Shown here: positions 1 through 64,000 of the stretch, one piece after another | How the letters are laid out: each line of letters opens with the position of its first letter | How positions within the stretch are numbered: position 1 is the first letter of the stretch | Source of the DNA: Mytilus californianus | Taxonomy: Eukaryota | Length of the DNA: 64,000 nucleotides | Assembly: GCF_021869535.1 (NCBI RefSeq) | Contig: NW_026262690.1 | Coordinates: 18,848,001-18,912,000 of the forward strand | Direction of reading: 5' to 3' | Notes under the pieces: generated by a model | What the model saw: the letters and a program-made list of their open reading frames with translations, nothing else | Told to the model about the DNA's origin: nothing | The model's database searches: none | Made by a program: the position numbers and the translations under genes

Positions 1-99
1 TTATGCAAATCAGTCTTCTGTGTTGTCTTAAAATATTCTTAAAGTGAACATTTTATCATTCACAATTTAAAAATAGGGTGTCCCGAGTAAAAAAAATAT

Positions 100-600
100 A
101 AATCTAAACGGCTTCCGGGCAGCACAACAATGCATTTTGTAGACCGAACCCTAAGTATTTTAGCAGCATAATGAAGAAAAATCTATCAAATATCATGAAC
201 GAATTCATGGAAGTTTTTAAAATCATGTAATAAATAAGATATGTGTCAAAGCTGTGATAGAATTGACAGAAACTATGTAAAATGGCTGCAATTTGTCAAT
301 TGCTTCATTCAGGTGTTCATGTTCTCATTCATAATCTTGTTTGTTGTTGAAATGGGAAACAGGATGGCCCAAATAAGAAAATATCGATAAATTTGTTTAC
401 CCTGGAGACCAAACGATGCATTTTGTAACTAGATCGTTAAGTGATTATCACTGAATTGAAGACAAATCTATCAAATTACCATTTAAAATTCATGAATTCT
501 TAAATACATTTGAAAATCATTAAGAACTGCTGTAAAAATCTTTGATTCCATTTACATACGTGAATTTGCTTCAATTTGTTAAATGTTATTGTTTCATACA
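100..600. repeat. Two diverged ~287-bp tandem units, probably internal repeats of a TE
   Basis: ATGCATTTTGTA...AAATCTATCAAAT recurs at ~130 and ~417 with similar surrounding sequence. Confidence 0.4.
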
Positions 601-774
601 GGCAGAACATCCTATATAATGGGAGCTGGTATTTTGAGCGAAAAAAATTCAGATTAGAACCAACAGATTTTAAACAGACCTACATTGAATATGCAAATTA
701 AAGATTAAATCTTTAAAAATTATGAACTTTAACGGAGACTTTCTACAGAAAATGACGAATTTGCATATCATCAT

Positions 775-905
775 AAATGTTTTCGGAGTTGTGTTTTGTG
801 TACTGCTGTTTGTCTTATCGTCGTGTTTCGTGTTTTGCCATGGCATTGTCAGTTTGTTTTTGACTTATGAGTTTGAATATCCCTTTTGTATCTTTCGCCT
901 CATTT
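775..905 (+). repeat. Dispersed repeat family C fragment
   Basis: GCCATGGCATTGTCAGTTTGTTTTTGACTTATGAGTTTGAATATCCC...GTATCTTTCG matches, as reverse complement, 51358-51480 and 42070-42240. Confidence 0.75.
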
Positions 906-1857
906 TGTAAGGGAGAAATATAGAGCGAATGCAAGGCACACAAAAGTATTTACATATAAATATCTATAAACATTGTGGTATATTATTTAGTTGGTACTTG
1001 CATGCACTCTTTATTTGAGGGTCCAAATGATGTGTAAAAATTACCTAAATCTGTTTTTTTTTCTCTCACAGAAACACGAAGTGGGCCTTATTCGATACGT
1101 CTCAGTTGCATTTATTGTGACCTCATGATAAAACATTACTCGTTTTTAATTTTTAATTTCCTCGACTTTAAAATTTTGGAGATCCTAAAATAAAAGTTAA
1201 GATTAGGTAGGGGTTGGGTTATGACAATTGGAACATATCCTTTAAAAGATGTATTCATAAACAGTAAACACACTTGTGATGCCATCATGGCGTTTGTAAA
1301 CTTTTGAAGGCATGATTCAACTTCACCACTTGGAATTTTTGGCAGACTAAACTGTTTCTTTCGTATTCTTTATTTCAAGTTTGATAGGATAAATGCGTTC
1401 AACATAGTTTCTTATCTTTGTTATTCAGTGAGAGGACAATATCTGTACAGCGGAACGTGAATTTAAAGGATAATACTAGCTTCGTTTAATTTTTCGTAAG
1501 AAGTTCCCATATGATGTTTCCCAAAATTGTCCCAGAAACCTCTGCAGTAGTGCATGGTCTTTTTTTCCGCTTACAATAATATTTCATCAGGAATGTGACA
1601 GTTCTTGCTAATTGCTAGGGGATAATCGTGTTTGCACGGGAAAATATCTTGTCCAATGAAAATAAGTTCAGGATAACGTTTAACTCTCAAAGAAACGATA
1701 TGATATATAACCAAAAGAACACCAATAATAAACAATAGTGTAAAGAATCATTTATTTCTCGACAGAGGAAATTGAAATCAAAGCAACAGAACATACAGGG
1801 CATTATAAAGATCGTATAGCAAAACATGAAACAAGCAAAAAGCAGATAAACAAGGAA

Positions 1858-2016
1858 TAGATAATTCCAGCGGCACGCAGTAAAACGGGAATTTATTGTC
1901 TTCTCGGTAAGGTATCTCCGAGGCGTATGAATTTTTGGCGCCAGAAATTGTAGTGGTAAATGGGTAGTTATATGAGTATTACTTCTAGCCTTGCTTTCGT
2001 ACTGTGTACATCAAAT
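1858..2016 (+). repeat. Split direct repeat A1 of the Ngaro element
   Basis: 159 bp, TAGATAATTCC...GTGTACATCAAAT; 6 substitutions versus 9543-9701 by manual comparison. Confidence 0.92.
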
Positions 2017-2040
2017 TTTTCTGAGTGCCAGTTCGTCAAA

Positions 2041-2715
2041 ATGGATCCCATGGACATTGAATCTAACGTTAAACGGATAGTTGGAGAAGAAATTCAGAAG
2101 TCTCAAAATGATTTTTTAAGTAAGCTAGATGTGATTTTTACATCAAGATTGCAGGCATTCGGCAACCAACAAGAACGTTCAGAGGCACAGATGTGTAAAC
2201 TTCAAAGTGACATTTTAACGGCAGATACCTACAAATTCCAGAAAAAGAGCTGTGAAGACCAGTTCAAGTTCAACAAGAAGATGAACGCGACACTCAAGGA
2301 AGCAGAATCCTGTTTGGATCCTTCAGATGACAAGTCCGCTCACGCTAAGCAGAGAATTCGTGAAGGTATAGAACTTTTAGCTTATCGTTAAACACTAGTT
2401 AAAATGGCTGATTCGTCTGAACATGGTTGGAGAGTAGTCCAAGAGTACACTTCAAACCCACTGGCCGATGATTCGGAAGACGACAGGAAGATTATGAGGG
2501 CAACATCGCGTGCAGAAAGAAAGGCGAAGGCAGAAAAATCCAGAAAGAAGCGTCCAACTCCATATTCTAGACCTTCAACTTCAGAAGATAATGGTAACAA
2601 CAGTGGTGGCGCTAAGTCAGCTAGGAGACCAGGAGTGTGTTAAAACTGTTATAAACCAGGCCATTGGCAGTTTGAATGCCCAGAAAAGAATAAGAAGTTA
2701 AGTATATATAGTAAT
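2041..2715 (+). pseudogene. Ngaro gag-like ORF1 with zinc knuckle; two premature TAA stops (2389, 2641)
   Basis: Reads QFKFN...EGIELLAYR*TLVKMADSSEHGWRVVQEY..NPLADDSEDDRKIMRA..RA and C*NCYKPGHWQFEC, typical of Ngaro/DIRS gag. Confidence 0.85.
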
Positions 2716-2718
2716 TTA

Positions 2719-3005
2719 TTGTTATATAATGATGCTTATAGAAATAGCAGTTCTTTACGTGATTTCATTGATGAAAGTTTAACATTGAAAACTGCTCATT
2801 TAAACGAAGCTCACTTACTAGACTCCGGCAATGACAGTATTTGTTTACTCAACCGTGAGGAATGTGTAGATCAATTGTCTAGACATTTAAATACACCCAG
2901 TAGATTGATCAGTCCCGTAGGTAAACTCAGATCATCGATACACAAATGTAAACAAGCGGGGGCGACTGATTATATTTTACAGGTAATAGAAAAAGGTTGC
3001 GGTAT
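2719..3005 (+). pseudogene. N-terminal part of Ngaro RT ORF, left of the insertion
   Basis: VGKLRSSIHKCKQAGATDYILQVIEKGCGI joins in frame to PFKKLPDD.. at 6466 once the insertion and one TSD copy are removed. Confidence 0.85.
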
Positions 3006-3776
3006 CACTGTGTCTAAACTACCCCGGCAAAAAATGTTTGGACTCGATAGTATCTAATGTCCGGCACGGTGACGGACAATCAACACACAGAGAAAAGGTA
3101 AAATTTCTGATTATTTATTTGTTTTTCAATGACATTGAAGAATAAACATACACATATAACTATTTTCGATTGTGTGATGTAATATTTTCTACAACCGATC
3201 TAGATTAATGGAGAAATAAGTAAAAAGGCACATGAAAATGGTGAATTGAGTGAACCTTGCTACGAATTTGAATAATTTCTTTTTAAATTGTGCACCTCGT
3301 ACGGAAAGAAAAGTACGGAAATAAAGATATTAACACAGAGATTGCATGGCTAGTCACTATGAGCACCTCAATATTTGCATTTCTGTGCATGGAACGAAAG
3401 AAATGGGTCATGTTAAAATGGAAGGACCCTGTTTCGTCAATGTTGTTTATTACTTAAGGACTCGGTTTTGTCTCAGTATAGGACCCGGTTTTGTTTTGTT
3501 TTGAAACCACAAATTTATGAAAAGCTACGTTAACACGGATCTGAACATTGCCCATCGGAAGAAATTAAATATGTGAGTTAAAAAGATGTTATAAAGATGT
3601 TATTGTAATACAAACATGTCGTGTTAAAATATATTTCAAACGGGAACTTTTCGAAATAGGGAGTAGACATTTTTGAATGCTATACGTATACCTTATTGAA
3701 CTTATCTTCAAACTAAATTTAAATGGAAATAAATACTTTATAGCATGTACTTACATTAATTCCTTATGATATAAAA

Positions 3777-4205
3777 AAGAAGATGTGATGTGATTGCCAA
3801 TGAGACAGCTCTTCACAAGAGACCAAATGACACAGAAATTAACAACTATAGGTCACCGTACGGCCTTCAACAATGAGCAAAGCCCATACCGCATAGTCAG
3901 CTATAAAAGGCCCCGAATTGACATTTGTAAAACAATTCAAACGAGGAAACTAACGGTTTAAATTATGTACAAAAAAATGAACGAAAAACAAATATGTAAC
4001 ACAGCAACAAACGACAACCACTGAATTACAGGCTCCTGACTTAGGACAGGTACATATATATGGAATATGGCGGGGTTAAACATGTTAGCGGGATCCCAAC
4101 CCTCCCCCTTACCTGGGAAATTGGTGTAGCAGTACAACATAAGAACGAACTATAAAAATCAGTTGAAAAAGGCTTAACTCATCAGATTGATACAAATAGA
4201 AATAC
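3777..4205 (-). repeat. High-copy repeat family A (probable Penelope-like 3' tail)
   Basis: AAGAAGATGTG..ATTGCCAATGAGACA...GGCTTAACTCATCAG; close copies at 24039, 52380, 55577 and 56630-57045. Confidence 0.85.
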
Positions 4206-4935
4206 ATCTCACAAATATTTGTTTATTTTCTATACTACTGTAATGATGTAAAAATAAGAAGATGTGGAATGATTGTGTTACCATATCAATTTATCAAAAG
4301 AGTAAGGATAGTATGCTTTACTATACTATACGCTATGTTTACAATATATTTACTCATTCGTTCATCCATTGACGGACAGTGAGAGAAAAAGCTCCGTTTT
4401 GAAGGCCGTACTTTGACATTTTTATTTATTTCCATTTAAATTTAGTTCGAAGATAAGTTCAATAAGGTATACGTATATAATATTCAATGGTTTACTTTTA
4501 CAAATTTTGACTTGGATGGAGAGTTGTCTCATTGGCACTCATACCACATTTTCTTATATCTATTAGAACGTTTTGGATATCTCAAATCAAATGATTGCCT
4601 TTCGAACGTGTACTTTATGTCCGCTTCAAAATACACAAGTTCTAAACTTCCCTATAGCTATTACAAACGAAATACTTATATCATGCCATGCTCTACGCTC
4701 ATTTTAACATGGGTAGGTAGGCATTATATTTGTCAATATTTTATACCTTGCTAACGCTTGGTTTAAAAATTTTAACAAATATAATGCCTACCTAAGTATG
4801 TTAAAATGAGCATTGAGCATTGCATGAGAGAATTATTTCTTTTTATAAAAAAAAGTTGGGTTGCAACATTATAACGTCCAATATCTTCGTCTTCGTAGAA
4901 CAACCTAAGTGGCAATTTAGCCCGTGAAAAATGAC

Positions 4936-5330
4936 AATTAGACAGCTTTCCACCAGAGACCAAATGACGTAAAAGTTAACAAATATAGAACTCCGTATGG
5001 CATCCAACAATGAGAAACACCCATACGGCATAGCAAGCTAAAAAAAAGGCCCCGAAATGAAAACTGTGAAAAAAAAAAACTAATGTGAAAACTAACGACC
5101 TGATTTATGTACAAAATAAAAAACGAAAAACAAATACATGTATGATATACAGCAACAAAAGACAACCACCGATTTACAGGCTCCTGGATTTGGTACTGGC
5201 ACATACAGAATTGCGGGGTTGAACGTGTAAGCGCCCCCCCCCCCCCCAAAAAAAAACAAACAAGACAAAAACTGGTATAACAGCACAGCATATGAAAAAA
5301 AATTCAGTGAGTTGAAAAAGGCTTAACTCC
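4936..5330 (-). repeat. Repeat family A, diverged copy
   Basis: Same motifs as 3777-4205 (CAACAATGAG..CCCATAC, GGCTCCTG, AAAAGGCTTAACTC). Confidence 0.8.
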
Positions 5331-5433
5331 TTCGATTACAGAGACCCTATAGTAAATATGCGATTGGCGGCTATCTCTGTATTTTCGTCTTTTATTAAAT
5401 TTTATGATGGTATACGATATAGTTACATTATAT

Positions 5434-5648
5434 CAGTGGCGGATCCAGGGGTAGAGGGAGTACGCCGACCCCTCCCCCCCTTTTCGGTGGCTAGAAATAA
5501 TTATTTTATCATGTTTTTTACGATTTATATATGATTTTTTTTTACCACAAAATCGTTTAAAAAAAGTTCCCCTTGCTACGCTCGGCGGTATAAAATCCGT
5601 TTATGAATACGCCCCTTTCAAAAATCATGACCTCGGTCCGCCATCTTG
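5434..5648. mobile_element. Possible small MITE with CAGTGGCGGATCCAG terminus
   Basis: Left end CAGTGGCGGATCCAGGGG; only a degenerate right end (GGTCCGCCATCTTG); no TSD found. Confidence 0.35.
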
Positions 5649-6465
5649 TTGTCCCAGAAAATCACATATCAAATGTGCGTCCTTAAGTTTTCAAGGCCGT
5701 ACACTATTTAAGTTTGAACACTCAAATTTACATATAAAAAAATCTAATTGCGTTACAAAACCTTCATTTCTTTTTAATTTTTCCTTTTTTTTTTATACAC
5801 AAAACAAAATTGAAATTTGCTTTGTTCTAATATAGCAGGAATTCAAGTGTTTACGGATTCATAAAAGTTATAAGTTTTCCTCTGAAAGAAAATATTTTTC
5901 AACGATCCCTCAAACTTCTGTTGAACGCCATATTTTAATTTTCGTCATGCGATAATGCATTATTTTTTCTATGACAAAACCCGGTCTGTTTTGTGAAATT
6001 TAAGGACAAAACCAGGTCGTACACATTGAAACAACCGGGTGTTTCAATTTTGACATGACCCACTTCTTTCATTCCATGCACAGACATGCAAATATTGAGG
6101 TGTTCATAGTGACAAGTCTTGAAATCACCGATTTAATATCTTTCTTTCCGTACCTTTCTTTCCGTACAATGTGCTCAATTTAAAGGGAAAGTAAACAAAT
6201 TCGAGGCAGGGTTCACTCAATTCACCATTTTGATGTGCCTTTTTACTTATTTCTCCATAAATCTAGAACGGTTGTAGAAAATATTACATCACACTATCGA
6301 AAATAGTTATATGTGTATGTATATTCTTCAATATCATTAAAACAACATATAAATAAACAGAATTTCTACCTTTCTCTGTCTGTTGATTGTCCGTCACCGT
6401 ACAGGACATTAGATACTATTGAGTCCAACCATTTTTCGCCGGGGTAGTTTAGACACAGTGGGTAT

Positions 6466-7905
6466 ACCTTTTAAAAAACTTCCAGATGATGTTTTTTTGG
6501 GTAATAACAAATCTTCGAGAGACAATGGGGATTTTGTTGAAAGCGAGATATCTAAACTATTAGAAAAAGGTTGTATTTCAAAGGTTGATAATAAACCATA
6601 CGTTATTAATCCGCTTACGGTAGCTTTTAATAGATCACAAAAGCCAAGATTAGTGTTAGATTGCAGGCACATTAACAGTTGCATACACCAATTTAAATTT
6701 AAATTTGAAGATGCATCCGTGGCAAGAGAATTATTTGAAAAGGGAGATTTCATCATATTGAAATAAGAGAGGAGCACAAGCAATATTTAGGTTTTAGTTG
6801 GGTTATTGACGGAGATGTTAACTATTTTGTTTTCAATGTTCTCCCTTTTGGTATTGCAAGTGCAGGACATATTTTCACAAAGGTTTTGAAAGAGGTGGTT
6901 AAGTACTGGAGAAACCAGGGATAGAAGATAATTATGTATCTTGATGACGGTTTGGGTGGAGCTTGTGATTTAGCTTCTTCTAAAAGAGCTAGTGATTGTA
7001 TCAGAAAGAGTTTGTCTGATTTTGGTTTTCTTTTAGCTGAGTATAAATGTATTTGGTATCCACAACAAAACTTGATATTTAGGCAAAATTCAGATTACTC
7101 AAGAGCGAGTGGAAAGGTTGTTATTAAGTATTGTAAAAAACTTGACGGTGTTAGTAAAGGGAAAATATTATACAGAGCAAAAGTAGTTGCTTGCATTATC
7201 GGACAAATCATTTCAATGCAAGTTGTTTTTTGAAGTCTGGTAAGATTAAGGACAAGGGAATTATACCATTGCATAGTTCTGAGAGCCAGTTGGAAGTCAC
7301 TGGTTGCCTTGACAGCTCCAGCTGTTGGTGAGCTTAGATTTTGGTCAAATTCAGTAAGTGATCTGAATGAGATGGGTGTGAATCTGCATGAGTCAGATTT
7401 ATATGATCTTAAGGCTTATACGGATGCCTCAGAGATTGGTTTCGGGGGATTTGTAGTCCCTGCTGTTGATAGCAATAGTGCTGAGTCGGTCTGTGACTCG
7501 GGCGACGTGCAGATGAACTGTAGTCTGATAACGCCCAGTAATAGTTTGCACACTGTAGTGGGTAGTTGAGCAGATCATGAGAGGACCAAGAGTTCTACAT
7601 GGCGTGAACTCGAGGCAGTCAATAGAACAGTTAAAAGTTCTCTGTACTTGCTTAAAAACCAGGCATTGCAAATCAATACAGATAATAAAAATGTAACTAG
7701 TATAGTGAAAAACGGGAGTAGAAAAACAGATCTTCAAGTTTTAGCTTGTGAATTGCACACATTATACCTTGAAAATAATTGTACAATTACGACACAATGG
7801 ATACCAAGAGACCAAAATAAAGTGGCAGACAGTCTGAGTAGATACTCTGATTGTGATGACTGGGGTATCAGTACTAAAGTTTTTAATAGCTTAGATATAA
7901 TATAG
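6466..7905 (+). pseudogene. Ngaro reverse transcriptase / RNase H, disrupted
   Basis: Motifs NPLTVA..KPRLVLDCRHIN, FNVLPFG, MYLDDG, YTDASEIGFGG, SSTWRELEAV, NTDNKNV, QWIPRDQNKVADSLSR. A deletion near 6750 removes the DLK..Y motif; several stops and frameshifts. Confidence 0.9.
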
Positions 7906-8299
7906 GGTAGTCATACCGTGGACAGATTTGCCACAGACTATAACACTAAATGTACAAGATTTAATTCTAAATTTTGGTGTAATTGTACAGAGGCAGTTTG
8001 CTTTTAAACAAAATTGGAAAGGCGAAAACAATTGGGTCGTTCCACCGCCTAATTTGGTTTGTAAAGTTATTAGAAAATTTTTGGAAGATGAAGCAAACGG
8101 TACTTTGGTAGTTCCTCTTTGGAAATCTGCACCTTATTGGGTGTTATTGTGTGAATCAAACGGGAATCTTAAACGTTTTATAAGCAACAAAAAATTCATG
8201 ACAGAAGAAAATTCTGTTATTACAGGGAGAGGTAATAATGGTTTATTTGGGATACAAGGAACATTAACTATGATTGCATTTAAAATAAGATTTGATTGA
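7906..8299 (+). pseudogene. DIRS-type DNA N6-adenine methyltransferase-like domain
   Basis: HTVDRFATDYNTKCTRFNS then, after a frameshift, AFKQNWKGENNWVVPPPNLVCKVI..GTLVVPLWKSAPYW; lies between RNase H and YR as in DIRS/Ngaro elements. Confidence 0.75.
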
Positions 8300-9334
8300 T
8301 GTGTTTTTTTATATTTGGAACAGACTTAAACATTGAGCAGTTTGTGCATGAAGCTGTTGAGGACAGTAGAATTGAAGAGGGACAACCGTTACATAATTTA
8401 GTGAAGAGTTTTTCTACACGGTTACTAGATGCCAGAAGTGAAAGTACTGATAAAAAATATTATTACGGTTTTATGAAATGGAAAAGATTTTGTATAGAAC
8501 ATAGTTTGCTTTCTTTGCCAGCATCTCCAATTCATGTAGCTTTATATTTCGTACATTTATTAGATAACGGTGGTACATTTTGTACTATTAACACTGCTTT
8601 TTACTCTATTAAGTGGACTCACGAAATTTGTGGTCAGTTAGACCAAACTAGCAACACATTTGTGCAAAATTTACTTGAGTCTGCTAAGCGAACTTTCAAA
8701 ACCCCTGTCAACAAGAAAGATCCAGTGTCTAAAGATATTTTAATTGATATATGTAGTATGTTTCAATATTCTAACGATCTAACAGTTGTACGAGATCTTG
8801 TGATGATTTTGTTAAGTTTTAGTACTTTACTACGTTTTAGTGAATTGAGTCAATTGAAATGCAATGATGTCACAATTAAAGAAGGTTATTTGGTAGTTAA
8901 AATTAGGAAGAGTAAAACTGACCAGTACAGAGATGGAGATGAGGTGTTGGTATCCAAGGGGCAGTCTTTAGCTTGTCCTTATTCTATGTTTTTAAGATAT
9001 CTTGATTTGGCGAAAATTGAAATATCCACAGACATGTATTTTTTTCGTCCTTTGTACAGGTCTAAAGATAAATGTGGTTTGATTAAAGTTAATAGGCCTA
9101 TAAGTTATACTACTGCAAGAGAATGTATGATAAAGCGTTTGAAATTGATCACTCCAGAGCTTAACCTCGGTTTGCATTCTTTAAGGTCAGGAGGTGCCAC
9201 TTTGGCAGCTAATTCAGGTGTTAATGATAGGTGTTGGAAAAGACGGAAGGTGGAAGAATGATTCCAGTAAAGATGGTTATGTAGCAGATTCTGTTGCTAA
9301 CCGATTACAAGTTTCAGAGCATTTGGGTTTATAA
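8296..9334 (+). pseudogene. Tyrosine recombinase of the Ngaro element; 2-nt deletion near 9243
   Basis: LLRFSEL, KSKTDQ, LGLHSLRSGGAT. The C-terminus (GRWKNDSSKDGYVADSVANRLQVSEHLGL*) continues in another frame, so the His of the HGRW motif is lost. Confidence 0.92.
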
Positions 9335-9456
9335 ATTTTCATTTTGTTCAAGTTTTTTTTCCGCTGTTTAGTTGTCATTTACTTGTAGTTTGTTTCATAC
9401 ATTACTGTGATTAAACAATTTATCAGTTTTTCTTTATACTCTATCTTTGTTGTTCT

Positions 9457-9542
9457 ATATAAGCAGCGATCTAGTCAACAAACTTAAGTTTGTAGTTGAG
9501 TTATTTTTCTTAGATGCTAAGGTACATAAGTATAGAGAAGAC
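9457..9542 (+). repeat. Split direct repeat B1
   Basis: ATATAAGCAGCGA...TATAGAGAAGAC, repeated at 10118-10198; abuts A2 directly. Confidence 0.9.
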
Positions 9543-9701
9543 TAGATAATTCCCGCGGCACGCAGTAAAACGGGAATTTATTGTCTTCTCGGTAAGGTAT
9601 TTCCGAGGCGTATGAACTTTTGGCGCCAAAAATTGTAGTGGTAAATGGGTAGTTATATGAGTATTTCTTCTAGCCTTGCTTTCGTAGTGTGTACATCAAA
9701 T
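9543..9701 (+). repeat. Split direct repeat A2
   Basis: About 96% identical to 1858-2016. Confidence 0.92.
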
Positions 9702-10117
9702 CTTTTATAAGCATAAAGAATGCTCAATTTGACAATATTTTATGGTCTTGTATATATTTTTTTTATATAGATGGTATGGCTATATAACCGTAATCGGATT
9801 TGGATTATGTAATTTGTCTTCAAAATTTTTTATAGCCGTAGTCTTAGGACTAATACTCCCTTTATTTAGTGAGATTGAGCATTTTTTGTACTTGCCCATA
9901 TTTTTTTTTTTAAAGTGTGGTCCTACACTTGAGTTTCGCATGGCATTGACACAAGGACGCAGGTTTCCAAATTTGGTTTTTCCTGATCGGCCACGAAACA
10001 GTATTTTGTGTGTTTTGAATATTGATAATTTGGAAGATGATGGCAAATAGTATTTTGTATATATGTTATGTTGTTATAATATTGCTGTATTGTAATAAAA
10101 GCGGCAGCTCAGAAAAG

Positions 10118-10198
10118 ATATAAGCAGCGAGCTAGTCAACAAAGTCTGTAGTTGAGTTATTTTTCTTTGATGCTAAGGTACATAAGTATAGAGAAGAC
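10118..10198 (+). repeat. Split direct repeat B2, 3' end of the Ngaro element
   Basis: Copy of 9457-9542 with a small indel. Confidence 0.9.
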
Positions 10199-11060
10199 CG
10201 AATGATTCGTTTTATTAGAATTGATTGAATAAGTATTTCTAATTTTGATCAGTCGCGACAATTTCAGAAAAAACTTATAGGTTACTCATCAACTTGTATA
10301 CTATTGGTATTTTTATCCTCAGTTTTGTAGTATAGTCGTGTATTTCAAATTAGGAAATTTTATACACCTCCTCTAATAGTTTTCAATTTGAATCCATTGA
10401 AATTCGTTGTTTTCTTCAAGGTTACATTTAAGTTATAAGTGTGTTCGTCATATGATGGAGTGTCTCTAATCATGACCTGCTTGTTTATGCATTTTTTTAT
10501 TTGAATTATTGGTAAATCTGTCAAAGTGATATTTATTTTTACAACACTATTGCTAAATATCTATTATTTAAATAGTTATTTCATATAGCGTTTTGTTTTG
10601 AGCTAGACATGACATAAATATTTTTGAAAAGAAAGGTTAAATTGAATTCTACGTTCTTAACAATATGCAAATACATACTTCGAAATTCTTTTCGCATTTA
10701 TTTCGTTTGTTATTTATGTTGGTGTTTGCTTTTTGTACAATTTGTTCTTTATTGCATTTAAGTTATGTACTTACTGTTGGCTTTGTATGCCTCTTCAGTA
10801 ATACTGCAGATCAAAGCATTAAGGAATACGAAGCTTTTTTTTCATCATTTAAAAACTTGAAATACAAAAAGTCAATAGAGCCAAACTAGTTTGTGTGTTG
10901 AGACCTATGCATGAGGAAATAATGTTATTTGATTAGTTATCTGATGAACTTCGCAAAAATTAAAAATTGATAGAAATTAAAATATGATTGTAATAACTAT
11001 CGCGCATTGTAATAGTGAAATCTAAAGGTATATATCTTCAAGTAGTCCTTCACTGTTTTT

Positions 11061-12791
11061 TATCAATGTACTAGAGTGTGTTGAACAATCTAGCTGTGGA
11101 TATCAATGTACTAGAGTGTGTTTAACAATCTAGCTGTAAAATATCAATGAATTGGTGGGTGTTGAACAATCTAGCTGTGGATATCAATGTATTGGTTGGT
11201 GTTGAACAATCTAGCTGTGGATATCAATGAAGTGATAGGCGTTCAACAATTTAGCTGTGTGAAATCTAAAGATATATATCTTCAAGTAGTCCTTCACTGT
11301 TTTTATCAATGTACTAGAGTGTGTTGAACAATCTAGCTGTGGATATCAATGTAATAGAGTGTGTTTAACAATCTAGCTGTAGAATATCAATGAAGTGATG
11401 GGTGTTGAAGAATCTAGCTGTGGATATCAATGTAGCGGTTGGTTTTGAACAATTTAGCTGTGAATATCAATGTATTGTAGGGTGTTTAACAATCTAGATT
11501 AGGATATCAATGAAGTGGTAGGCGTTTAACAATTTAGCTGTGGATATCAATGTAGTGATGGATGTTGAAGAATCTAACTGTGGATATCAACGTAGCGGTG
11601 GGTGTTGAACAATCTAGCTGTGGATATCAATGTATTGTGGGGTGTTTAACAATCTAGATTTGGATATCAATAAAGTGGTAGGCGTTAACAATTTAGCTGT
11701 GGATATCAATGTAGTGATGGGTGTTGAAGAATCTAGCTGTGGATATCAATGAAGTGGTGGGTGGTGAACAGTCTAGCTGTGGATATCAATGTATTGATCG
11801 GTGTTGAACAATCTAGCTGTGGATATCAATGTAGCGGTGGTTGTTGAAAAATCTAGCTATGGATATCAATGTATTGTAGGGTGTTTAACAATCTAGATTT
11901 GGATATCAATGAAGTCACGGGTGTTGATTAATCTAGCTTTGAATACCAATGTAGCGGTTGGTGTTGCACAATCTAGCTGTGGATATCAATGAAGTGGTGG
12001 GTGTTGATCAATCTAGCTCTGGATATCAATGAAGTGGTGGGTGTTGATCAATCTAGCTGTGGATATCAATGAAGTGGTGGGTGTTGATCAATCTAGCTGT
12101 GCATATCAATGTAGTTGGGGATGTTAAGCAATCTAGTTGCGGATATCAATGAAGCGGTGGGTGTTGAACAACCTAACTGTGGATATCAATGTATTGTAGG
12201 GTGTTTAACAATCTAGATTTGGATATCAATGAAATGGTTGGTGTTGATCAATCTAGCTGTGGATATCAATGTAGCTGTATGTGTTGAACAATCAAGTTGT
12301 GGATATCAATGAAGTGATGGGTGTTGATCAATCTAGCTGTGGATATCAATGAAGTGGTGGGTGTTGATCAATCTAGCTGTGGATATCAATGAGGTGTTGG
12401 GTGTTGATCAATTTAGCTGTGGATATCAATGTAGTTGGGGATGTTAAACAATCTAGCTTTGGATATCAATGTAGCGGTGGGTGTTGAACAATCTAGCTGT
12501 GGATATTAATATATTGTAGGGTGTTTTACAATCTAGATTTGGATATCAATGAAGAGGTGGGTGTTGATCGATCTAGCTGTGGATATCAATAAAGTGGTAG
12601 GTGTTTAACAATTTAGCTGTGGATATCAATGTAGTTGGGGGTGTTAAACAATCTAGCTGTGGATATCAATGTAGTAATGGGTGTTGAACAATCAAGAATT
12701 GTATATCAATGTACTGGAGTGTGTTGAACAATCAAGCTGTTGATATCAATGTAGTGGTGGGTGTTGAACAATCTAGCTGTTGATATCAATG
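11061..12791. repeat. 40-bp tandem repeat array, about 42 units
   Basis: Consensus GTGTTGAACAATCTAGCTGTGGATATCAATGTAGTGGTGG; variable ~10-bp segment; interrupted at 11259-11305 by a duplicated piece of left flank. Confidence 0.95.
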
Positions 12792-13263
12792 CCCTTGTAA
12801 TGGTTTTTTTCATTGTGCGCTTTTCTTCATAAAACTTGTAACATTGTTTACAATTAACAGAAATAACTAAGTTGAAGGACAATACATTAAAGATATTAAC
12901 AAAACAGCAAACTTTTATGAAGATAATTGATTTCAAAATAGTATTGACGTCAACGTGAAAAAACCTGTGAAGTACGACCTTGCTAACTGAAGATAAAATG
13001 TTTACAACCAAATCAATTATCAACGATTCAGTCTGAAATTCGGTACGTCTTTTTGTGTTAATTTCTCTCTATGTAAAACAATCTTTCAATAGTTCATTTG
13101 CCAATCACCGATTTCATTCTGTTATTAGCTCACTTTTTCTTCCCTTTGGCAATCGTAGAATGGTTCTATTCCTGGCTTAATCAGTTAAATTAAATAACAC
13201 GTCTATTCTAGTATGTAAAGATTTAAGACTACGAAAACATGTCGCAAGTGAGTTGAGACACAT

Positions 13264-13600
13264 TTAAATCGTATCGTTTACCAATTCGAGGTGGTGACCA
13301 ACAAAAGTATAAAGTGTCGATTTCAGACAGGAATATGACCAACAGAACGACTGGAAAACGACTGTTGATAAAGTCGAGCATTTACAAATGAAGTCAGGAG
13401 TTAAAATGTACGAACGAATCGTATCAATTGTAAACGCCATACGATGGGGCAGCACTATGCTTCTGTTTAAAAAATTAGATGCTGATGATTGGAATTTGAA
13501 TTCATCACGTTTGTCATAGAACCTATATTGAAGTCGTCCATTTGTGTCAATATCGAGGAAAAACCAAGACATAGAGCAGACCTTCCAATTTCGGTGGTAT
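13264..13600 (-). pseudogene. Degenerate Penelope-like RT fragment
   Basis: FLDIDTNGRLQYRFYDKRDEFKF resembles the FLDL..TRIY.KRDDFNF motif of the better copies at 25.3 kb and 27.1 kb. Confidence 0.7.
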
Positions 13601-16600
13601 CTTGAATATCAAGAACTCCGTGATATATGTCACTGAAACGTGGTATATTGAGTGACAGGATATCATCAATATATCTGAAAGTGAAATTAAAGATATATGC
13701 AAAATGTTTTCCCCTTATGTCTTTGAGAAGGTTTTGTATATTTTCTGCTTCATATGAGTCAAAATGTTTTCGACTGTTTGTAGAAATATTGATATACCAA
13801 TCTCAACAAATATTGTGGCCTAAAAAAGGAATTTGTACGGAACTTACGTCATAACGATTTTCATGTAAAAAGCTACCCGAGTTACAAAATTCTTTAACAT
13901 TTGTACTTTTAATGTTGTACTTATACTGGTTAAAATAATTGTATTGGGCAACGACAATTTTAAACACTTCACACCTAGTGAAAACAGTAGTTATATATAT
14001 TTTGTCAAATGTAACGATATAAATCGAAACCAATTTTGGTCTAGCCAGCGATTTGTGTTGTCTTTTATAAGGTTAAGAAATAATCTTGTAAGAAAATGTT
14101 TAAGTTGTAACAAATAGACAAATATCCTAATTTTGGACATTGTGGTGGAGGGTCTATCAAAACTATTATGAATGTGTTACCTTTTATATTTTGAGGAAAT
14201 CAAACATTAATGAGACCAGGCGTTCGAATAAAGCTTGCCATAGAATGTTGAAAAAATCTAGATTTAAGTTTTAGAAACTGAACATTCATACTTTTATGTA
14301 TTTATATGCTATAAATGATGTATTTTGAGAAGTGTTAAATATTTCAGTGCATACGTGTCTCGGGAATAACTAGCAATGGCTATCCTTGTCATTTTAGTGA
14401 TATAACTCCTTACGCATTCAAGTATTTACCCATCCTTGACTTTATATAATTTTTAAATGTGAGCGCTACTGATTAACTAAATCGAGAAAAGAGAAATTCG
14501 ATTAGGATGCACCAGATTCATTACCTATCATTTTAATTTGCCAACGGTCGCATTCACACACAAACGTTAAAAAATCCAAACATTTGGTTGCATGAAAACA
14601 TTTTAAATTAGGAAAAGAAAACATTTTCATTCAACTTTTCTGTTGATTTCTTTTCAACATCTTATGGGACTTCTGATAACAATATGCTCACTTGCCAATC
14701 TTCCTGTTGAAGGGTTCCTATTTGGCAATATCAAACACGCAGTGTTGTGTTCATAATATTAGTCCTTAGTAATACAGCTAAATCATACAATTATCAACAA
14801 TAAAATAAACAAATATATGTATAAATATAAGGACTTATATGTTCAGAAATAACACAGGTTTTCCTAGATCAGCTGCGATCAAGACATCAATAAAAATCAT
14901 TTCTGATGTTAATCTCTCTCTTTATTTGATATAACTCATATTGATTACTTTACGAAAGAAGACGTGGGTTAAATAAAGTGAGATAGACACCCCAATAGCC
15001 CAGGTTTAGTGAAATAGACATCGATAATTCGGATGTAAGCTAAGGACAAGCGTCAATTGAGACGATAGAAGTGAAAGCTCCAAATTGTCAATACTTAACC
15101 TGAATCGGAATTAATTTAATACTAACGATCGAGTATCTGACAACTTATTCTACATAAGCAAATGCTGGTGGAAGTTATTAAAAGGAAGCTACAAGTATCA
15201 ATACATCTTCGTGTTATGAATACGTGCACTGATACAATCATACATATTTGAAGGAAACTTGAAAATAAATTATTCAAAGATTAATCAAAAATGTTAAAGT
15301 ACTAGTCATACAATACTATTGAATATTTTTATATTTAGATTAAATGTTAACTTAAAAAGAGCTAATATAATTTTAATAAAAATATGTGTTACATGTATTT
15401 CTGTTCCTGAAATGCTCTGATATTTACTTGGTATGATTTTATATGAAAATAAAGAAATGTGGTGTGATTCTAATTTCTAATTAACAACTATCCACTAAAG
15501 AAATAAGAAAAAAGGTGTAAACACAATACATCACCGTACGTTTCAACAACACCCTAATCCTATTCCGTATATCAATATGAAAATAAAAAGACGTGGTATA
15601 ATTGCCAATGAGACAACTCTAGAACAGAGACAAAATGGCGTAAAGGGTTAGCAACTATTAGCCTCAAAAGAACCTAGGATAACAAAATGCGAAACAATTC
15701 AATTAAAAATAAATGGGTTTCCAGTCTAACGTAGTTGGGGAAGGCATTGATATACACTTACCAGGCGGATATTTTCAAATGTTTGCCTAGATTTTGTTTA
15801 GCCAATTATATGAGTTAGAAAATCATTTATTTAGCCTATGTAATAATATATACTGATGTTCTGGAAATCGGAGATACATAGGGTAAATAGTACCAGGCAA
15901 CCCTATAAGTCATCGTGGGTACTGTAACGTAAATACAACGACAACCAGTCGAAACTTTGTTTAAGGATTAAACATCGTATTTAAATTGTATCAAGCCACA
16001 TTGTTCTGATCCGATCACTCGAAATTAACCCTGAAAAACATAAACTGCATGTGTCATTTTGTGTATATAAAGCGGTAAGCGCTCTATCTTAAATGTTGGA
16101 TGTCTCAAAGAAATATGAAGAGAAACACTATTATTCCGGTCTTTTGACTTTGCACTAATAATTTAATTAAGTATTTCATATTAACAAACGAAGAGTCATA
16201 TTCTTGCTATACTAAAACCGATATGAGTGGAGGAGACGTGGAAAATATTTCAAGTATTTAAGATACTAGTAATCAAAACTAAAAAGAGACTAAACAGAAC
16301 GGCAAATGTAATGTTAAACAGAACACTCTTACATACAAAGCTTGATCAGACGTTAGTGCACGTTATACACACGCTGTTGTGTTTATTCACTATTCAACAT
16401 TTAATTGGAATAAAACTTTAATATTATTTACTGCTACTGACATTCAAATCTCGTAAATCAATATTTAAGTAGTTGAAAGATTGGGATTACTCTCTTGAAA
16501 CGAAACATTGTGTAATGTTGCTAAGAGATATTTTATATACGGTTTTCGTTAATAGACTTGGAATATAAATCTCTGTTTGCTTATGTTCATCTATAGCTCT

Positions 16601-17571
16601 AAAAAAGGAAGAGAAGATATTAAGGGGGAATGAAAAACAGACAACACAGGACAAGTCTGTGGCCGACTTAAAACAGTAGCAACAACTTTAGTCCGCAAAC
16701 GGGAATGACATCGGGTGTTCTGCAACCACCAGCTGGTCCTGCTGCACTAGTGACATTCGCTGTGTTACTCTTGCTTAAATGATTATATGTGTGGTATCCC
16801 TAGATTTGGCGTTACACAATATTAGTGTGGTAATCATATCTTAAATAATCATAAAACATCAACAAATTATGAAACATCATGCTTGAAGTATAAAAACGGG
16901 TTTCAAGGACAAACGATCGACAAGACAGTTTATGTGTTTCCCTCGGTTTTGGTTTGTGACCGGAATTTATTTTCGCTTAATCAATTTATAACTATTGAAC
17001 AGCAGTTTACTACTATTGCCTTTATTTACCGATAGAAACAAAGCATACAATATTGAAAATTAGGGTCAAAGTAACATGAACCCCTTTAAAATAAATATAG
17101 TAGAATGAAGGAAAGTTGAATTCACAGAAGTCACAATCGAGAAAAAAAGGACTTGATTGTTATTACAACAAATTCACCTATAGGGAAAACGGTACTATTT
17201 ATTCTGCCATAGGCGACAATACTAACATTTTCTAAATTTACCACTTTTTATAATAAAAACCTGGACAAAACAGTTATGTGTGGTGTAAGTACTTTATTAT
17301 TCTGTTTTGTAAAGTTGAAGCCAAATAGTATCATGACCAACTTCCAACGGAGCTTGTTTATGTTATCCATGCCAACCGTCATTTTACACCAAATAAAAAC
17401 ATAAATAAAAAATATATTGTACCCTTACATCCAATTACAGCGCTCCTAAGTTGACTTCCTTCACCTGCCATGGGTACACAAAAGGCCAAACTAATGCTGG
17501 GAAAATGGAATAGTACTATTTCCCCTATATATGAAGTATATATAATACAGATATGTCATAACGGTGATGAT

Positions 17572-17630
17572 GGCGTCCGTAAAACTTTCGAAGGGATAAC
17601 TTTGACTTAAACATTAGGAAATCTTGGTTC
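17572..17630 (-). pseudogene. Short Penelope-like RT C-terminal relic (similar relic at ~1290-1355)
   Basis: Minus strand reads LNQDFLMFKSKLSLRKFYGRH, matching the thumb region (compare LMNQGY..KKFIGRY at 27.3 kb). Confidence 0.55.
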
Positions 17631-19954
17631 AATCGTTTCGTTGTGAGCACAACCCCTCAGTTCAAATCATTATTTTTTTCATATGGTTTAGTTTAAGGGG
17701 AGACCATTTGTTATTCTGGGGAAGGGGTGGTTCCAGAAGTCTTTCTCATACGAATCAAGAACAGGTTTACAAGAGGAGAGGAGCACAATTTCTCCCACAA
17801 AATGCTTACAAAGCCAGAAGTGTTTGTCACACAAATCCTACAACGCACAGAAACACATACAAGATTTTGCTAAATATCTCAAAAGAAATAGTTAAGCCGA
17901 ATTACAATCAATTATTCTGAAAAGAGGAGGACGTTTATAATTTCAAAAGAGACATGTCTAGCCATGCACTGTAATCTAACAACAAGCACTTGTCAACAAC
18001 TAAAAAGAGTTTTTTTTTTCATGTGTTTGTTTAAGAATAATGTACAATCTGTCTCGACATTAAGGCCTGATTTATTTCCTCAGAATTTTTGTTTCATGAC
18101 TTTTTTCATTTTGTCTGATTGCCGTGATATCTTTTCATTAAGTAGCAATGTTACTGATGTGGCAATAACCTTTCCCTGATATTTTCAGCCCGAGAGCTAT
18201 TGTCATATTTAAGCCTGTGTATGGAATATGTGATAATAAGCGACATGTTTTGCTACATTTTATCGAGTTTTTTTCCTCGTTCTTTATCATTCTATCAGTC
18301 TGTTGAACAAGGTGTTTAAAAACAGTATAATATTTTTGTTAAATTCAGGACACTTACAAATTGTTAAATTGTAGATCTTTGAATGTTATTTTTATCGGTA
18401 CTAACATACATTTTGATACATTAAAGCATAGCTTAATATGTATTGCTACACAGTTATAAAAACTAATGGTCCTAGAACCAGTGGATACTATAAGGCTTAT
18501 ATTTTAGCCGTGTACAGGACCAGGCTTTCATCACTGACTATGATGTATTAACAATAAATCCGTTTGATGAATGCTAATTAATACTCTTGTCTGGGAGTAC
18601 ATGATGTATGTATTAGTTGTAATTGTCTTTGTACTAGTTTTCATAAACTGTGAATAATCTTCGCACCGACTTTTCTTTTTCGTTTTGCTCATTATTGAAA
18701 GCCGTAATTTGATCTAATTTGTTTACATCCACGTCAGTTGGACTTTCGTGGATAGTTATCTCATTAACAATCATGTCACATCTCTTTATTTTGATATCAA
18801 ACAAACTCATTCATCTGTTTTACGGACAATAGAATGCATGTTGGTATATTGCATCTGATTTAAGGTCTCCAGTTTTGTCCGACCTGAGCAATACCGTCAA
18901 TGTGCAATAAACATGTATCTATATATTCATTTGCTCCTCGGTTTTTCATTTGTGATGTGTTAGTCTTGCACAATGCAACTTGAATATAATTAATAGCGTT
19001 CGAGCGGACATATTTAATTCATTGGTATCAATACTTCGTGTTCTCGGAAAGTAAATTTCCATGAGTTCACAACAAAACAAAAACCAAATTAATAAGACAG
19101 ATTGTAAGGTATTTCCCGATGAAATCCCAACTTTATTAAGGATACTCTCAAGATATATCACGCTCTCAAAATTCGGAGAGAAGCGGCACAAGAGATTGAA
19201 TCAAAGCAATCCAGCAGATCATAGAGAAATTACAACAAGCCAAATTTCCTTTCGCCCTATCTGTATGTTGAAAAGGGTGATTAAATCAAATGAAACAGAT
19301 GGAGTTATAAGAATAACGGCAAATTTAGTGTTTAAACATGTGTTTATGACCATTAAGTCAGCTGAATGAAACAAGCTGAAGTGTGAGCTTTTGTTGACCA
19401 ATGATGCACCACCTATACGTATTCAGTAAACAGGAAGTTGAGAAGCCATGGATGCATGCATGCTCACATGTTGCTTGATACCAAATTTCAGGAATCTATG
19501 ATTGGTACTTCTAAAAGAAATTGCGACATACATTTCATGGTACTGACAGACGGAATGACTGTAAAAAACACGAACGGGCGGAAGGACAAACAGGCGCTTA
19601 CAAGTTAATTATACTCCATTTGGAGAGGGTCATATGGAAAAGTTTTGATAGAACACTAAGAAATTTGATTGTTTTTACATTTTATTTATGTAATCATTTA
19701 CGTAAAGCAAAATAATTAACAAAATATTTGTAATCATAGAGTAGCAGAAATAGGTTTTTTTCATCTGATCATTTCAAATATTTCCAAACGCATTGTTCCC
19801 TCCAACAGACGCACTTAATTGTCTAAGCTTTCAGCACTTTTTGTTCACTCAAGTCAACCATATGTTCAAGTTGTTTCATTAGTCTGCATACACAAAATAT
19901 CCATAAATCGATATGCTAGCACGATGATAATTGTCTGTTGTGTGATCTGTCATG

Positions 19955-20326
19955 CTATAAGTTACACATCAGTTCTTGTGATATCTTCCGAAGTCCATTT
20001 CTTTTAGCATAATATAGAGCTGTTCTTCCAAACTTGTCCTTTGGGAGCACAGACGCTCCTTCTTTTAAGAGAAATCGCACAAAACACAACTTTTCTTCAT
20101 TTTCATTTGTACTTGTTCGACATAAAGTTATCAACAAAGATTCATCCGAAGAATTTTTACAATTAATATCAAATTTTTCATTGATTAAAATTCTGGCCAA
20201 CATGATATATCCTTCTGCAATAGCATTAAACACTTCTATTTGATTTCTGCTGTCTTTCCGCTTTCTAGCCTCGTGTCGCCATGTAGAGTTCTTAATTTTC
20301 TGTTGCAGATATTTGAACAGCGACAT
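19955..20326 (-). CDS. Small ankyrin-repeat protein, 123 aa from ATG, copy 1
   Basis: Open frame MSLFKY..FNAIAEGYIMLARILINEKFDINCKNSSDESLLITLC..VRFLLKEGASVLPKDKFGRTALYYA shows ankyrin consensus; intact paralog at 47392-47763. Could be one exon of a longer gene. Confidence 0.75.
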   Translation of the reverse strand: MSLFKYLQQKIKNSTWRHEARKRKDSRNQIEVFNAIAEGYIMLARILINEKFDINCKNSSDESLLITLCRTSTNENEEKLCFVRFLLKEGASVLPKDKFGRTALYYAKRNGLRKISQELMCNL

Positions 20327-21389
20327 TGTCTTTTGTAGCACAATATTATAAATACAAACCCATTGTTCACCTCATCCCTTTTATAGCAATAAATATGACA
20401 TATAGCATATTGTTTATTGGCACTTCCTACATGACTTTTAGGACAAATGGCATTCTGTTTTTGTTTACTTCTTTCCTGTTCTCTTGTATCTTAAAAGATC
20501 AATATCTATTTACACATTGTGCTGTTTGATTAACAGCACTTCTTTTTTTATTTTATTTTATTAAACTATTTTTACGTATTGCTTTTTCTATTTTTTTTTA
20601 TTACGTGTCATCAAAATAACACTTTATGTATATGAAACAGTTATATATTTGTCATAATTTAAGAAAAGTACATTGCTTTTACAATTTAATGAAGATTTAA
20701 AAGATACCTATACAAAGATAAGGATACCTGTAATGATTGTCAATGAAACAACTATCCACAAGAAGTTGGATTGTAGAGCATTAATTAGGTCCATACCCCC
20801 CGATAAATGTATCTAAATCTTTTATCCTTTATTTGTGGTAAACGCCGGTTAACTACTGACTAAACGGAGACATGATTAATGTGAGTTTAATCGATTAAAC
20901 ATTAGAAATTTCCATTTAACCGCGTTAACGTAGTTATAATAAATGCCCGTTTACTAGTAATTATGAATATTAAAGTAAAGAAATGCAAAATGTGAACGTG
21001 CGTTTAGTGTATGTATTGCTCGGTATGCACCAACTGTACATGACAACATAAAAACTTCCTGGTTAGAATTTTTTATTCTTATTATTGCTGAACATTGTTT
21101 TATATTGCAGGAGAAAACCATCCATCTCACCATTAATTATATATGATAATAAAGTATGCTTATACTGTATCACCCCATAAATAATCGCTTTATTGTTTAC
21201 CGCAATTATTGGCATTCCTATCGTAACCAACTGTGTGCTACTCCTTGCCGAACTGTTACTATTTTCAGGTGAGTTAGAGTTCCATCATGCACTTGTGAAA
21301 AGCTAGATAATAAAACTTCGTTTATTGGTAATGTTCTCTCCATTAAGAACACAAACGTTTCTTATTGGTTCCCATTAATAAATCCCCAT

Positions 21390-21590
21390 GAATTAGGGAT
21401 TTAAGAATCCACAGACACATCTTCCTCCGCCTCACTTTTAGACATTTACCTCGCATTTCACCCAAACAGTCATCTCCGAACCACATTCTATAACGGATGA
21501 GAAGATTTCAATTTTGAAATTATAAATTTTTCTCACCTTAGCAGCAATATACCAACTTCGAACTTGTAAGGAGTATGCATTTCTCAAATA
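21390..21590 (+). pseudogene. Degenerate Penelope-like RT fragment
   Basis: Nucleotide similarity to 27020-27200 (TTTTTAGACATTTACCTCG; CACCTTAGCAGCAATATACCAACTTC). Confidence 0.7.
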
Positions 21591-21949
21591 CATGGAAACT
21601 CGGATCAAAGGCAAAACGGACCAAAACAACCCAGACCAGTTTTAATGCAAATCGAACCACTTTTCTAGACAACTCTGACACTTTTTAGAATAATTAGGAC
21701 GTCTTTGAAAGACTAATCGGACCAATTTGAAAGACAACTAGGACTTCTTATGAAGGCAAAACATATAAGGTAAAGCAGACTTCAAGGATAACTTATTTAC
21801 AACTATAGGAAATGGCCTGGCCTTAGAAATAACGTCAAACAAATATCTGTTTTATATTTAATTGCATACAAAGATATGTGCTGTTTTATGTATTTTTATG
21901 AATGTAAATGTTCATGCGTCATTTTTCTGATTAATGAAAACAAAATCAA

Positions 21950-22680
21950 TTAAGGATGTACACCTCTGAGGAGCCAACATTTTTTAGAATTAAACCTTTT
22001 TTCTTTACCCTAATATTTTGGTTTATATGACTGTAAGAAAGTAATTGACGAAGAAAAAATCATATGGTGGTGCACTTCATTTTTTGGTACGGCCATTGGA
22101 AAATACCTTATTTTAATGATTTTCACATTTTTCATAAATTTTTATCCATTTTTGGGCTATTGTCCTGAACAAATTCACAGTTTCACAATTAAATTTGTTT
22201 TCATACTTCACTTAAGATGAAGTGGACCAATCTGAATAAATTTAACTTAAAAAAAAATATAGTTTGGTGTTAATATTAGAAAGTTTTATATAATTTTGTT
22301 GCTTTTTTGTGTCAAATTGACTATGCTGTTAATTTTGTAAATAAGGGATTATCTCTTTATTTTTTTAGAACAAGAAGTATATTATTTCAACTTCTTTCTT
22401 AAAAATGATTGAAAAAATACATATCTAAGAATTTTGAAAAGAAAAAATTGATATGGATGTACATATTTTTGTTAAAATCATTTCTTTGTACCCCTCGACC
22501 TTTTTCTCAACATTTTGGCTGATGACACTGACCGGATTAGTTATAAAATTTGAAAATTTTATTACTCAAAAACTACTTATTCTAAGTACACAAGTTTTTC
22601 AGAGAGTTTAGTTTGATAATGATATTTTTTTTAAATTCGTTAATATTTTCCACTTGTTTCACATGTTTCGGAAATATTTC
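21950..22680. repeat. Probable DNA-transposon-derived fragment starting TTAA-GGATGTACACC
   Basis: Abrupt compositional start after TTAA; partner end not found. Confidence 0.3.
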
Positions 22681-23221
22681 CAGAACGAGATTTCAACGAG
22701 ATTGAATCATCTGAAGATTACATCATTAAGCAAACTTTCGTAAAAAATCAGCTTTATGAATATTTTGATCATATACAACTTTAATCACATACAACCAGGT
22801 AATTCATTAATTGTCAATCAAAATATCTTTGTTTTTTAAAGTGTTTTTTTCATTTTGTATATCTTTGTATTTATATTTAACTTAATTCGTACTTTATGTT
22901 TTACTGTTGTCTACTAAGCACTACAAACACTTTTTCTGTTGACGTCTGTGTCAGATTTATTTGAATTAGTTGTGTTGATTATCTATGATGCATGTTAACA
23001 CAATTTTGGATGCTGGATCCCAAAAATCAAGGATCAGGGATTAAAACCGCTAATCGTTGACTCTTCGTTAATTATGATTGCAACGAACCAGTTCTACTTC
23101 CAGACAATGAAAAAAACCTGCTTCAAAATATATTTTTAGAGTTAGCTTGATGATTATAAAAAGGACTAAACTTTGTTCATATCTCTACAACTGGGGCTAG
23201 ACAAAATACCTACACCACCAA

Positions 23222-23590
23222 TGCTGTCGTTGCACCCGTAAGGGATAGCTGTTCACAATTCACGAATCCAAACATCTTCTCTTTGTAAGCTCAATACTGG
23301 CGTATTCTATAGAGGATCATTTGTTGAATGATATGTTTTCACTAAAAATCCTGAATTTCATAGAAACAATGGATTCTTCAGACTGGTGAAAGTGTTTATA
23401 GAGAAATATTTTGTTCTCAGGATCATTAATGTTACAACGGATATAACTCATTCTTTCGTTAAGTTTGTATCGTGTTTCACTGACAAGAATCAGTCCACAC
23501 AGAATACACCCAATACCATACACAATATAAGAAGAAGTACAATTCAGATCCTCGTGACTACGTGTAATGCAACCTTTGATGGTCAAGTTA
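23222..23590 (-). pseudogene. GIY-YIG endonuclease relic, Penelope-like
   Basis: LNCTSSYIVYGIGCILCGLILVSETRYKLNERM...LYKHF..SIVSMKFRI, then in another frame REDVWIREL*TAIPYGCND. Confidence 0.8.
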
Positions 23591-24038
23591 CTTTAAAAAA
23601 ATGTATCAAAATTGAAAATATCACAAGTTTTACAGTTTTTCCGATTACATTTAGAAATAAAACAATGCTGCACGATGCTGAGATCTAATATATCAGAACA
23701 GGGAATTTAAAACTTATCTTGGTTTTGTAGAACAATAAGAATGCGAAAACTGCACAAAAGTCGTTTCCCTGATATCTTTCAAAGTGATTCTAGGGACTCA
23801 TATTTCATTTCGAAGGGATGATTTTAAGTTTACCATTATTGACCATTGGGTTCACTCGTTTCACTCTAAGATAATAAGGAAATCAGGATAGAAATCACGG
23901 CTGAAATATCGTTTGAATCGGGACTTATATACTTCATATGCAGGTTTTACTAGAATGTTTTACACTGGATTGAAAAATATCACAATGGTTAAGATATAAA
24001 TCCTTTCATTCTCTTCTTATACACTAGTAAATGAAACC

Positions 24039-25625
24039 AAGAAGATGTGGTATGATTGCCAATGAGACAACTCTCCACAAGAGACCAACTGACACAGAAA
24101 TTAACAAGTATAGGTCACCGTACGGCCTTCAACAATGAGTGAACCCATACCGCATAGTCAGCTTTAAAAGGGTCAGAAATGACAAATTTAAAACAATTCA
24201 AACGAGAAAACTAACGGCCTGATTTATATACAAAGTAATGAATGAAAAACACATATGATATACAGCAACAAACGACAACCACTGAATTACAGTCTCCAGA
24301 CTTGGGACAGGCACATACAGAATGTGACGGGGTTAAACATGTTAGCGGGTGCTTAACCCTCTCTCTAACCTGGGACAGTGATGTAACAGTACAACATATG
24401 AACAACCTGTAAAAATTAGTTGAAAAGGGCTTAACCCATCAGACCGATTCAAAGCACAAAAACAAGTAACAAAAACACAGAGTGGACGTGGCAGGGTACT
24501 TATACATCCCCACAACAAAAATACACTAAGTACAGATATGAGAGTACTCGCAGTTACTGACAGCTAGTTCAAAGCCAATAACAACTAATAAAAAAAAATC
24601 ATGCACCTAAGACTAAAATATCAATAAGTACACATCCAACATCCAATGGATTTAGTGTAAAGACGTCATTAACAGTCAGAGAAAACATGACCCTGTGCAA
24701 TGCCAAGATACCGGTATCGACAGATTGTAGAGCCATCAACGTCATATGTATATAACAATAATATTTACTTTGATTACGATTATTTACTGATAACAAAATC
24801 AATATTAATACCAATAAAAACAATATCTAAAGATCTAATTATAGTGTTGAATTGGTAACCTTTTAGAATAAGTTTATTTAAAGGATCGATAAGTTTACCC
24901 AGATCGTATCTAAATTTCAGGGCTCGGTAAACAACATCTTTGTAAAAATTAGGATGTGCTATCCAGTAAAAAAAAGTTTTTCTACTTGTTCTAAATTTTC
25001 TACAGGTACAACCAAACTTCCAAAAAATAAATCTTTATATTTATGGAATAATTTAGTTAAGGTTTAAAGTAATTTGTGGTAACGAAATCCCTGACTTAAT
25101 AATTTACCAGTAATACGTAGATTACGTTCATTGAAATCTAAAAATTCACAACAGACACGGACATAGCGAACGAGTTGTGATATATAAACACCGTAAGATG
25201 GTGTCAAAGGAACATCACCGTTCAAAAAAGGTAAATTAACAATAGGGAACGAAAAATTGTCTCTTTTGTCGTAAATTGTAGTGAAGAGTTTCCCGTGTAA
25301 AACTGAAATATCTAAATCTAGGAAAGGACAGTTATTACCGTTTAAAGTAAGTTCCTTTGGGTAAATTTCGGCAGGATATTTAATACGAAAAAATATCATC
25401 AAGATAACGGTAAGTGTTGTTGAATTTATCAATTAAACGCAATTTGGAAGGGTCTTTACAGAGTTTGGTCATAAACTGTGATTCATAGCAGTACAAGAAC
25501 AAGTCTGCTATTGAAGGGGCGCAATTGGTGCCCATAGGAATACCTACAACCTGTCTATATACTTTATTGCCGAAACGCACATCAATATTATCAAGGAGAA
25601 AATTAACAGCTTCAATCATCTCATA
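24039..25625 (-). mobile_element. 5'-truncated Penelope-like retroelement: RT C-terminal half (25625-24830) plus ~790-bp 3' tail
   Basis: GIPMGTNCAPSIADLFLYCYE, YRYLDD, PFLDLDI, IYDKRDNF, PSYGVYISQLVRY, then IAHP..Y..KGYQFNT, followed directly by the long form of repeat family A. Confidence 0.9.
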
Positions 25626-26568
25626 ACTTAGTCGGAAACGGTCATTTTGATATTAACATCATCTGAAAAGTCAGAACAATAAATTATGCCAGATCTACCA
25701 CCCAGTCTCTCAGTTCGTCGAGGTGACCTTTTAAAAGAACGACGGGAAATGTCACCAGAATCAAGGAGGAAGCCGAAATTGGTATAACTCCGAGATGCTC
25801 TATTTTTGAAGCTTGTCACCTAGCGATCATAGATCACAACATTTAACCACAATGTACATAATTAAAGTTTGTTTTCAGTTACTCTATGTTTAAAACATAT
25901 GTGTTATTTACATTTATTATCATTATTTTTGTCTTTAGATTGAAATCCTTAAATATTTTTAAAGGATATACTTTAACTTTATTTGTTCTGGGCGTGTGTT
26001 TCTACAAAATTTCTAAATTGTGTTTTGCCTAAGGTGTCTTCATTGAAGTCCGCGTTTTAAAAAATCAGCTGTTATAATCGCGTGTTTTGTTTGTACAATT
26101 TAAATATACAATTGCTCTAATGGAGTCCGCGTTCAAGAAACAATAACAAAGATGTGCTGTCAGAGATGGCGACCTCCATGCGCCTAAAAAATCCTTCTTA
26201 CACCAGAATTTTTATGGTGAAATCATCACATAATACAATAATTACAGTCATATATACGGTTTAATATAAGCGCTAAGTAAGAATAACTTGGTAACATTCC
26301 AGCAACAACTTTCTGTTTGGACTGTTTCTTCATCACAAATTGTAAATTATTGCAAACAGTTTCTTTTAGCATACCGTGCATTAGACTTATACACCTCCAG
26401 TAGTGGCCTCATTTGATTAAATATTTCAATAAACACTTCTTTACAGTGAAGGATAAATGTACTCAGGGAATGCATGTACATCCATGTTCAGGGGTTTTGT
26501 TTTGTTATTTTGTTTGGTCTTTTTTCCTTTTCTTTCTCTCACATGAGTCATAATTACATATATTGTAG

Positions 26569-28235
26569 TTTCCTCATGTGAAATTGAAAAATCGGCTTAA
26601 AGAAACAATCCTTAATACCTTTCAACATAAAAATGGTAGCATACGCTATAAATTTATTACTTTGGGATACCAAAAGGCATTTTTTGTTAATAGGGAACAA
26701 AGGGTAAAACATGCTACACAGAGAAACAAGTGATCAGTATGCTGGAGTTTCTTATCGACAACATTTTTGTTGAATTTGGTGGGAGACTTTTTCAACATAT
26801 TGTTGGCATTCCTATGGGAACGAACTGTGCGCCTCTCCTTACCGACCTCTTCTTATTTTCATATGAATCGGAGTTCCTTCAGACACTTGTCAAAAATAAG
26901 AAGATCAAAGAAGCCAGATTATTAAATTTCACTTTCAGATATATTGATGATGTTCTTTCCATTAACAATCCGAACTTTTCTGATTGGGTTCCATTAATAT
27001 ATCCCCCAGAACTAGAAATTAAAGAAACAGACACGGCTTCCATCGCCTCATTTTTAGACCTATACCTCGAATTTGACATACACAGTCATCTCAGTACCAG
27101 AATCTATCACAAACGAGACGATTTTAATTTTAATATTATCAATTTTCCCCACCTTAGTAGCAATATACCAACTTCACCTGCTTACGGGATATATATTTCC
27201 CAACTTAGTCGGTATGCAAGAGCTTGAGGCTCCTACTCAGACTTTGTAAAACGTCACCAGTGTCTGAGCAGAAAGTTGATGAACCAGGGGTATGTCAAAG
27301 AACGTCTCGTCCTTTTTCTTAAAAAGTTCATCGGAAGGTACCAAGACCTTGTTGATAAATATTCCGTATCAACTTCACAAATAATACATGATGGTCTTGA
27401 AGTATAGATTCTGCGTACTGACGCTGTTGATCATCTTAATAACGTGTTAAAGTGTTCTTTTATTTGTCTTTATTAATATTACTTTTACTGTTTGGTCTGT
27501 TTTTGGTGAAATACATTTGACGTGGCTCTGGACGAAAATACTTTTCATTTTTACTTGTGTGCTTTGTCAGTGTACTTTTTATGTTTCTTTGATACATATG
27601 ACGTGTCTCTGTACTTTAAACATCCCGCAATTGTGTTATTGTTCTATTATAATATTTGCATACTTTGAACGACAAAATTATTTTATATCTCTACCTGTGT
27701 GACGTTTACATTCTGACGTCAAATACGCGATTCTACGCCAGAGTTAATGTTAAAATTACGATTCGGTCCCAGAGCTTAAAATCCCTCGATCATTTATGGG
27801 TTGATTTGGCATACATAAATAAAATACAAAAATAAGTAAGCAATGAACGAGGTTGTTAAATGTAATATATGCTTTTTTGTGCTTCTTTGTTAAATATTTG
27901 TTCGTTTTTGTTGTGATTAAGATTGTGACACGGTGTTGACTGCTGTACCCCTATTTTACATTTTTACCTATTATGTCTTTGTTTTATTCACGCATCGTTG
28001 TCAATATAATGGAATTTGATGCGACTGTCATACAAGTGAGAGGTTTAGCGCTATTAAACCAGGTTCAATCCACCATTTTCTACATACGAAAATGACTGTA
28101 CCAAATCAGGAATATGACAGTTGTTGTCCATTCGTTTGTTGTGTTTGTGCTTTTGATTTTGCCATTTGATTAGGGACTTTCCGTTTTGGATTTTCCTCGG
28201 AGTTCAGTATTTTTGTGATTTAACTTTTTTTTTTC
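26569..28235 (+). mobile_element. 5'-truncated Penelope-like retroelement of a second family: RT 26569-27407 plus 3' tail
   Basis: PHVKLKNRL..KNGSIRYK, frameshift at ~26701, MLEFLIDNIFV..GIPMGTNCAP..FRYIDD..AYGIYISQLSRYARA*, natural TAG at 27405-27407. The tail end (TTTGCCATTTGATTAGGGACTTTCCG..) recurs at 33900, 38760, 45060 and 61440. Confidence 0.9.
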
Positions 28236-28618
28236 ATGATTCTTAAGCTAGAAAAAAAAAACAACCGGAGAGCATATCATGACTTTGTTGTCCTTTCTAT
28301 TAAATGGTACTACAGGGAATTACGTCTTTGGGGGCAATTTAGGGGGGTTATAAATTTCCAAAATACCCTTTTTCACTTATTACATTTTCTATGCTTTAGA
28401 TTCGTTGTGTTTAGGTTGAACTTGCCAGTGTCAGGGAATAGGGATAAGAAAAATTATTTTTTTCATGTTTCACAACTTGAATATATGTATGAATTCGATA
28501 TATTGATTACACTTGTCTTCATATCTTTAAGTGACAATTATTATTTATTTAAGCAATTGATTTATGTGACTTCATGTATACATGCATATATGCAACTTAG
28601 TTTGAAATTTGTAGTTCT

Positions 28619-31600
28619 ATGGCAGTTACCTTAAGAGCTCTTAATTGCAGGAGACTGTCAGAAGAGGTAAAACGTAGAGATATTTTTGATAGATGTAATA
28701 AAAAATATGATATAACTATTTTATGTGATACACATTGAACAAAAGAAAGGGAAAATAAATGGAGAAATGAATGGGGTACCAAGCGTATTTTTGCTTGTTT
28801 ACCGGACTGAGCAGGGGAATTGCTATACTTCTGAATAATAAATTCAAAGTTATTTTTCATAAAGAATACAAACATAAAGAGGGAAACTACCTAATTTAAG
28901 TTATGACCATTCATGAGTATCGAATAACTTTAGCTGGTATATATGGCCCAAATAATGGTAATCCAGATTTTTTCCCAGAAGTTCAGGAGGTAATTTCAAA
29001 TATTCAAAATTCTTCAATCATTATGGCGGGGGACTGGAATGTTGTTCAAGATTATGGAATTGATACACTTAATTATAAAACAAAAAATAATATAAAAACG
29101 CAAACAAAATTAATAGAAATAAAGCACTCTTTGGACTTGGTGGATGTTTGGAGAGCAAATAACCCAGACAAGAAAAGATATACATGGAGAGGCCCTGAAC
29201 ATAAACAAAATCGACTAGACAATTTTTTTATATCCACTGATTTTGAATCCTAAGTAAATAAGTCTGATATAGATATCAGCTACCGTTCTGACCATTCTCC
29301 TGTTTCTTTCTGTTTAAAACTGTATAACCAAGAAAGGGGGAAGGATACTTGGAAATTCAATATTAGCTTACTACATGATATTTATTATGTGGCTAAGTGT
29401 ATATCATATACTGTTAATCAATATAACCTATCAAATGCAGATACTGGGGAAGAAACAGAATTATCTGTAGACCCCCATATATTTTCGGAGCTATTGAAAT
29501 GTACAATAAGAGGGAAAACAATCTCTGATACTTCATATTTAAAAAAAAAGTCAAGGTGAAGAATCTGAACTTGAACAACAATTAATTATTTTACAAAATA
29601 GACGAATTACACCCAGATCAGGAACTAAAAACTGAAATTATCCAAAACATAGAGGAGAGTTTAAAAACTTTAAGAGAAAAAAAATGGTATTATTGCAAGA
29701 GCAAAAGCAAAATGGGAAGCAGAAGGAGAAAAATGTACAAACTTCTTTTGTAATTTAGAAAAAAAGACATTATAATGAAAAAAATATTCCTAAAGTTATC
29801 AATGAAAATGGAGCATAAAAACATTTTTTTCAACAAAAATAACTCTTTTATCAATTGTTTATCGGAAGAAAAAATGTTAGAAGCAGAAGGAAAATTAAGA
29901 ATTCAAGAATGTCTGAATGCTTTCAAAAACAAGAAAAATAATTAATCACCAGGGGTAGATGGGTACACAGCAGAGTTTTATAATTTTTTCTGGAATGACC
30001 TTAAGTTCTATTTTCTGAATTCCTTTAACTATAGCTTTGAAGAAGGCTCTTTATCCATTTCGCAAAGACAAGGCATTGTTACATGCATCCCAAAAGAAGG
30101 GAAATCTAAGTTTTATTTAAAAAACTTGCGACCTATCACCCTTCTTAATGTTGATATGAAAATATGTTCCGCATCTATTGCAAATAGAATAGAACCTTTG
30201 CTCAAACATATTATACGTTAAGATTTATTAAAGGTAGATACATTGGGGAATGTACAAGAATTATTTTTGACTTAATAGAAAGAACTGAAGAAGAAAATAT
30301 ACCTGGAGTTTTACTCCTTTTAGATTTTAAAAAAGCATTTGATGCTCTTGAATGGTCATTTATAAATAAAGCACTTGAATTCTTAGGCTTTGGTCCTGAT
30401 TTCTGTAATTGGGTTAAATCTTTATATTTCAATATCGAAAGTTGTATTATAAACAATGGTCATTGTTCTAGTTTCTTTAATATAGAAAAAGGGGTTCGTC
30501 AAAGGGATCCCTTTTCCCTTAACCTTTTTTTACTGGCTTTAGAACTGATGGGTGCAGCAATGAAAAACAAGCCAGACATTAATGGTATAAAGATAGACAA
30601 CTCTGAGTATTTGCTTAGTCAGTATGCAGGTGACTCAACCTTAACTTTAGATGATGATGAAAAGTCTTTAGAACAGTCCCTATATATTTTAGAAAAGTTC
30701 TCTGAGTGTTCTGGTTTACGAGCAAACTTGGAAAAAACGGAAGCCATATGGATTGGGTCAAAAGTACATTCAAAATAAATATTTCACCAAGGAGAAAGAT
30801 TAAACTGGAATCAGACAGGGAAATTTAAACTTTAAGGTAAAAACTATGATCTTTTTGCTGTCGACAAGACTGCATATAATTTTGAAGAGAAAATTGAAAA
30901 GATAAAGGCATTATCAAATACTTGGATTTACCAAGATCTTTCAAACCTAGGAAAAATAACAGTCATAAAGTCTTTAGCATTGCCAATTCTCATTCAGTAA
31001 TTAACAATATGTCAAATCCCTCTTTTGAAAATTCTAAGAAAATTGAAAATATTTTTCTAAAGTTTCTATGGAAGGGTAAACCAGATAAAATTAAAAGAAA
31101 TGTTCTAATTGGATCATATGATACTGGTGTTCTTAAGATTCCTCAAATTGAATCCTTCTGTTATGCACTGAAAATGATTGATTGATTGGTTGTTTGTTGC
31201 TTAGCGTCCAGTGGCAAATATTTCATGCATATTCAGGACGAGAACAAATTAACAATAAATACAATAGGTAGGTTCTGTAATAGGGGCTTCCGGGATTAAG
31301 GTCGGAGAAATTTAGACTGCCACGGGAAATGAGGGTATATTGGATAGGAACAGAATTTAGCCTTTCAACAAGTCACCTACGGACCCCTCAAAAAGTTGTT
31401 GTAAGGGTTCTTAACGTGCAAAGAGGGTGGCACTCTCTTCACACGAGGCATCGGATTTAACGTCCCCATTCTGACCGGACGTGGCTGCAAATTTGTACAT
31501 CCCGCACAGCCAAACGGACGCCCCACTCTAGCAAGGGTTTTACTGCCGGTCGGAGGAAGACCAGTGGTGACCATACTTCTATTCCCCAGTCAACCTTGGG

Positions 31601-33247
31601 GGTTGCACTGAAAATGACATGGATCCATGAATTATTAGACTCTTTCAATCTTTCTCTTTGGAAAATTCTTTTGAATGATAAATATAGAAAATATGGTGCA
31701 GATAAAATATGGGTGATGCATAAGGATAATATTAAACAAAAGTCAGTATATTTTCATAGTTTTTGGAAGGACATCCTTCTAAATTGGGCTAAACTGAGAA
31801 ATACACTCAATGACCAAAATGACTTCATGAGCCAGCCTATTTGGTTTAATACACTTTTAAAAATTGAGAAGAAACCATTTCTTATAAAAAATGGTGTGAG
31901 GCAGGAATATTTTTTGTCAATGATTTACTGAATGAGAACAATGCATTTTTCTCTTTTAATCAATTTAAAGAAACATATGGTATTGAAACAAATTTTCTTC
32001 AATTCTATGGTATATATCATATGATCCCAAGTAATTGGAAGGACCACATTAAAAACTGTGAAAAGAAAATCAACATTACTTGCAATAATTTACACTACTT
32101 GAAATCAAATCAGAAATCATGCCAATATTTTTATAAATTATTTTTGTCTATTTATCATGAAAACACCATAAAATCACAAAATAAATGGAAAGAAATCTTG
32201 CATATGGAAATAGATCACTGGGATCTTTTCTATATGCACCCTTTCAAGTGTACTTTAAGTAATAAACTGATCATTTTTCAATACAAAATTCTGCACAGAA
32301 TTTTAAGCACAAATGATCTGCTATATAAGTGTAAACTTAAAGAAACACACCTATGTAGTTTTTGCAATGAAACGAAAGAGACAATAGAACATATTTTTTG
32401 GGAATGTTACATTGTCAAAAGTTTATTGGCTTCAACTAATTGATACATTACAATCAGATTGCAATTGTTAGAATCTGATATCAAAACAAAACATCCTCTT
32501 AGGATCAGATATTATAGATATCTCTGGAAATATTTTCATTGTTCTCATGAAGTACAATATTTATTCTTGTAGATTGTTCTTAATGTTTCCTTGTGTTAAG
32601 ATTGCACTTAAGAAATAAAAAAATATTACATTATTGAAAAATTATCTTCCACCTTTCACAGTTCTCCTGCAATAAGTGAAAAATTAGAAAAAAAAAATGA
32701 GAACCATTTCAACAATTAATTTTATAATACAAGAAAGATAACTCATACTTATCTATAAAATAAATGTGTAACACAACTGGATGAATTGGACAGAGGTTAG
32801 TGTGCATCCTATAGATATTATATATATATATGTATGTAAGACTTAAATATGTGTTACGATGTTATGATAATTGGAGTTTAGATATTTTTTTAATAAGATT
32901 TCCAGTCTTTGATAGAAATATAAACTTATGTAAAAAATAATGTATTTTTTTTCTACATTTGTAGAGAAAATAACAACAAAATATGTCACTATATGTTTTT
33001 TTTTATGAGTACATGTACAAATGTGTTGCATCAATAATAATTTATTAAAATCAATTTAATCATATATAATTTTACGTTAATGTTTTTTGTTGTTGTTTTT
33101 TTTTGGAGGGGGGTGTTAATATAATATAATAGCTGACACTGACAGGTCATAATTATTAAACATGCATTTTATTCTTCTTTATTAGAAAACATGCATATAA
33201 TTATTGTATGAGATGAAGAAATACAAAATAAAGAATTTAAAAAAAAA
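28619..33247 (+). mobile_element. Decayed L1/Tx1-clade LINE: ORF2 (APE endonuclease, RT, C-terminal Zn motif), 3' UTR and poly(A)
   Basis: LNCR.L, IYGPN, IMAGDWN, VDVWR..NP..YTW, SDHSPV, SPGVDG..AEFY, RPITLLN.D.KI, LDFKKAFD, GVRQ, QYAGD, CSFC..ETIEHIFWEC; many stops and frameshifts; AATAAA at 33227 and A-run at 33239-33247. Confidence 0.92.
31178..31603 (-). mobile_element. SINE inserted in the LINE, 5'-truncated, Meta-domain-like core, (CAAT)n tail
   Basis: 14-bp TSD TGCACTGAAAATGA at 31164-31177 and 31604-31617; removal restores FCYALKM-TWIHELLD. Core GGGGACGTTAAATCC...GCACGTTAAGAACCC. Family assignment is from memory. Confidence 0.85.
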
Positions 33248-36200
33248 TATCGACTGCTGAACAGTCTGATCATTGACAAAACGGATCTTAATTGAATGAA
33301 AGCGAATTGTCTGAACAGTAATGAATTTATCGCAGTGGATAAGTCTGTGATATGTAAAATGACTTAATAATTTATTGGTCAGTATTTTAAGAGCTGTTCA
33401 AATGACCGTTTCAGATCAAAATTTGTTTACTAATGATAATTATATATATAAAACTTGGTTTAGTTTATCCTTTTTAGCAATTTCCACATTGAAATAAGTA
33501 AATGGAGAAGATTCAAAGAGATAGATACGATCAGCCGAGTCACCCAACTTTATTCAGTTTCATGTCATCATGGTCATTATGTTAATAGCAGACCTTTCGC
33601 ATAATTTCATGTTCAGATTTCCAGAGACGTTCCTGTAGGATATCTGTCTCATACAAATGAATAACAGGATCATCAGGAAGAGAAGCAGAATTGGTTCCCA
33701 CACAATCCTAACAAAGCAAGAAGTGAATTGTTTGTCACATACTGCAATATGCAAAAAGATTTGCGTAACTTCTCGTAACAAATAGTTTATTAAGGCGATA
33801 GTAGTTTACTGATGTTCAAAACCATGGTTCAATAAAGACTGGAAAAGTTATAAAATCAAAGAAAGCATGTTTTAAGGGCATAAATGTTGTCACCTATAAA
33901 AAAGTGAAATAACAAAAATATCGATATCCGAGGAATTCAAAACAGAAAGTACTTTATCAAATGGCAAAATCAAAAGCTCAAACAACAAACACTTATCACA
34001 GATTGATGATAATTAACACCAGTTTTATATTAAGTTTTAAGGCTTTTTTTTGTTACCCGGAATTGTTTTCTCTTAATCGATTTATGACTATTGAACAGCG
34101 GTATACTACTGTTGCCTTTATTTAGAATGTTTTACTTCATGTCTATGCATTTAGGACATGCCTATCTCTTTAGAATGATTTTCATGGATTAGTGAAGGTA
34201 AGATTTCTTCTTTGTTGCGCGTCCATCCTCTCTGATTACACTGATCTTTTCATTTTTGAAAAAGTATTTACTTTTAATAATGTGGCAATAACATATCTAC
34301 GACATTTTTAGCCTACAAGTTATTTTTGTATTTAGTCTTTGTATGTCTTGTGTGAAGATAAGCTTATTGAATTAGTTATGCAACTATATTTACTCTTAGT
34401 TATATGGCAATAACCTATCAACGACATTTTCAACCCACAATGTTTTTTTTTCTTCAATTTTAGCCTGTGTATCTCTTGAGTGATAACACGCTAAGTGATT
34501 TATTTATGTTACATCTTATTGGGTCTTTACTTAGAGGAGAATTTTCAAAGTTTGTTGCACAAAGTGTTAAAAACAAGTGTACTATATGTGTTTGGTAAAG
34601 TAAACCCTACTAAAACTACAAAACACAATCCAAGACTTCCCGAAGAAGAGCAAACCTTTACTTCATTCTACAATTCAAATTAAACCTCTTTGTTCATCAT
34701 TGTATGTCCATAAGTAATGCAATTTTTTCACAAACTGGAAATGTAAATGAAAACACCATCTTTTATGGACCTTATACACAAACTGTTCTCCTTCAAGTGA
34801 GATTTTCTTGACAACGCTTGTTTTGTTTTGCCTTTAAAAATGAATAAACTGGAAATTTTGCCTTTAAAAATGAATAAACTGGGAATAAATTTAGTGTGCA
34901 TCATATATATAGTTTATGTAGTCCACCGCACTTCAGCATTACCACCGACGCTCTTCAGCGTAGCTATCAACAAGATAGCGTCCCCATGCCACCATTGAAC
35001 TTCAGAAACGCATTATTTATTGACATAAAATGATATACTAAGGGCAACATTTTTACTCATGTGATTAAATTTTCGGGGTACAAAGTGACATTTATTATAT
35101 TTTTCACGTTATGCGGCCTCAGAAAGTATTTCAATAAATTCAATAAAAATTCAATATTTTCACACAGATAAATTCTCTGGAAATTCAGGTCCGTACACAC
35201 ATTTCGTTATTCTAAAAATGTATATCTTTATTGTATTGTACTCTGCTCTTCAAAATGATTAAGCGCAGTCAATTACTAAAAATAACATCATGTCGAAAAG
35301 CATTGGATACAGGATATTTATTTCAATTTAAAGTTAATAGTTAAGAGACGCATTATGGATACTTACCCAAAATGACTTCGATGGGGCCACCGTACGGCCT
35401 TCAACAATGAGTAAAACCTATACTGTATATCCAGCTATAAAGGTACCTAACATGACAAACAATGCTTAAAAATAAACGTTTGATACTATGGGAAACGGGG
35501 AGTGATTAGAGAGTAGAAAGGTAACCTTCTGTAGCGGATTTTGTTTTCGAAATTTACAAAAGGTTCTTTTTTTACGTACGATAGAGCGTGGCATTATCCT
35601 AATACACAAAGGTCCGTAAACAGACTCTTTGTACCATAATAATACTGTAAACGAGGACCTCATAGGATGAACAAAGTTAAGATAAATGTTAACACAGAAT
35701 CATGTTCACATGCATATAATCAAAGAGGACGATCTCTCATTTAGTATTCAACTGTACCTCAAGACATACATAGACAATAACAAATGAAAATTCATCTTCT
35801 ACTTATTGGAAAAATCTACTTCTAATTATAATTGGATATCTGCAGATTTTAACTAGCCATCACGCGACATATAGACCATTGCACATCAGCGAACAGACCA
35901 TTACACTTCCGCGCAGACCATCGCACTTGAGCGTGACCATCGCATCTCAGAGTTCTACATATATTCTATAGAAAATGCAAATTTTATAAATGTACTTAAT
36001 AAGTATTAAGTATGACGATAAATTTTCACTTCTGTACTCGTACTGTGAACAACAAATTTATTAATTTTGTAAAAAAAAATTTTCGTACTGCTAACAATAA
36101 AATTATTATATTTATATCTACTTGTGTACGTTGTTTTATTTAACGTCATTTTGTCCCAGGTAAGAGTTGTCTTTTTGACACTGTTACAACATCTTTTTTT

Positions 36201-36900
36201 ATTAATATTGTATTTATATTGTGTCATAGATCAAACTTATTCGTTCAGTGTATGCTTACTTGTATTTGTTTATATATCTTATTGATCGAGTTAAGCCATT
36301 TCAATTGATATTTTATTGTGTGTCTTTTTATGTTATAATGTTACACTACTATCACAGGTTAGGGTGAAGGCTGGTGCCTGTTAAAACTTTCAAACTCGCT
36401 GCATTTGGATGCACCTGTCCTAAGTCAGGAGTCTGTTGTTCAGTGGTTGTCGTTTGTTTGTGTGGTTCATAAGTGTTTCTCGTTCTCGTTTTTTATATAG
36501 ATTAGACCGTTGGTTTTCCTGTTTGAATTGTTTTACACTAGTCATTTTGGGGCCCTTTCTAGCTCGCTGTTCGGTGTGAGCCAAGGCTCCGTGTTGACGG
36601 CCGTACTTTGACCTATAATTGTTTACTTTTTATACATTGTGACTTGAATGGAGAGTTGTCTCATTGGCACTCATACCACATCTTCTTCTTTCTATTATCA
36701 AAACTTCTATGCCCGTATCTATAGTGACATTTTAGATTACATTGAACGTAATATATATATAACAAGTAAATTATTCGGTGACTGATTTCGTTGCCACAGA
36801 TTACTTACAATTTTACTAAATTCTATCACAGATACAAATATTTTGTTTGGAAGTTTGGATGCATCTGTAGAATTCTTATCAAAAACGGGATATTCTTATA
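33246..36900 (+). repeat. Segmental duplication copy X1
   Basis: Collinear with 38103-41935 (offset ~4.9-5.0 kb), roughly 85-90% identical by eye, sharing the same embedded repeat fragments. Confidence 0.9.
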
Positions 36901-37320
36901 ATTACGACGATGTTATTTAAAGAATTCATACTATTTAGATTCGATCTATTTAAATTAATGATCCTTTGAATCAACACATTATGTAGGGTTAACGAGTTGA
37001 CATCGTGTTAAGATCTTTGAATATTATTCTTATCGGTACTAATATTGATTTTGTTGCTGATGTTGAAATTCTTTTCGTGCCCGTCCAAAGTTAGGGGCTT
37101 GTGATTGAATGGTTGTCGTTAGTTTCTGTTGGTCATAATTGGTTTTCGTTAAAAGTTTTTTAATAAATCAGGTCGTTTGTTTTTTCGTTAGAATTGTTTC
37201 ACATGTTTTGTCATGTTGAGTCCCTTTATAGCTAAATATACAGTATAGATTTAACTCACTGTTGAATGCCGTACGGTGACATATTATAGTTCCCTCCATC
37301 GAAGTCGTTGTGGATGCACC
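36270..37320 (+). mobile_element. Penelope-like relics: tail copy, RT C-terminal fragment (36695-37010) and degenerate tail
   Basis: Reads ..YIERN.YITSKLF..FRCHRL..FTKFYHRYK.FVWKFGCICRIL, followed by GATCTTTGAATATT..ATTGATTTTGTT as at 24810. Confidence 0.75.
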
Positions 37321-38102
37321 TCTTTACTATTAAATATAAATTGAAATAACAAAAAATCTGTATGCAACGCATTTGGACATGACGTTATTTTTAATTATTG
37401 ACTGCACTTAATCATTTGTGCTTTTTTGAAGAGCAGAATACAATACAAGAAAGATGTAAAACGTTTGGAATAATTAATTGTTTGTAAAGAACAGAATTTC
37501 CACAGAATTTATCTGTGTAAAAATATTGATTTTTTACTTGCTGAGGCCGCATAACCTGTAGTACTAGTATTTAGGAGTGCCGAATTTATGAAAAATTTAA
37601 TTTCGTATCACGAAAAATTAATCACATGAGTAAAATCGTTTCCGCTTTGAAACAAGCCATCATGCATATGTAAGTTTACAATATGGACAGATGAATGAAA
37701 GAAAAGGTAACCATTGATTCCTACCTAAAATGAATTGAGCATATTGCCCCATTTGACTGTAGTGGATAGTTGTCTCATTGGCAATCATATCACATCTCTT
37801 ATTTTTACTTGCTTCGCCGAAGGCGAGGCAGGTCTAGTAAACACTTGACTCCGTCGGTCAGTCAGTCCGAGTTGCCTTCCGTCTTTCCGTCCGTCCGTTC
37901 GTCTGAAACGGTCATTTTGATATTAACATGATCTGAAAAGTCGGAACAATACATTTTTCAGTCATGTTCACTTTTTCAGTCAATTTTCAGACTTATCCAC
38001 TGCGGTAAATTCAGCACTGTTCAGACAATTCGCTTGCAGTCAATTCAGTACTGTTCAGTAGTTTTTTAAGACAATTCAGTATGATGTTGATGTGTACAGG
38101 TA

Positions 38103-41100
38103 AATATCGACTACTGTACAGTCTGATCATTGAATAAACAGATCTTAATTGAATGAAAGCGAATTGTCTGAACAGTACTGAATTTATCGCAGTGGATACA
38201 TTGTAAGTCTGAAAATTGTCAATGATATGTAAAATGACTTAATAATTCATTGATCAGTATTTTAAGAGCTGTTCAGACCAAATGACCGTTTCAGATCAAA
38301 ATTTGTTCACTAGTGATAGTTTGGTTTATTTTTCCCTTTTTAGCAATTTCCACATTGAAATAGGTAAATGGAGTAGATTCAAAGAGATAGATACAATCAG
38401 CCGAGTCATCAAACTTTATTCAGTTTCATGTCATTATGGTCATCATGTTTATAGCAGACCTTTCGCATAACTTTATGTTCAGTCTTTCAGAGACGTTCCT
38501 GTTGGATGTCTGTCTCATACGAATGAATAACAGGATCATCAGGAAGAGAAGCAAAAATGGTTCCCACACAATCCTAACAAAGTAAGAAGTGAATTGTTTG
38601 TCACATACTGCAATATGCAAAAAGATTTGCGTAACATCTCGTAACAAATAGTTTATTAAGGCGATAGTAGTTTACCGATGTTCAAAACCATGGTTCAATA
38701 AAAACTGGAAAAGTTATAAAATCAAAGAAAGCATGTTTTAAGGGCATAAATGTTGTCACCTATAAAAAAGTGAAATAACAAAAATATCGATATCCGAGGA
38801 ATTCAAAACAGAAAGTCCTTTATCAAATGGCAAAATCAAAAGCTAAAAAAACAAGCACTTATCACAGATTGATGATAATTAACACCAGTTTTTATTTTGA
38901 AGTTTTAAGGTTTTTGTTTCTGACCCGGATTTGTTTTCTCTTAATCGATTTATGACTATTGAACAGCGGTATGCTACTCTTGCCTTTTTTTAGAATGTTT
39001 CACTATATGTCTATACATTTAGGACATGCCTATCTCTTTAGAATGATTTTCATGGATTAGTGAAGGTAAGATTTCTTCTTTGTGCGAATCCATCCTCTCT
39101 GATTACACTGATCTTTTCATTTTTGAAAAAAAGTATTTACTTTTAATAATGTAGCAATAACATATCCACGACATTTTTAACCTACAAGTTATTTTTGAAT
39201 TTAGTCTTTGTATGTTTTGTGTGAAAATAAGATTATTGAATTAGTTATGCAACTATATTTACTCTTACTTTTGTGGCAACAACCTATTAACGACATTTAC
39301 AACCCACAATGTTTTTTTTCAACTTTAGCCTGTGAATCTCTTGAGTGATAACAAGCTAAGTGAGTTATCTATGTTATATCTTATTGAGTCTTTTCTTAGA
39401 GGAGAATTTGTAAAGTTTGTTGCACAAAATGTTAAAAACAAGTATACTATATATTTTGGGTAAAGAAAACCCTAATAAAACTGCAAAACACCATCCCAGA
39501 CTTCACGAAGAAGAGCAAATATTTACTCCATTCTACAATTCAAATTAAACCCCTTTGTACATCATTTAATGTCCATAAGTAATTCAATTGTTTCACAAAC
39601 TGTAAATGTAAATGAAAACACCATCTTTATTGGATCTTATACACAAACTGTGCTCCTTCAGGTGAGATTTTCTTGACGAGCCTTTATCAGCAAAGCTTGT
39701 TTTGTATTTAAAAATGAATAAACTGGGAATAGATTTAGTGTCCACCATGCTCGCAAAATTTAATGATCTAATGCGCATGCAAGATATACACAAAAAGTGA
39801 TTAACACGTCGGCAGCCAAATCCCTTTTTGTGCTTCTAACAAACAAATTGAATTCTTCAACGACATGAAAAGAATTGAAAATAAAGTTTATGTAGTCCAC
39901 CGCACTTCAGCATTACCACCGACGCACTTCAGCGTAGCTATCAACAAGATAGCGTTCCATGCCACCATTGAACGTCAGTGTGATAAAAAAACGCATTATT
40001 TATGGACATAAAATGATTAACTAAGGGAAAATATTTTTACTCATGTGATTAAATTTTCGGGGTACAAAGTGAGATTATATTTTTTCCAAATCGGGCAACC
40101 CCTAAATGTCCCACGTTATGCAGCCTCAGCACGTAATTCAATAAATTCAATAAAAATTCAATATTTTCACACAGATAAATTCTCTGGAAATTCAGTTCCG
40201 TACACACATTTAGTTACTCTAAAAATGTATATCTTTCTTGTATTGTATTTTTCTCTTAAAAAACACTAATGACTAAGCGCAGTCAATTACTAAAAAAAAA
40301 CATCATGTCGAAAAGCATTGCATACAGTATATTAGTTTCGATTTAAAGTAATAGTGAAGAGACGCATTATGGAATCTGACCCAAAATAACTTCGATTTGG
40401 TCACCATACGGCCTTCAACAATGAGTAGAACCTATACTGTATATCCAGCTATAAAGGTACCCAACATGACAAACAATGCTTAATAATAAACTTTCAATAC
40501 TATGAGAAACGGGGAGTGATTTGTGGAGAGGTGAAAGGTAACCTTCTGTAGTGGATTTTGTTTTCGAAATTTACAAAAGGTTCTTCTTTTACGTACGATA
40601 GAGCGTGGCATTATCCTAATACACAAAGGTCTGTGGACAGACCCTTCGTATCATAATAATACGGTAAACGAGGACCTCATGGGATGAACAAAGTAAAGAT
40701 AAAATGTTAACGCAGAATTATGTTCACATGCAGACAATCAAAGAGGACGATCTCTCATTTAGTATTCAACTGTACCTTAGAACATACATAGAAAATAACG
40801 AAGGAAAATTCGTCTACTTCTAAAAAAAGTTGCACATCTGCAGATTTTAACAAGCCATCACGCGTCATATAGACCATTGCATATCAGCGAACGGTCCATC
40901 ACACTTCCGCGCAGACCATCGCACTTGAGCGTGACCATAGCATCTCAGAGTCCTACATATATTTCATAGAAAATGTAAATTTTATAAATGTACTTAATAA
41001 GTATTAAGTATGACGATAAATTTTCACTTCTGTACTCGTACTGTGAACAACAAATTTATTAATTTTGTAAAAGATGTTTCCGTACTCCTAACAACAAAAT

Positions 41101-41935
41101 TATTACATTTAAATCTACCTGTGTACGTTGTTTTATTTAACACCATTTTGTCCCAGGAAAGAGTTGTCTTTTTGACACTGTTACTACATCTTATTTTTTT
41201 TTTAGTATTGTATTTATATTGTGTCATAAATCAAACTTATTCGTTCAGTGTATGTTAACTTTTTTTTTGTTTATATGTCTTTCTGATCGAATTAAGCCAT
41301 TTCAATTGATATTTTATAGTGTGTCTTTTTATGTTTTAATGTTACACTACAATCTTAGGTTAGGGTGAAGGTTAGCGCCTGTTAAAACGTTTAAACTCGC
41401 TGCAATTGTATGCACCTGTCCTAAGTCAGGAGTCTGTTCAGTGGTTGTCGTTTGTTTGTGTGGTTCATAAGTGTTTCTCGTTTCTCGTTTTTTATATAGA
41501 TTAGACCGTTGGTTTTCCTGTTTGAATTGTTTTACACTAGTCATTTTTGGGCCCATTATAGCTCGCTGTTCGGTGTGAGCCAAGGGTCCGTATTGACGGC
41601 TGTACTTTTACCTATACTTGTTTACTTTTTATACATTGTGAATTGGATGGATATTCTTATTGGCACTCATACTACATCTTCTTCTTTCTATTATCAAAAC
41701 TTCTTTGAACACCGGTATACTACTGTTGCCTTTGACTTTGCCTGTATCTATAATTACATTCTAGATTACATTGAACGTTCTATATATATATAATAAGTAA
41801 ATTATTCGGTGATTGATTTCGTTGCCACAGATTGCTTACCATTTTACTAGATTCTATCACAGATACAAATATTTCGTTTGGAAGTTTGGATGCATCTGTA
41901 GAATTCTTATCAAAAACAGAATATTCTTATATACA
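38103..41935 (+). repeat. Segmental duplication copy X2
   Basis: See X1; X2 retains ~150 bp (39740-39890) missing from X1. Confidence 0.9.
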
Positions 41936-42311
41936 GTATAAATGTAAAATTCTTGATTATTTAAATCAAAATTATAATCACGGTAGCGGTAGGTTTTATC
42001 AAATCTATCAATTCATTGCAATTTAGACGCATCTTCATTGGGTTGGCCATACACTGTGATTCATAACAAAAAATAAGCGAACGAAACAAAATTGATATAT
42101 AAGTCGAAAACAAACTGCCAATGCAATGGCAAAAAGAAACCGAAAACTTCGAAAAGACAAACATTAGTACACAAAACACAACATAGAAAACTAACAAAAT
42201 GAGCAACACGAAACTCACTAAAAGCCTTGGGTGATAATTAAGGAACAAGGCTGCTATTAAAGAGGCGCGATTGGTACCAGAATGAATGACTACAACCTGT
42301 CTTTAAACTTT

Positions 42312-45300
42312 GTCTATATGACGGGTGATGGCTAGTTAAAATCTGCAGATGTGCAATTATTATTAGAAGTAGATTTTTCTAATAGGTAGTAGATGAATAA
42401 TTTTCGTTTGTTATTGTCTAGGTATGTCCTTAGTTACAGTTGAATACTAAATGAGAGATCCTCCTCTTTTATTTGCTGCATGTGAACATAATTCTCCATT
42501 AACATTTTAAATTTACTTTGTTCCTCCCATGAGTTCCTCGTTTATCGTATTAGTATGATACGAAGAGTCTGTCTGCGGACCTGTATGTATTAAGATAATG
42601 CCACGCTCTATTGTACGTAAAAAAAAAAACCCTTTGAAAAACTTCAAAAAAAAACCGATATAGAAGGTTAACTTTCCTCTGTCCACCAATCACTCCCCGT
42701 TTCCTATTGTATTAAAAGTTTATTACTAAGACATTTTCTGTCATGTGAGGTCCCTTTATAGCTGGATGTACAGTATGGGTTTTACTCACTGTTGAAGACC
42801 GTACGGTGACTTATTATAGTTCCTTCTATCGAAGCCATTTGGGTCAATATCCATAATGCGTCTCTTAACTATTAACTATAAATTGAAATAAATAACCTGT
42901 ATGAAATGTTTTTGGACATGATGTTATTTTTAGTAATTGACTGCGCTTAACCATTTATGTCTTTTATATATGCACAACAATAAAGACGTAAAAAGTAACT
43001 GTTTGTACGGAACTGAATTTCCAGAGAATTTATCTTTGTGAAAATGTTGAATTTTTACTTGCTGAGGCTGCATAACGTGGGGCAATTAAGGGGTTGCCAG
43101 ATTTGTGGAAAATATAATCTCACTTTGTACCCCAAAAATTTAATCACATGAGTAAAAACGTTTCCCCTTTGTATATGAGTTTATGTCAATAAATAATGTT
43201 CAAACTAAAGAGCAATGGTGGCATAGGGACGCTATCTTGTTGAAAGCTACGCTGAAGTGCGTCGGTGGAAACACTGAAGTGCGGTGGACTACATAAACTA
43301 TATGTTCAATGCTTTTCATGTCGTTGAAGAAATCAATTTATTTGTTAGAAGCACAAAAAGTGATTTGGCTGCCGACGTATTAATCACTTTTTGTGTTTAT
43401 CTTGTGAGATTATATTTTTTTCCAAATCGGGCAACCCCTAAATGTCCCACGTTATGCAGCCTCAGCACGTAATTCAATAAATTCAATAAAAATTCAATAT
43501 TTTCACACAGATAAATTCTCTGGAAATTCAGTTCCGTACACACATTTAGTTACTCTAAAAATGTATATCTTTCTTGTATTGTATTTTTCTCTTAAAAAAC
43601 ACTAATGACTAAGCGCAGTCAATTACTAAAAATAACATCATGTCGAAAAGCATTGCATACAGGATATTAGTTTCAATTTAAAGTAATAGTGAAGAGACGC
43701 ATTATGGAATCTGACCCAAAATGACTTCGATTTGGTCACCATACAACAATGAGTAGAACCTATACTGTATATCCAGCTATAAAGGTACCCAAAATGACAA
43801 ACAATGCTTAATAATAAACTTTCAATACTATGAGAAACGGGGAGTGATTTGTGGAGAGGTGAAAGGTAACCTTCTGTAGTGGATTTTGTTTTCGAAATTT
43901 ACAAAAGGTTCTTCTTTTACGTACGATAGAGCGTGGCATTATCCTAATACACAAAAGTCCGTAGACAGACCCTTCGTATCATAATAATACGGTAAACGAG
44001 GACCTCATGGGATGATCAAAGTAAAGATAAAATGTTAACGCAGAATTATGTTCACATGCAGACAATCAAAGAGGACGATCTCTCATTTAGTATTCAACTG
44101 TACCTTAGAACATACATAGAAAATAACGAAGGAAAATTCGTCTACTTCTAAAAAAAAATTGCACATCTGCAGATTTTAACAAGCCATCACGCGTCATATA
44201 GACCATTGCATATCAGCGAACGGTCCATCACACTTCCGCGCATGCGTATTAGATCATTAAATTTTACAAGCATGGTGCACACTAAATCTATTAACAGTTT
44301 ATTTATTTTTAAATATAAAACAAGCGTTGCTGATAAAGGCTCGCCAAGAATAGTGCACCTGAAGGAGTTTGTGTATCAGTATCATTAAAAATGATGTTTT
44401 CATTTACATTTACAGCATCTTGAAATCTTGAAAAAATTCTATTACTTATGGACAAAAAATGATATACAAAGGGGTTTTAATTTGAATTGCAAAATGGAGT
44501 AAAGATTTGTTCTTCTTCGGGAAGTCTGGGATGGTGTTTTGTAGTTTTAGTAGAGTTTACTTTACCTAAAACAAACTTTAAAAATTCTCCTCTAAGAAAA
44601 GACTCAATAAGATGTAACATGAATAAATCACTTAGCGTGTTATCACTCAAGAGATACACAGGCTAAAATTTGAAAATAAAAACATTGTGGGTTGAAAATG
44701 TAGTTGATAGGTTATTGCCACATAAGTAAGAGTAAATATAGTTGCATAACTAATTCAATAAGCTTATTTTCACACAAGACATACAAAGATTAAATACAAA
44801 AATAACTTGTAGGCTAAAAATGTCGTGGATATGTTATTGCCACGTTATTAAGAGTAAATACTGTTTCAAAAATGAAAATATCATTGTAATCAGAGAGGAT
44901 GGACGCGCAACAAAGAAGAAATCTTACCTTCATTAATCCACGAAAATCATTCTAAAGAGATAGGCATGTCCTAAATGTATAGACATATAGTAAAACATTC
45001 TAAAACTTCAAATAAAAACTGGTGTTAATTGTCATCAATCTGTGATAAGTGCTTGTTTTTTGAGCTTTTGATTTTGCCATTTGATAAAGGACTTTCCGTT
45101 TTGAATTCCTTTGTTGTTTCACTTTTTGTTAGGTTACAACATTTATGCCCTTAAAACATGGTTTCTTTAATTTTATAACTTTTCCAGTCTTAACATCAGT
45201 AAACTACCATCGCCTTAATTAAACTATTTGTTATGAGATGTTAAGCAAATCTTTTTGCATATTGCAGTATGTGACAAACAATTCACTTCTTGCTTTGTTA

Positions 45301-45678
45301 GGATTGTGTGGGAATCAATTCTTCTTCTCTTCCTGATGATCCTGTTATTCATTCGTATGAGACAGACATCCAACAGGAACGTATCTGAAAGACTGAACAT
45401 AAAGTTATGACATAATGACCATGATGACATGAAACTGAATAAAGTTGGTTGACTCGACTGATCTCTTCGAATCTACTCAATTTACTTACTTCAATGTGGA
45501 AATTGCTAAAAAGGGTAAACTAAACCAAACTATCACTAGTAAACAAATTTTGATCTGAAACGGTCATTTGGTCTGAACAGCTCTTAAAATGTGGATCAAT
45601 AAATTATTAAGTCATTTTACATATCACCGTCAATTTTCAGACTTATCCACTACGATAAATTCAGTACTGTTCAGACAA
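42312..45678 (-). repeat. Inverted segmental duplication copy Y of ~38150-40880, containing an oppositely oriented insert at 43405-44242
   Basis: Reverse-complement matches to X1/X2 throughout, e.g. 45230-45450 versus 38420-38650 and 43280-43400 versus 39790-39900. Confidence 0.88.
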
Positions 45679-45878
45679 AACTGAAAATTTAATCACATGA
45701 GTAAATACGTTTCCTCTTTGAAACAAGCCAGCATACATAACCAAGTTTACAATATGGACAGATGAATGGAAGAAAAGGTTATCATTGACGCCTACCTAAA
45801 ATAAATTGCGCATATTGTTCTATTTGACTTTGGTGGATAGTTGTTTCATTGGCAATCATATCACATCTCTTTATTTTA

Positions 45879-46432
45879 ACCTGCTTCGTCGAAGTCGGAA
45901 GCAGGTCTAGTAGCGTCTCGCGATGTCCGTCAGTTCGTCCGTTTTACCATCCGTCTTTCCGACCGTCTGTTCGTCCAAAATAAAACTTTTGTCAAAGTGT
46001 TCTTGGCTTCTATGAAATAGAATGATTTAATATTTGGTCTGCAATTATATAATATTCAATTGTAGCGAGTAAGCAATGTTTACATCTGCCATGTATCCAC
46101 TTCCTGTTTGCCGACAGTTTGAAATTTTACAACACTCATTGTAGAAGGAAAGTTTTTTCGGCTCCTATTGAAGGGAATGATTTGACATTTGGTCTGTAGC
46201 TTGATAATATTGAGTTGTAGCAAGTAAGCAGTTTTTACATCTGCCATGAGGCCACTTCCTGTTTGCCGATAACTTGAAATTCTACAACACAAACTTTTCT
46301 TGGCATCAGTGAGAGGGAATGATCAGTTATGCTCCAGTATAAATATTACCTCAATCAGTTACATGCAGCGACTCAGATCCAGACCCGGTATATTTATATT
46401 AAGCAAACACACTCGTGCAGTCATTTTTTTTT
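45879..46432 (+). mobile_element. HINE/pearl-like non-autonomous element: 5' hairpin, GTCC-rich tract, two ~155-bp internal repeats, T-run end
   Basis: Hairpin ACCTGCTTC..GAAGCAGGT at 45879-45906; repeat units start at ~46023 and ~46178; truncated duplicate at 37807-37905. A 3' subterminal repeat is not clearly seen. Confidence 0.5.
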
Positions 46433-47391
46433 ACTACGTAATGCTGATTCGAATATTGCATTTGGTTTAAGGTCTCCCAATATTTCTGGACTAAACAATT
46501 CTGCCAATGTGCAATAAATGTGCATCTTTTGATTTATTGGTTCCTCAGTTTAAATTTTCTGTGCGTACTTTTTATACAATATTCAGTTTAAATCGTGTTA
46601 ATAGCTAACGAGCCGACATATGTAGTTCGTTGTTAGCCATATTTCATGTTTTCGGAAAGTAAGTATACAAGGTACAAGTCTACAAAAAATCAAAAGCCAA
46701 ATTAATAAGATATATTGTAAGGTATTTCCCGATGAATTAGCAACTTTATTAGTGATACTTCCGTGATATATCCTACTCTCAAAGCTCAAAGATTGGATCA
46801 AATCGGTCCTCCAGTTCATAAAGAAATTATAGCAAACACATTTTCTATCTGCCCAATGAGTATGTGGAAAACGGGCATTAAATCAAATGAAACAGAAAAG
46901 GTTATAAGGTTAACGGCATTTAAATCAATTTGTTTGCGGTACACATTTAACTGAACTCTGAGTTGTTACTCACAAATGATACCCAAGATAAAGTTTTCAG
47001 TGAACAGGATCTTGATGCGCAATGTATGTAAATACTGGACAGACGAATACACGGGCGGACGAAAGAACAGGCTAAACCAGGACGATATCGTCCTTTCGGA
47101 GCGGGATACGAAATTGGGTTTGATAGAACACAAAGAGAATTCCTGATTTTTTACATATAATTTATATAATTATTTACATCAAGCAAAATAATTAACAAAA
47201 AATGTGTAATTATATGACAGCAGATACAGTTTTTGTTTGCATTTCCATGTGCATGTGTCCCACCAGAAGACACACATTCTTAAGTGTTTAATATTTTTAG
47301 TTCTCAGGTAAACCATTTATTCAATGTCTGCATACACAAAATATCTTTGAATCTTTATGCTAGAACAATAATACGGTTTTTTGGCAATAAC

Positions 47392-47763
47392 TCATAAGTT
47401 ACACATAAGTTCTTGTGATATCTTCCGAAGTCCATTTCTTTCAGCATAATATAGAGCTGTTCTTCCAAACATGTCTTTTGGGTGCACAGACGCTCCTTCT
47501 TTTAAGAGGAATCGCACAAAACACAATTTTTCTTCATTTTCATTGGTAGTGGTTCGACATAAGGTTATTAACAAAGATTCTTCAGAAGAATTTTTACAAT
47601 TAATATCAAATCTGCCATTGATTAAAATTCTGGCCAACATGATATATCCTTCTGCAATAGCATTAAAAACTTCTTTCTGATTTCTGCTTTCTTTCCTCTT
47701 TTTAGCATCGTGTCTCCATTTAGAATTCTTAATTTTCTCTTGTAGATATTTGAAAAGCGACAT
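47392..47763 (-). CDS. Small ankyrin-repeat protein, 123 aa from ATG, copy 2
   Basis: Intact, same length as copy 1; 14 substitutions over the 128-aa ORF-track translations; flanks are more diverged and carry indels. Confidence 0.75.
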   Translation of the reverse strand: MSLFKYLQEKIKNSKWRHDAKKRKESRNQKEVFNAIAEGYIMLARILINGRFDINCKNSSEESLLITLCRTTTNENEEKLCFVRFLLKEGASVHPKDMFGRTALYYAERNGLRKISQELMCNL

Positions 47764-48089
47764 AGTCTTTGGTAGCACAATATTATATTAATAAACCCAT
47801 TGTCCATTTCATCCCTTTTATAACAAAAATGTGATATATAGCATGCTGTTTATTAGCACTTCCTACATTTTTGTTTTCATAACACTCATTTAGACACATA
47901 GAATTATGTTTTTGTTTACTTCTTTTGTGTTCTCTTTTATATCAACATTGTTCACACATTATGCTGTTTGTTCATCAGGATTTCTTATTGTTTTTCCTTT
48001 ATTTCTATTCTATTGAAATATTGCTGTGTTATTATGTTTCGCATGAGCATTCGAAATTACAATATTTATCACTGATATTACAGTACTTT

Positions 48090-48480
48090 TAATTTTATGC
48101 GTCCGAAGCGCTGTTTTTGATTTTCCCTTCAGCAGGAACGACCAAAGCTGTATATTTAAAAGCCAAGGATGTATAAGAATGACCAAAGCGGATTTAAGAT
48201 AAAAGCAAATCCATCGTAGGTCATATTTGCCTGAGGGAGTTGATACCTTAATTTCTCAATACTTAAGCTTTCTCAATTTATGATATATATTTTGTAAAGT
48301 ATACACTGGTTATTCTATAATCATTAACGATACCAGTTTTACTACACAAGTTGTACATATTGACAAAAACGTCTCTTCTGTGATGTTTAATGCCAAAATA
48401 TTTGAAAATCCAAAATAAACCAAAAAGGTCAAAAAGTATAGCCATAGCGAAGAAAGTAATCAAAACTTTGCCTTATTCTA
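48090..48480. repeat. Degenerate dispersed repeat fragment
   Basis: ATGCGTCCGAAGCGC...AAGCCAAGGATGTATAAG..TTTGCCTGAGGGAGTTGA recognised from memory as a bivalve repeat; not verified. Confidence 0.45.
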
Positions 48481-50049
48481 AAATATTTTTCAAAATTTTG
48501 AAACAACAAATTTACTTAACACAATTTTAATTGGGAGATACATACTTCATTTGCAGATTTGGCTAGAATGTTATTACACTGAATTGGAATGTGAACAATG
48601 GGAAAATTCAAATTATCTCTTTCTTTTACTATAACTTAGTTTACCCTTTTGGCAATCTAAGTACGTGTATGGAGCGAATTCAAAGGGAGAGATGCGATCA
48701 ACTGAGTCGAGTCTTCACACCTTATTCAGTTTTATTCATTACGTTTATTGCAGATCTATAGCAGATGTTCAGTCTTCTAGAGAAGCTCCTGTAGGACGCC
48801 TCTCTCATACGAATAAGGAACAGGATCGTCAGGAAGAGAGCACATTTGGTTTCCAATCAAAACTGACCAAGTCTGAAGTGTATTGTTTGTCAAATTTTGC
48901 AATATACAGAACGATTTGCCTAACATATCATAACAAATAGTTTAAATAAGGCGACAGTAGTTTACTAATGTTCAAAGCGATTTTATGATCAATGGTTCAT
49001 AATAGACAGGAAAATGTACTGAAACAAGGAAGGCATGTTTGTTAAGGGCAGACATGTTGTTACCAAACAATAAGTTCTTATCAACGACTTATGAAGAGTT
49101 TGATACCACTTTTTTGTTTATGTTTGTGAATATTGTATTTTCTATCAGCACATTAAGGACAGGCCGATTTCTTTATGCCTTCTTATTCGTGTGCGTCTAT
49201 TCTCTCTGATTCACATGATATTTCCAGTTTAAACTCTTAATAATGTGTCAGTATCCTATCCACGACCATTTATTTTTAGCCTGTGTATGTATCATGTCAT
49301 AACAAGCTAATTGATTTATTTATGCCACATTTTATCGAGTGGTTTTTTCGATCCTTAAAATATCTAGAGGAACTTGTGAAAGAAAGAGTTAGAAACAAGA
49401 TTTAGTATACTATTTTTTGGGTAAAACTCACTACAACTATCAAATACTATCAGGATTACCAAATAAGAACAAATCAAGTGTTCAATTCGAGTTAAATCCT
49501 TTTGTATATCATTGGAAAATCTGAAAGCTTTGGTCCATAATCATTGCATTTTTTCTGCAAATGTTAATAAAAACGCCGTCATGCAGGAATCTTTTACAAA
49601 AACAACTTTTTCTCATTTGGTTGCATTTTCTTGACGACCCTTTATCAGGAATCCTTGATTTTTTCTTTAAACATGAATAACTATGAACAGACTCAGTGTG
49701 CACCATACGATTTAAATCTAATTATCTAATACGTATGTAAGCTATATTCATATAGTGATATAACTTGAAAAAATTATAAAATCCAAATTTTGATAAAAAT
49801 TCAATAACTTTCATTCTATATGTTTTTAAAGTGATGAGTCTCATATATTCATCCGTCGATTTGGAATCTTATTTTATTATAACGTCCGATTGGACTTCGA
49901 TTTGGGAAATGGACGTCCATTAGAGACCCTTACGTCGATCTGAATGCAACATATATTATATGGAAAATGTAAATTCTATAAATATACTTTATCTTCTTAA
50001 ATTTTTTTTAATATTTATTGCAGTCAGGTAAGGATAAAAAACACATCAA

Positions 50050-50460
50050 AGATACAAGGCTTTTAAATTGTCAAACGTGCACTTTTTCTACCTCAGACTC
50101 ATCAGTGGTGCCCGAATCAAAACAAGTGGGAGACTAAGAATTTCAAAGCCAAAAAATTATGTCAAATACGGCTTAGGCAATCTATGCAACGGGAAGAAAA
50201 ACCTAACGTTTCAAATTACTCAACATTTCATAAACAGTAAATTCACTGAGAATCATTAGATATCTACCAAGGATATTTAATGACAACATAACAACGCTAT
50301 TGGGCTGGTGAAATTCCCGGGAACAACCAAGCTTTATTGTTATGATGTTAACACCCAGGGCATTTCAAAGATTTGAAAAAAAAATAAATTACAAAACAAA
50401 ACCCAGACGTTTCTTATTAAATTCAATGCTCTTTGGAAAAATCGATCAGACCCTTTAGCT
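50050..50460. repeat. Degenerate dispersed repeat fragment; related remnant at 54590-54910
   Basis: AGACTCATCAGTG..CGAATC and GGGCTGGTGA..CCCGGG; the 54.6-kb remnant shows CCCCGAGAGTATCA..GTGGTCAGTGCTTCGG in the opposite orientation. Confidence 0.45.
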
Positions 50461-51357
50461 ACGAAGATATTGTTGGTTGCAGTTAAAGTTTTTATCTTAT
50501 ATTTGTTTGATAAAGAGTTTCTCTTTTGCTCTGCATATATACTTTATATCCGATCGTAGCAAGAGAAGTCTTAATATAATTTTTCATGTGCAATTTTCTA
50601 AAGAGTCAATACTGGCTGATCATTCAGTTAATTTTATCGAATTTGCATTCATTACAAATTTAACAAAAAACTCTTTTTAAATGATGTATAATTTCATATT
50701 GTATTATCTAAATCGATCTATGACTAGACAAATGAATTATTGCACTCAAATCATAACAAAATTGTTTTGTATAAACAAAAATATTGATGGGATTACACAT
50801 CCACACAACAGATCAATTTAAATATCTCGCATGACTGACAATTTATTTTATTAACTAAAACTTTGTAAAAATTTCTGATAAAACAAGTGTAGTCTGATGT
50901 CTTAGTAATAAAATGGCGGAATTAGTTAACAAATAAAAATCAGTAAATACCAAATATTGAGGTAAAAAAAATTATTATAAGCAGTGTAGATTACAGTTTG
51001 AGTCGGACAAGTTTACTCTTAATTTTATACACAAAAATTTAAAAGATGTTGAAACTGGTAGTGCTTGGAGGACTTTGTATTGAACACATAACCCATCTAG
51101 GCTAGATATTAGATTGCTTGTGTATTAAATTTATTGCATTTTTAAGTATCCAGTCTCAGCTATCTTTTGACTCACTTTTGATTTAGGTAGGGAAACCACG
51201 AATTCGTGCCAGGTCTGAAAGAACATACAAGAAATTAGTACATATTTTAAACAGAATACTTCCTACGCGTAGCTGTCTCTTCATCAATAAGTAAAATAAT
51301 ATTTTGGTAATTGTTAAAAATTTCTCGTAAATTATTAGAAAAAAATATATGAAATGA

Positions 51358-51590
51358 AAGAGGGACGAAAGATACCAGAGGGACAGTCAAACTCATAGAT
51401 CGAAAACAAACTGACAACGCCATGGCCAAAAATAAAAAGACAAACAGACAAATAATAGTACAGATGACACAACATAGAAAACCAAAGACTAAGCAACACG
51501 AACCCCACCAAAAACTGGGGGTGATCTCAGGTGCTTCGGAAGGGTAAGCAGATCCTGCTCCACATGTGGCACCCGTCGTGTTGCTTAATA
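51358..51590 (-). repeat. Dispersed repeat family C, best copy
   Basis: GGACGAAAGATACCAGAGGGACAGTCAAACTCATAGATCG...GGCACCCGTCGTGTTGC; partial copies at 775, 16600-16780 and 42070. Confidence 0.8.
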
Positions 51591-52199
51591 GGAGGGCATA
51601 TTTGCCTTGTTATTCAGATCAGAAATATCTGTTAGTGTACTACCAGACTTCCGGTAACCAGTGCGCTGTAATATGCAATTGAAGGTATGTTTAATTTTTC
51701 AGCACAAGTCAGGTTAAGATACAGTTTTGACATTAAAAGACAGTCACTTTATTTGAACTTGAAGCAAAATAGCTATGTATACTTTAAATTGCAGAATTTA
51801 ACACAGAAAGCAATGAGTCTATGAATAAGTGTGTTTTTATTCCTATTAAAATATCTCATAGCGGTTCTAAAACTAGAAATTTGAGTTTAACTGGTTAATG
51901 ACGATAAAGCATGTGAAACTTTGTGTTTTGTGTTGTTTTTGTTTTTTATTATAATAGATAGTGTTATTATCTATCGCACCTTTTAAATCAACAAATAACC
52001 GGTTTATTCGTCCAAAGAATTGCCATTCTGAATGATATTTTTCAAACTGTTTGTTTTACATATTCATTACAGGTTATTAACCACGAATGTTTGACAAAAT
52101 ATTTTTGAATCTTCATAGTCAGCTTGTTGTAAATTGTTAATAATCGAGTATTAATCATTGCTCAGCGTGTTGATTTTATCAAAATGCGTTTGAAGACTA

Positions 52200-54430
52200 T
52201 TTTCGCAATTTGTTGACAGCTAAATGTTGCAGATAACCTTGAAAAATAGTATTTGTCATAAAGCATGTTTGTTTTCCTTTAATATTTCTACAGGAAAGAC
52301 AATAAGTGCTCAGTTCACAATTTTGTTTGTGACATTAAGTGATAAAAGGTGTGTTCGTTAAAATAGACTTAATATAAAAATAAGCGGAGGTGGTATAATT
52401 GCCTGTGATATAACTCTTCACAAGAGACCAATTGAGGTAGAAGGTTTCAAACTATGGGTCACAAACGGCCGTCAATAATGAGAAAACCTATACCACATAG
52501 TATGCTATGAAAAGCCCCGAAATGACAAATGTAAAACAATTCTAAAGGTAAAACTAAACCTGATTGATGTAAGATACAAAAGATGAAAACTAAATATGAT
52601 ATACATCAACAAACGACAACCACTACTTTGTAGACTCCTGACTTGGGACATACATATAAAGAATGTGGCGGGGTTAAACATGTTTCCGAACTCACAAAAA
52701 TCCTCCCTCTAAACTGGATCAGTAAAGAAACAGCACAACATAGAACAATGAGATTGTATTTTTTTTCATTTCATTGTCGTCTTTTTGTTTCTATGAATTA
52801 AATAATCCTGTTATAAAAAGACAGTAAGCAGTTTTTTCACGATTTCTTGCTTTTCGTATACTAATAAAAAAAATATCAAAAACTTTGGACACTACAACAC
52901 AACACATCAAACATTTACACCAAGCAAAGACAAAAAAAAAAAAAAAACACAACAACGACCAAATGGTCCAGATTCATGTAACCTTACATAGAATGGATAT
53001 AAATTCCGTTGGATTCAGCACTCCTTGCCTATCAATACCATATGTCCCAAAAGTGAAATACACACTAAAAACCTGCACATTGCAATTACAAATAAGGTTA
53101 TTTGTATAGAGCTCATTAATTAATATGTGACGTTTTAACTGAGTGTTTCTTTGAATTAACATATTCCTAAAGGTTGTCATCTACCATTGTAGTAATTTCT
53201 GTGAATATTTTCACATCTGTATAAACATGGATTTTATTTTCAATTGTTATTGAGAAGTTATATCCAGTTATTCTAACCCTAATGGTCCTACATCCCGTCG
53301 ATACTTGTATTTTGATATTGCACAATGTCAAACTTTTATTGAACTGCGTGTGACGTATTTATACTAAATCCGATGAAAATGTACTGATGAAAAGGTAAGC
53401 TAGGGTCATTGCGTTGGTTTAAAAAAGCCTTCGTAGTAGATTTCAGTTCATAGCTCCGAGTACTCTTAGATCGGTACGTTGTGCTTTTTTTCTGTTTGTT
53501 AGTTGTTCTTTTGTTGTTTTTTTTTGTACAGTCTGTTTATCTAGTTTTGCGCGCTAACACAAATGTGACATTTTTTATTATCCGGTCCTATGCCAGGGGC
53601 TTGTAGTCAAGTAGTTATCGTTTTCATAACTGTTTTGTTTAACGTTATTAACTTAAATCAAGCAGTGTGTTTCCTCTATTAGTTAGTGTCATAGTCTGTT
53701 ATCTGAGATATTAACCAACTTCCTTTACAGGCTGGGTTTGGCTAATTGTTGAATGACACAAAGTTGTTTACCTTTTTTCATTTATCGTTTTTGGTGAATA
53801 TTTTGTCTTATGTGCAATAATACCTGATGTTGATATTGTTTTCAAACGTTTCATGGTTTCAAACCTTACCAACTTGATTCATTACTGACATTTATAACAC
53901 GACAATTCAAAGCAAAGTAGTTCTACCTTTCTGTAACGCCTGATATATCTTCCAGTTGACCTTGAAATACATTTAACTCAAAAACTTGAATTTCTTAAGT
54001 TTCAGATTTTGTCTTTAACAAATTTAATTTATTGTTTATATCAGTTGTTTATATCGTAATTGAAAGTACAAAAGGTGAACGAAATAGATAAACACATCAA
54101 TATTGTTTTTGTTATAAACAGCAGCTTCAAATATAGTATGTTTCACTGTTTGCTTTATCTTAAAGCATGATGTAAGTGTTGTTTTCATTATTGTGATGAA
54201 ACTTTATGTAGGTTTGATTTGAGTTTCCCGGCAAAAAAAAAAACCCAAAACTAAACTATGAAATAAAACTGATTTTACTAGCAAAATGTGGCTGTTAGAA
54301 ATAACTGATATTCGTGATACCGAAAAGAATTATTTCTTTAAAATTTGAAACCTGGACATTGTATTCCAATATTTATAAATAATGTATGGTATCCACACAT
54401 TGTGACGCTGCATGCATTGAGTGGTAGCTG
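52200..54430 (+). repeat. Older segmental duplication, partner at 57380-59830
   Basis: Shared blocks GTTGACAGCTAAATGTT..GATAACCTTGAA, AACGTTTCATGGTTT..CCTTACCAAC and CCTGGACATTG in the same order; offset 5.2-5.4 kb. Confidence 0.75.
52380..52745 (-). repeat. Repeat family A, diverged copy
   Basis: CTCTTCACAAGAGACCAA..CAAACGACAACCACT..CTCCTGACTTGGGACA..GGCGGGGTTAAACATG. Confidence 0.8.
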
Positions 54431-55576
54431 TATCGATTTTTCCTGTGAAATATGCTTTTTTTTTTCTTTAAACACAATATAACAACGATTTTTTAATTTT
54501 TATTCATTCTAGAGAAACGATGTTAAATCTAGAATAATCAGCTATCTAATTCTCCGGAAGAACGAAATTAAAAAAAATGTTGTTTTCATTTACTAGCACT
54601 GATCATGAGTCGATGCCACTTCTGGTATTGTTATTCCCCGAGAGTATCATCAACTAAGTGGTCAGTGCTTCGGTATTAATATGATGTTTTGAAAACTTTT
54701 CTTAAATTTATCGTTGATAAATTAAGATATTATTAAGTAACCATGGTTCCAACTCCCTAGGGGAAAGTCGATCATTGATGAATTTGACTGTCTTTATGTC
54801 TCTTTTTGGTCATTTACCTCTTCATATGTTAAGATTTTAAAACATCCGTGGCTGTCAAATGTTTGAGTTGGAGAGTTTCCGATGAAGATTAATCCAATAA
54901 TGAGTTTTTGGTTAACAGGATTAAACTAGAGGGTAAAAAGACCGTCTTTTTTTAACACACATACACGATTTATTCCTAAATATTTTCTGTATACAGTTGA
55001 CTTAGTCGTCCAGGCAACAGGCTTAGGATCCCTGTTTACAAAAATGAGCCATGTATCCAGGGGTAATAAAAGGCTAAAAATGTAGTCAATTTTTTACCTT
55101 GGATTTACAATTAGTTTTAAAAATATAACCACATGATATTAGAAGCATATGACTCTATACCTGATTTCAACAATGTTAGTAAATAATATACTCTTTTCAT
55201 AAAACGATACCCACACAAACATGTGCATTGAACGCAACACACATAATAGGCTAAAGTTTTTATATCATTCTAAATAAAAAGTAAAATATAAGAAAAATAA
55301 CTTCGTTTTAAGTTAAAGTTATATTTTCTATCTACATTTTCATGATCACTTACTTCAATTTTGTCTTATCGATGATGTCAATGCATTGAAGAACAACTTT
55401 TATATTAATTTTAAGGTTACATTTCTATTATAAATATCTTGTTGTGCTGTATGTCTATTGTTGTATTCTATTGAATTCCTAATTATTCATAAAGTCCATT
55501 TAGAATATGTAATCATTGTGTTTAGAAAATTGTCATATCTAAATATTCCTGTGTTTATTCCTAACATCATAGATAT

Positions 55577-55985
55577 AAGAAGATGTGGTATGAGTGCCAA
55601 TGAGACAACTCTCCATCCAAGTCACAATTTGTAAAATTAAACCATTATAAGTCAAATTACGGCCTTCAACACGGAGCCTTGGCTCACACCGAACAGCAAG
55701 CTATAAAGGACCCCAAAAATTACTAATGTAAAACCATTCAAACAGGAAAACCAACGGTCTAATCTATATAAAAAACGACCCTATGAACCACATCAACAAA
55801 CGACAACCACTGAACATCAGGTTCCTGACTTAGGATAGGTGCAAACAAATGCAGCGGGTTTAAACTTTTTAATAGGCGCCAACCTTCACCCTACCTGAAA
55901 CAAGAGTGTAACTTTACAACATTGAAAGACACACTATAAAATATCAATTGGAATGGTTTAACTCAATGAAAAGACATATTAACAA
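55577..55985 (-). repeat. Repeat family A, subfamily shared with 36270 and 41280
   Basis: AAGAAGATGTGGTATGAGTGCCAATGAGACAACTCTCC..ACGGAGCCTTGGCTCACACCGAACAGC. Confidence 0.85.
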
Positions 55986-55994
55986 AAACAAGTT

Positions 55995-56345
55995 CTATGT
56001 AAAAATATAGGTGTCATCTGCAAACATACATCATTTAATTTCTATAAAGTTCCTCCTTCTCCTGGAAATTTTAAGCCTTCTATTTCAATGTTACCCCTAA
56101 TTGCAAATACCATGGGTTCGGCCTGTATGATATACAAAAGAGGTGCTATTGGAAATCCTTACCTAGCTGAGCGAAAATCGAAAAGTAACTTGATACTTAT
56201 CCATTTATTTAAGACACAAAGTAACATTATATAATAGAATATTGATCCAGCCTCTAGATTTCCCCACAAATTCAAAATTCTCCAGTACGAAATTAATCCA
56301 TTCCAAACTAAATGTTATTGTTATATAGATATGCATCTTCATGGG
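55995..56345 (-). pseudogene. Degenerate L1/Tx1 RT fragment
   Basis: SLEWINFVLENF..WINIL, IAPLLYIIQAEPM.FAIR..IEG, MFADDTYIF. Confidence 0.8.
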
Positions 56346-57045
56346 TCCACAATCTGTCGATACCTGTATTTTGGCATAACACAAGGTCATGTTTTTTCTT
56401 TGACTGTTAATGACGTCTTAACACTAAATCCATTGGATGTTGGATTTTTACTGATCGATTGTCTAGTCTTAGATACATTATTTTTTTTATTAGTTGTTAA
56501 TTGCTTTGAACAATCTGTCATTAGCTCCGAGTACTCTCAGATCCTGTACTTAGTGTCTTTTTTGTTGTGGAGATATATTATACCATGTTACGTCCGGTCT
56601 GTGTTTTTGTTAGTTGTTTTTTTTCTGCTTTGTTCTGATTAGTTAAGCCTTTTTCAACTGACTTTCATAGTTTGTTCTTATGTTTTACTCTTAGACCAAT
56701 GTCCCAGGTCAAGGGAGGGGGTTTGCGCGCCAGCAAACATGTTTAACCCCGCCACATTCTGTATGTGTCTGTCTCAAGTCAGGAGCCTGTAATTCAGTGG
56801 TTGTCGTTTGTTGCTGTATATCATATTTGTTTTTCGTTCATTATTTTGTACATAAATCAGGCCGTTATTTTTTCTCGTTTTAATTTCTTTACATTTGTCA
56901 TATCGGGGCCTTTTATAGTTGACTATGCGGTATGGGTTTTGTTCATTATTGAAGGCCGTACGGTGATCTATAATTGTTAACTGATATGTCATTTGGTCTC
57001 TTGTGGAGAGTTGTCTCATTCGCAATCATATCACATCTTCTTATT
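56345..57045 (+). repeat. Repeat family A, long form
   Basis: Reverse complement of 24039-24740 over ~700 bp. Confidence 0.88.
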
Positions 57046-57510
57046 TTTAGATCTAGAAAAATCGTAATTATACGATTGTACGTATTTGCCTGTGTATTTA
57101 TATTTATAAGTATGTTTACATCAGGTCATATGACCTACGGAATTCATCAGAGATCATCTCGATGGGTAATAAGATGGCGTCCATTCTAAAATACACACGA
57201 AAAGTTGATACATTATAACGAGTCTATGCATTGTAAATTGTTTCCTCTTTGTAATTTGGATAGGCGTTTTAGTATTTGTTATCAATAAAATATGAGATTT
57301 TGAGTCGAATCGGTGAACATTATTTTGACAGCTAATGTCCGTTCATTTCATCAACATTAGTATTGAAGACAATACTCTCAATCTGTTGACAGCTAAATGT
57401 TTATGATAACCTTGAAGTAGGTTATTTTGTAATAAAGCAATATTTGAGTGTATCTACCTTTTTACATTTGTACACGAAAGACAAGGTGAACAGTTTACCA
57501 TTATGTGTGA

Positions 57511-57952
57511 GATATTTATCAATTATGGACTTTTGACGAGGTCAATACGTTATATATGGACCTGTTCAGATTGTATTGACGGAGGACGAAGTCCGAGTGT
57601 CAATTTAATCTTACAGGTCCATATATACCGTATTGACTGAGTGAAAGTCCTTAATTCTTATATTACATATGTAAATAATGTATTAGGAAAATGGACTTCA
57701 ATGTTCTATCTGTGTATTTTTAAATTGTATATTGCAAGATTTTTACATGACATTGAAAATATCACTAGATAAGATGAACTTGTTTTTATTGTAAACAAAA
57801 ACACAGTATATTTGTTTTTTTTTTTTTAATTTCTGTTTTAATTTAAATAAGAATTCAAATTATATAATTTTCGTCTGCTGCGGTCACTATAATCTGAACA
57901 GGTCCATATATAACGTATTGACCTCGTCAAAAGTCCATAATTGATAAATATC
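57511..57952. mobile_element. 442-bp element with perfect 62-bp TIRs and an extra internal inverted copy
   Basis: 57511-57572 is the exact reverse complement of 57891-57952; a degenerate third copy lies at ~57601-57660; possible TA TSD. Confidence 0.85.
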
Positions 57953-58310
57953 ACTCTCGTTTCTTTCGTTTCTTTCTGTTGTTTAAATAAAACTTAAGAC
58001 TATATTTGTTTACCATTTTTCTTAACGTTTTAATTCTATTGTCGCCTTTTAATTTGTTCTTGCTTTCATCATACTAATACAAGATCACATCAAAATGGAA
58101 AACATACAAAAAATATTAGACAGTACAATAAAACACATCAACCAATAACACTCAGCTACTATAAAACCGTAGAAACAAAGACAAACAACAACGACCAACA
58201 TATTGGTCAGATAGCCTGTTATAGGACAGACACATAATCAGTTGGATTTAAACCAGTTTTAGTTCGTAAAATACACAATAAAAACCTGGACATTGCAATA
58301 TGCTCATAAA

Positions 58311-59140
58311 TTGCACAATTATCAAATTTTTCTCAAACTGCTTGTGACGTATTTACATTTAATCCGTTGGAGATGTAGTGATGGATATTTCAGCCTGCGA
58401 GAACATGGCCAATGCAATGGTTGAAATAAGCATTGGAAGTAGCTTTCGGCGCGTATCACCAATCACTCTTAAATCGATACTTTGTAGCTTTTTATGATTT
58501 TTTAGTTGCTGTTTTTTTTTTCATAATACAATTTTGTATGCGTTAGCCATTTCCAACTGATGTTTTCTGTCTGTTCTGTAGTTGAGCCGTTTTACAACTT
58601 TTAAAGTTTCAAAAATGATTGCACACTCAAACACATGTCCTATTCTTTTAATGCCTATGCCAGGAGCCTGTTTATAGCTTTCTATACGGCATGGGTTTTG
58701 CAAAATTTTGAAAGCCGTATGACGTTCCTTACTTATATTTGTTTGTTGCACAATTATCAAATATTTTCAAACTGCTTGTGAAGTATTTACATTTAATCCT
58801 TTGCGGATGTAGTGATGGATATTTGAGCCTGCGAAAACATGGTCAATGAAATGGTTAAAATAAGTAGCTTTCACAGCGTAGCACCAATTACTCTTAGATC
58901 GATACTTTGTGTCTTTTTACGATGTGTTAGTTACTTTATTTTATAATACAATTGTAATACGTTAGCCATTTCCAACTGATGTTTCCGTCTGTTCTATCCA
59001 TGAGCCGTTTAACCAATTTTTAAAGTTTTGAAAACGGTTGCGCACTCAAACACATGACGTATTCTTTTAATACGTATGCCAGGAGCCTGTTATAGCTCTC
59101 TATACGGCATGGGCTTTGCAAAATTTTGAAAGCCGTATGA
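58311..59140 (+). repeat. Local tandem duplication of ~420 bp (58311-58722 and 58746-59140)
   Basis: TTGCACAATTATCAAAT...GAAAGCCGTATGA occurs twice. Confidence 0.88.
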
Positions 59141-59829
59141 AGACACGTAGTTGTTTACCTTCTTTTAATATTTTGGTGAAAAGTTGTCTTATTTGCAATT
59201 GTATCCGATTTTCATAATGTTTTACGAACGTTTCATGGTTTTCAACCTTACCAACCTGATTCATTACTAAGTTTTATCACATGACAATTCAGAGCAAAGT
59301 ATTTTTACCTTTCTTCAAGACCTGATGGTTATATCTTCCAGTTGATATTGTACTTCATATTACGAATAAACTTGAATTTCTTTTAAGTTTCAGATTTTAT
59401 ATTTAATTTACTGTTTGATATCAGTTGTTTGTATTGTAATTGAAAGAACAGAAGTTTCGAATGAAAAGGTGTGAAAAAAGATACATCAATATTGTTTTTG
59501 TGATTAACATCAGCTGCAAACATATTATTTTGCACTGTAGGATTTTTCACAAAAGCATGAACAAGTGTTGTTTTCCTTATTGTGATAAAATCTTTTTGTC
59601 AGTTTCATTTTAGTTTCCCGCCAAAAAAAACCAAACAAAATAAACTTACCACTGAATTTACAAACAAAGTGTGGCTGTCATAGTGTCGTTTTATTCACAA
59701 CTATTATCGTGATACTGAAAACAAAATATATGTTTTTAAATTTAAAATATGGACATTGTGTCACAATATTTGTAAATTAGTGTATGATACCCTCACATTG
59801 GGACGCTACTTGTATAAAGTGGCCGCTGT

Positions 59830-60240
59830 ATCGAAAACTAACGGCCTGATTTATGTACAAAACAATAATGGCAGACAAAATACGATGTACAGAAACAATT
59901 TACTAATAACAAAATCAATATCTATACAGACAAATACAATATTCAAAGATCTAAATAATACAGCGTTGAATTTGTGATCGTCTGGAAGAAGTCTATTTAT
60001 TAAAGGATAGATAAGTTTCCCGAATCGTATCTTAATTTACGGGCTCTGTAAAAATATGGATGTGCTATCCCATTTAGTTTGTTCATGTAATATTCGATAC
60101 ATGTATTTTTTTAGAGCAAACTTCATTGTTTCTGACAGGAATTTCTTCTGAGGCTGATGCTTTAATTCCTGAAGTTGATTTGATATTTGGTTCACCAAAG
60201 TGCCTAGTGCGGTGATTAGCACAGACGAGGACTAATTGAA
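59830..60240 (-). pseudogene. Degenerate Penelope-like RT C-terminus with start of tail
   Basis: Similar to 24800-25000 (GGATGTGCTATCC, GATAAGTTTCCC, AAAGATCTAA). Confidence 0.7.
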
Positions 60241-61884
60241 AATCTAAATGTTAGCCTACTAATGATTGATGAATTTCATACCATTGCCGCTTGCTGTAGC
60301 CGCATCATACAAAGCCATTACAATTCTAAGAGAACTGTCGTACAACAAATTTTTAACAATTGATTGAGCTTAATCATTTGCGCTTTTTTGAAGAGCAGTA
60401 GACTATAGAATAAAGATGTTAAAGTGTGGAGTTATTAAATGTTTGCAAAGTGAATTTCCAGAGAATTTAATTCAGTGAAAATCATTTTACTTATTGAAGA
60501 CACATATCACAGGGCTTTACAGTTCTTGTTTTATTTCAGCCCAAACTTTAACATCATACGTGAAAATATCTTAGCCTCACAATGAGCCAGTATACATGTA
60601 CATATAATAGACATAGTAGATCATAGTTATCGAGGCAAAGGCTACTATTATCACATACCTGAAACAATTTTCAGAAAAAGGCCAATGTGTGTTTTTAATT
60701 TAACTTTCTATAAATAAAAATAATTCTGATGTTACATCATTTTTGGTTTGAAATTATGTATATTAAACAGTTTCAGGACAATGAGAGAAGGTACACAGGA
60801 GACTTGAATGTGGGTTTGAAAAAAACACCAATGTTCTTATTCCTAATGTTCTAAACATGTACATTCTGATTGTCTGAAGCAAAAATGTTGAATAAAGTGA
60901 ACTAAATCTTGAGGTACAATATAAAAGTACAGGAAATGTTTTTCAATGAGCAATGAAACAGCAAACCATCAATGGACGAGGATGCAAACAATAGGTCATT
61001 ATACAGGCTTCTAACAACAGACAGCAACCATTCTACAGATTCCAGTATAAAATAAGATGTGATATGTTTGCCAATGAAGCAAATGTTCACTCGATACCAA
61101 ATAACATATATACTATAAGTCAACATAGTGCATTCAACAATGAGCCAAATCTATACCCTGTAGCAAGCTTCCTACATAAAATGCCACTAAATGACAAATG
61201 TATAACAATTAAAACAAGAGAAAACTAACAATCTGTCTAAAGCCAGTCCCCACTATCCACTTCTGTGTGTAGGGCCTGTAGAACAGAATATTGATGCTGG
61301 ATTGAAAAACTAACAGCCTATTCAAACAATTAACGAAAAACAAGTCTGATTAAAAACAGATCCTGTGTCCACACTTTTGCTTACAAGGACAACACTCTAT
61401 CTTATTTCTGTTCTAGTAATTGTTACATCAGTCAATGAATTTCAGCCTTCAAATTTTTGAATTTTCCTTGGAGTACGTTATTTTTGTTATTTTACTGTTT
61501 TTTTCATTACAACAAAACCAGAGGATCCATAAAGGTCTTTCAAACAGAAAGTAAAAAAAGGAGTGCTGTCAGATGCTTGTAAGCAAAGGTTCGACACATG
61601 ATTTGTATTTTAATCAGACTGTGGACTCAACTCACCAGATTAGTACTTATAAGCACAAACACATCCAGAAAATAAACCAACATCATGATGAATGACACAC
61701 GTTCTTATTTAAAAGAACATGACCAATGACACAAGTACTTATTTGAAAGTTCTTGCAGTGACTTAACTTTCAAATCCCAATTTCAGCTTATAGATAAACA
61801 ATGTTTTCTATGACTAAACTTAATGGAGTGTAACGACGTCATAAGCTATCACTACAAACCAGTAAAAGTCTGAAATGGCCTATA

Positions 61885-62170
61885 TTTGTACTCGACTGAA
61901 CTGATTTTTACTCGACCAGTCTGAATTGGTCTGAAATTTACTTGATATTACTCGACTGTAGTCTGAACCATACTAAACAGTCTGAACTTGTACTCGACCT
62001 TTACTCGACCAGTACTTAACCATTTTATACGAGTCTGAACCATACTCGACATAGTCTTAACCATTCTCGACCAAGTCTGAACCATGCTCGACCTAGTCTG
62101 AACCATACTCGACCTAGTCTGAACCATACTCGACCTAGTCTGAACCATACTCGACCAAGTCTTAACCAAC
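61885..62170. repeat. 21-bp tandem repeat, about 12 degenerate units
   Basis: Direct reading of the sequence. Confidence 0.92.
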
Positions 62171-63107
62171 CTAGACCTATTTTTTGTATCTATCTATATT
62201 ATTTTTTCATTAATTTAGGAACTGTTATTCATATATATATATATATATAAAATGTATATCACATTTAAAATTAAAATAAAACAAGGTGATCAAATTTCTG
62301 GTTGGATTAAAAAAATATCATGTAATAAATTAAGTTCGTTAAATGAATTTTCATATACATGATATCATGTTCACATTGATTTATGCATCAAAAATACTAT
62401 AACTTTCAACCATTATTCAAATATCTTAAATGTTATTCAATGTTTTTTTTATCAAAATATATATAAAATAGTATATAAAGCAACTTAATAAATGTTAGAA
62501 TTGACACCTTTGTTTTGTAAAATCAAAAATTTAATATAATAATAATAATAAAACTTTCATCTTTTTATCCTTGATAACCTTTTAAAAAAGGAAATGTATT
62601 CCAAAGTTGCAGTAGAAATTTATTTTAATTAAATTTAAATACGTTTTGTCAAAATTAAAGACATGGCATACAAGAAGCAGTTTAATAAGGTTTAATGGTT
62701 TAATTACCTCAGTACAGGTGTTTTACAGGTAAAAAGAAAACCATATTTTTCTTAAACTCGTGTATTACTTATCTAGTGAATTCAAAGGCCTTGTTATTTA
62801 AGTTTTACAGGATGTTGTAATTTTCAATGGATGTTATTAAAATTTATTACTCTCTGACCAGGTGTGATCTTTTTAATCAGTGTGCGTCAAGCAGGATGTA
62901 TTACTTTATAGTTTACCCCTAATCAGAAGAAAAATATTATTCATTTCTTGAATTTTTTATCCCTTTTAAAATATATATATATCCCAAATTATGAATAGGA
63001 ATAGATATATTTCTGATATAAGGTTAAACAATGTCAGTGATTTTGTTGGCTGTTATTACCTCATTAAAAAGATAGTTATATAACTATTGTATATAACCAT
63101 GAAACCT

Positions 63108-63515
63108 AAGTACAGAAAGTCATAGGACAGAAAGTCACAAATTTGATAGGACAAAAAGTCACAAATAATTTGTATACAATTGATTGAATATTTATGAGAA
63201 AGATCTTGAAATGTTTACTTTTTATGACACATATTCATTTTACAGTTTAGGAAATTGTTCATAAGACTTAATTTGATAAATAAAGATTTATAAAATTTTA
63301 ATCATGCAAAGGATATATTTCTTGGCACCATGAAGCCATTTAAGTACCAAGACATTGTAACATTTTGTTTTCTTAACAATTATTTGATCACTATTGATAT
63401 TGTTTCAAGAAAAATACAAAAATGTTTTTTTAAAAATAAGTGTTCTATTGTTCAAAGAAAAATAACCTCAAAACTGAATTGTGACTTTTTGTCCTGTGAC
63501 TTTCTGTCCTACATT
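63108..63515. mobile_element. Small MITE with ~35-bp TIRs built of GGACA(G/A)AAAGTCACA units
   Basis: Left TACAGAAAGTCATAGGACAGAAAGTCACA; right TGTGACTTTTTGTCCTGTGACTTTCTGTCCT. Confidence 0.65.
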
Positions 63516-64000
63516 CGTTTTTATTTAGGAATTTAGGAAAATCAAGTTTTGTTTAAAAAAAAAACACATGCCAAACAAAAAACACCTTATTTTTAATAAG
63601 GTTTTATTACCCTCAGTATAGGTGTGGTTTTCAGGTAAAACAAGTCTTTTATTTAACAAGACTCAGACTTTAAAATTAGATAATTTAACTATCTCGATTT
63701 GCCAAATCTAAGAGAATCATGTATTATTAAAGAATGTAAAAAATGTTTTTATATATATCTTTATTTAATTGTGGCTGTTGTCATGTAAGTTAAAGAGAAA
63801 GTTATTTAAACAATCAAAATTATAAAGCAGAGGTTATTTGGTAAAGTATGGTTCAGACTGGTCGAGTATTGTTCAGACCTTTGGTCGAGTATGGTTCAGA
63901 CTGAAAAAATAGGTCGAAAGCTGGTCGAGTACTGGTCCAGACTGGGTTAAGACTGTTTCAGACTGGTCGAGTAATAGTTTAGACTATTTTCAATAGCAAA

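What the first reader, a model, noticed from the sequence alone, without database searches (positions are those of the whole stretch)
3001..6465. Transib/RAG-like transposon ends with a 5-bp TSD, inserted into the Ngaro RT
Seen in sequence: exact GGTAT duplication; a 3455-bp element beginning CACTGTG and ending CACAGTG (the V(D)J RSS heptamer on the + strand); the terminal 23 bp are perfectly inverted; imperfect TIRs of ~415 bp; removing it restores the frame IEKGCGIPFKKLP. Established: CAC termini with 5-bp TSDs characterise Transib and RAG transposons, whereas CACTA/EnSpm and Chapaev have 2-4-bp TSDs, and RAG-like transposons are reported in bivalves. Inference: this is a non-autonomous member, with unusually long TIRs, mobilised by a Transib or RAG1-like transposase encoded elsewhere in the genome. 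The TIRs differ by about 8% in the first 105 bp, more than the 3.8% between the host A repeats, although the insertion must be younger than the host. So the end asymmetry, and perhaps the internal cargo, predate the jump.
Basis: partly seen in the sequence, partly recalled or inferred. Interest (0 to 1): 0.75.

Follow-up and report, generated by a model that had tools for sequence, protein, structure and literature searches.

The report
Gene-less long-ended mussel jumping element
A 3.5-kb gene-less cut-and-paste transposon sits precisely inside a retrotransposon gene of a Mytilus mussel; its CAC...GTG ends and 5-base target duplication fit the RAG1-related Transib group, but the enzyme that moves it was not found, and this scan has already met the same kind of element many times in this genome.

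Summary
Window 3006-6460 is a 3455-bp element. It has a GGTAT duplication, CACTGTG...CACAGTG ends, 23 perfectly inverted terminal bases and arms about 440 bp long at 88% identity.

Removing it plus one GGTAT restores ...EKGCGIPFKKLP.... Two intact relatives of the host, fetched here, read EKGYGIPFK / ERGYGIPFK at that spot. So the 5-bp duplication and the precise insertion are proven.

The element has no coding capacity. Its interior is a patchwork of a dispersed mussel repeat and hairpins.

The Transib/RAG assignment stays an inference.
- In favour: the heptamer and the 5-bp duplication fit.
- Against: 440-bp arms are unlike Transib's 38-bp ends, and the protostome RAG-like end consensus is not matched.
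- Against: hAT5 elements also make 5-bp duplications, and a published survey found one Transib domain in all molluscs.
- Against: an unchecked scan note says a look-alike family in this genome has a P-element-like enzyme.

I found no other copy and no partner transposase.

The host has a methyltransferase domain, so it is PAT/DIRS-like rather than Ngaro.

The scan found this before on other DNA: at least ten notes describe CAC-ended elements with 5-bp duplications in this genome, most with long arms, and two follow-ups reached the same conclusion. Interest is modest.

The parts
3001..3005 (.). Left copy of the 5-bp target-site duplication GGTAT
   Evidence: Intact relatives have one copy of the 5-mer.
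3006..6460 (.). Whole non-autonomous DNA transposon, 3455 bp
   Evidence: No ORF above 117 aa and no Pfam hit.
3006..3443 (+). Left terminal inverted repeat. Heptamer CACTGTG at 3006-3012. Weak gapped similarity continues to about 3505.
   Evidence: I1, I2; 88.2% over 439 columns
6023..6460 (-). Right terminal inverted repeat. Heptamer at 6454-6460, CACTGTG when read inward.
3299..3325 (+). Tandem 14-bp motif GTACGGAAAGAAAA, two copies, inside the left arm. It is mirrored at 6140-6167 in the right arm. This is the only 9-mer repeated in both arms, so it is a candidate protein-binding repeat (inference).
3766..4215 (+). Nested copy of a dispersed ~430-bp mussel repeat. It is 84-85% identical to window 24039-24473 and 56634-57049, and the window holds at least 6 further copies.
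4379..4568 (-). Inverted partial head of the same dispersed repeat. It is interrupted by a ~70-bp segment (4423-4496) that is the inverted partner of 3662-3735, at 98% identity over 55 bp.
   Evidence: (I4, I5)
4665..4843 (.). Small hairpin with 78-nt arms at 85% identity and a 23-nt loop. Its miRNA-model hits are all far below the gathering scores.
   Evidence: (I3)
4932..5340 (+). Second, more diverged copy of the dispersed repeat
   Evidence: (D1-D3, D6, D7)
5341..6022 (.). Interior stretch with no match elsewhere in the window or the fetched loci. It is AT-rich, and no ORF in it scores in Pfam.
6461..6465 (.). Right copy of the target-site duplication GGTAT. The empty site GGTATACC is an 8-bp palindrome.
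1846..10208 (+). Host: a decayed tyrosine-recombinase retroelement with split direct repeats. A1 is 1855-2020 and A2 is 9540-9705. B1 is 9486-9552 and B2 is 10142-10208. An RNase H remnant lies at 7648-7902, a methyltransferase remnant at 7901-8296 and the tyrosine-recombinase (YR) ORF at 8296-9261. The element sits between the zinc knuckle and the RT core.

Best explanation
Window 3006-6460 is a non-autonomous class II (cut-and-paste) transposon.

A DDE-type transposase encoded elsewhere in the genome bound its long inverted ends and excised it from an earlier site. It then joined the 3' ends to target phosphates staggered by 5 bp at GGTAT, inside the pol gene of a resident DIRS-order retroelement. 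Gap repair produced the GGTAT duplication.

The insertion and its geometry are shown. The enzyme is inferred. The most likely enzyme is a member of the Transib/RAG1-like branch of the CACTA-Mirage-Chapaev-Transib clade, because that is the described group that combines CAC...GTG heptamer ends with 5-bp duplications.

The long arms, and an interior built from other mussel repeats, would then be features of this lineage. The arm asymmetry of about 12% was inherited from the donor copy and says nothing about insertion age.
For: Shown:
- An exact 5-bp duplication, 23 perfectly inverted terminal bases and 438-bp arms at 88% identity.
- Precise restoration of the host frame.
- Single-copy target in the intact relatives L007 and L009.
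- Absence of the element from paralogues L001 and L006.
- No ORF above 117 aa, and no Pfam, tRNA or Rfam signal in the element.

For the Transib-type assignment:
- The inward heptamer CACTGTG fits the CAC-N-N-TG pattern of Transib (CACAATG), RSS (CACAGTG) and protostome RAG-like ends (CACT...).
- 5-bp duplications are the Transib/RAG hallmark (PMC1131882; PMC7204232).
- RAG-like transposons and their non-autonomous derivatives are reported in bivalves (PMC7204232).
- An A-run (CAAAAAATG / CGAAAAATG) lies 15 bp after the heptamer at both ends, but such runs follow 11% of CAC sites in this window.
- Leads only: notes of this scan list RAG1-fold transposase genes in this genome (s1-328135, s1-314008) and at least ten sibling elements with 5-bp duplications.
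Against: - No transposase and no second copy were found, so the superfamily rests on one copy's ends.
- The arms are about 440 bp, against 38 bp for Transib.
- The spacer to the A-run is 15 bp, not 12 or 23.
- The protostome RAG-like end consensus is matched only in CACT.
- The 35-bp target is 29% GC (47% for the central 15 bp), whereas Transib and RAG prefer GC-rich targets. This is a single site.
- Only one Transib DDE domain was found across the mollusc genomes surveyed (PMC10294476).
- hAT5 elements also make 5-bp duplications.
- The unchecked note s1-307196 reports a P-element-like enzyme for a look-alike family in this genome.
Confidence: 0.5

Rival explanations
1. It is the same kind of non-autonomous cut-and-paste element, but mobilised by a non-Transib transposase of the hAT/P structural class. 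That would be a hAT5-type element, or a P/THAP9-like enzyme with a Galileo-like long-arm architecture. The RSS-like heptamer would then be convergent.
For: - hAT5 families make 5-bp duplications and sit within animal hAT lineages (PMC12730594).
- hAT is the second richest DDE superfamily in bivalves, while Transib is nearly absent (PMC10294476).
- Galileo shows that a P-superfamily element can have very long arms with multiple transposase-binding sites (PMC3688188 abstract; PMC4168063).
- Note s1-307196 (unchecked) reports a P-like enzyme for a CAC...GTG, 5-bp-duplication family in this genome.
- The target GGTATACC contains GTATAC. This recalls Galileo's GTANTAC target, but it is a single site.
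Against: - The ends read CACTG, which breaks the usual hAT YARNG rule at position 3 and the P CANRG rule at position 4. Both rules are from my own knowledge.
- P and Galileo make 7-8-bp duplications, not 5.
- It is not shown that the family in s1-307196 is related to this one.
Confidence: 0.33
2. It belongs to an undescribed superfamily or lineage of DDE transposons with long arms, CAC ends and 5-bp duplications. It would be neither Transib/RAG-like nor hAT/P-like.
For: - No described family combines 440-bp arms, CACTGTG ends and 5-bp duplications.
- Bivalve repeat libraries hold many unclassified elements, for example 20% of annotated repeats in M. coruscus (PMC10294476).
Against: No positive evidence. 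Known superfamilies already cover each single feature.
Confidence: 0.14
3. It is not a mobile element but a chance inverted repeat, a local rearrangement or an assembly artefact.
For: Only one copy was seen by me.
Against: - A 23-bp perfect and 438-bp imperfect inverted repeat, flanked by an exact 5-bp duplication.
- Its removal restores a conserved reading frame that matches intact relatives base for base.
Confidence: 0.02

Closest known systems
Transib superfamily (Kapitonov & Jurka 2005, PMC1131882), including its non-autonomous Transib-N families
   Same: 5-bp target duplication, CAC...GTG termini with a heptamer of the CACWRTG type, and gene-less derivatives moved in trans.
   Different: - Transib ends are about 38 bp (heptamer, 12/23-bp spacer, A-rich nonamer). 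Here the arms are about 440 bp and the A-run lies 15 bp after the heptamer.
- The target here is not clearly GC-rich.
- No Transib transposase was linked to this element.
Protostome RAG-like (RAG1L-RAG2L) transposons and their non-autonomous derivatives in oysters (Martin et al. 2020, PMC7204232)
   Same: Bivalve hosts, ends starting CACT, invariably 5-bp duplications, and non-autonomous TIR pairs.
   Different: - The consensus CACTWMCAAACKTYKBB is matched only in its first four bases. The AAAC motif appears 3 bp further in.
- No RAG1L/RAG2L pair was found.
- Those derivatives are few, whereas this family seems frequent in the genome according to scan notes.
hAT5 group of hAT transposons (Kapitonov & Jurka 2007, cited in PMC12730594)
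   Same: 5-bp target duplication and animal hosts. hAT is abundant in bivalves.
   Different: hAT ends are usually short and start YARNG (own knowledge). These ends read CACTG and sit on 440-bp arms.
Galileo (P superfamily, Drosophila; PMC4168063, PMC3688188)
   Same: Long, internally structured inverted arms. Most copies are non-autonomous and carry nested foreign elements. The target is palindromic and GTA..TAC-like.
   Different: 7-8-bp duplications, insect hosts and a THAP-type P transposase.
CACTA/EnSpm, Mirage and Chapaev (other branches of the CMCT clade, PMC12730594)
   Same: CA...TG termini, and subterminal repeats in some.
   Different: 2-4-bp duplications, whereas 5 bp is proven here.

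Membership tests
Transib superfamily | 5-bp target-site duplication | tested here: met
   GGTAT on both sides. One copy of the 5-mer in the intact relatives L007 and L009. The frame is restored.
Transib superfamily | Termini 5'-CAC...GTG-3' with an RSS-like heptamer | tested here: met
   CACTGTG read inward at both ends, 6/7 to CACAGTG.
Transib superfamily | Ends of about 38 bp built as heptamer, 12- or 23-bp spacer and A-rich nonamer | tested here: not met
   The arms are 438 bp or more. The A-run starts 15 bp after the heptamer. Such A-runs follow 11% of CAC sites by chance (PMC1131882).
Transib superfamily | Autonomous partner encoding a RAG1-core-like DDE transposase | not testable with these tools
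   No other copy was reachable. There is no transposase in the window. DNA scans were blank.
Transib superfamily | Preference for GC-rich targets | tested here: inconclusive
   One site only: 29% GC over 35 bp and 47% over the central 15 bp, against 32.5% for the window.
RAG-like (RAG1L-RAG2L) transposons of protostomes | End consensus CACTWMCAAACKTYKBB | tested here: not met
   Only CACT matches in register. AAAC is displaced by 3 bp (against PMC7204232).
RAG-like (RAG1L-RAG2L) transposons of protostomes | Convergent RAG1L and RAG2L genes between the ends of the autonomous copy | not testable with these tools
   No autonomous copy was found.
hAT5 | 5-bp target-site duplication | tested here: met
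   As above. The feature itself is from PMC12730594.
hAT5 | Short ends beginning YARNG, and a hAT transposase | tested here: not met
   The ends read CACTG, with C at position 3, on 438-bp arms. The YARNG rule is from my own knowledge. The transposase is not testable.
P superfamily / Galileo | 7-8-bp target-site duplication | tested here: not met
   The duplication is exactly 5 bp. The bases beyond GGTAT differ...TTGC on the left and ACCT... on the right. Galileo values are from PMC4168063.
CACTA/EnSpm, Mirage, Chapaev | 2-4-bp target-site duplication | tested here: not met
   A 5-bp duplication is proven.
   A repeats are 95.2% identical and B repeats 90.7%. Phage_integrase hit at 8296-9258.
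   The intact relative L009 has Dam at 29.6 bits against a cut-off of 28.1. Window 7901-8296 is 60% identical to that part of L009. The host therefore fits PAT-type DIRS elements better.

The most novel reading that the evidence does not exclude
This long-armed family would be the abundant non-autonomous partner of a still-active RAG1-fold (Transib or RAG1L/RAG2L-type) transposon in Mytilus, with a preferred palindromic target (GGTATACC). On this reading, the deletions that abut exactly this site in two paralogous host copies (L001, L006) are imprecise-excision footprints. That would give a natural protostome system in which RAG-type transposition, target choice and hairpin-type excision repair could be read from the genome.
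Probability: 0.1. Interest if true: 0.7.

Novelty: new member of a known kind. Interest (0 to 1): 0.3.

Why it matters
If the partner enzyme proves to be RAG1-like, Mytilus would hold a frequent, recently mobile family with RSS-like ends. Published surveys find almost no Transib in this animal group. Such a family would be useful for the history of the RAG transposon in protostomes.

If the enzyme is hAT- or P-like, the family would show that 'CAC heptamer plus 5-bp duplication' is not diagnostic of Transib/RAG. That would be a practical caution for transposon classification.

As it stands, this is one more well-documented copy of a family that the scan has already flagged repeatedly.

Tried and rejected
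**Looking for other copies or the partner**
- Exact scans with the terminal 18- and 20-mers found nothing in metagenome, viral and genome contigs.
- Exact scans with a 21-mer conserved in both arms gave only chance matches of about 34 bp or none.
- A protein word search with the open frames of the two arms was blank.
- Exact look-ups of two host ORFs found nothing on record.
- No DNA transposase is in the window. 89 of the 91 stop-to-stop frames of 75 aa or more were scanned in Pfam, in whole or in trimmed form.
- About 90 kb of fetched Mytilus or bivalve loci (L001, L002, L006-L008) hold no copy of the arms. They also hold no other CAC...GTG element with a 5-bp duplication.
- I had no referenced Transib, RAG1, hAT or P protein to seed a search.

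**Readings rejected**
- CACTA/Chapaev and P/Galileo membership, because the duplication length is wrong.
- A tRNA-derived SINE or a structured RNA inside the element.
- A decayed autonomous copy, because no frame has any Pfam signal.
- The A-rich 'nonamer' as evidence, because the chance rate is 11%.
Full report
**1. Observation**

The region reads ...GGTTGC GGTAT | CACTGTGTCTAAACTACCCCGGC ... GCCGGGGTAGTTTAGACACAGTG | GGTAT ACCTTT....
- The element is 3006-6460 (3455 bp).
- The first 23 bases of the two ends are perfectly inverted.
- The arms align collinearly over 438 bp at 88.2% identity (I1 and I2). The first 100 bp are 91% identical and positions 151-250 are 96% identical. Beyond 440 bp the alignment becomes gapped.
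- The terminal 18-mer occurs nowhere else in the window, even with 3 mismatches allowed, and 0.05 matches are expected.
- A structural scan for CAC...GTG ends, at least 16/20 inverted bases and an exact 5-bp duplication returns this element alone in the window. At 15/20 or better it returns nothing in five further mussel or bivalve loci.

**2. The duplication is truly 5 bp and the insertion is precise**

Deleting the element and one GGTAT gives a single open frame...KQAGATDYILQVIEKGCGIPFKKLPDDVFLGNNKSSRDNGDFVESEISKLLEKGCISKVD....

I fetched relatives of the host through its recombinase and upstream ORF.
- An intact 945-aa pol on a Logan contig (L009) reads ...VIERGYGIPFKRIP..., with DNA GGCATACC.
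- A more distant M. trossulus copy (L007) reads ...IEKGYGIPFKVLP..., with DNA GGTATTCC.

Both carry one copy of the 5-mer. The close paralogues L001 (M. galloprovincialis, 92% identical) and L006 (M. coruscus, 82-88%) lack the element. The insertion is therefore specific to this copy of the host.

**3. What the element contains**

There is no ORF above 117 aa. None of eight open frames scores in Pfam. There is no tRNA, and no Rfam match reaches a gathering score.

The interior is a patchwork.
- Two copies and an inverted head fragment of a dispersed ~430-bp repeat. At least six further copies lie in the window, and the best are 84-85% identical.
- A ~70-bp inverted pair, 3662-3735 and 4423-4496.
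- A 78-nt-arm hairpin at 4665-4843.
- About 0.7 kb of unique AT-rich sequence next to the right arm.

Within the arms, the only motif repeated in both is the tandem GTACGGAAAGAAA at about position 294-320. The element is non-autonomous.

**4. The host**

The host spans about 1846-10208.
- It has split direct repeats. A1/A2 are 95.2% identical and B1/B2 are 90.7% identical.
- It has an RNase H remnant and a Phage_integrase-type recombinase.
- Its intact relative L009 has a zinc knuckle, RVT_1, RNase H and a Dam-type methyltransferase above Pfam's cut-off.
- Window 7901-8296 is 60% identical to that part of L009.

Under the structure-based scheme of PMC4157794, split direct repeats plus a methyltransferase indicate a PAT-type DIRS element, because Ngaro lacks that domain. 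The insertion lies about 35 residues upstream of the RVT_1 match, between the zinc knuckle and the RT core.

**5. Which transposase?**

This is the weak point.

In favour of Transib/RAG-like:
- The ends are CAC...GTG and the duplication is 5 bp, which is the hallmark of Transib, RAG and RAG-like transposons (PMC1131882; PMC7204232).
- Such elements, including non-autonomous ones, occur in bivalves (PMC8355894).

Against, or at least not exclusive:
- (a) Transib ends are 38 bp with a 12/23 spacer. Here the arms are about 440 bp, and the A-run lies 15 bp after the heptamer. Such a run follows 11% of CAC sites in this AT-rich window.
- (b) The protostome RAG-like end consensus is matched only in CACT.
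- (c) hAT5 families also make 5-bp duplications (PMC12730594).
- (d) A mollusc-wide search for DDE transposase domains found a single Transib element, while hAT is the second most abundant superfamily (PMC10294476).
- (e) Long arms with nested foreign repeats recall Galileo of the P superfamily, although Galileo makes 7-8-bp duplications.
- (f) An unchecked note of this scan reports that a look-alike family in this genome has a P-element-like parent (s1-307196).

I could test none of this directly.
- There is no transposase in the window.
- No second copy turned up in any collection I could scan.
- The protein word search with arm-encoded frames was blank.

I therefore put Transib/RAG-like at about 0.5, a hAT5- or P-like enzyme at about 0.33, another or new lineage at about 0.14, and 'not a transposon' at about 0.02.

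**6.

The arms of a cut-and-paste element are copied as they are, so their 9-12% divergence is no clock. The conclusion that the asymmetry predates the jump is correct, but it is expected for any such element. Whether the internal repeats were present before the jump needs other copies.

**7. Earlier findings of the scan**

Notes on other windows of this genome list at least ten CAC-ended elements with 5-bp duplications. Seven of them, of about 3.1-4.2 kb, are described with long arms. Two follow-ups (s1-307219, s1-335351) reached the same verdict as mine and did not find the enzyme. The notes also mention RAG1-fold transposase genes in this genome (s1-328135, s1-314008). These notes are leads, not evidence.

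**8. An unexplained by-product**

In both close paralogues of the host, a deletion has one end within 3 bp of the insertion point.
- L001 has an 11-bp deletion starting inside GGTA|T.
- L006 has a 44-bp deletion ending just after GGTATACC.

The two ~4.9-kb alignments hold only 5 and 9 gaps of 10 bp or more. A rough post-hoc chance estimate is therefore between 1 in 100 and 1 in 1000.

The empty target GGTATACC is an 8-bp palindrome. This could reflect a preferred target with imprecise excision footprints, or it could be coincidence. Many more paralogues are needed.

**9. Verdict**

The element is a new member of a known kind, a non-autonomous TIR transposon that is probably Transib-like. Interest is modest, because the family has already been reported repeatedly by this scan and the decisive link to an enzyme is still missing.

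Noticed in passing
L001:9330-9360 and L006:10440-10480 (homologues of window 2968-3005 and 6466-6480): Both close paralogues of the host carry a deletion (11 bp and 44 bp) with one end within 3 bp of the exact insertion point. The more distant intact relatives L007 and L009 are undamaged there. This may be an excision footprint or target hot spot, or it may be coincidence.
   Followed up: partly
window 3001-3005 + 6466-6468: The reconstructed empty target GGTATACC is a perfect 8-bp palindrome. It contains GTATAC, which resembles the Galileo target GTANTAC.
   Followed up: no
window 7901-8296; L009:46-2880: The host retroelement has a Dam-type methyltransferase domain, intact in L009 and a remnant in the window. 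With its split direct repeats, it fits PAT-type DIRS elements rather than Ngaro.
   Followed up: yes
window 38883-45024: A 6.1-kb stretch is bounded by ~25-bp inverted ends (CACCAGTTTTTATTT...) and flanked by TTAA on both sides. It is a candidate TTAA-targeting DNA transposon (piggyBac- or Kolobok-like) and was not examined further.
   Followed up: no
window 11017-12870: An array of about 45 copies of a 40-bp tandem repeat lies just downstream of the host retroelement.
   Followed up: no
window 26694-32440 (+): A decayed non-LTR retrotransposon, with RVT_1 at 30188-30775 and zf-RVT at 31868-32440. A further RVT_1 fragment lies at 25383-25652 on the minus strand.
   Followed up: partly
window 24039-24473, 36261-36698, 41282-41694, 52368-52684, 55554-55965, 56634-57049: A dispersed ~430-bp repeat starts AAGAAGATGTGGTATGATTGCCAATGAGAC. 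Six copies lie in the window, besides the two inside the element. No tRNA-like head was detected in the copies inside the element.
   Followed up: partly
window 19958-20371 (-) and 47395-47787 (-): Two similar ankyrin-repeat exons (Ank_2) lie about 27 kb apart.
   Followed up: no
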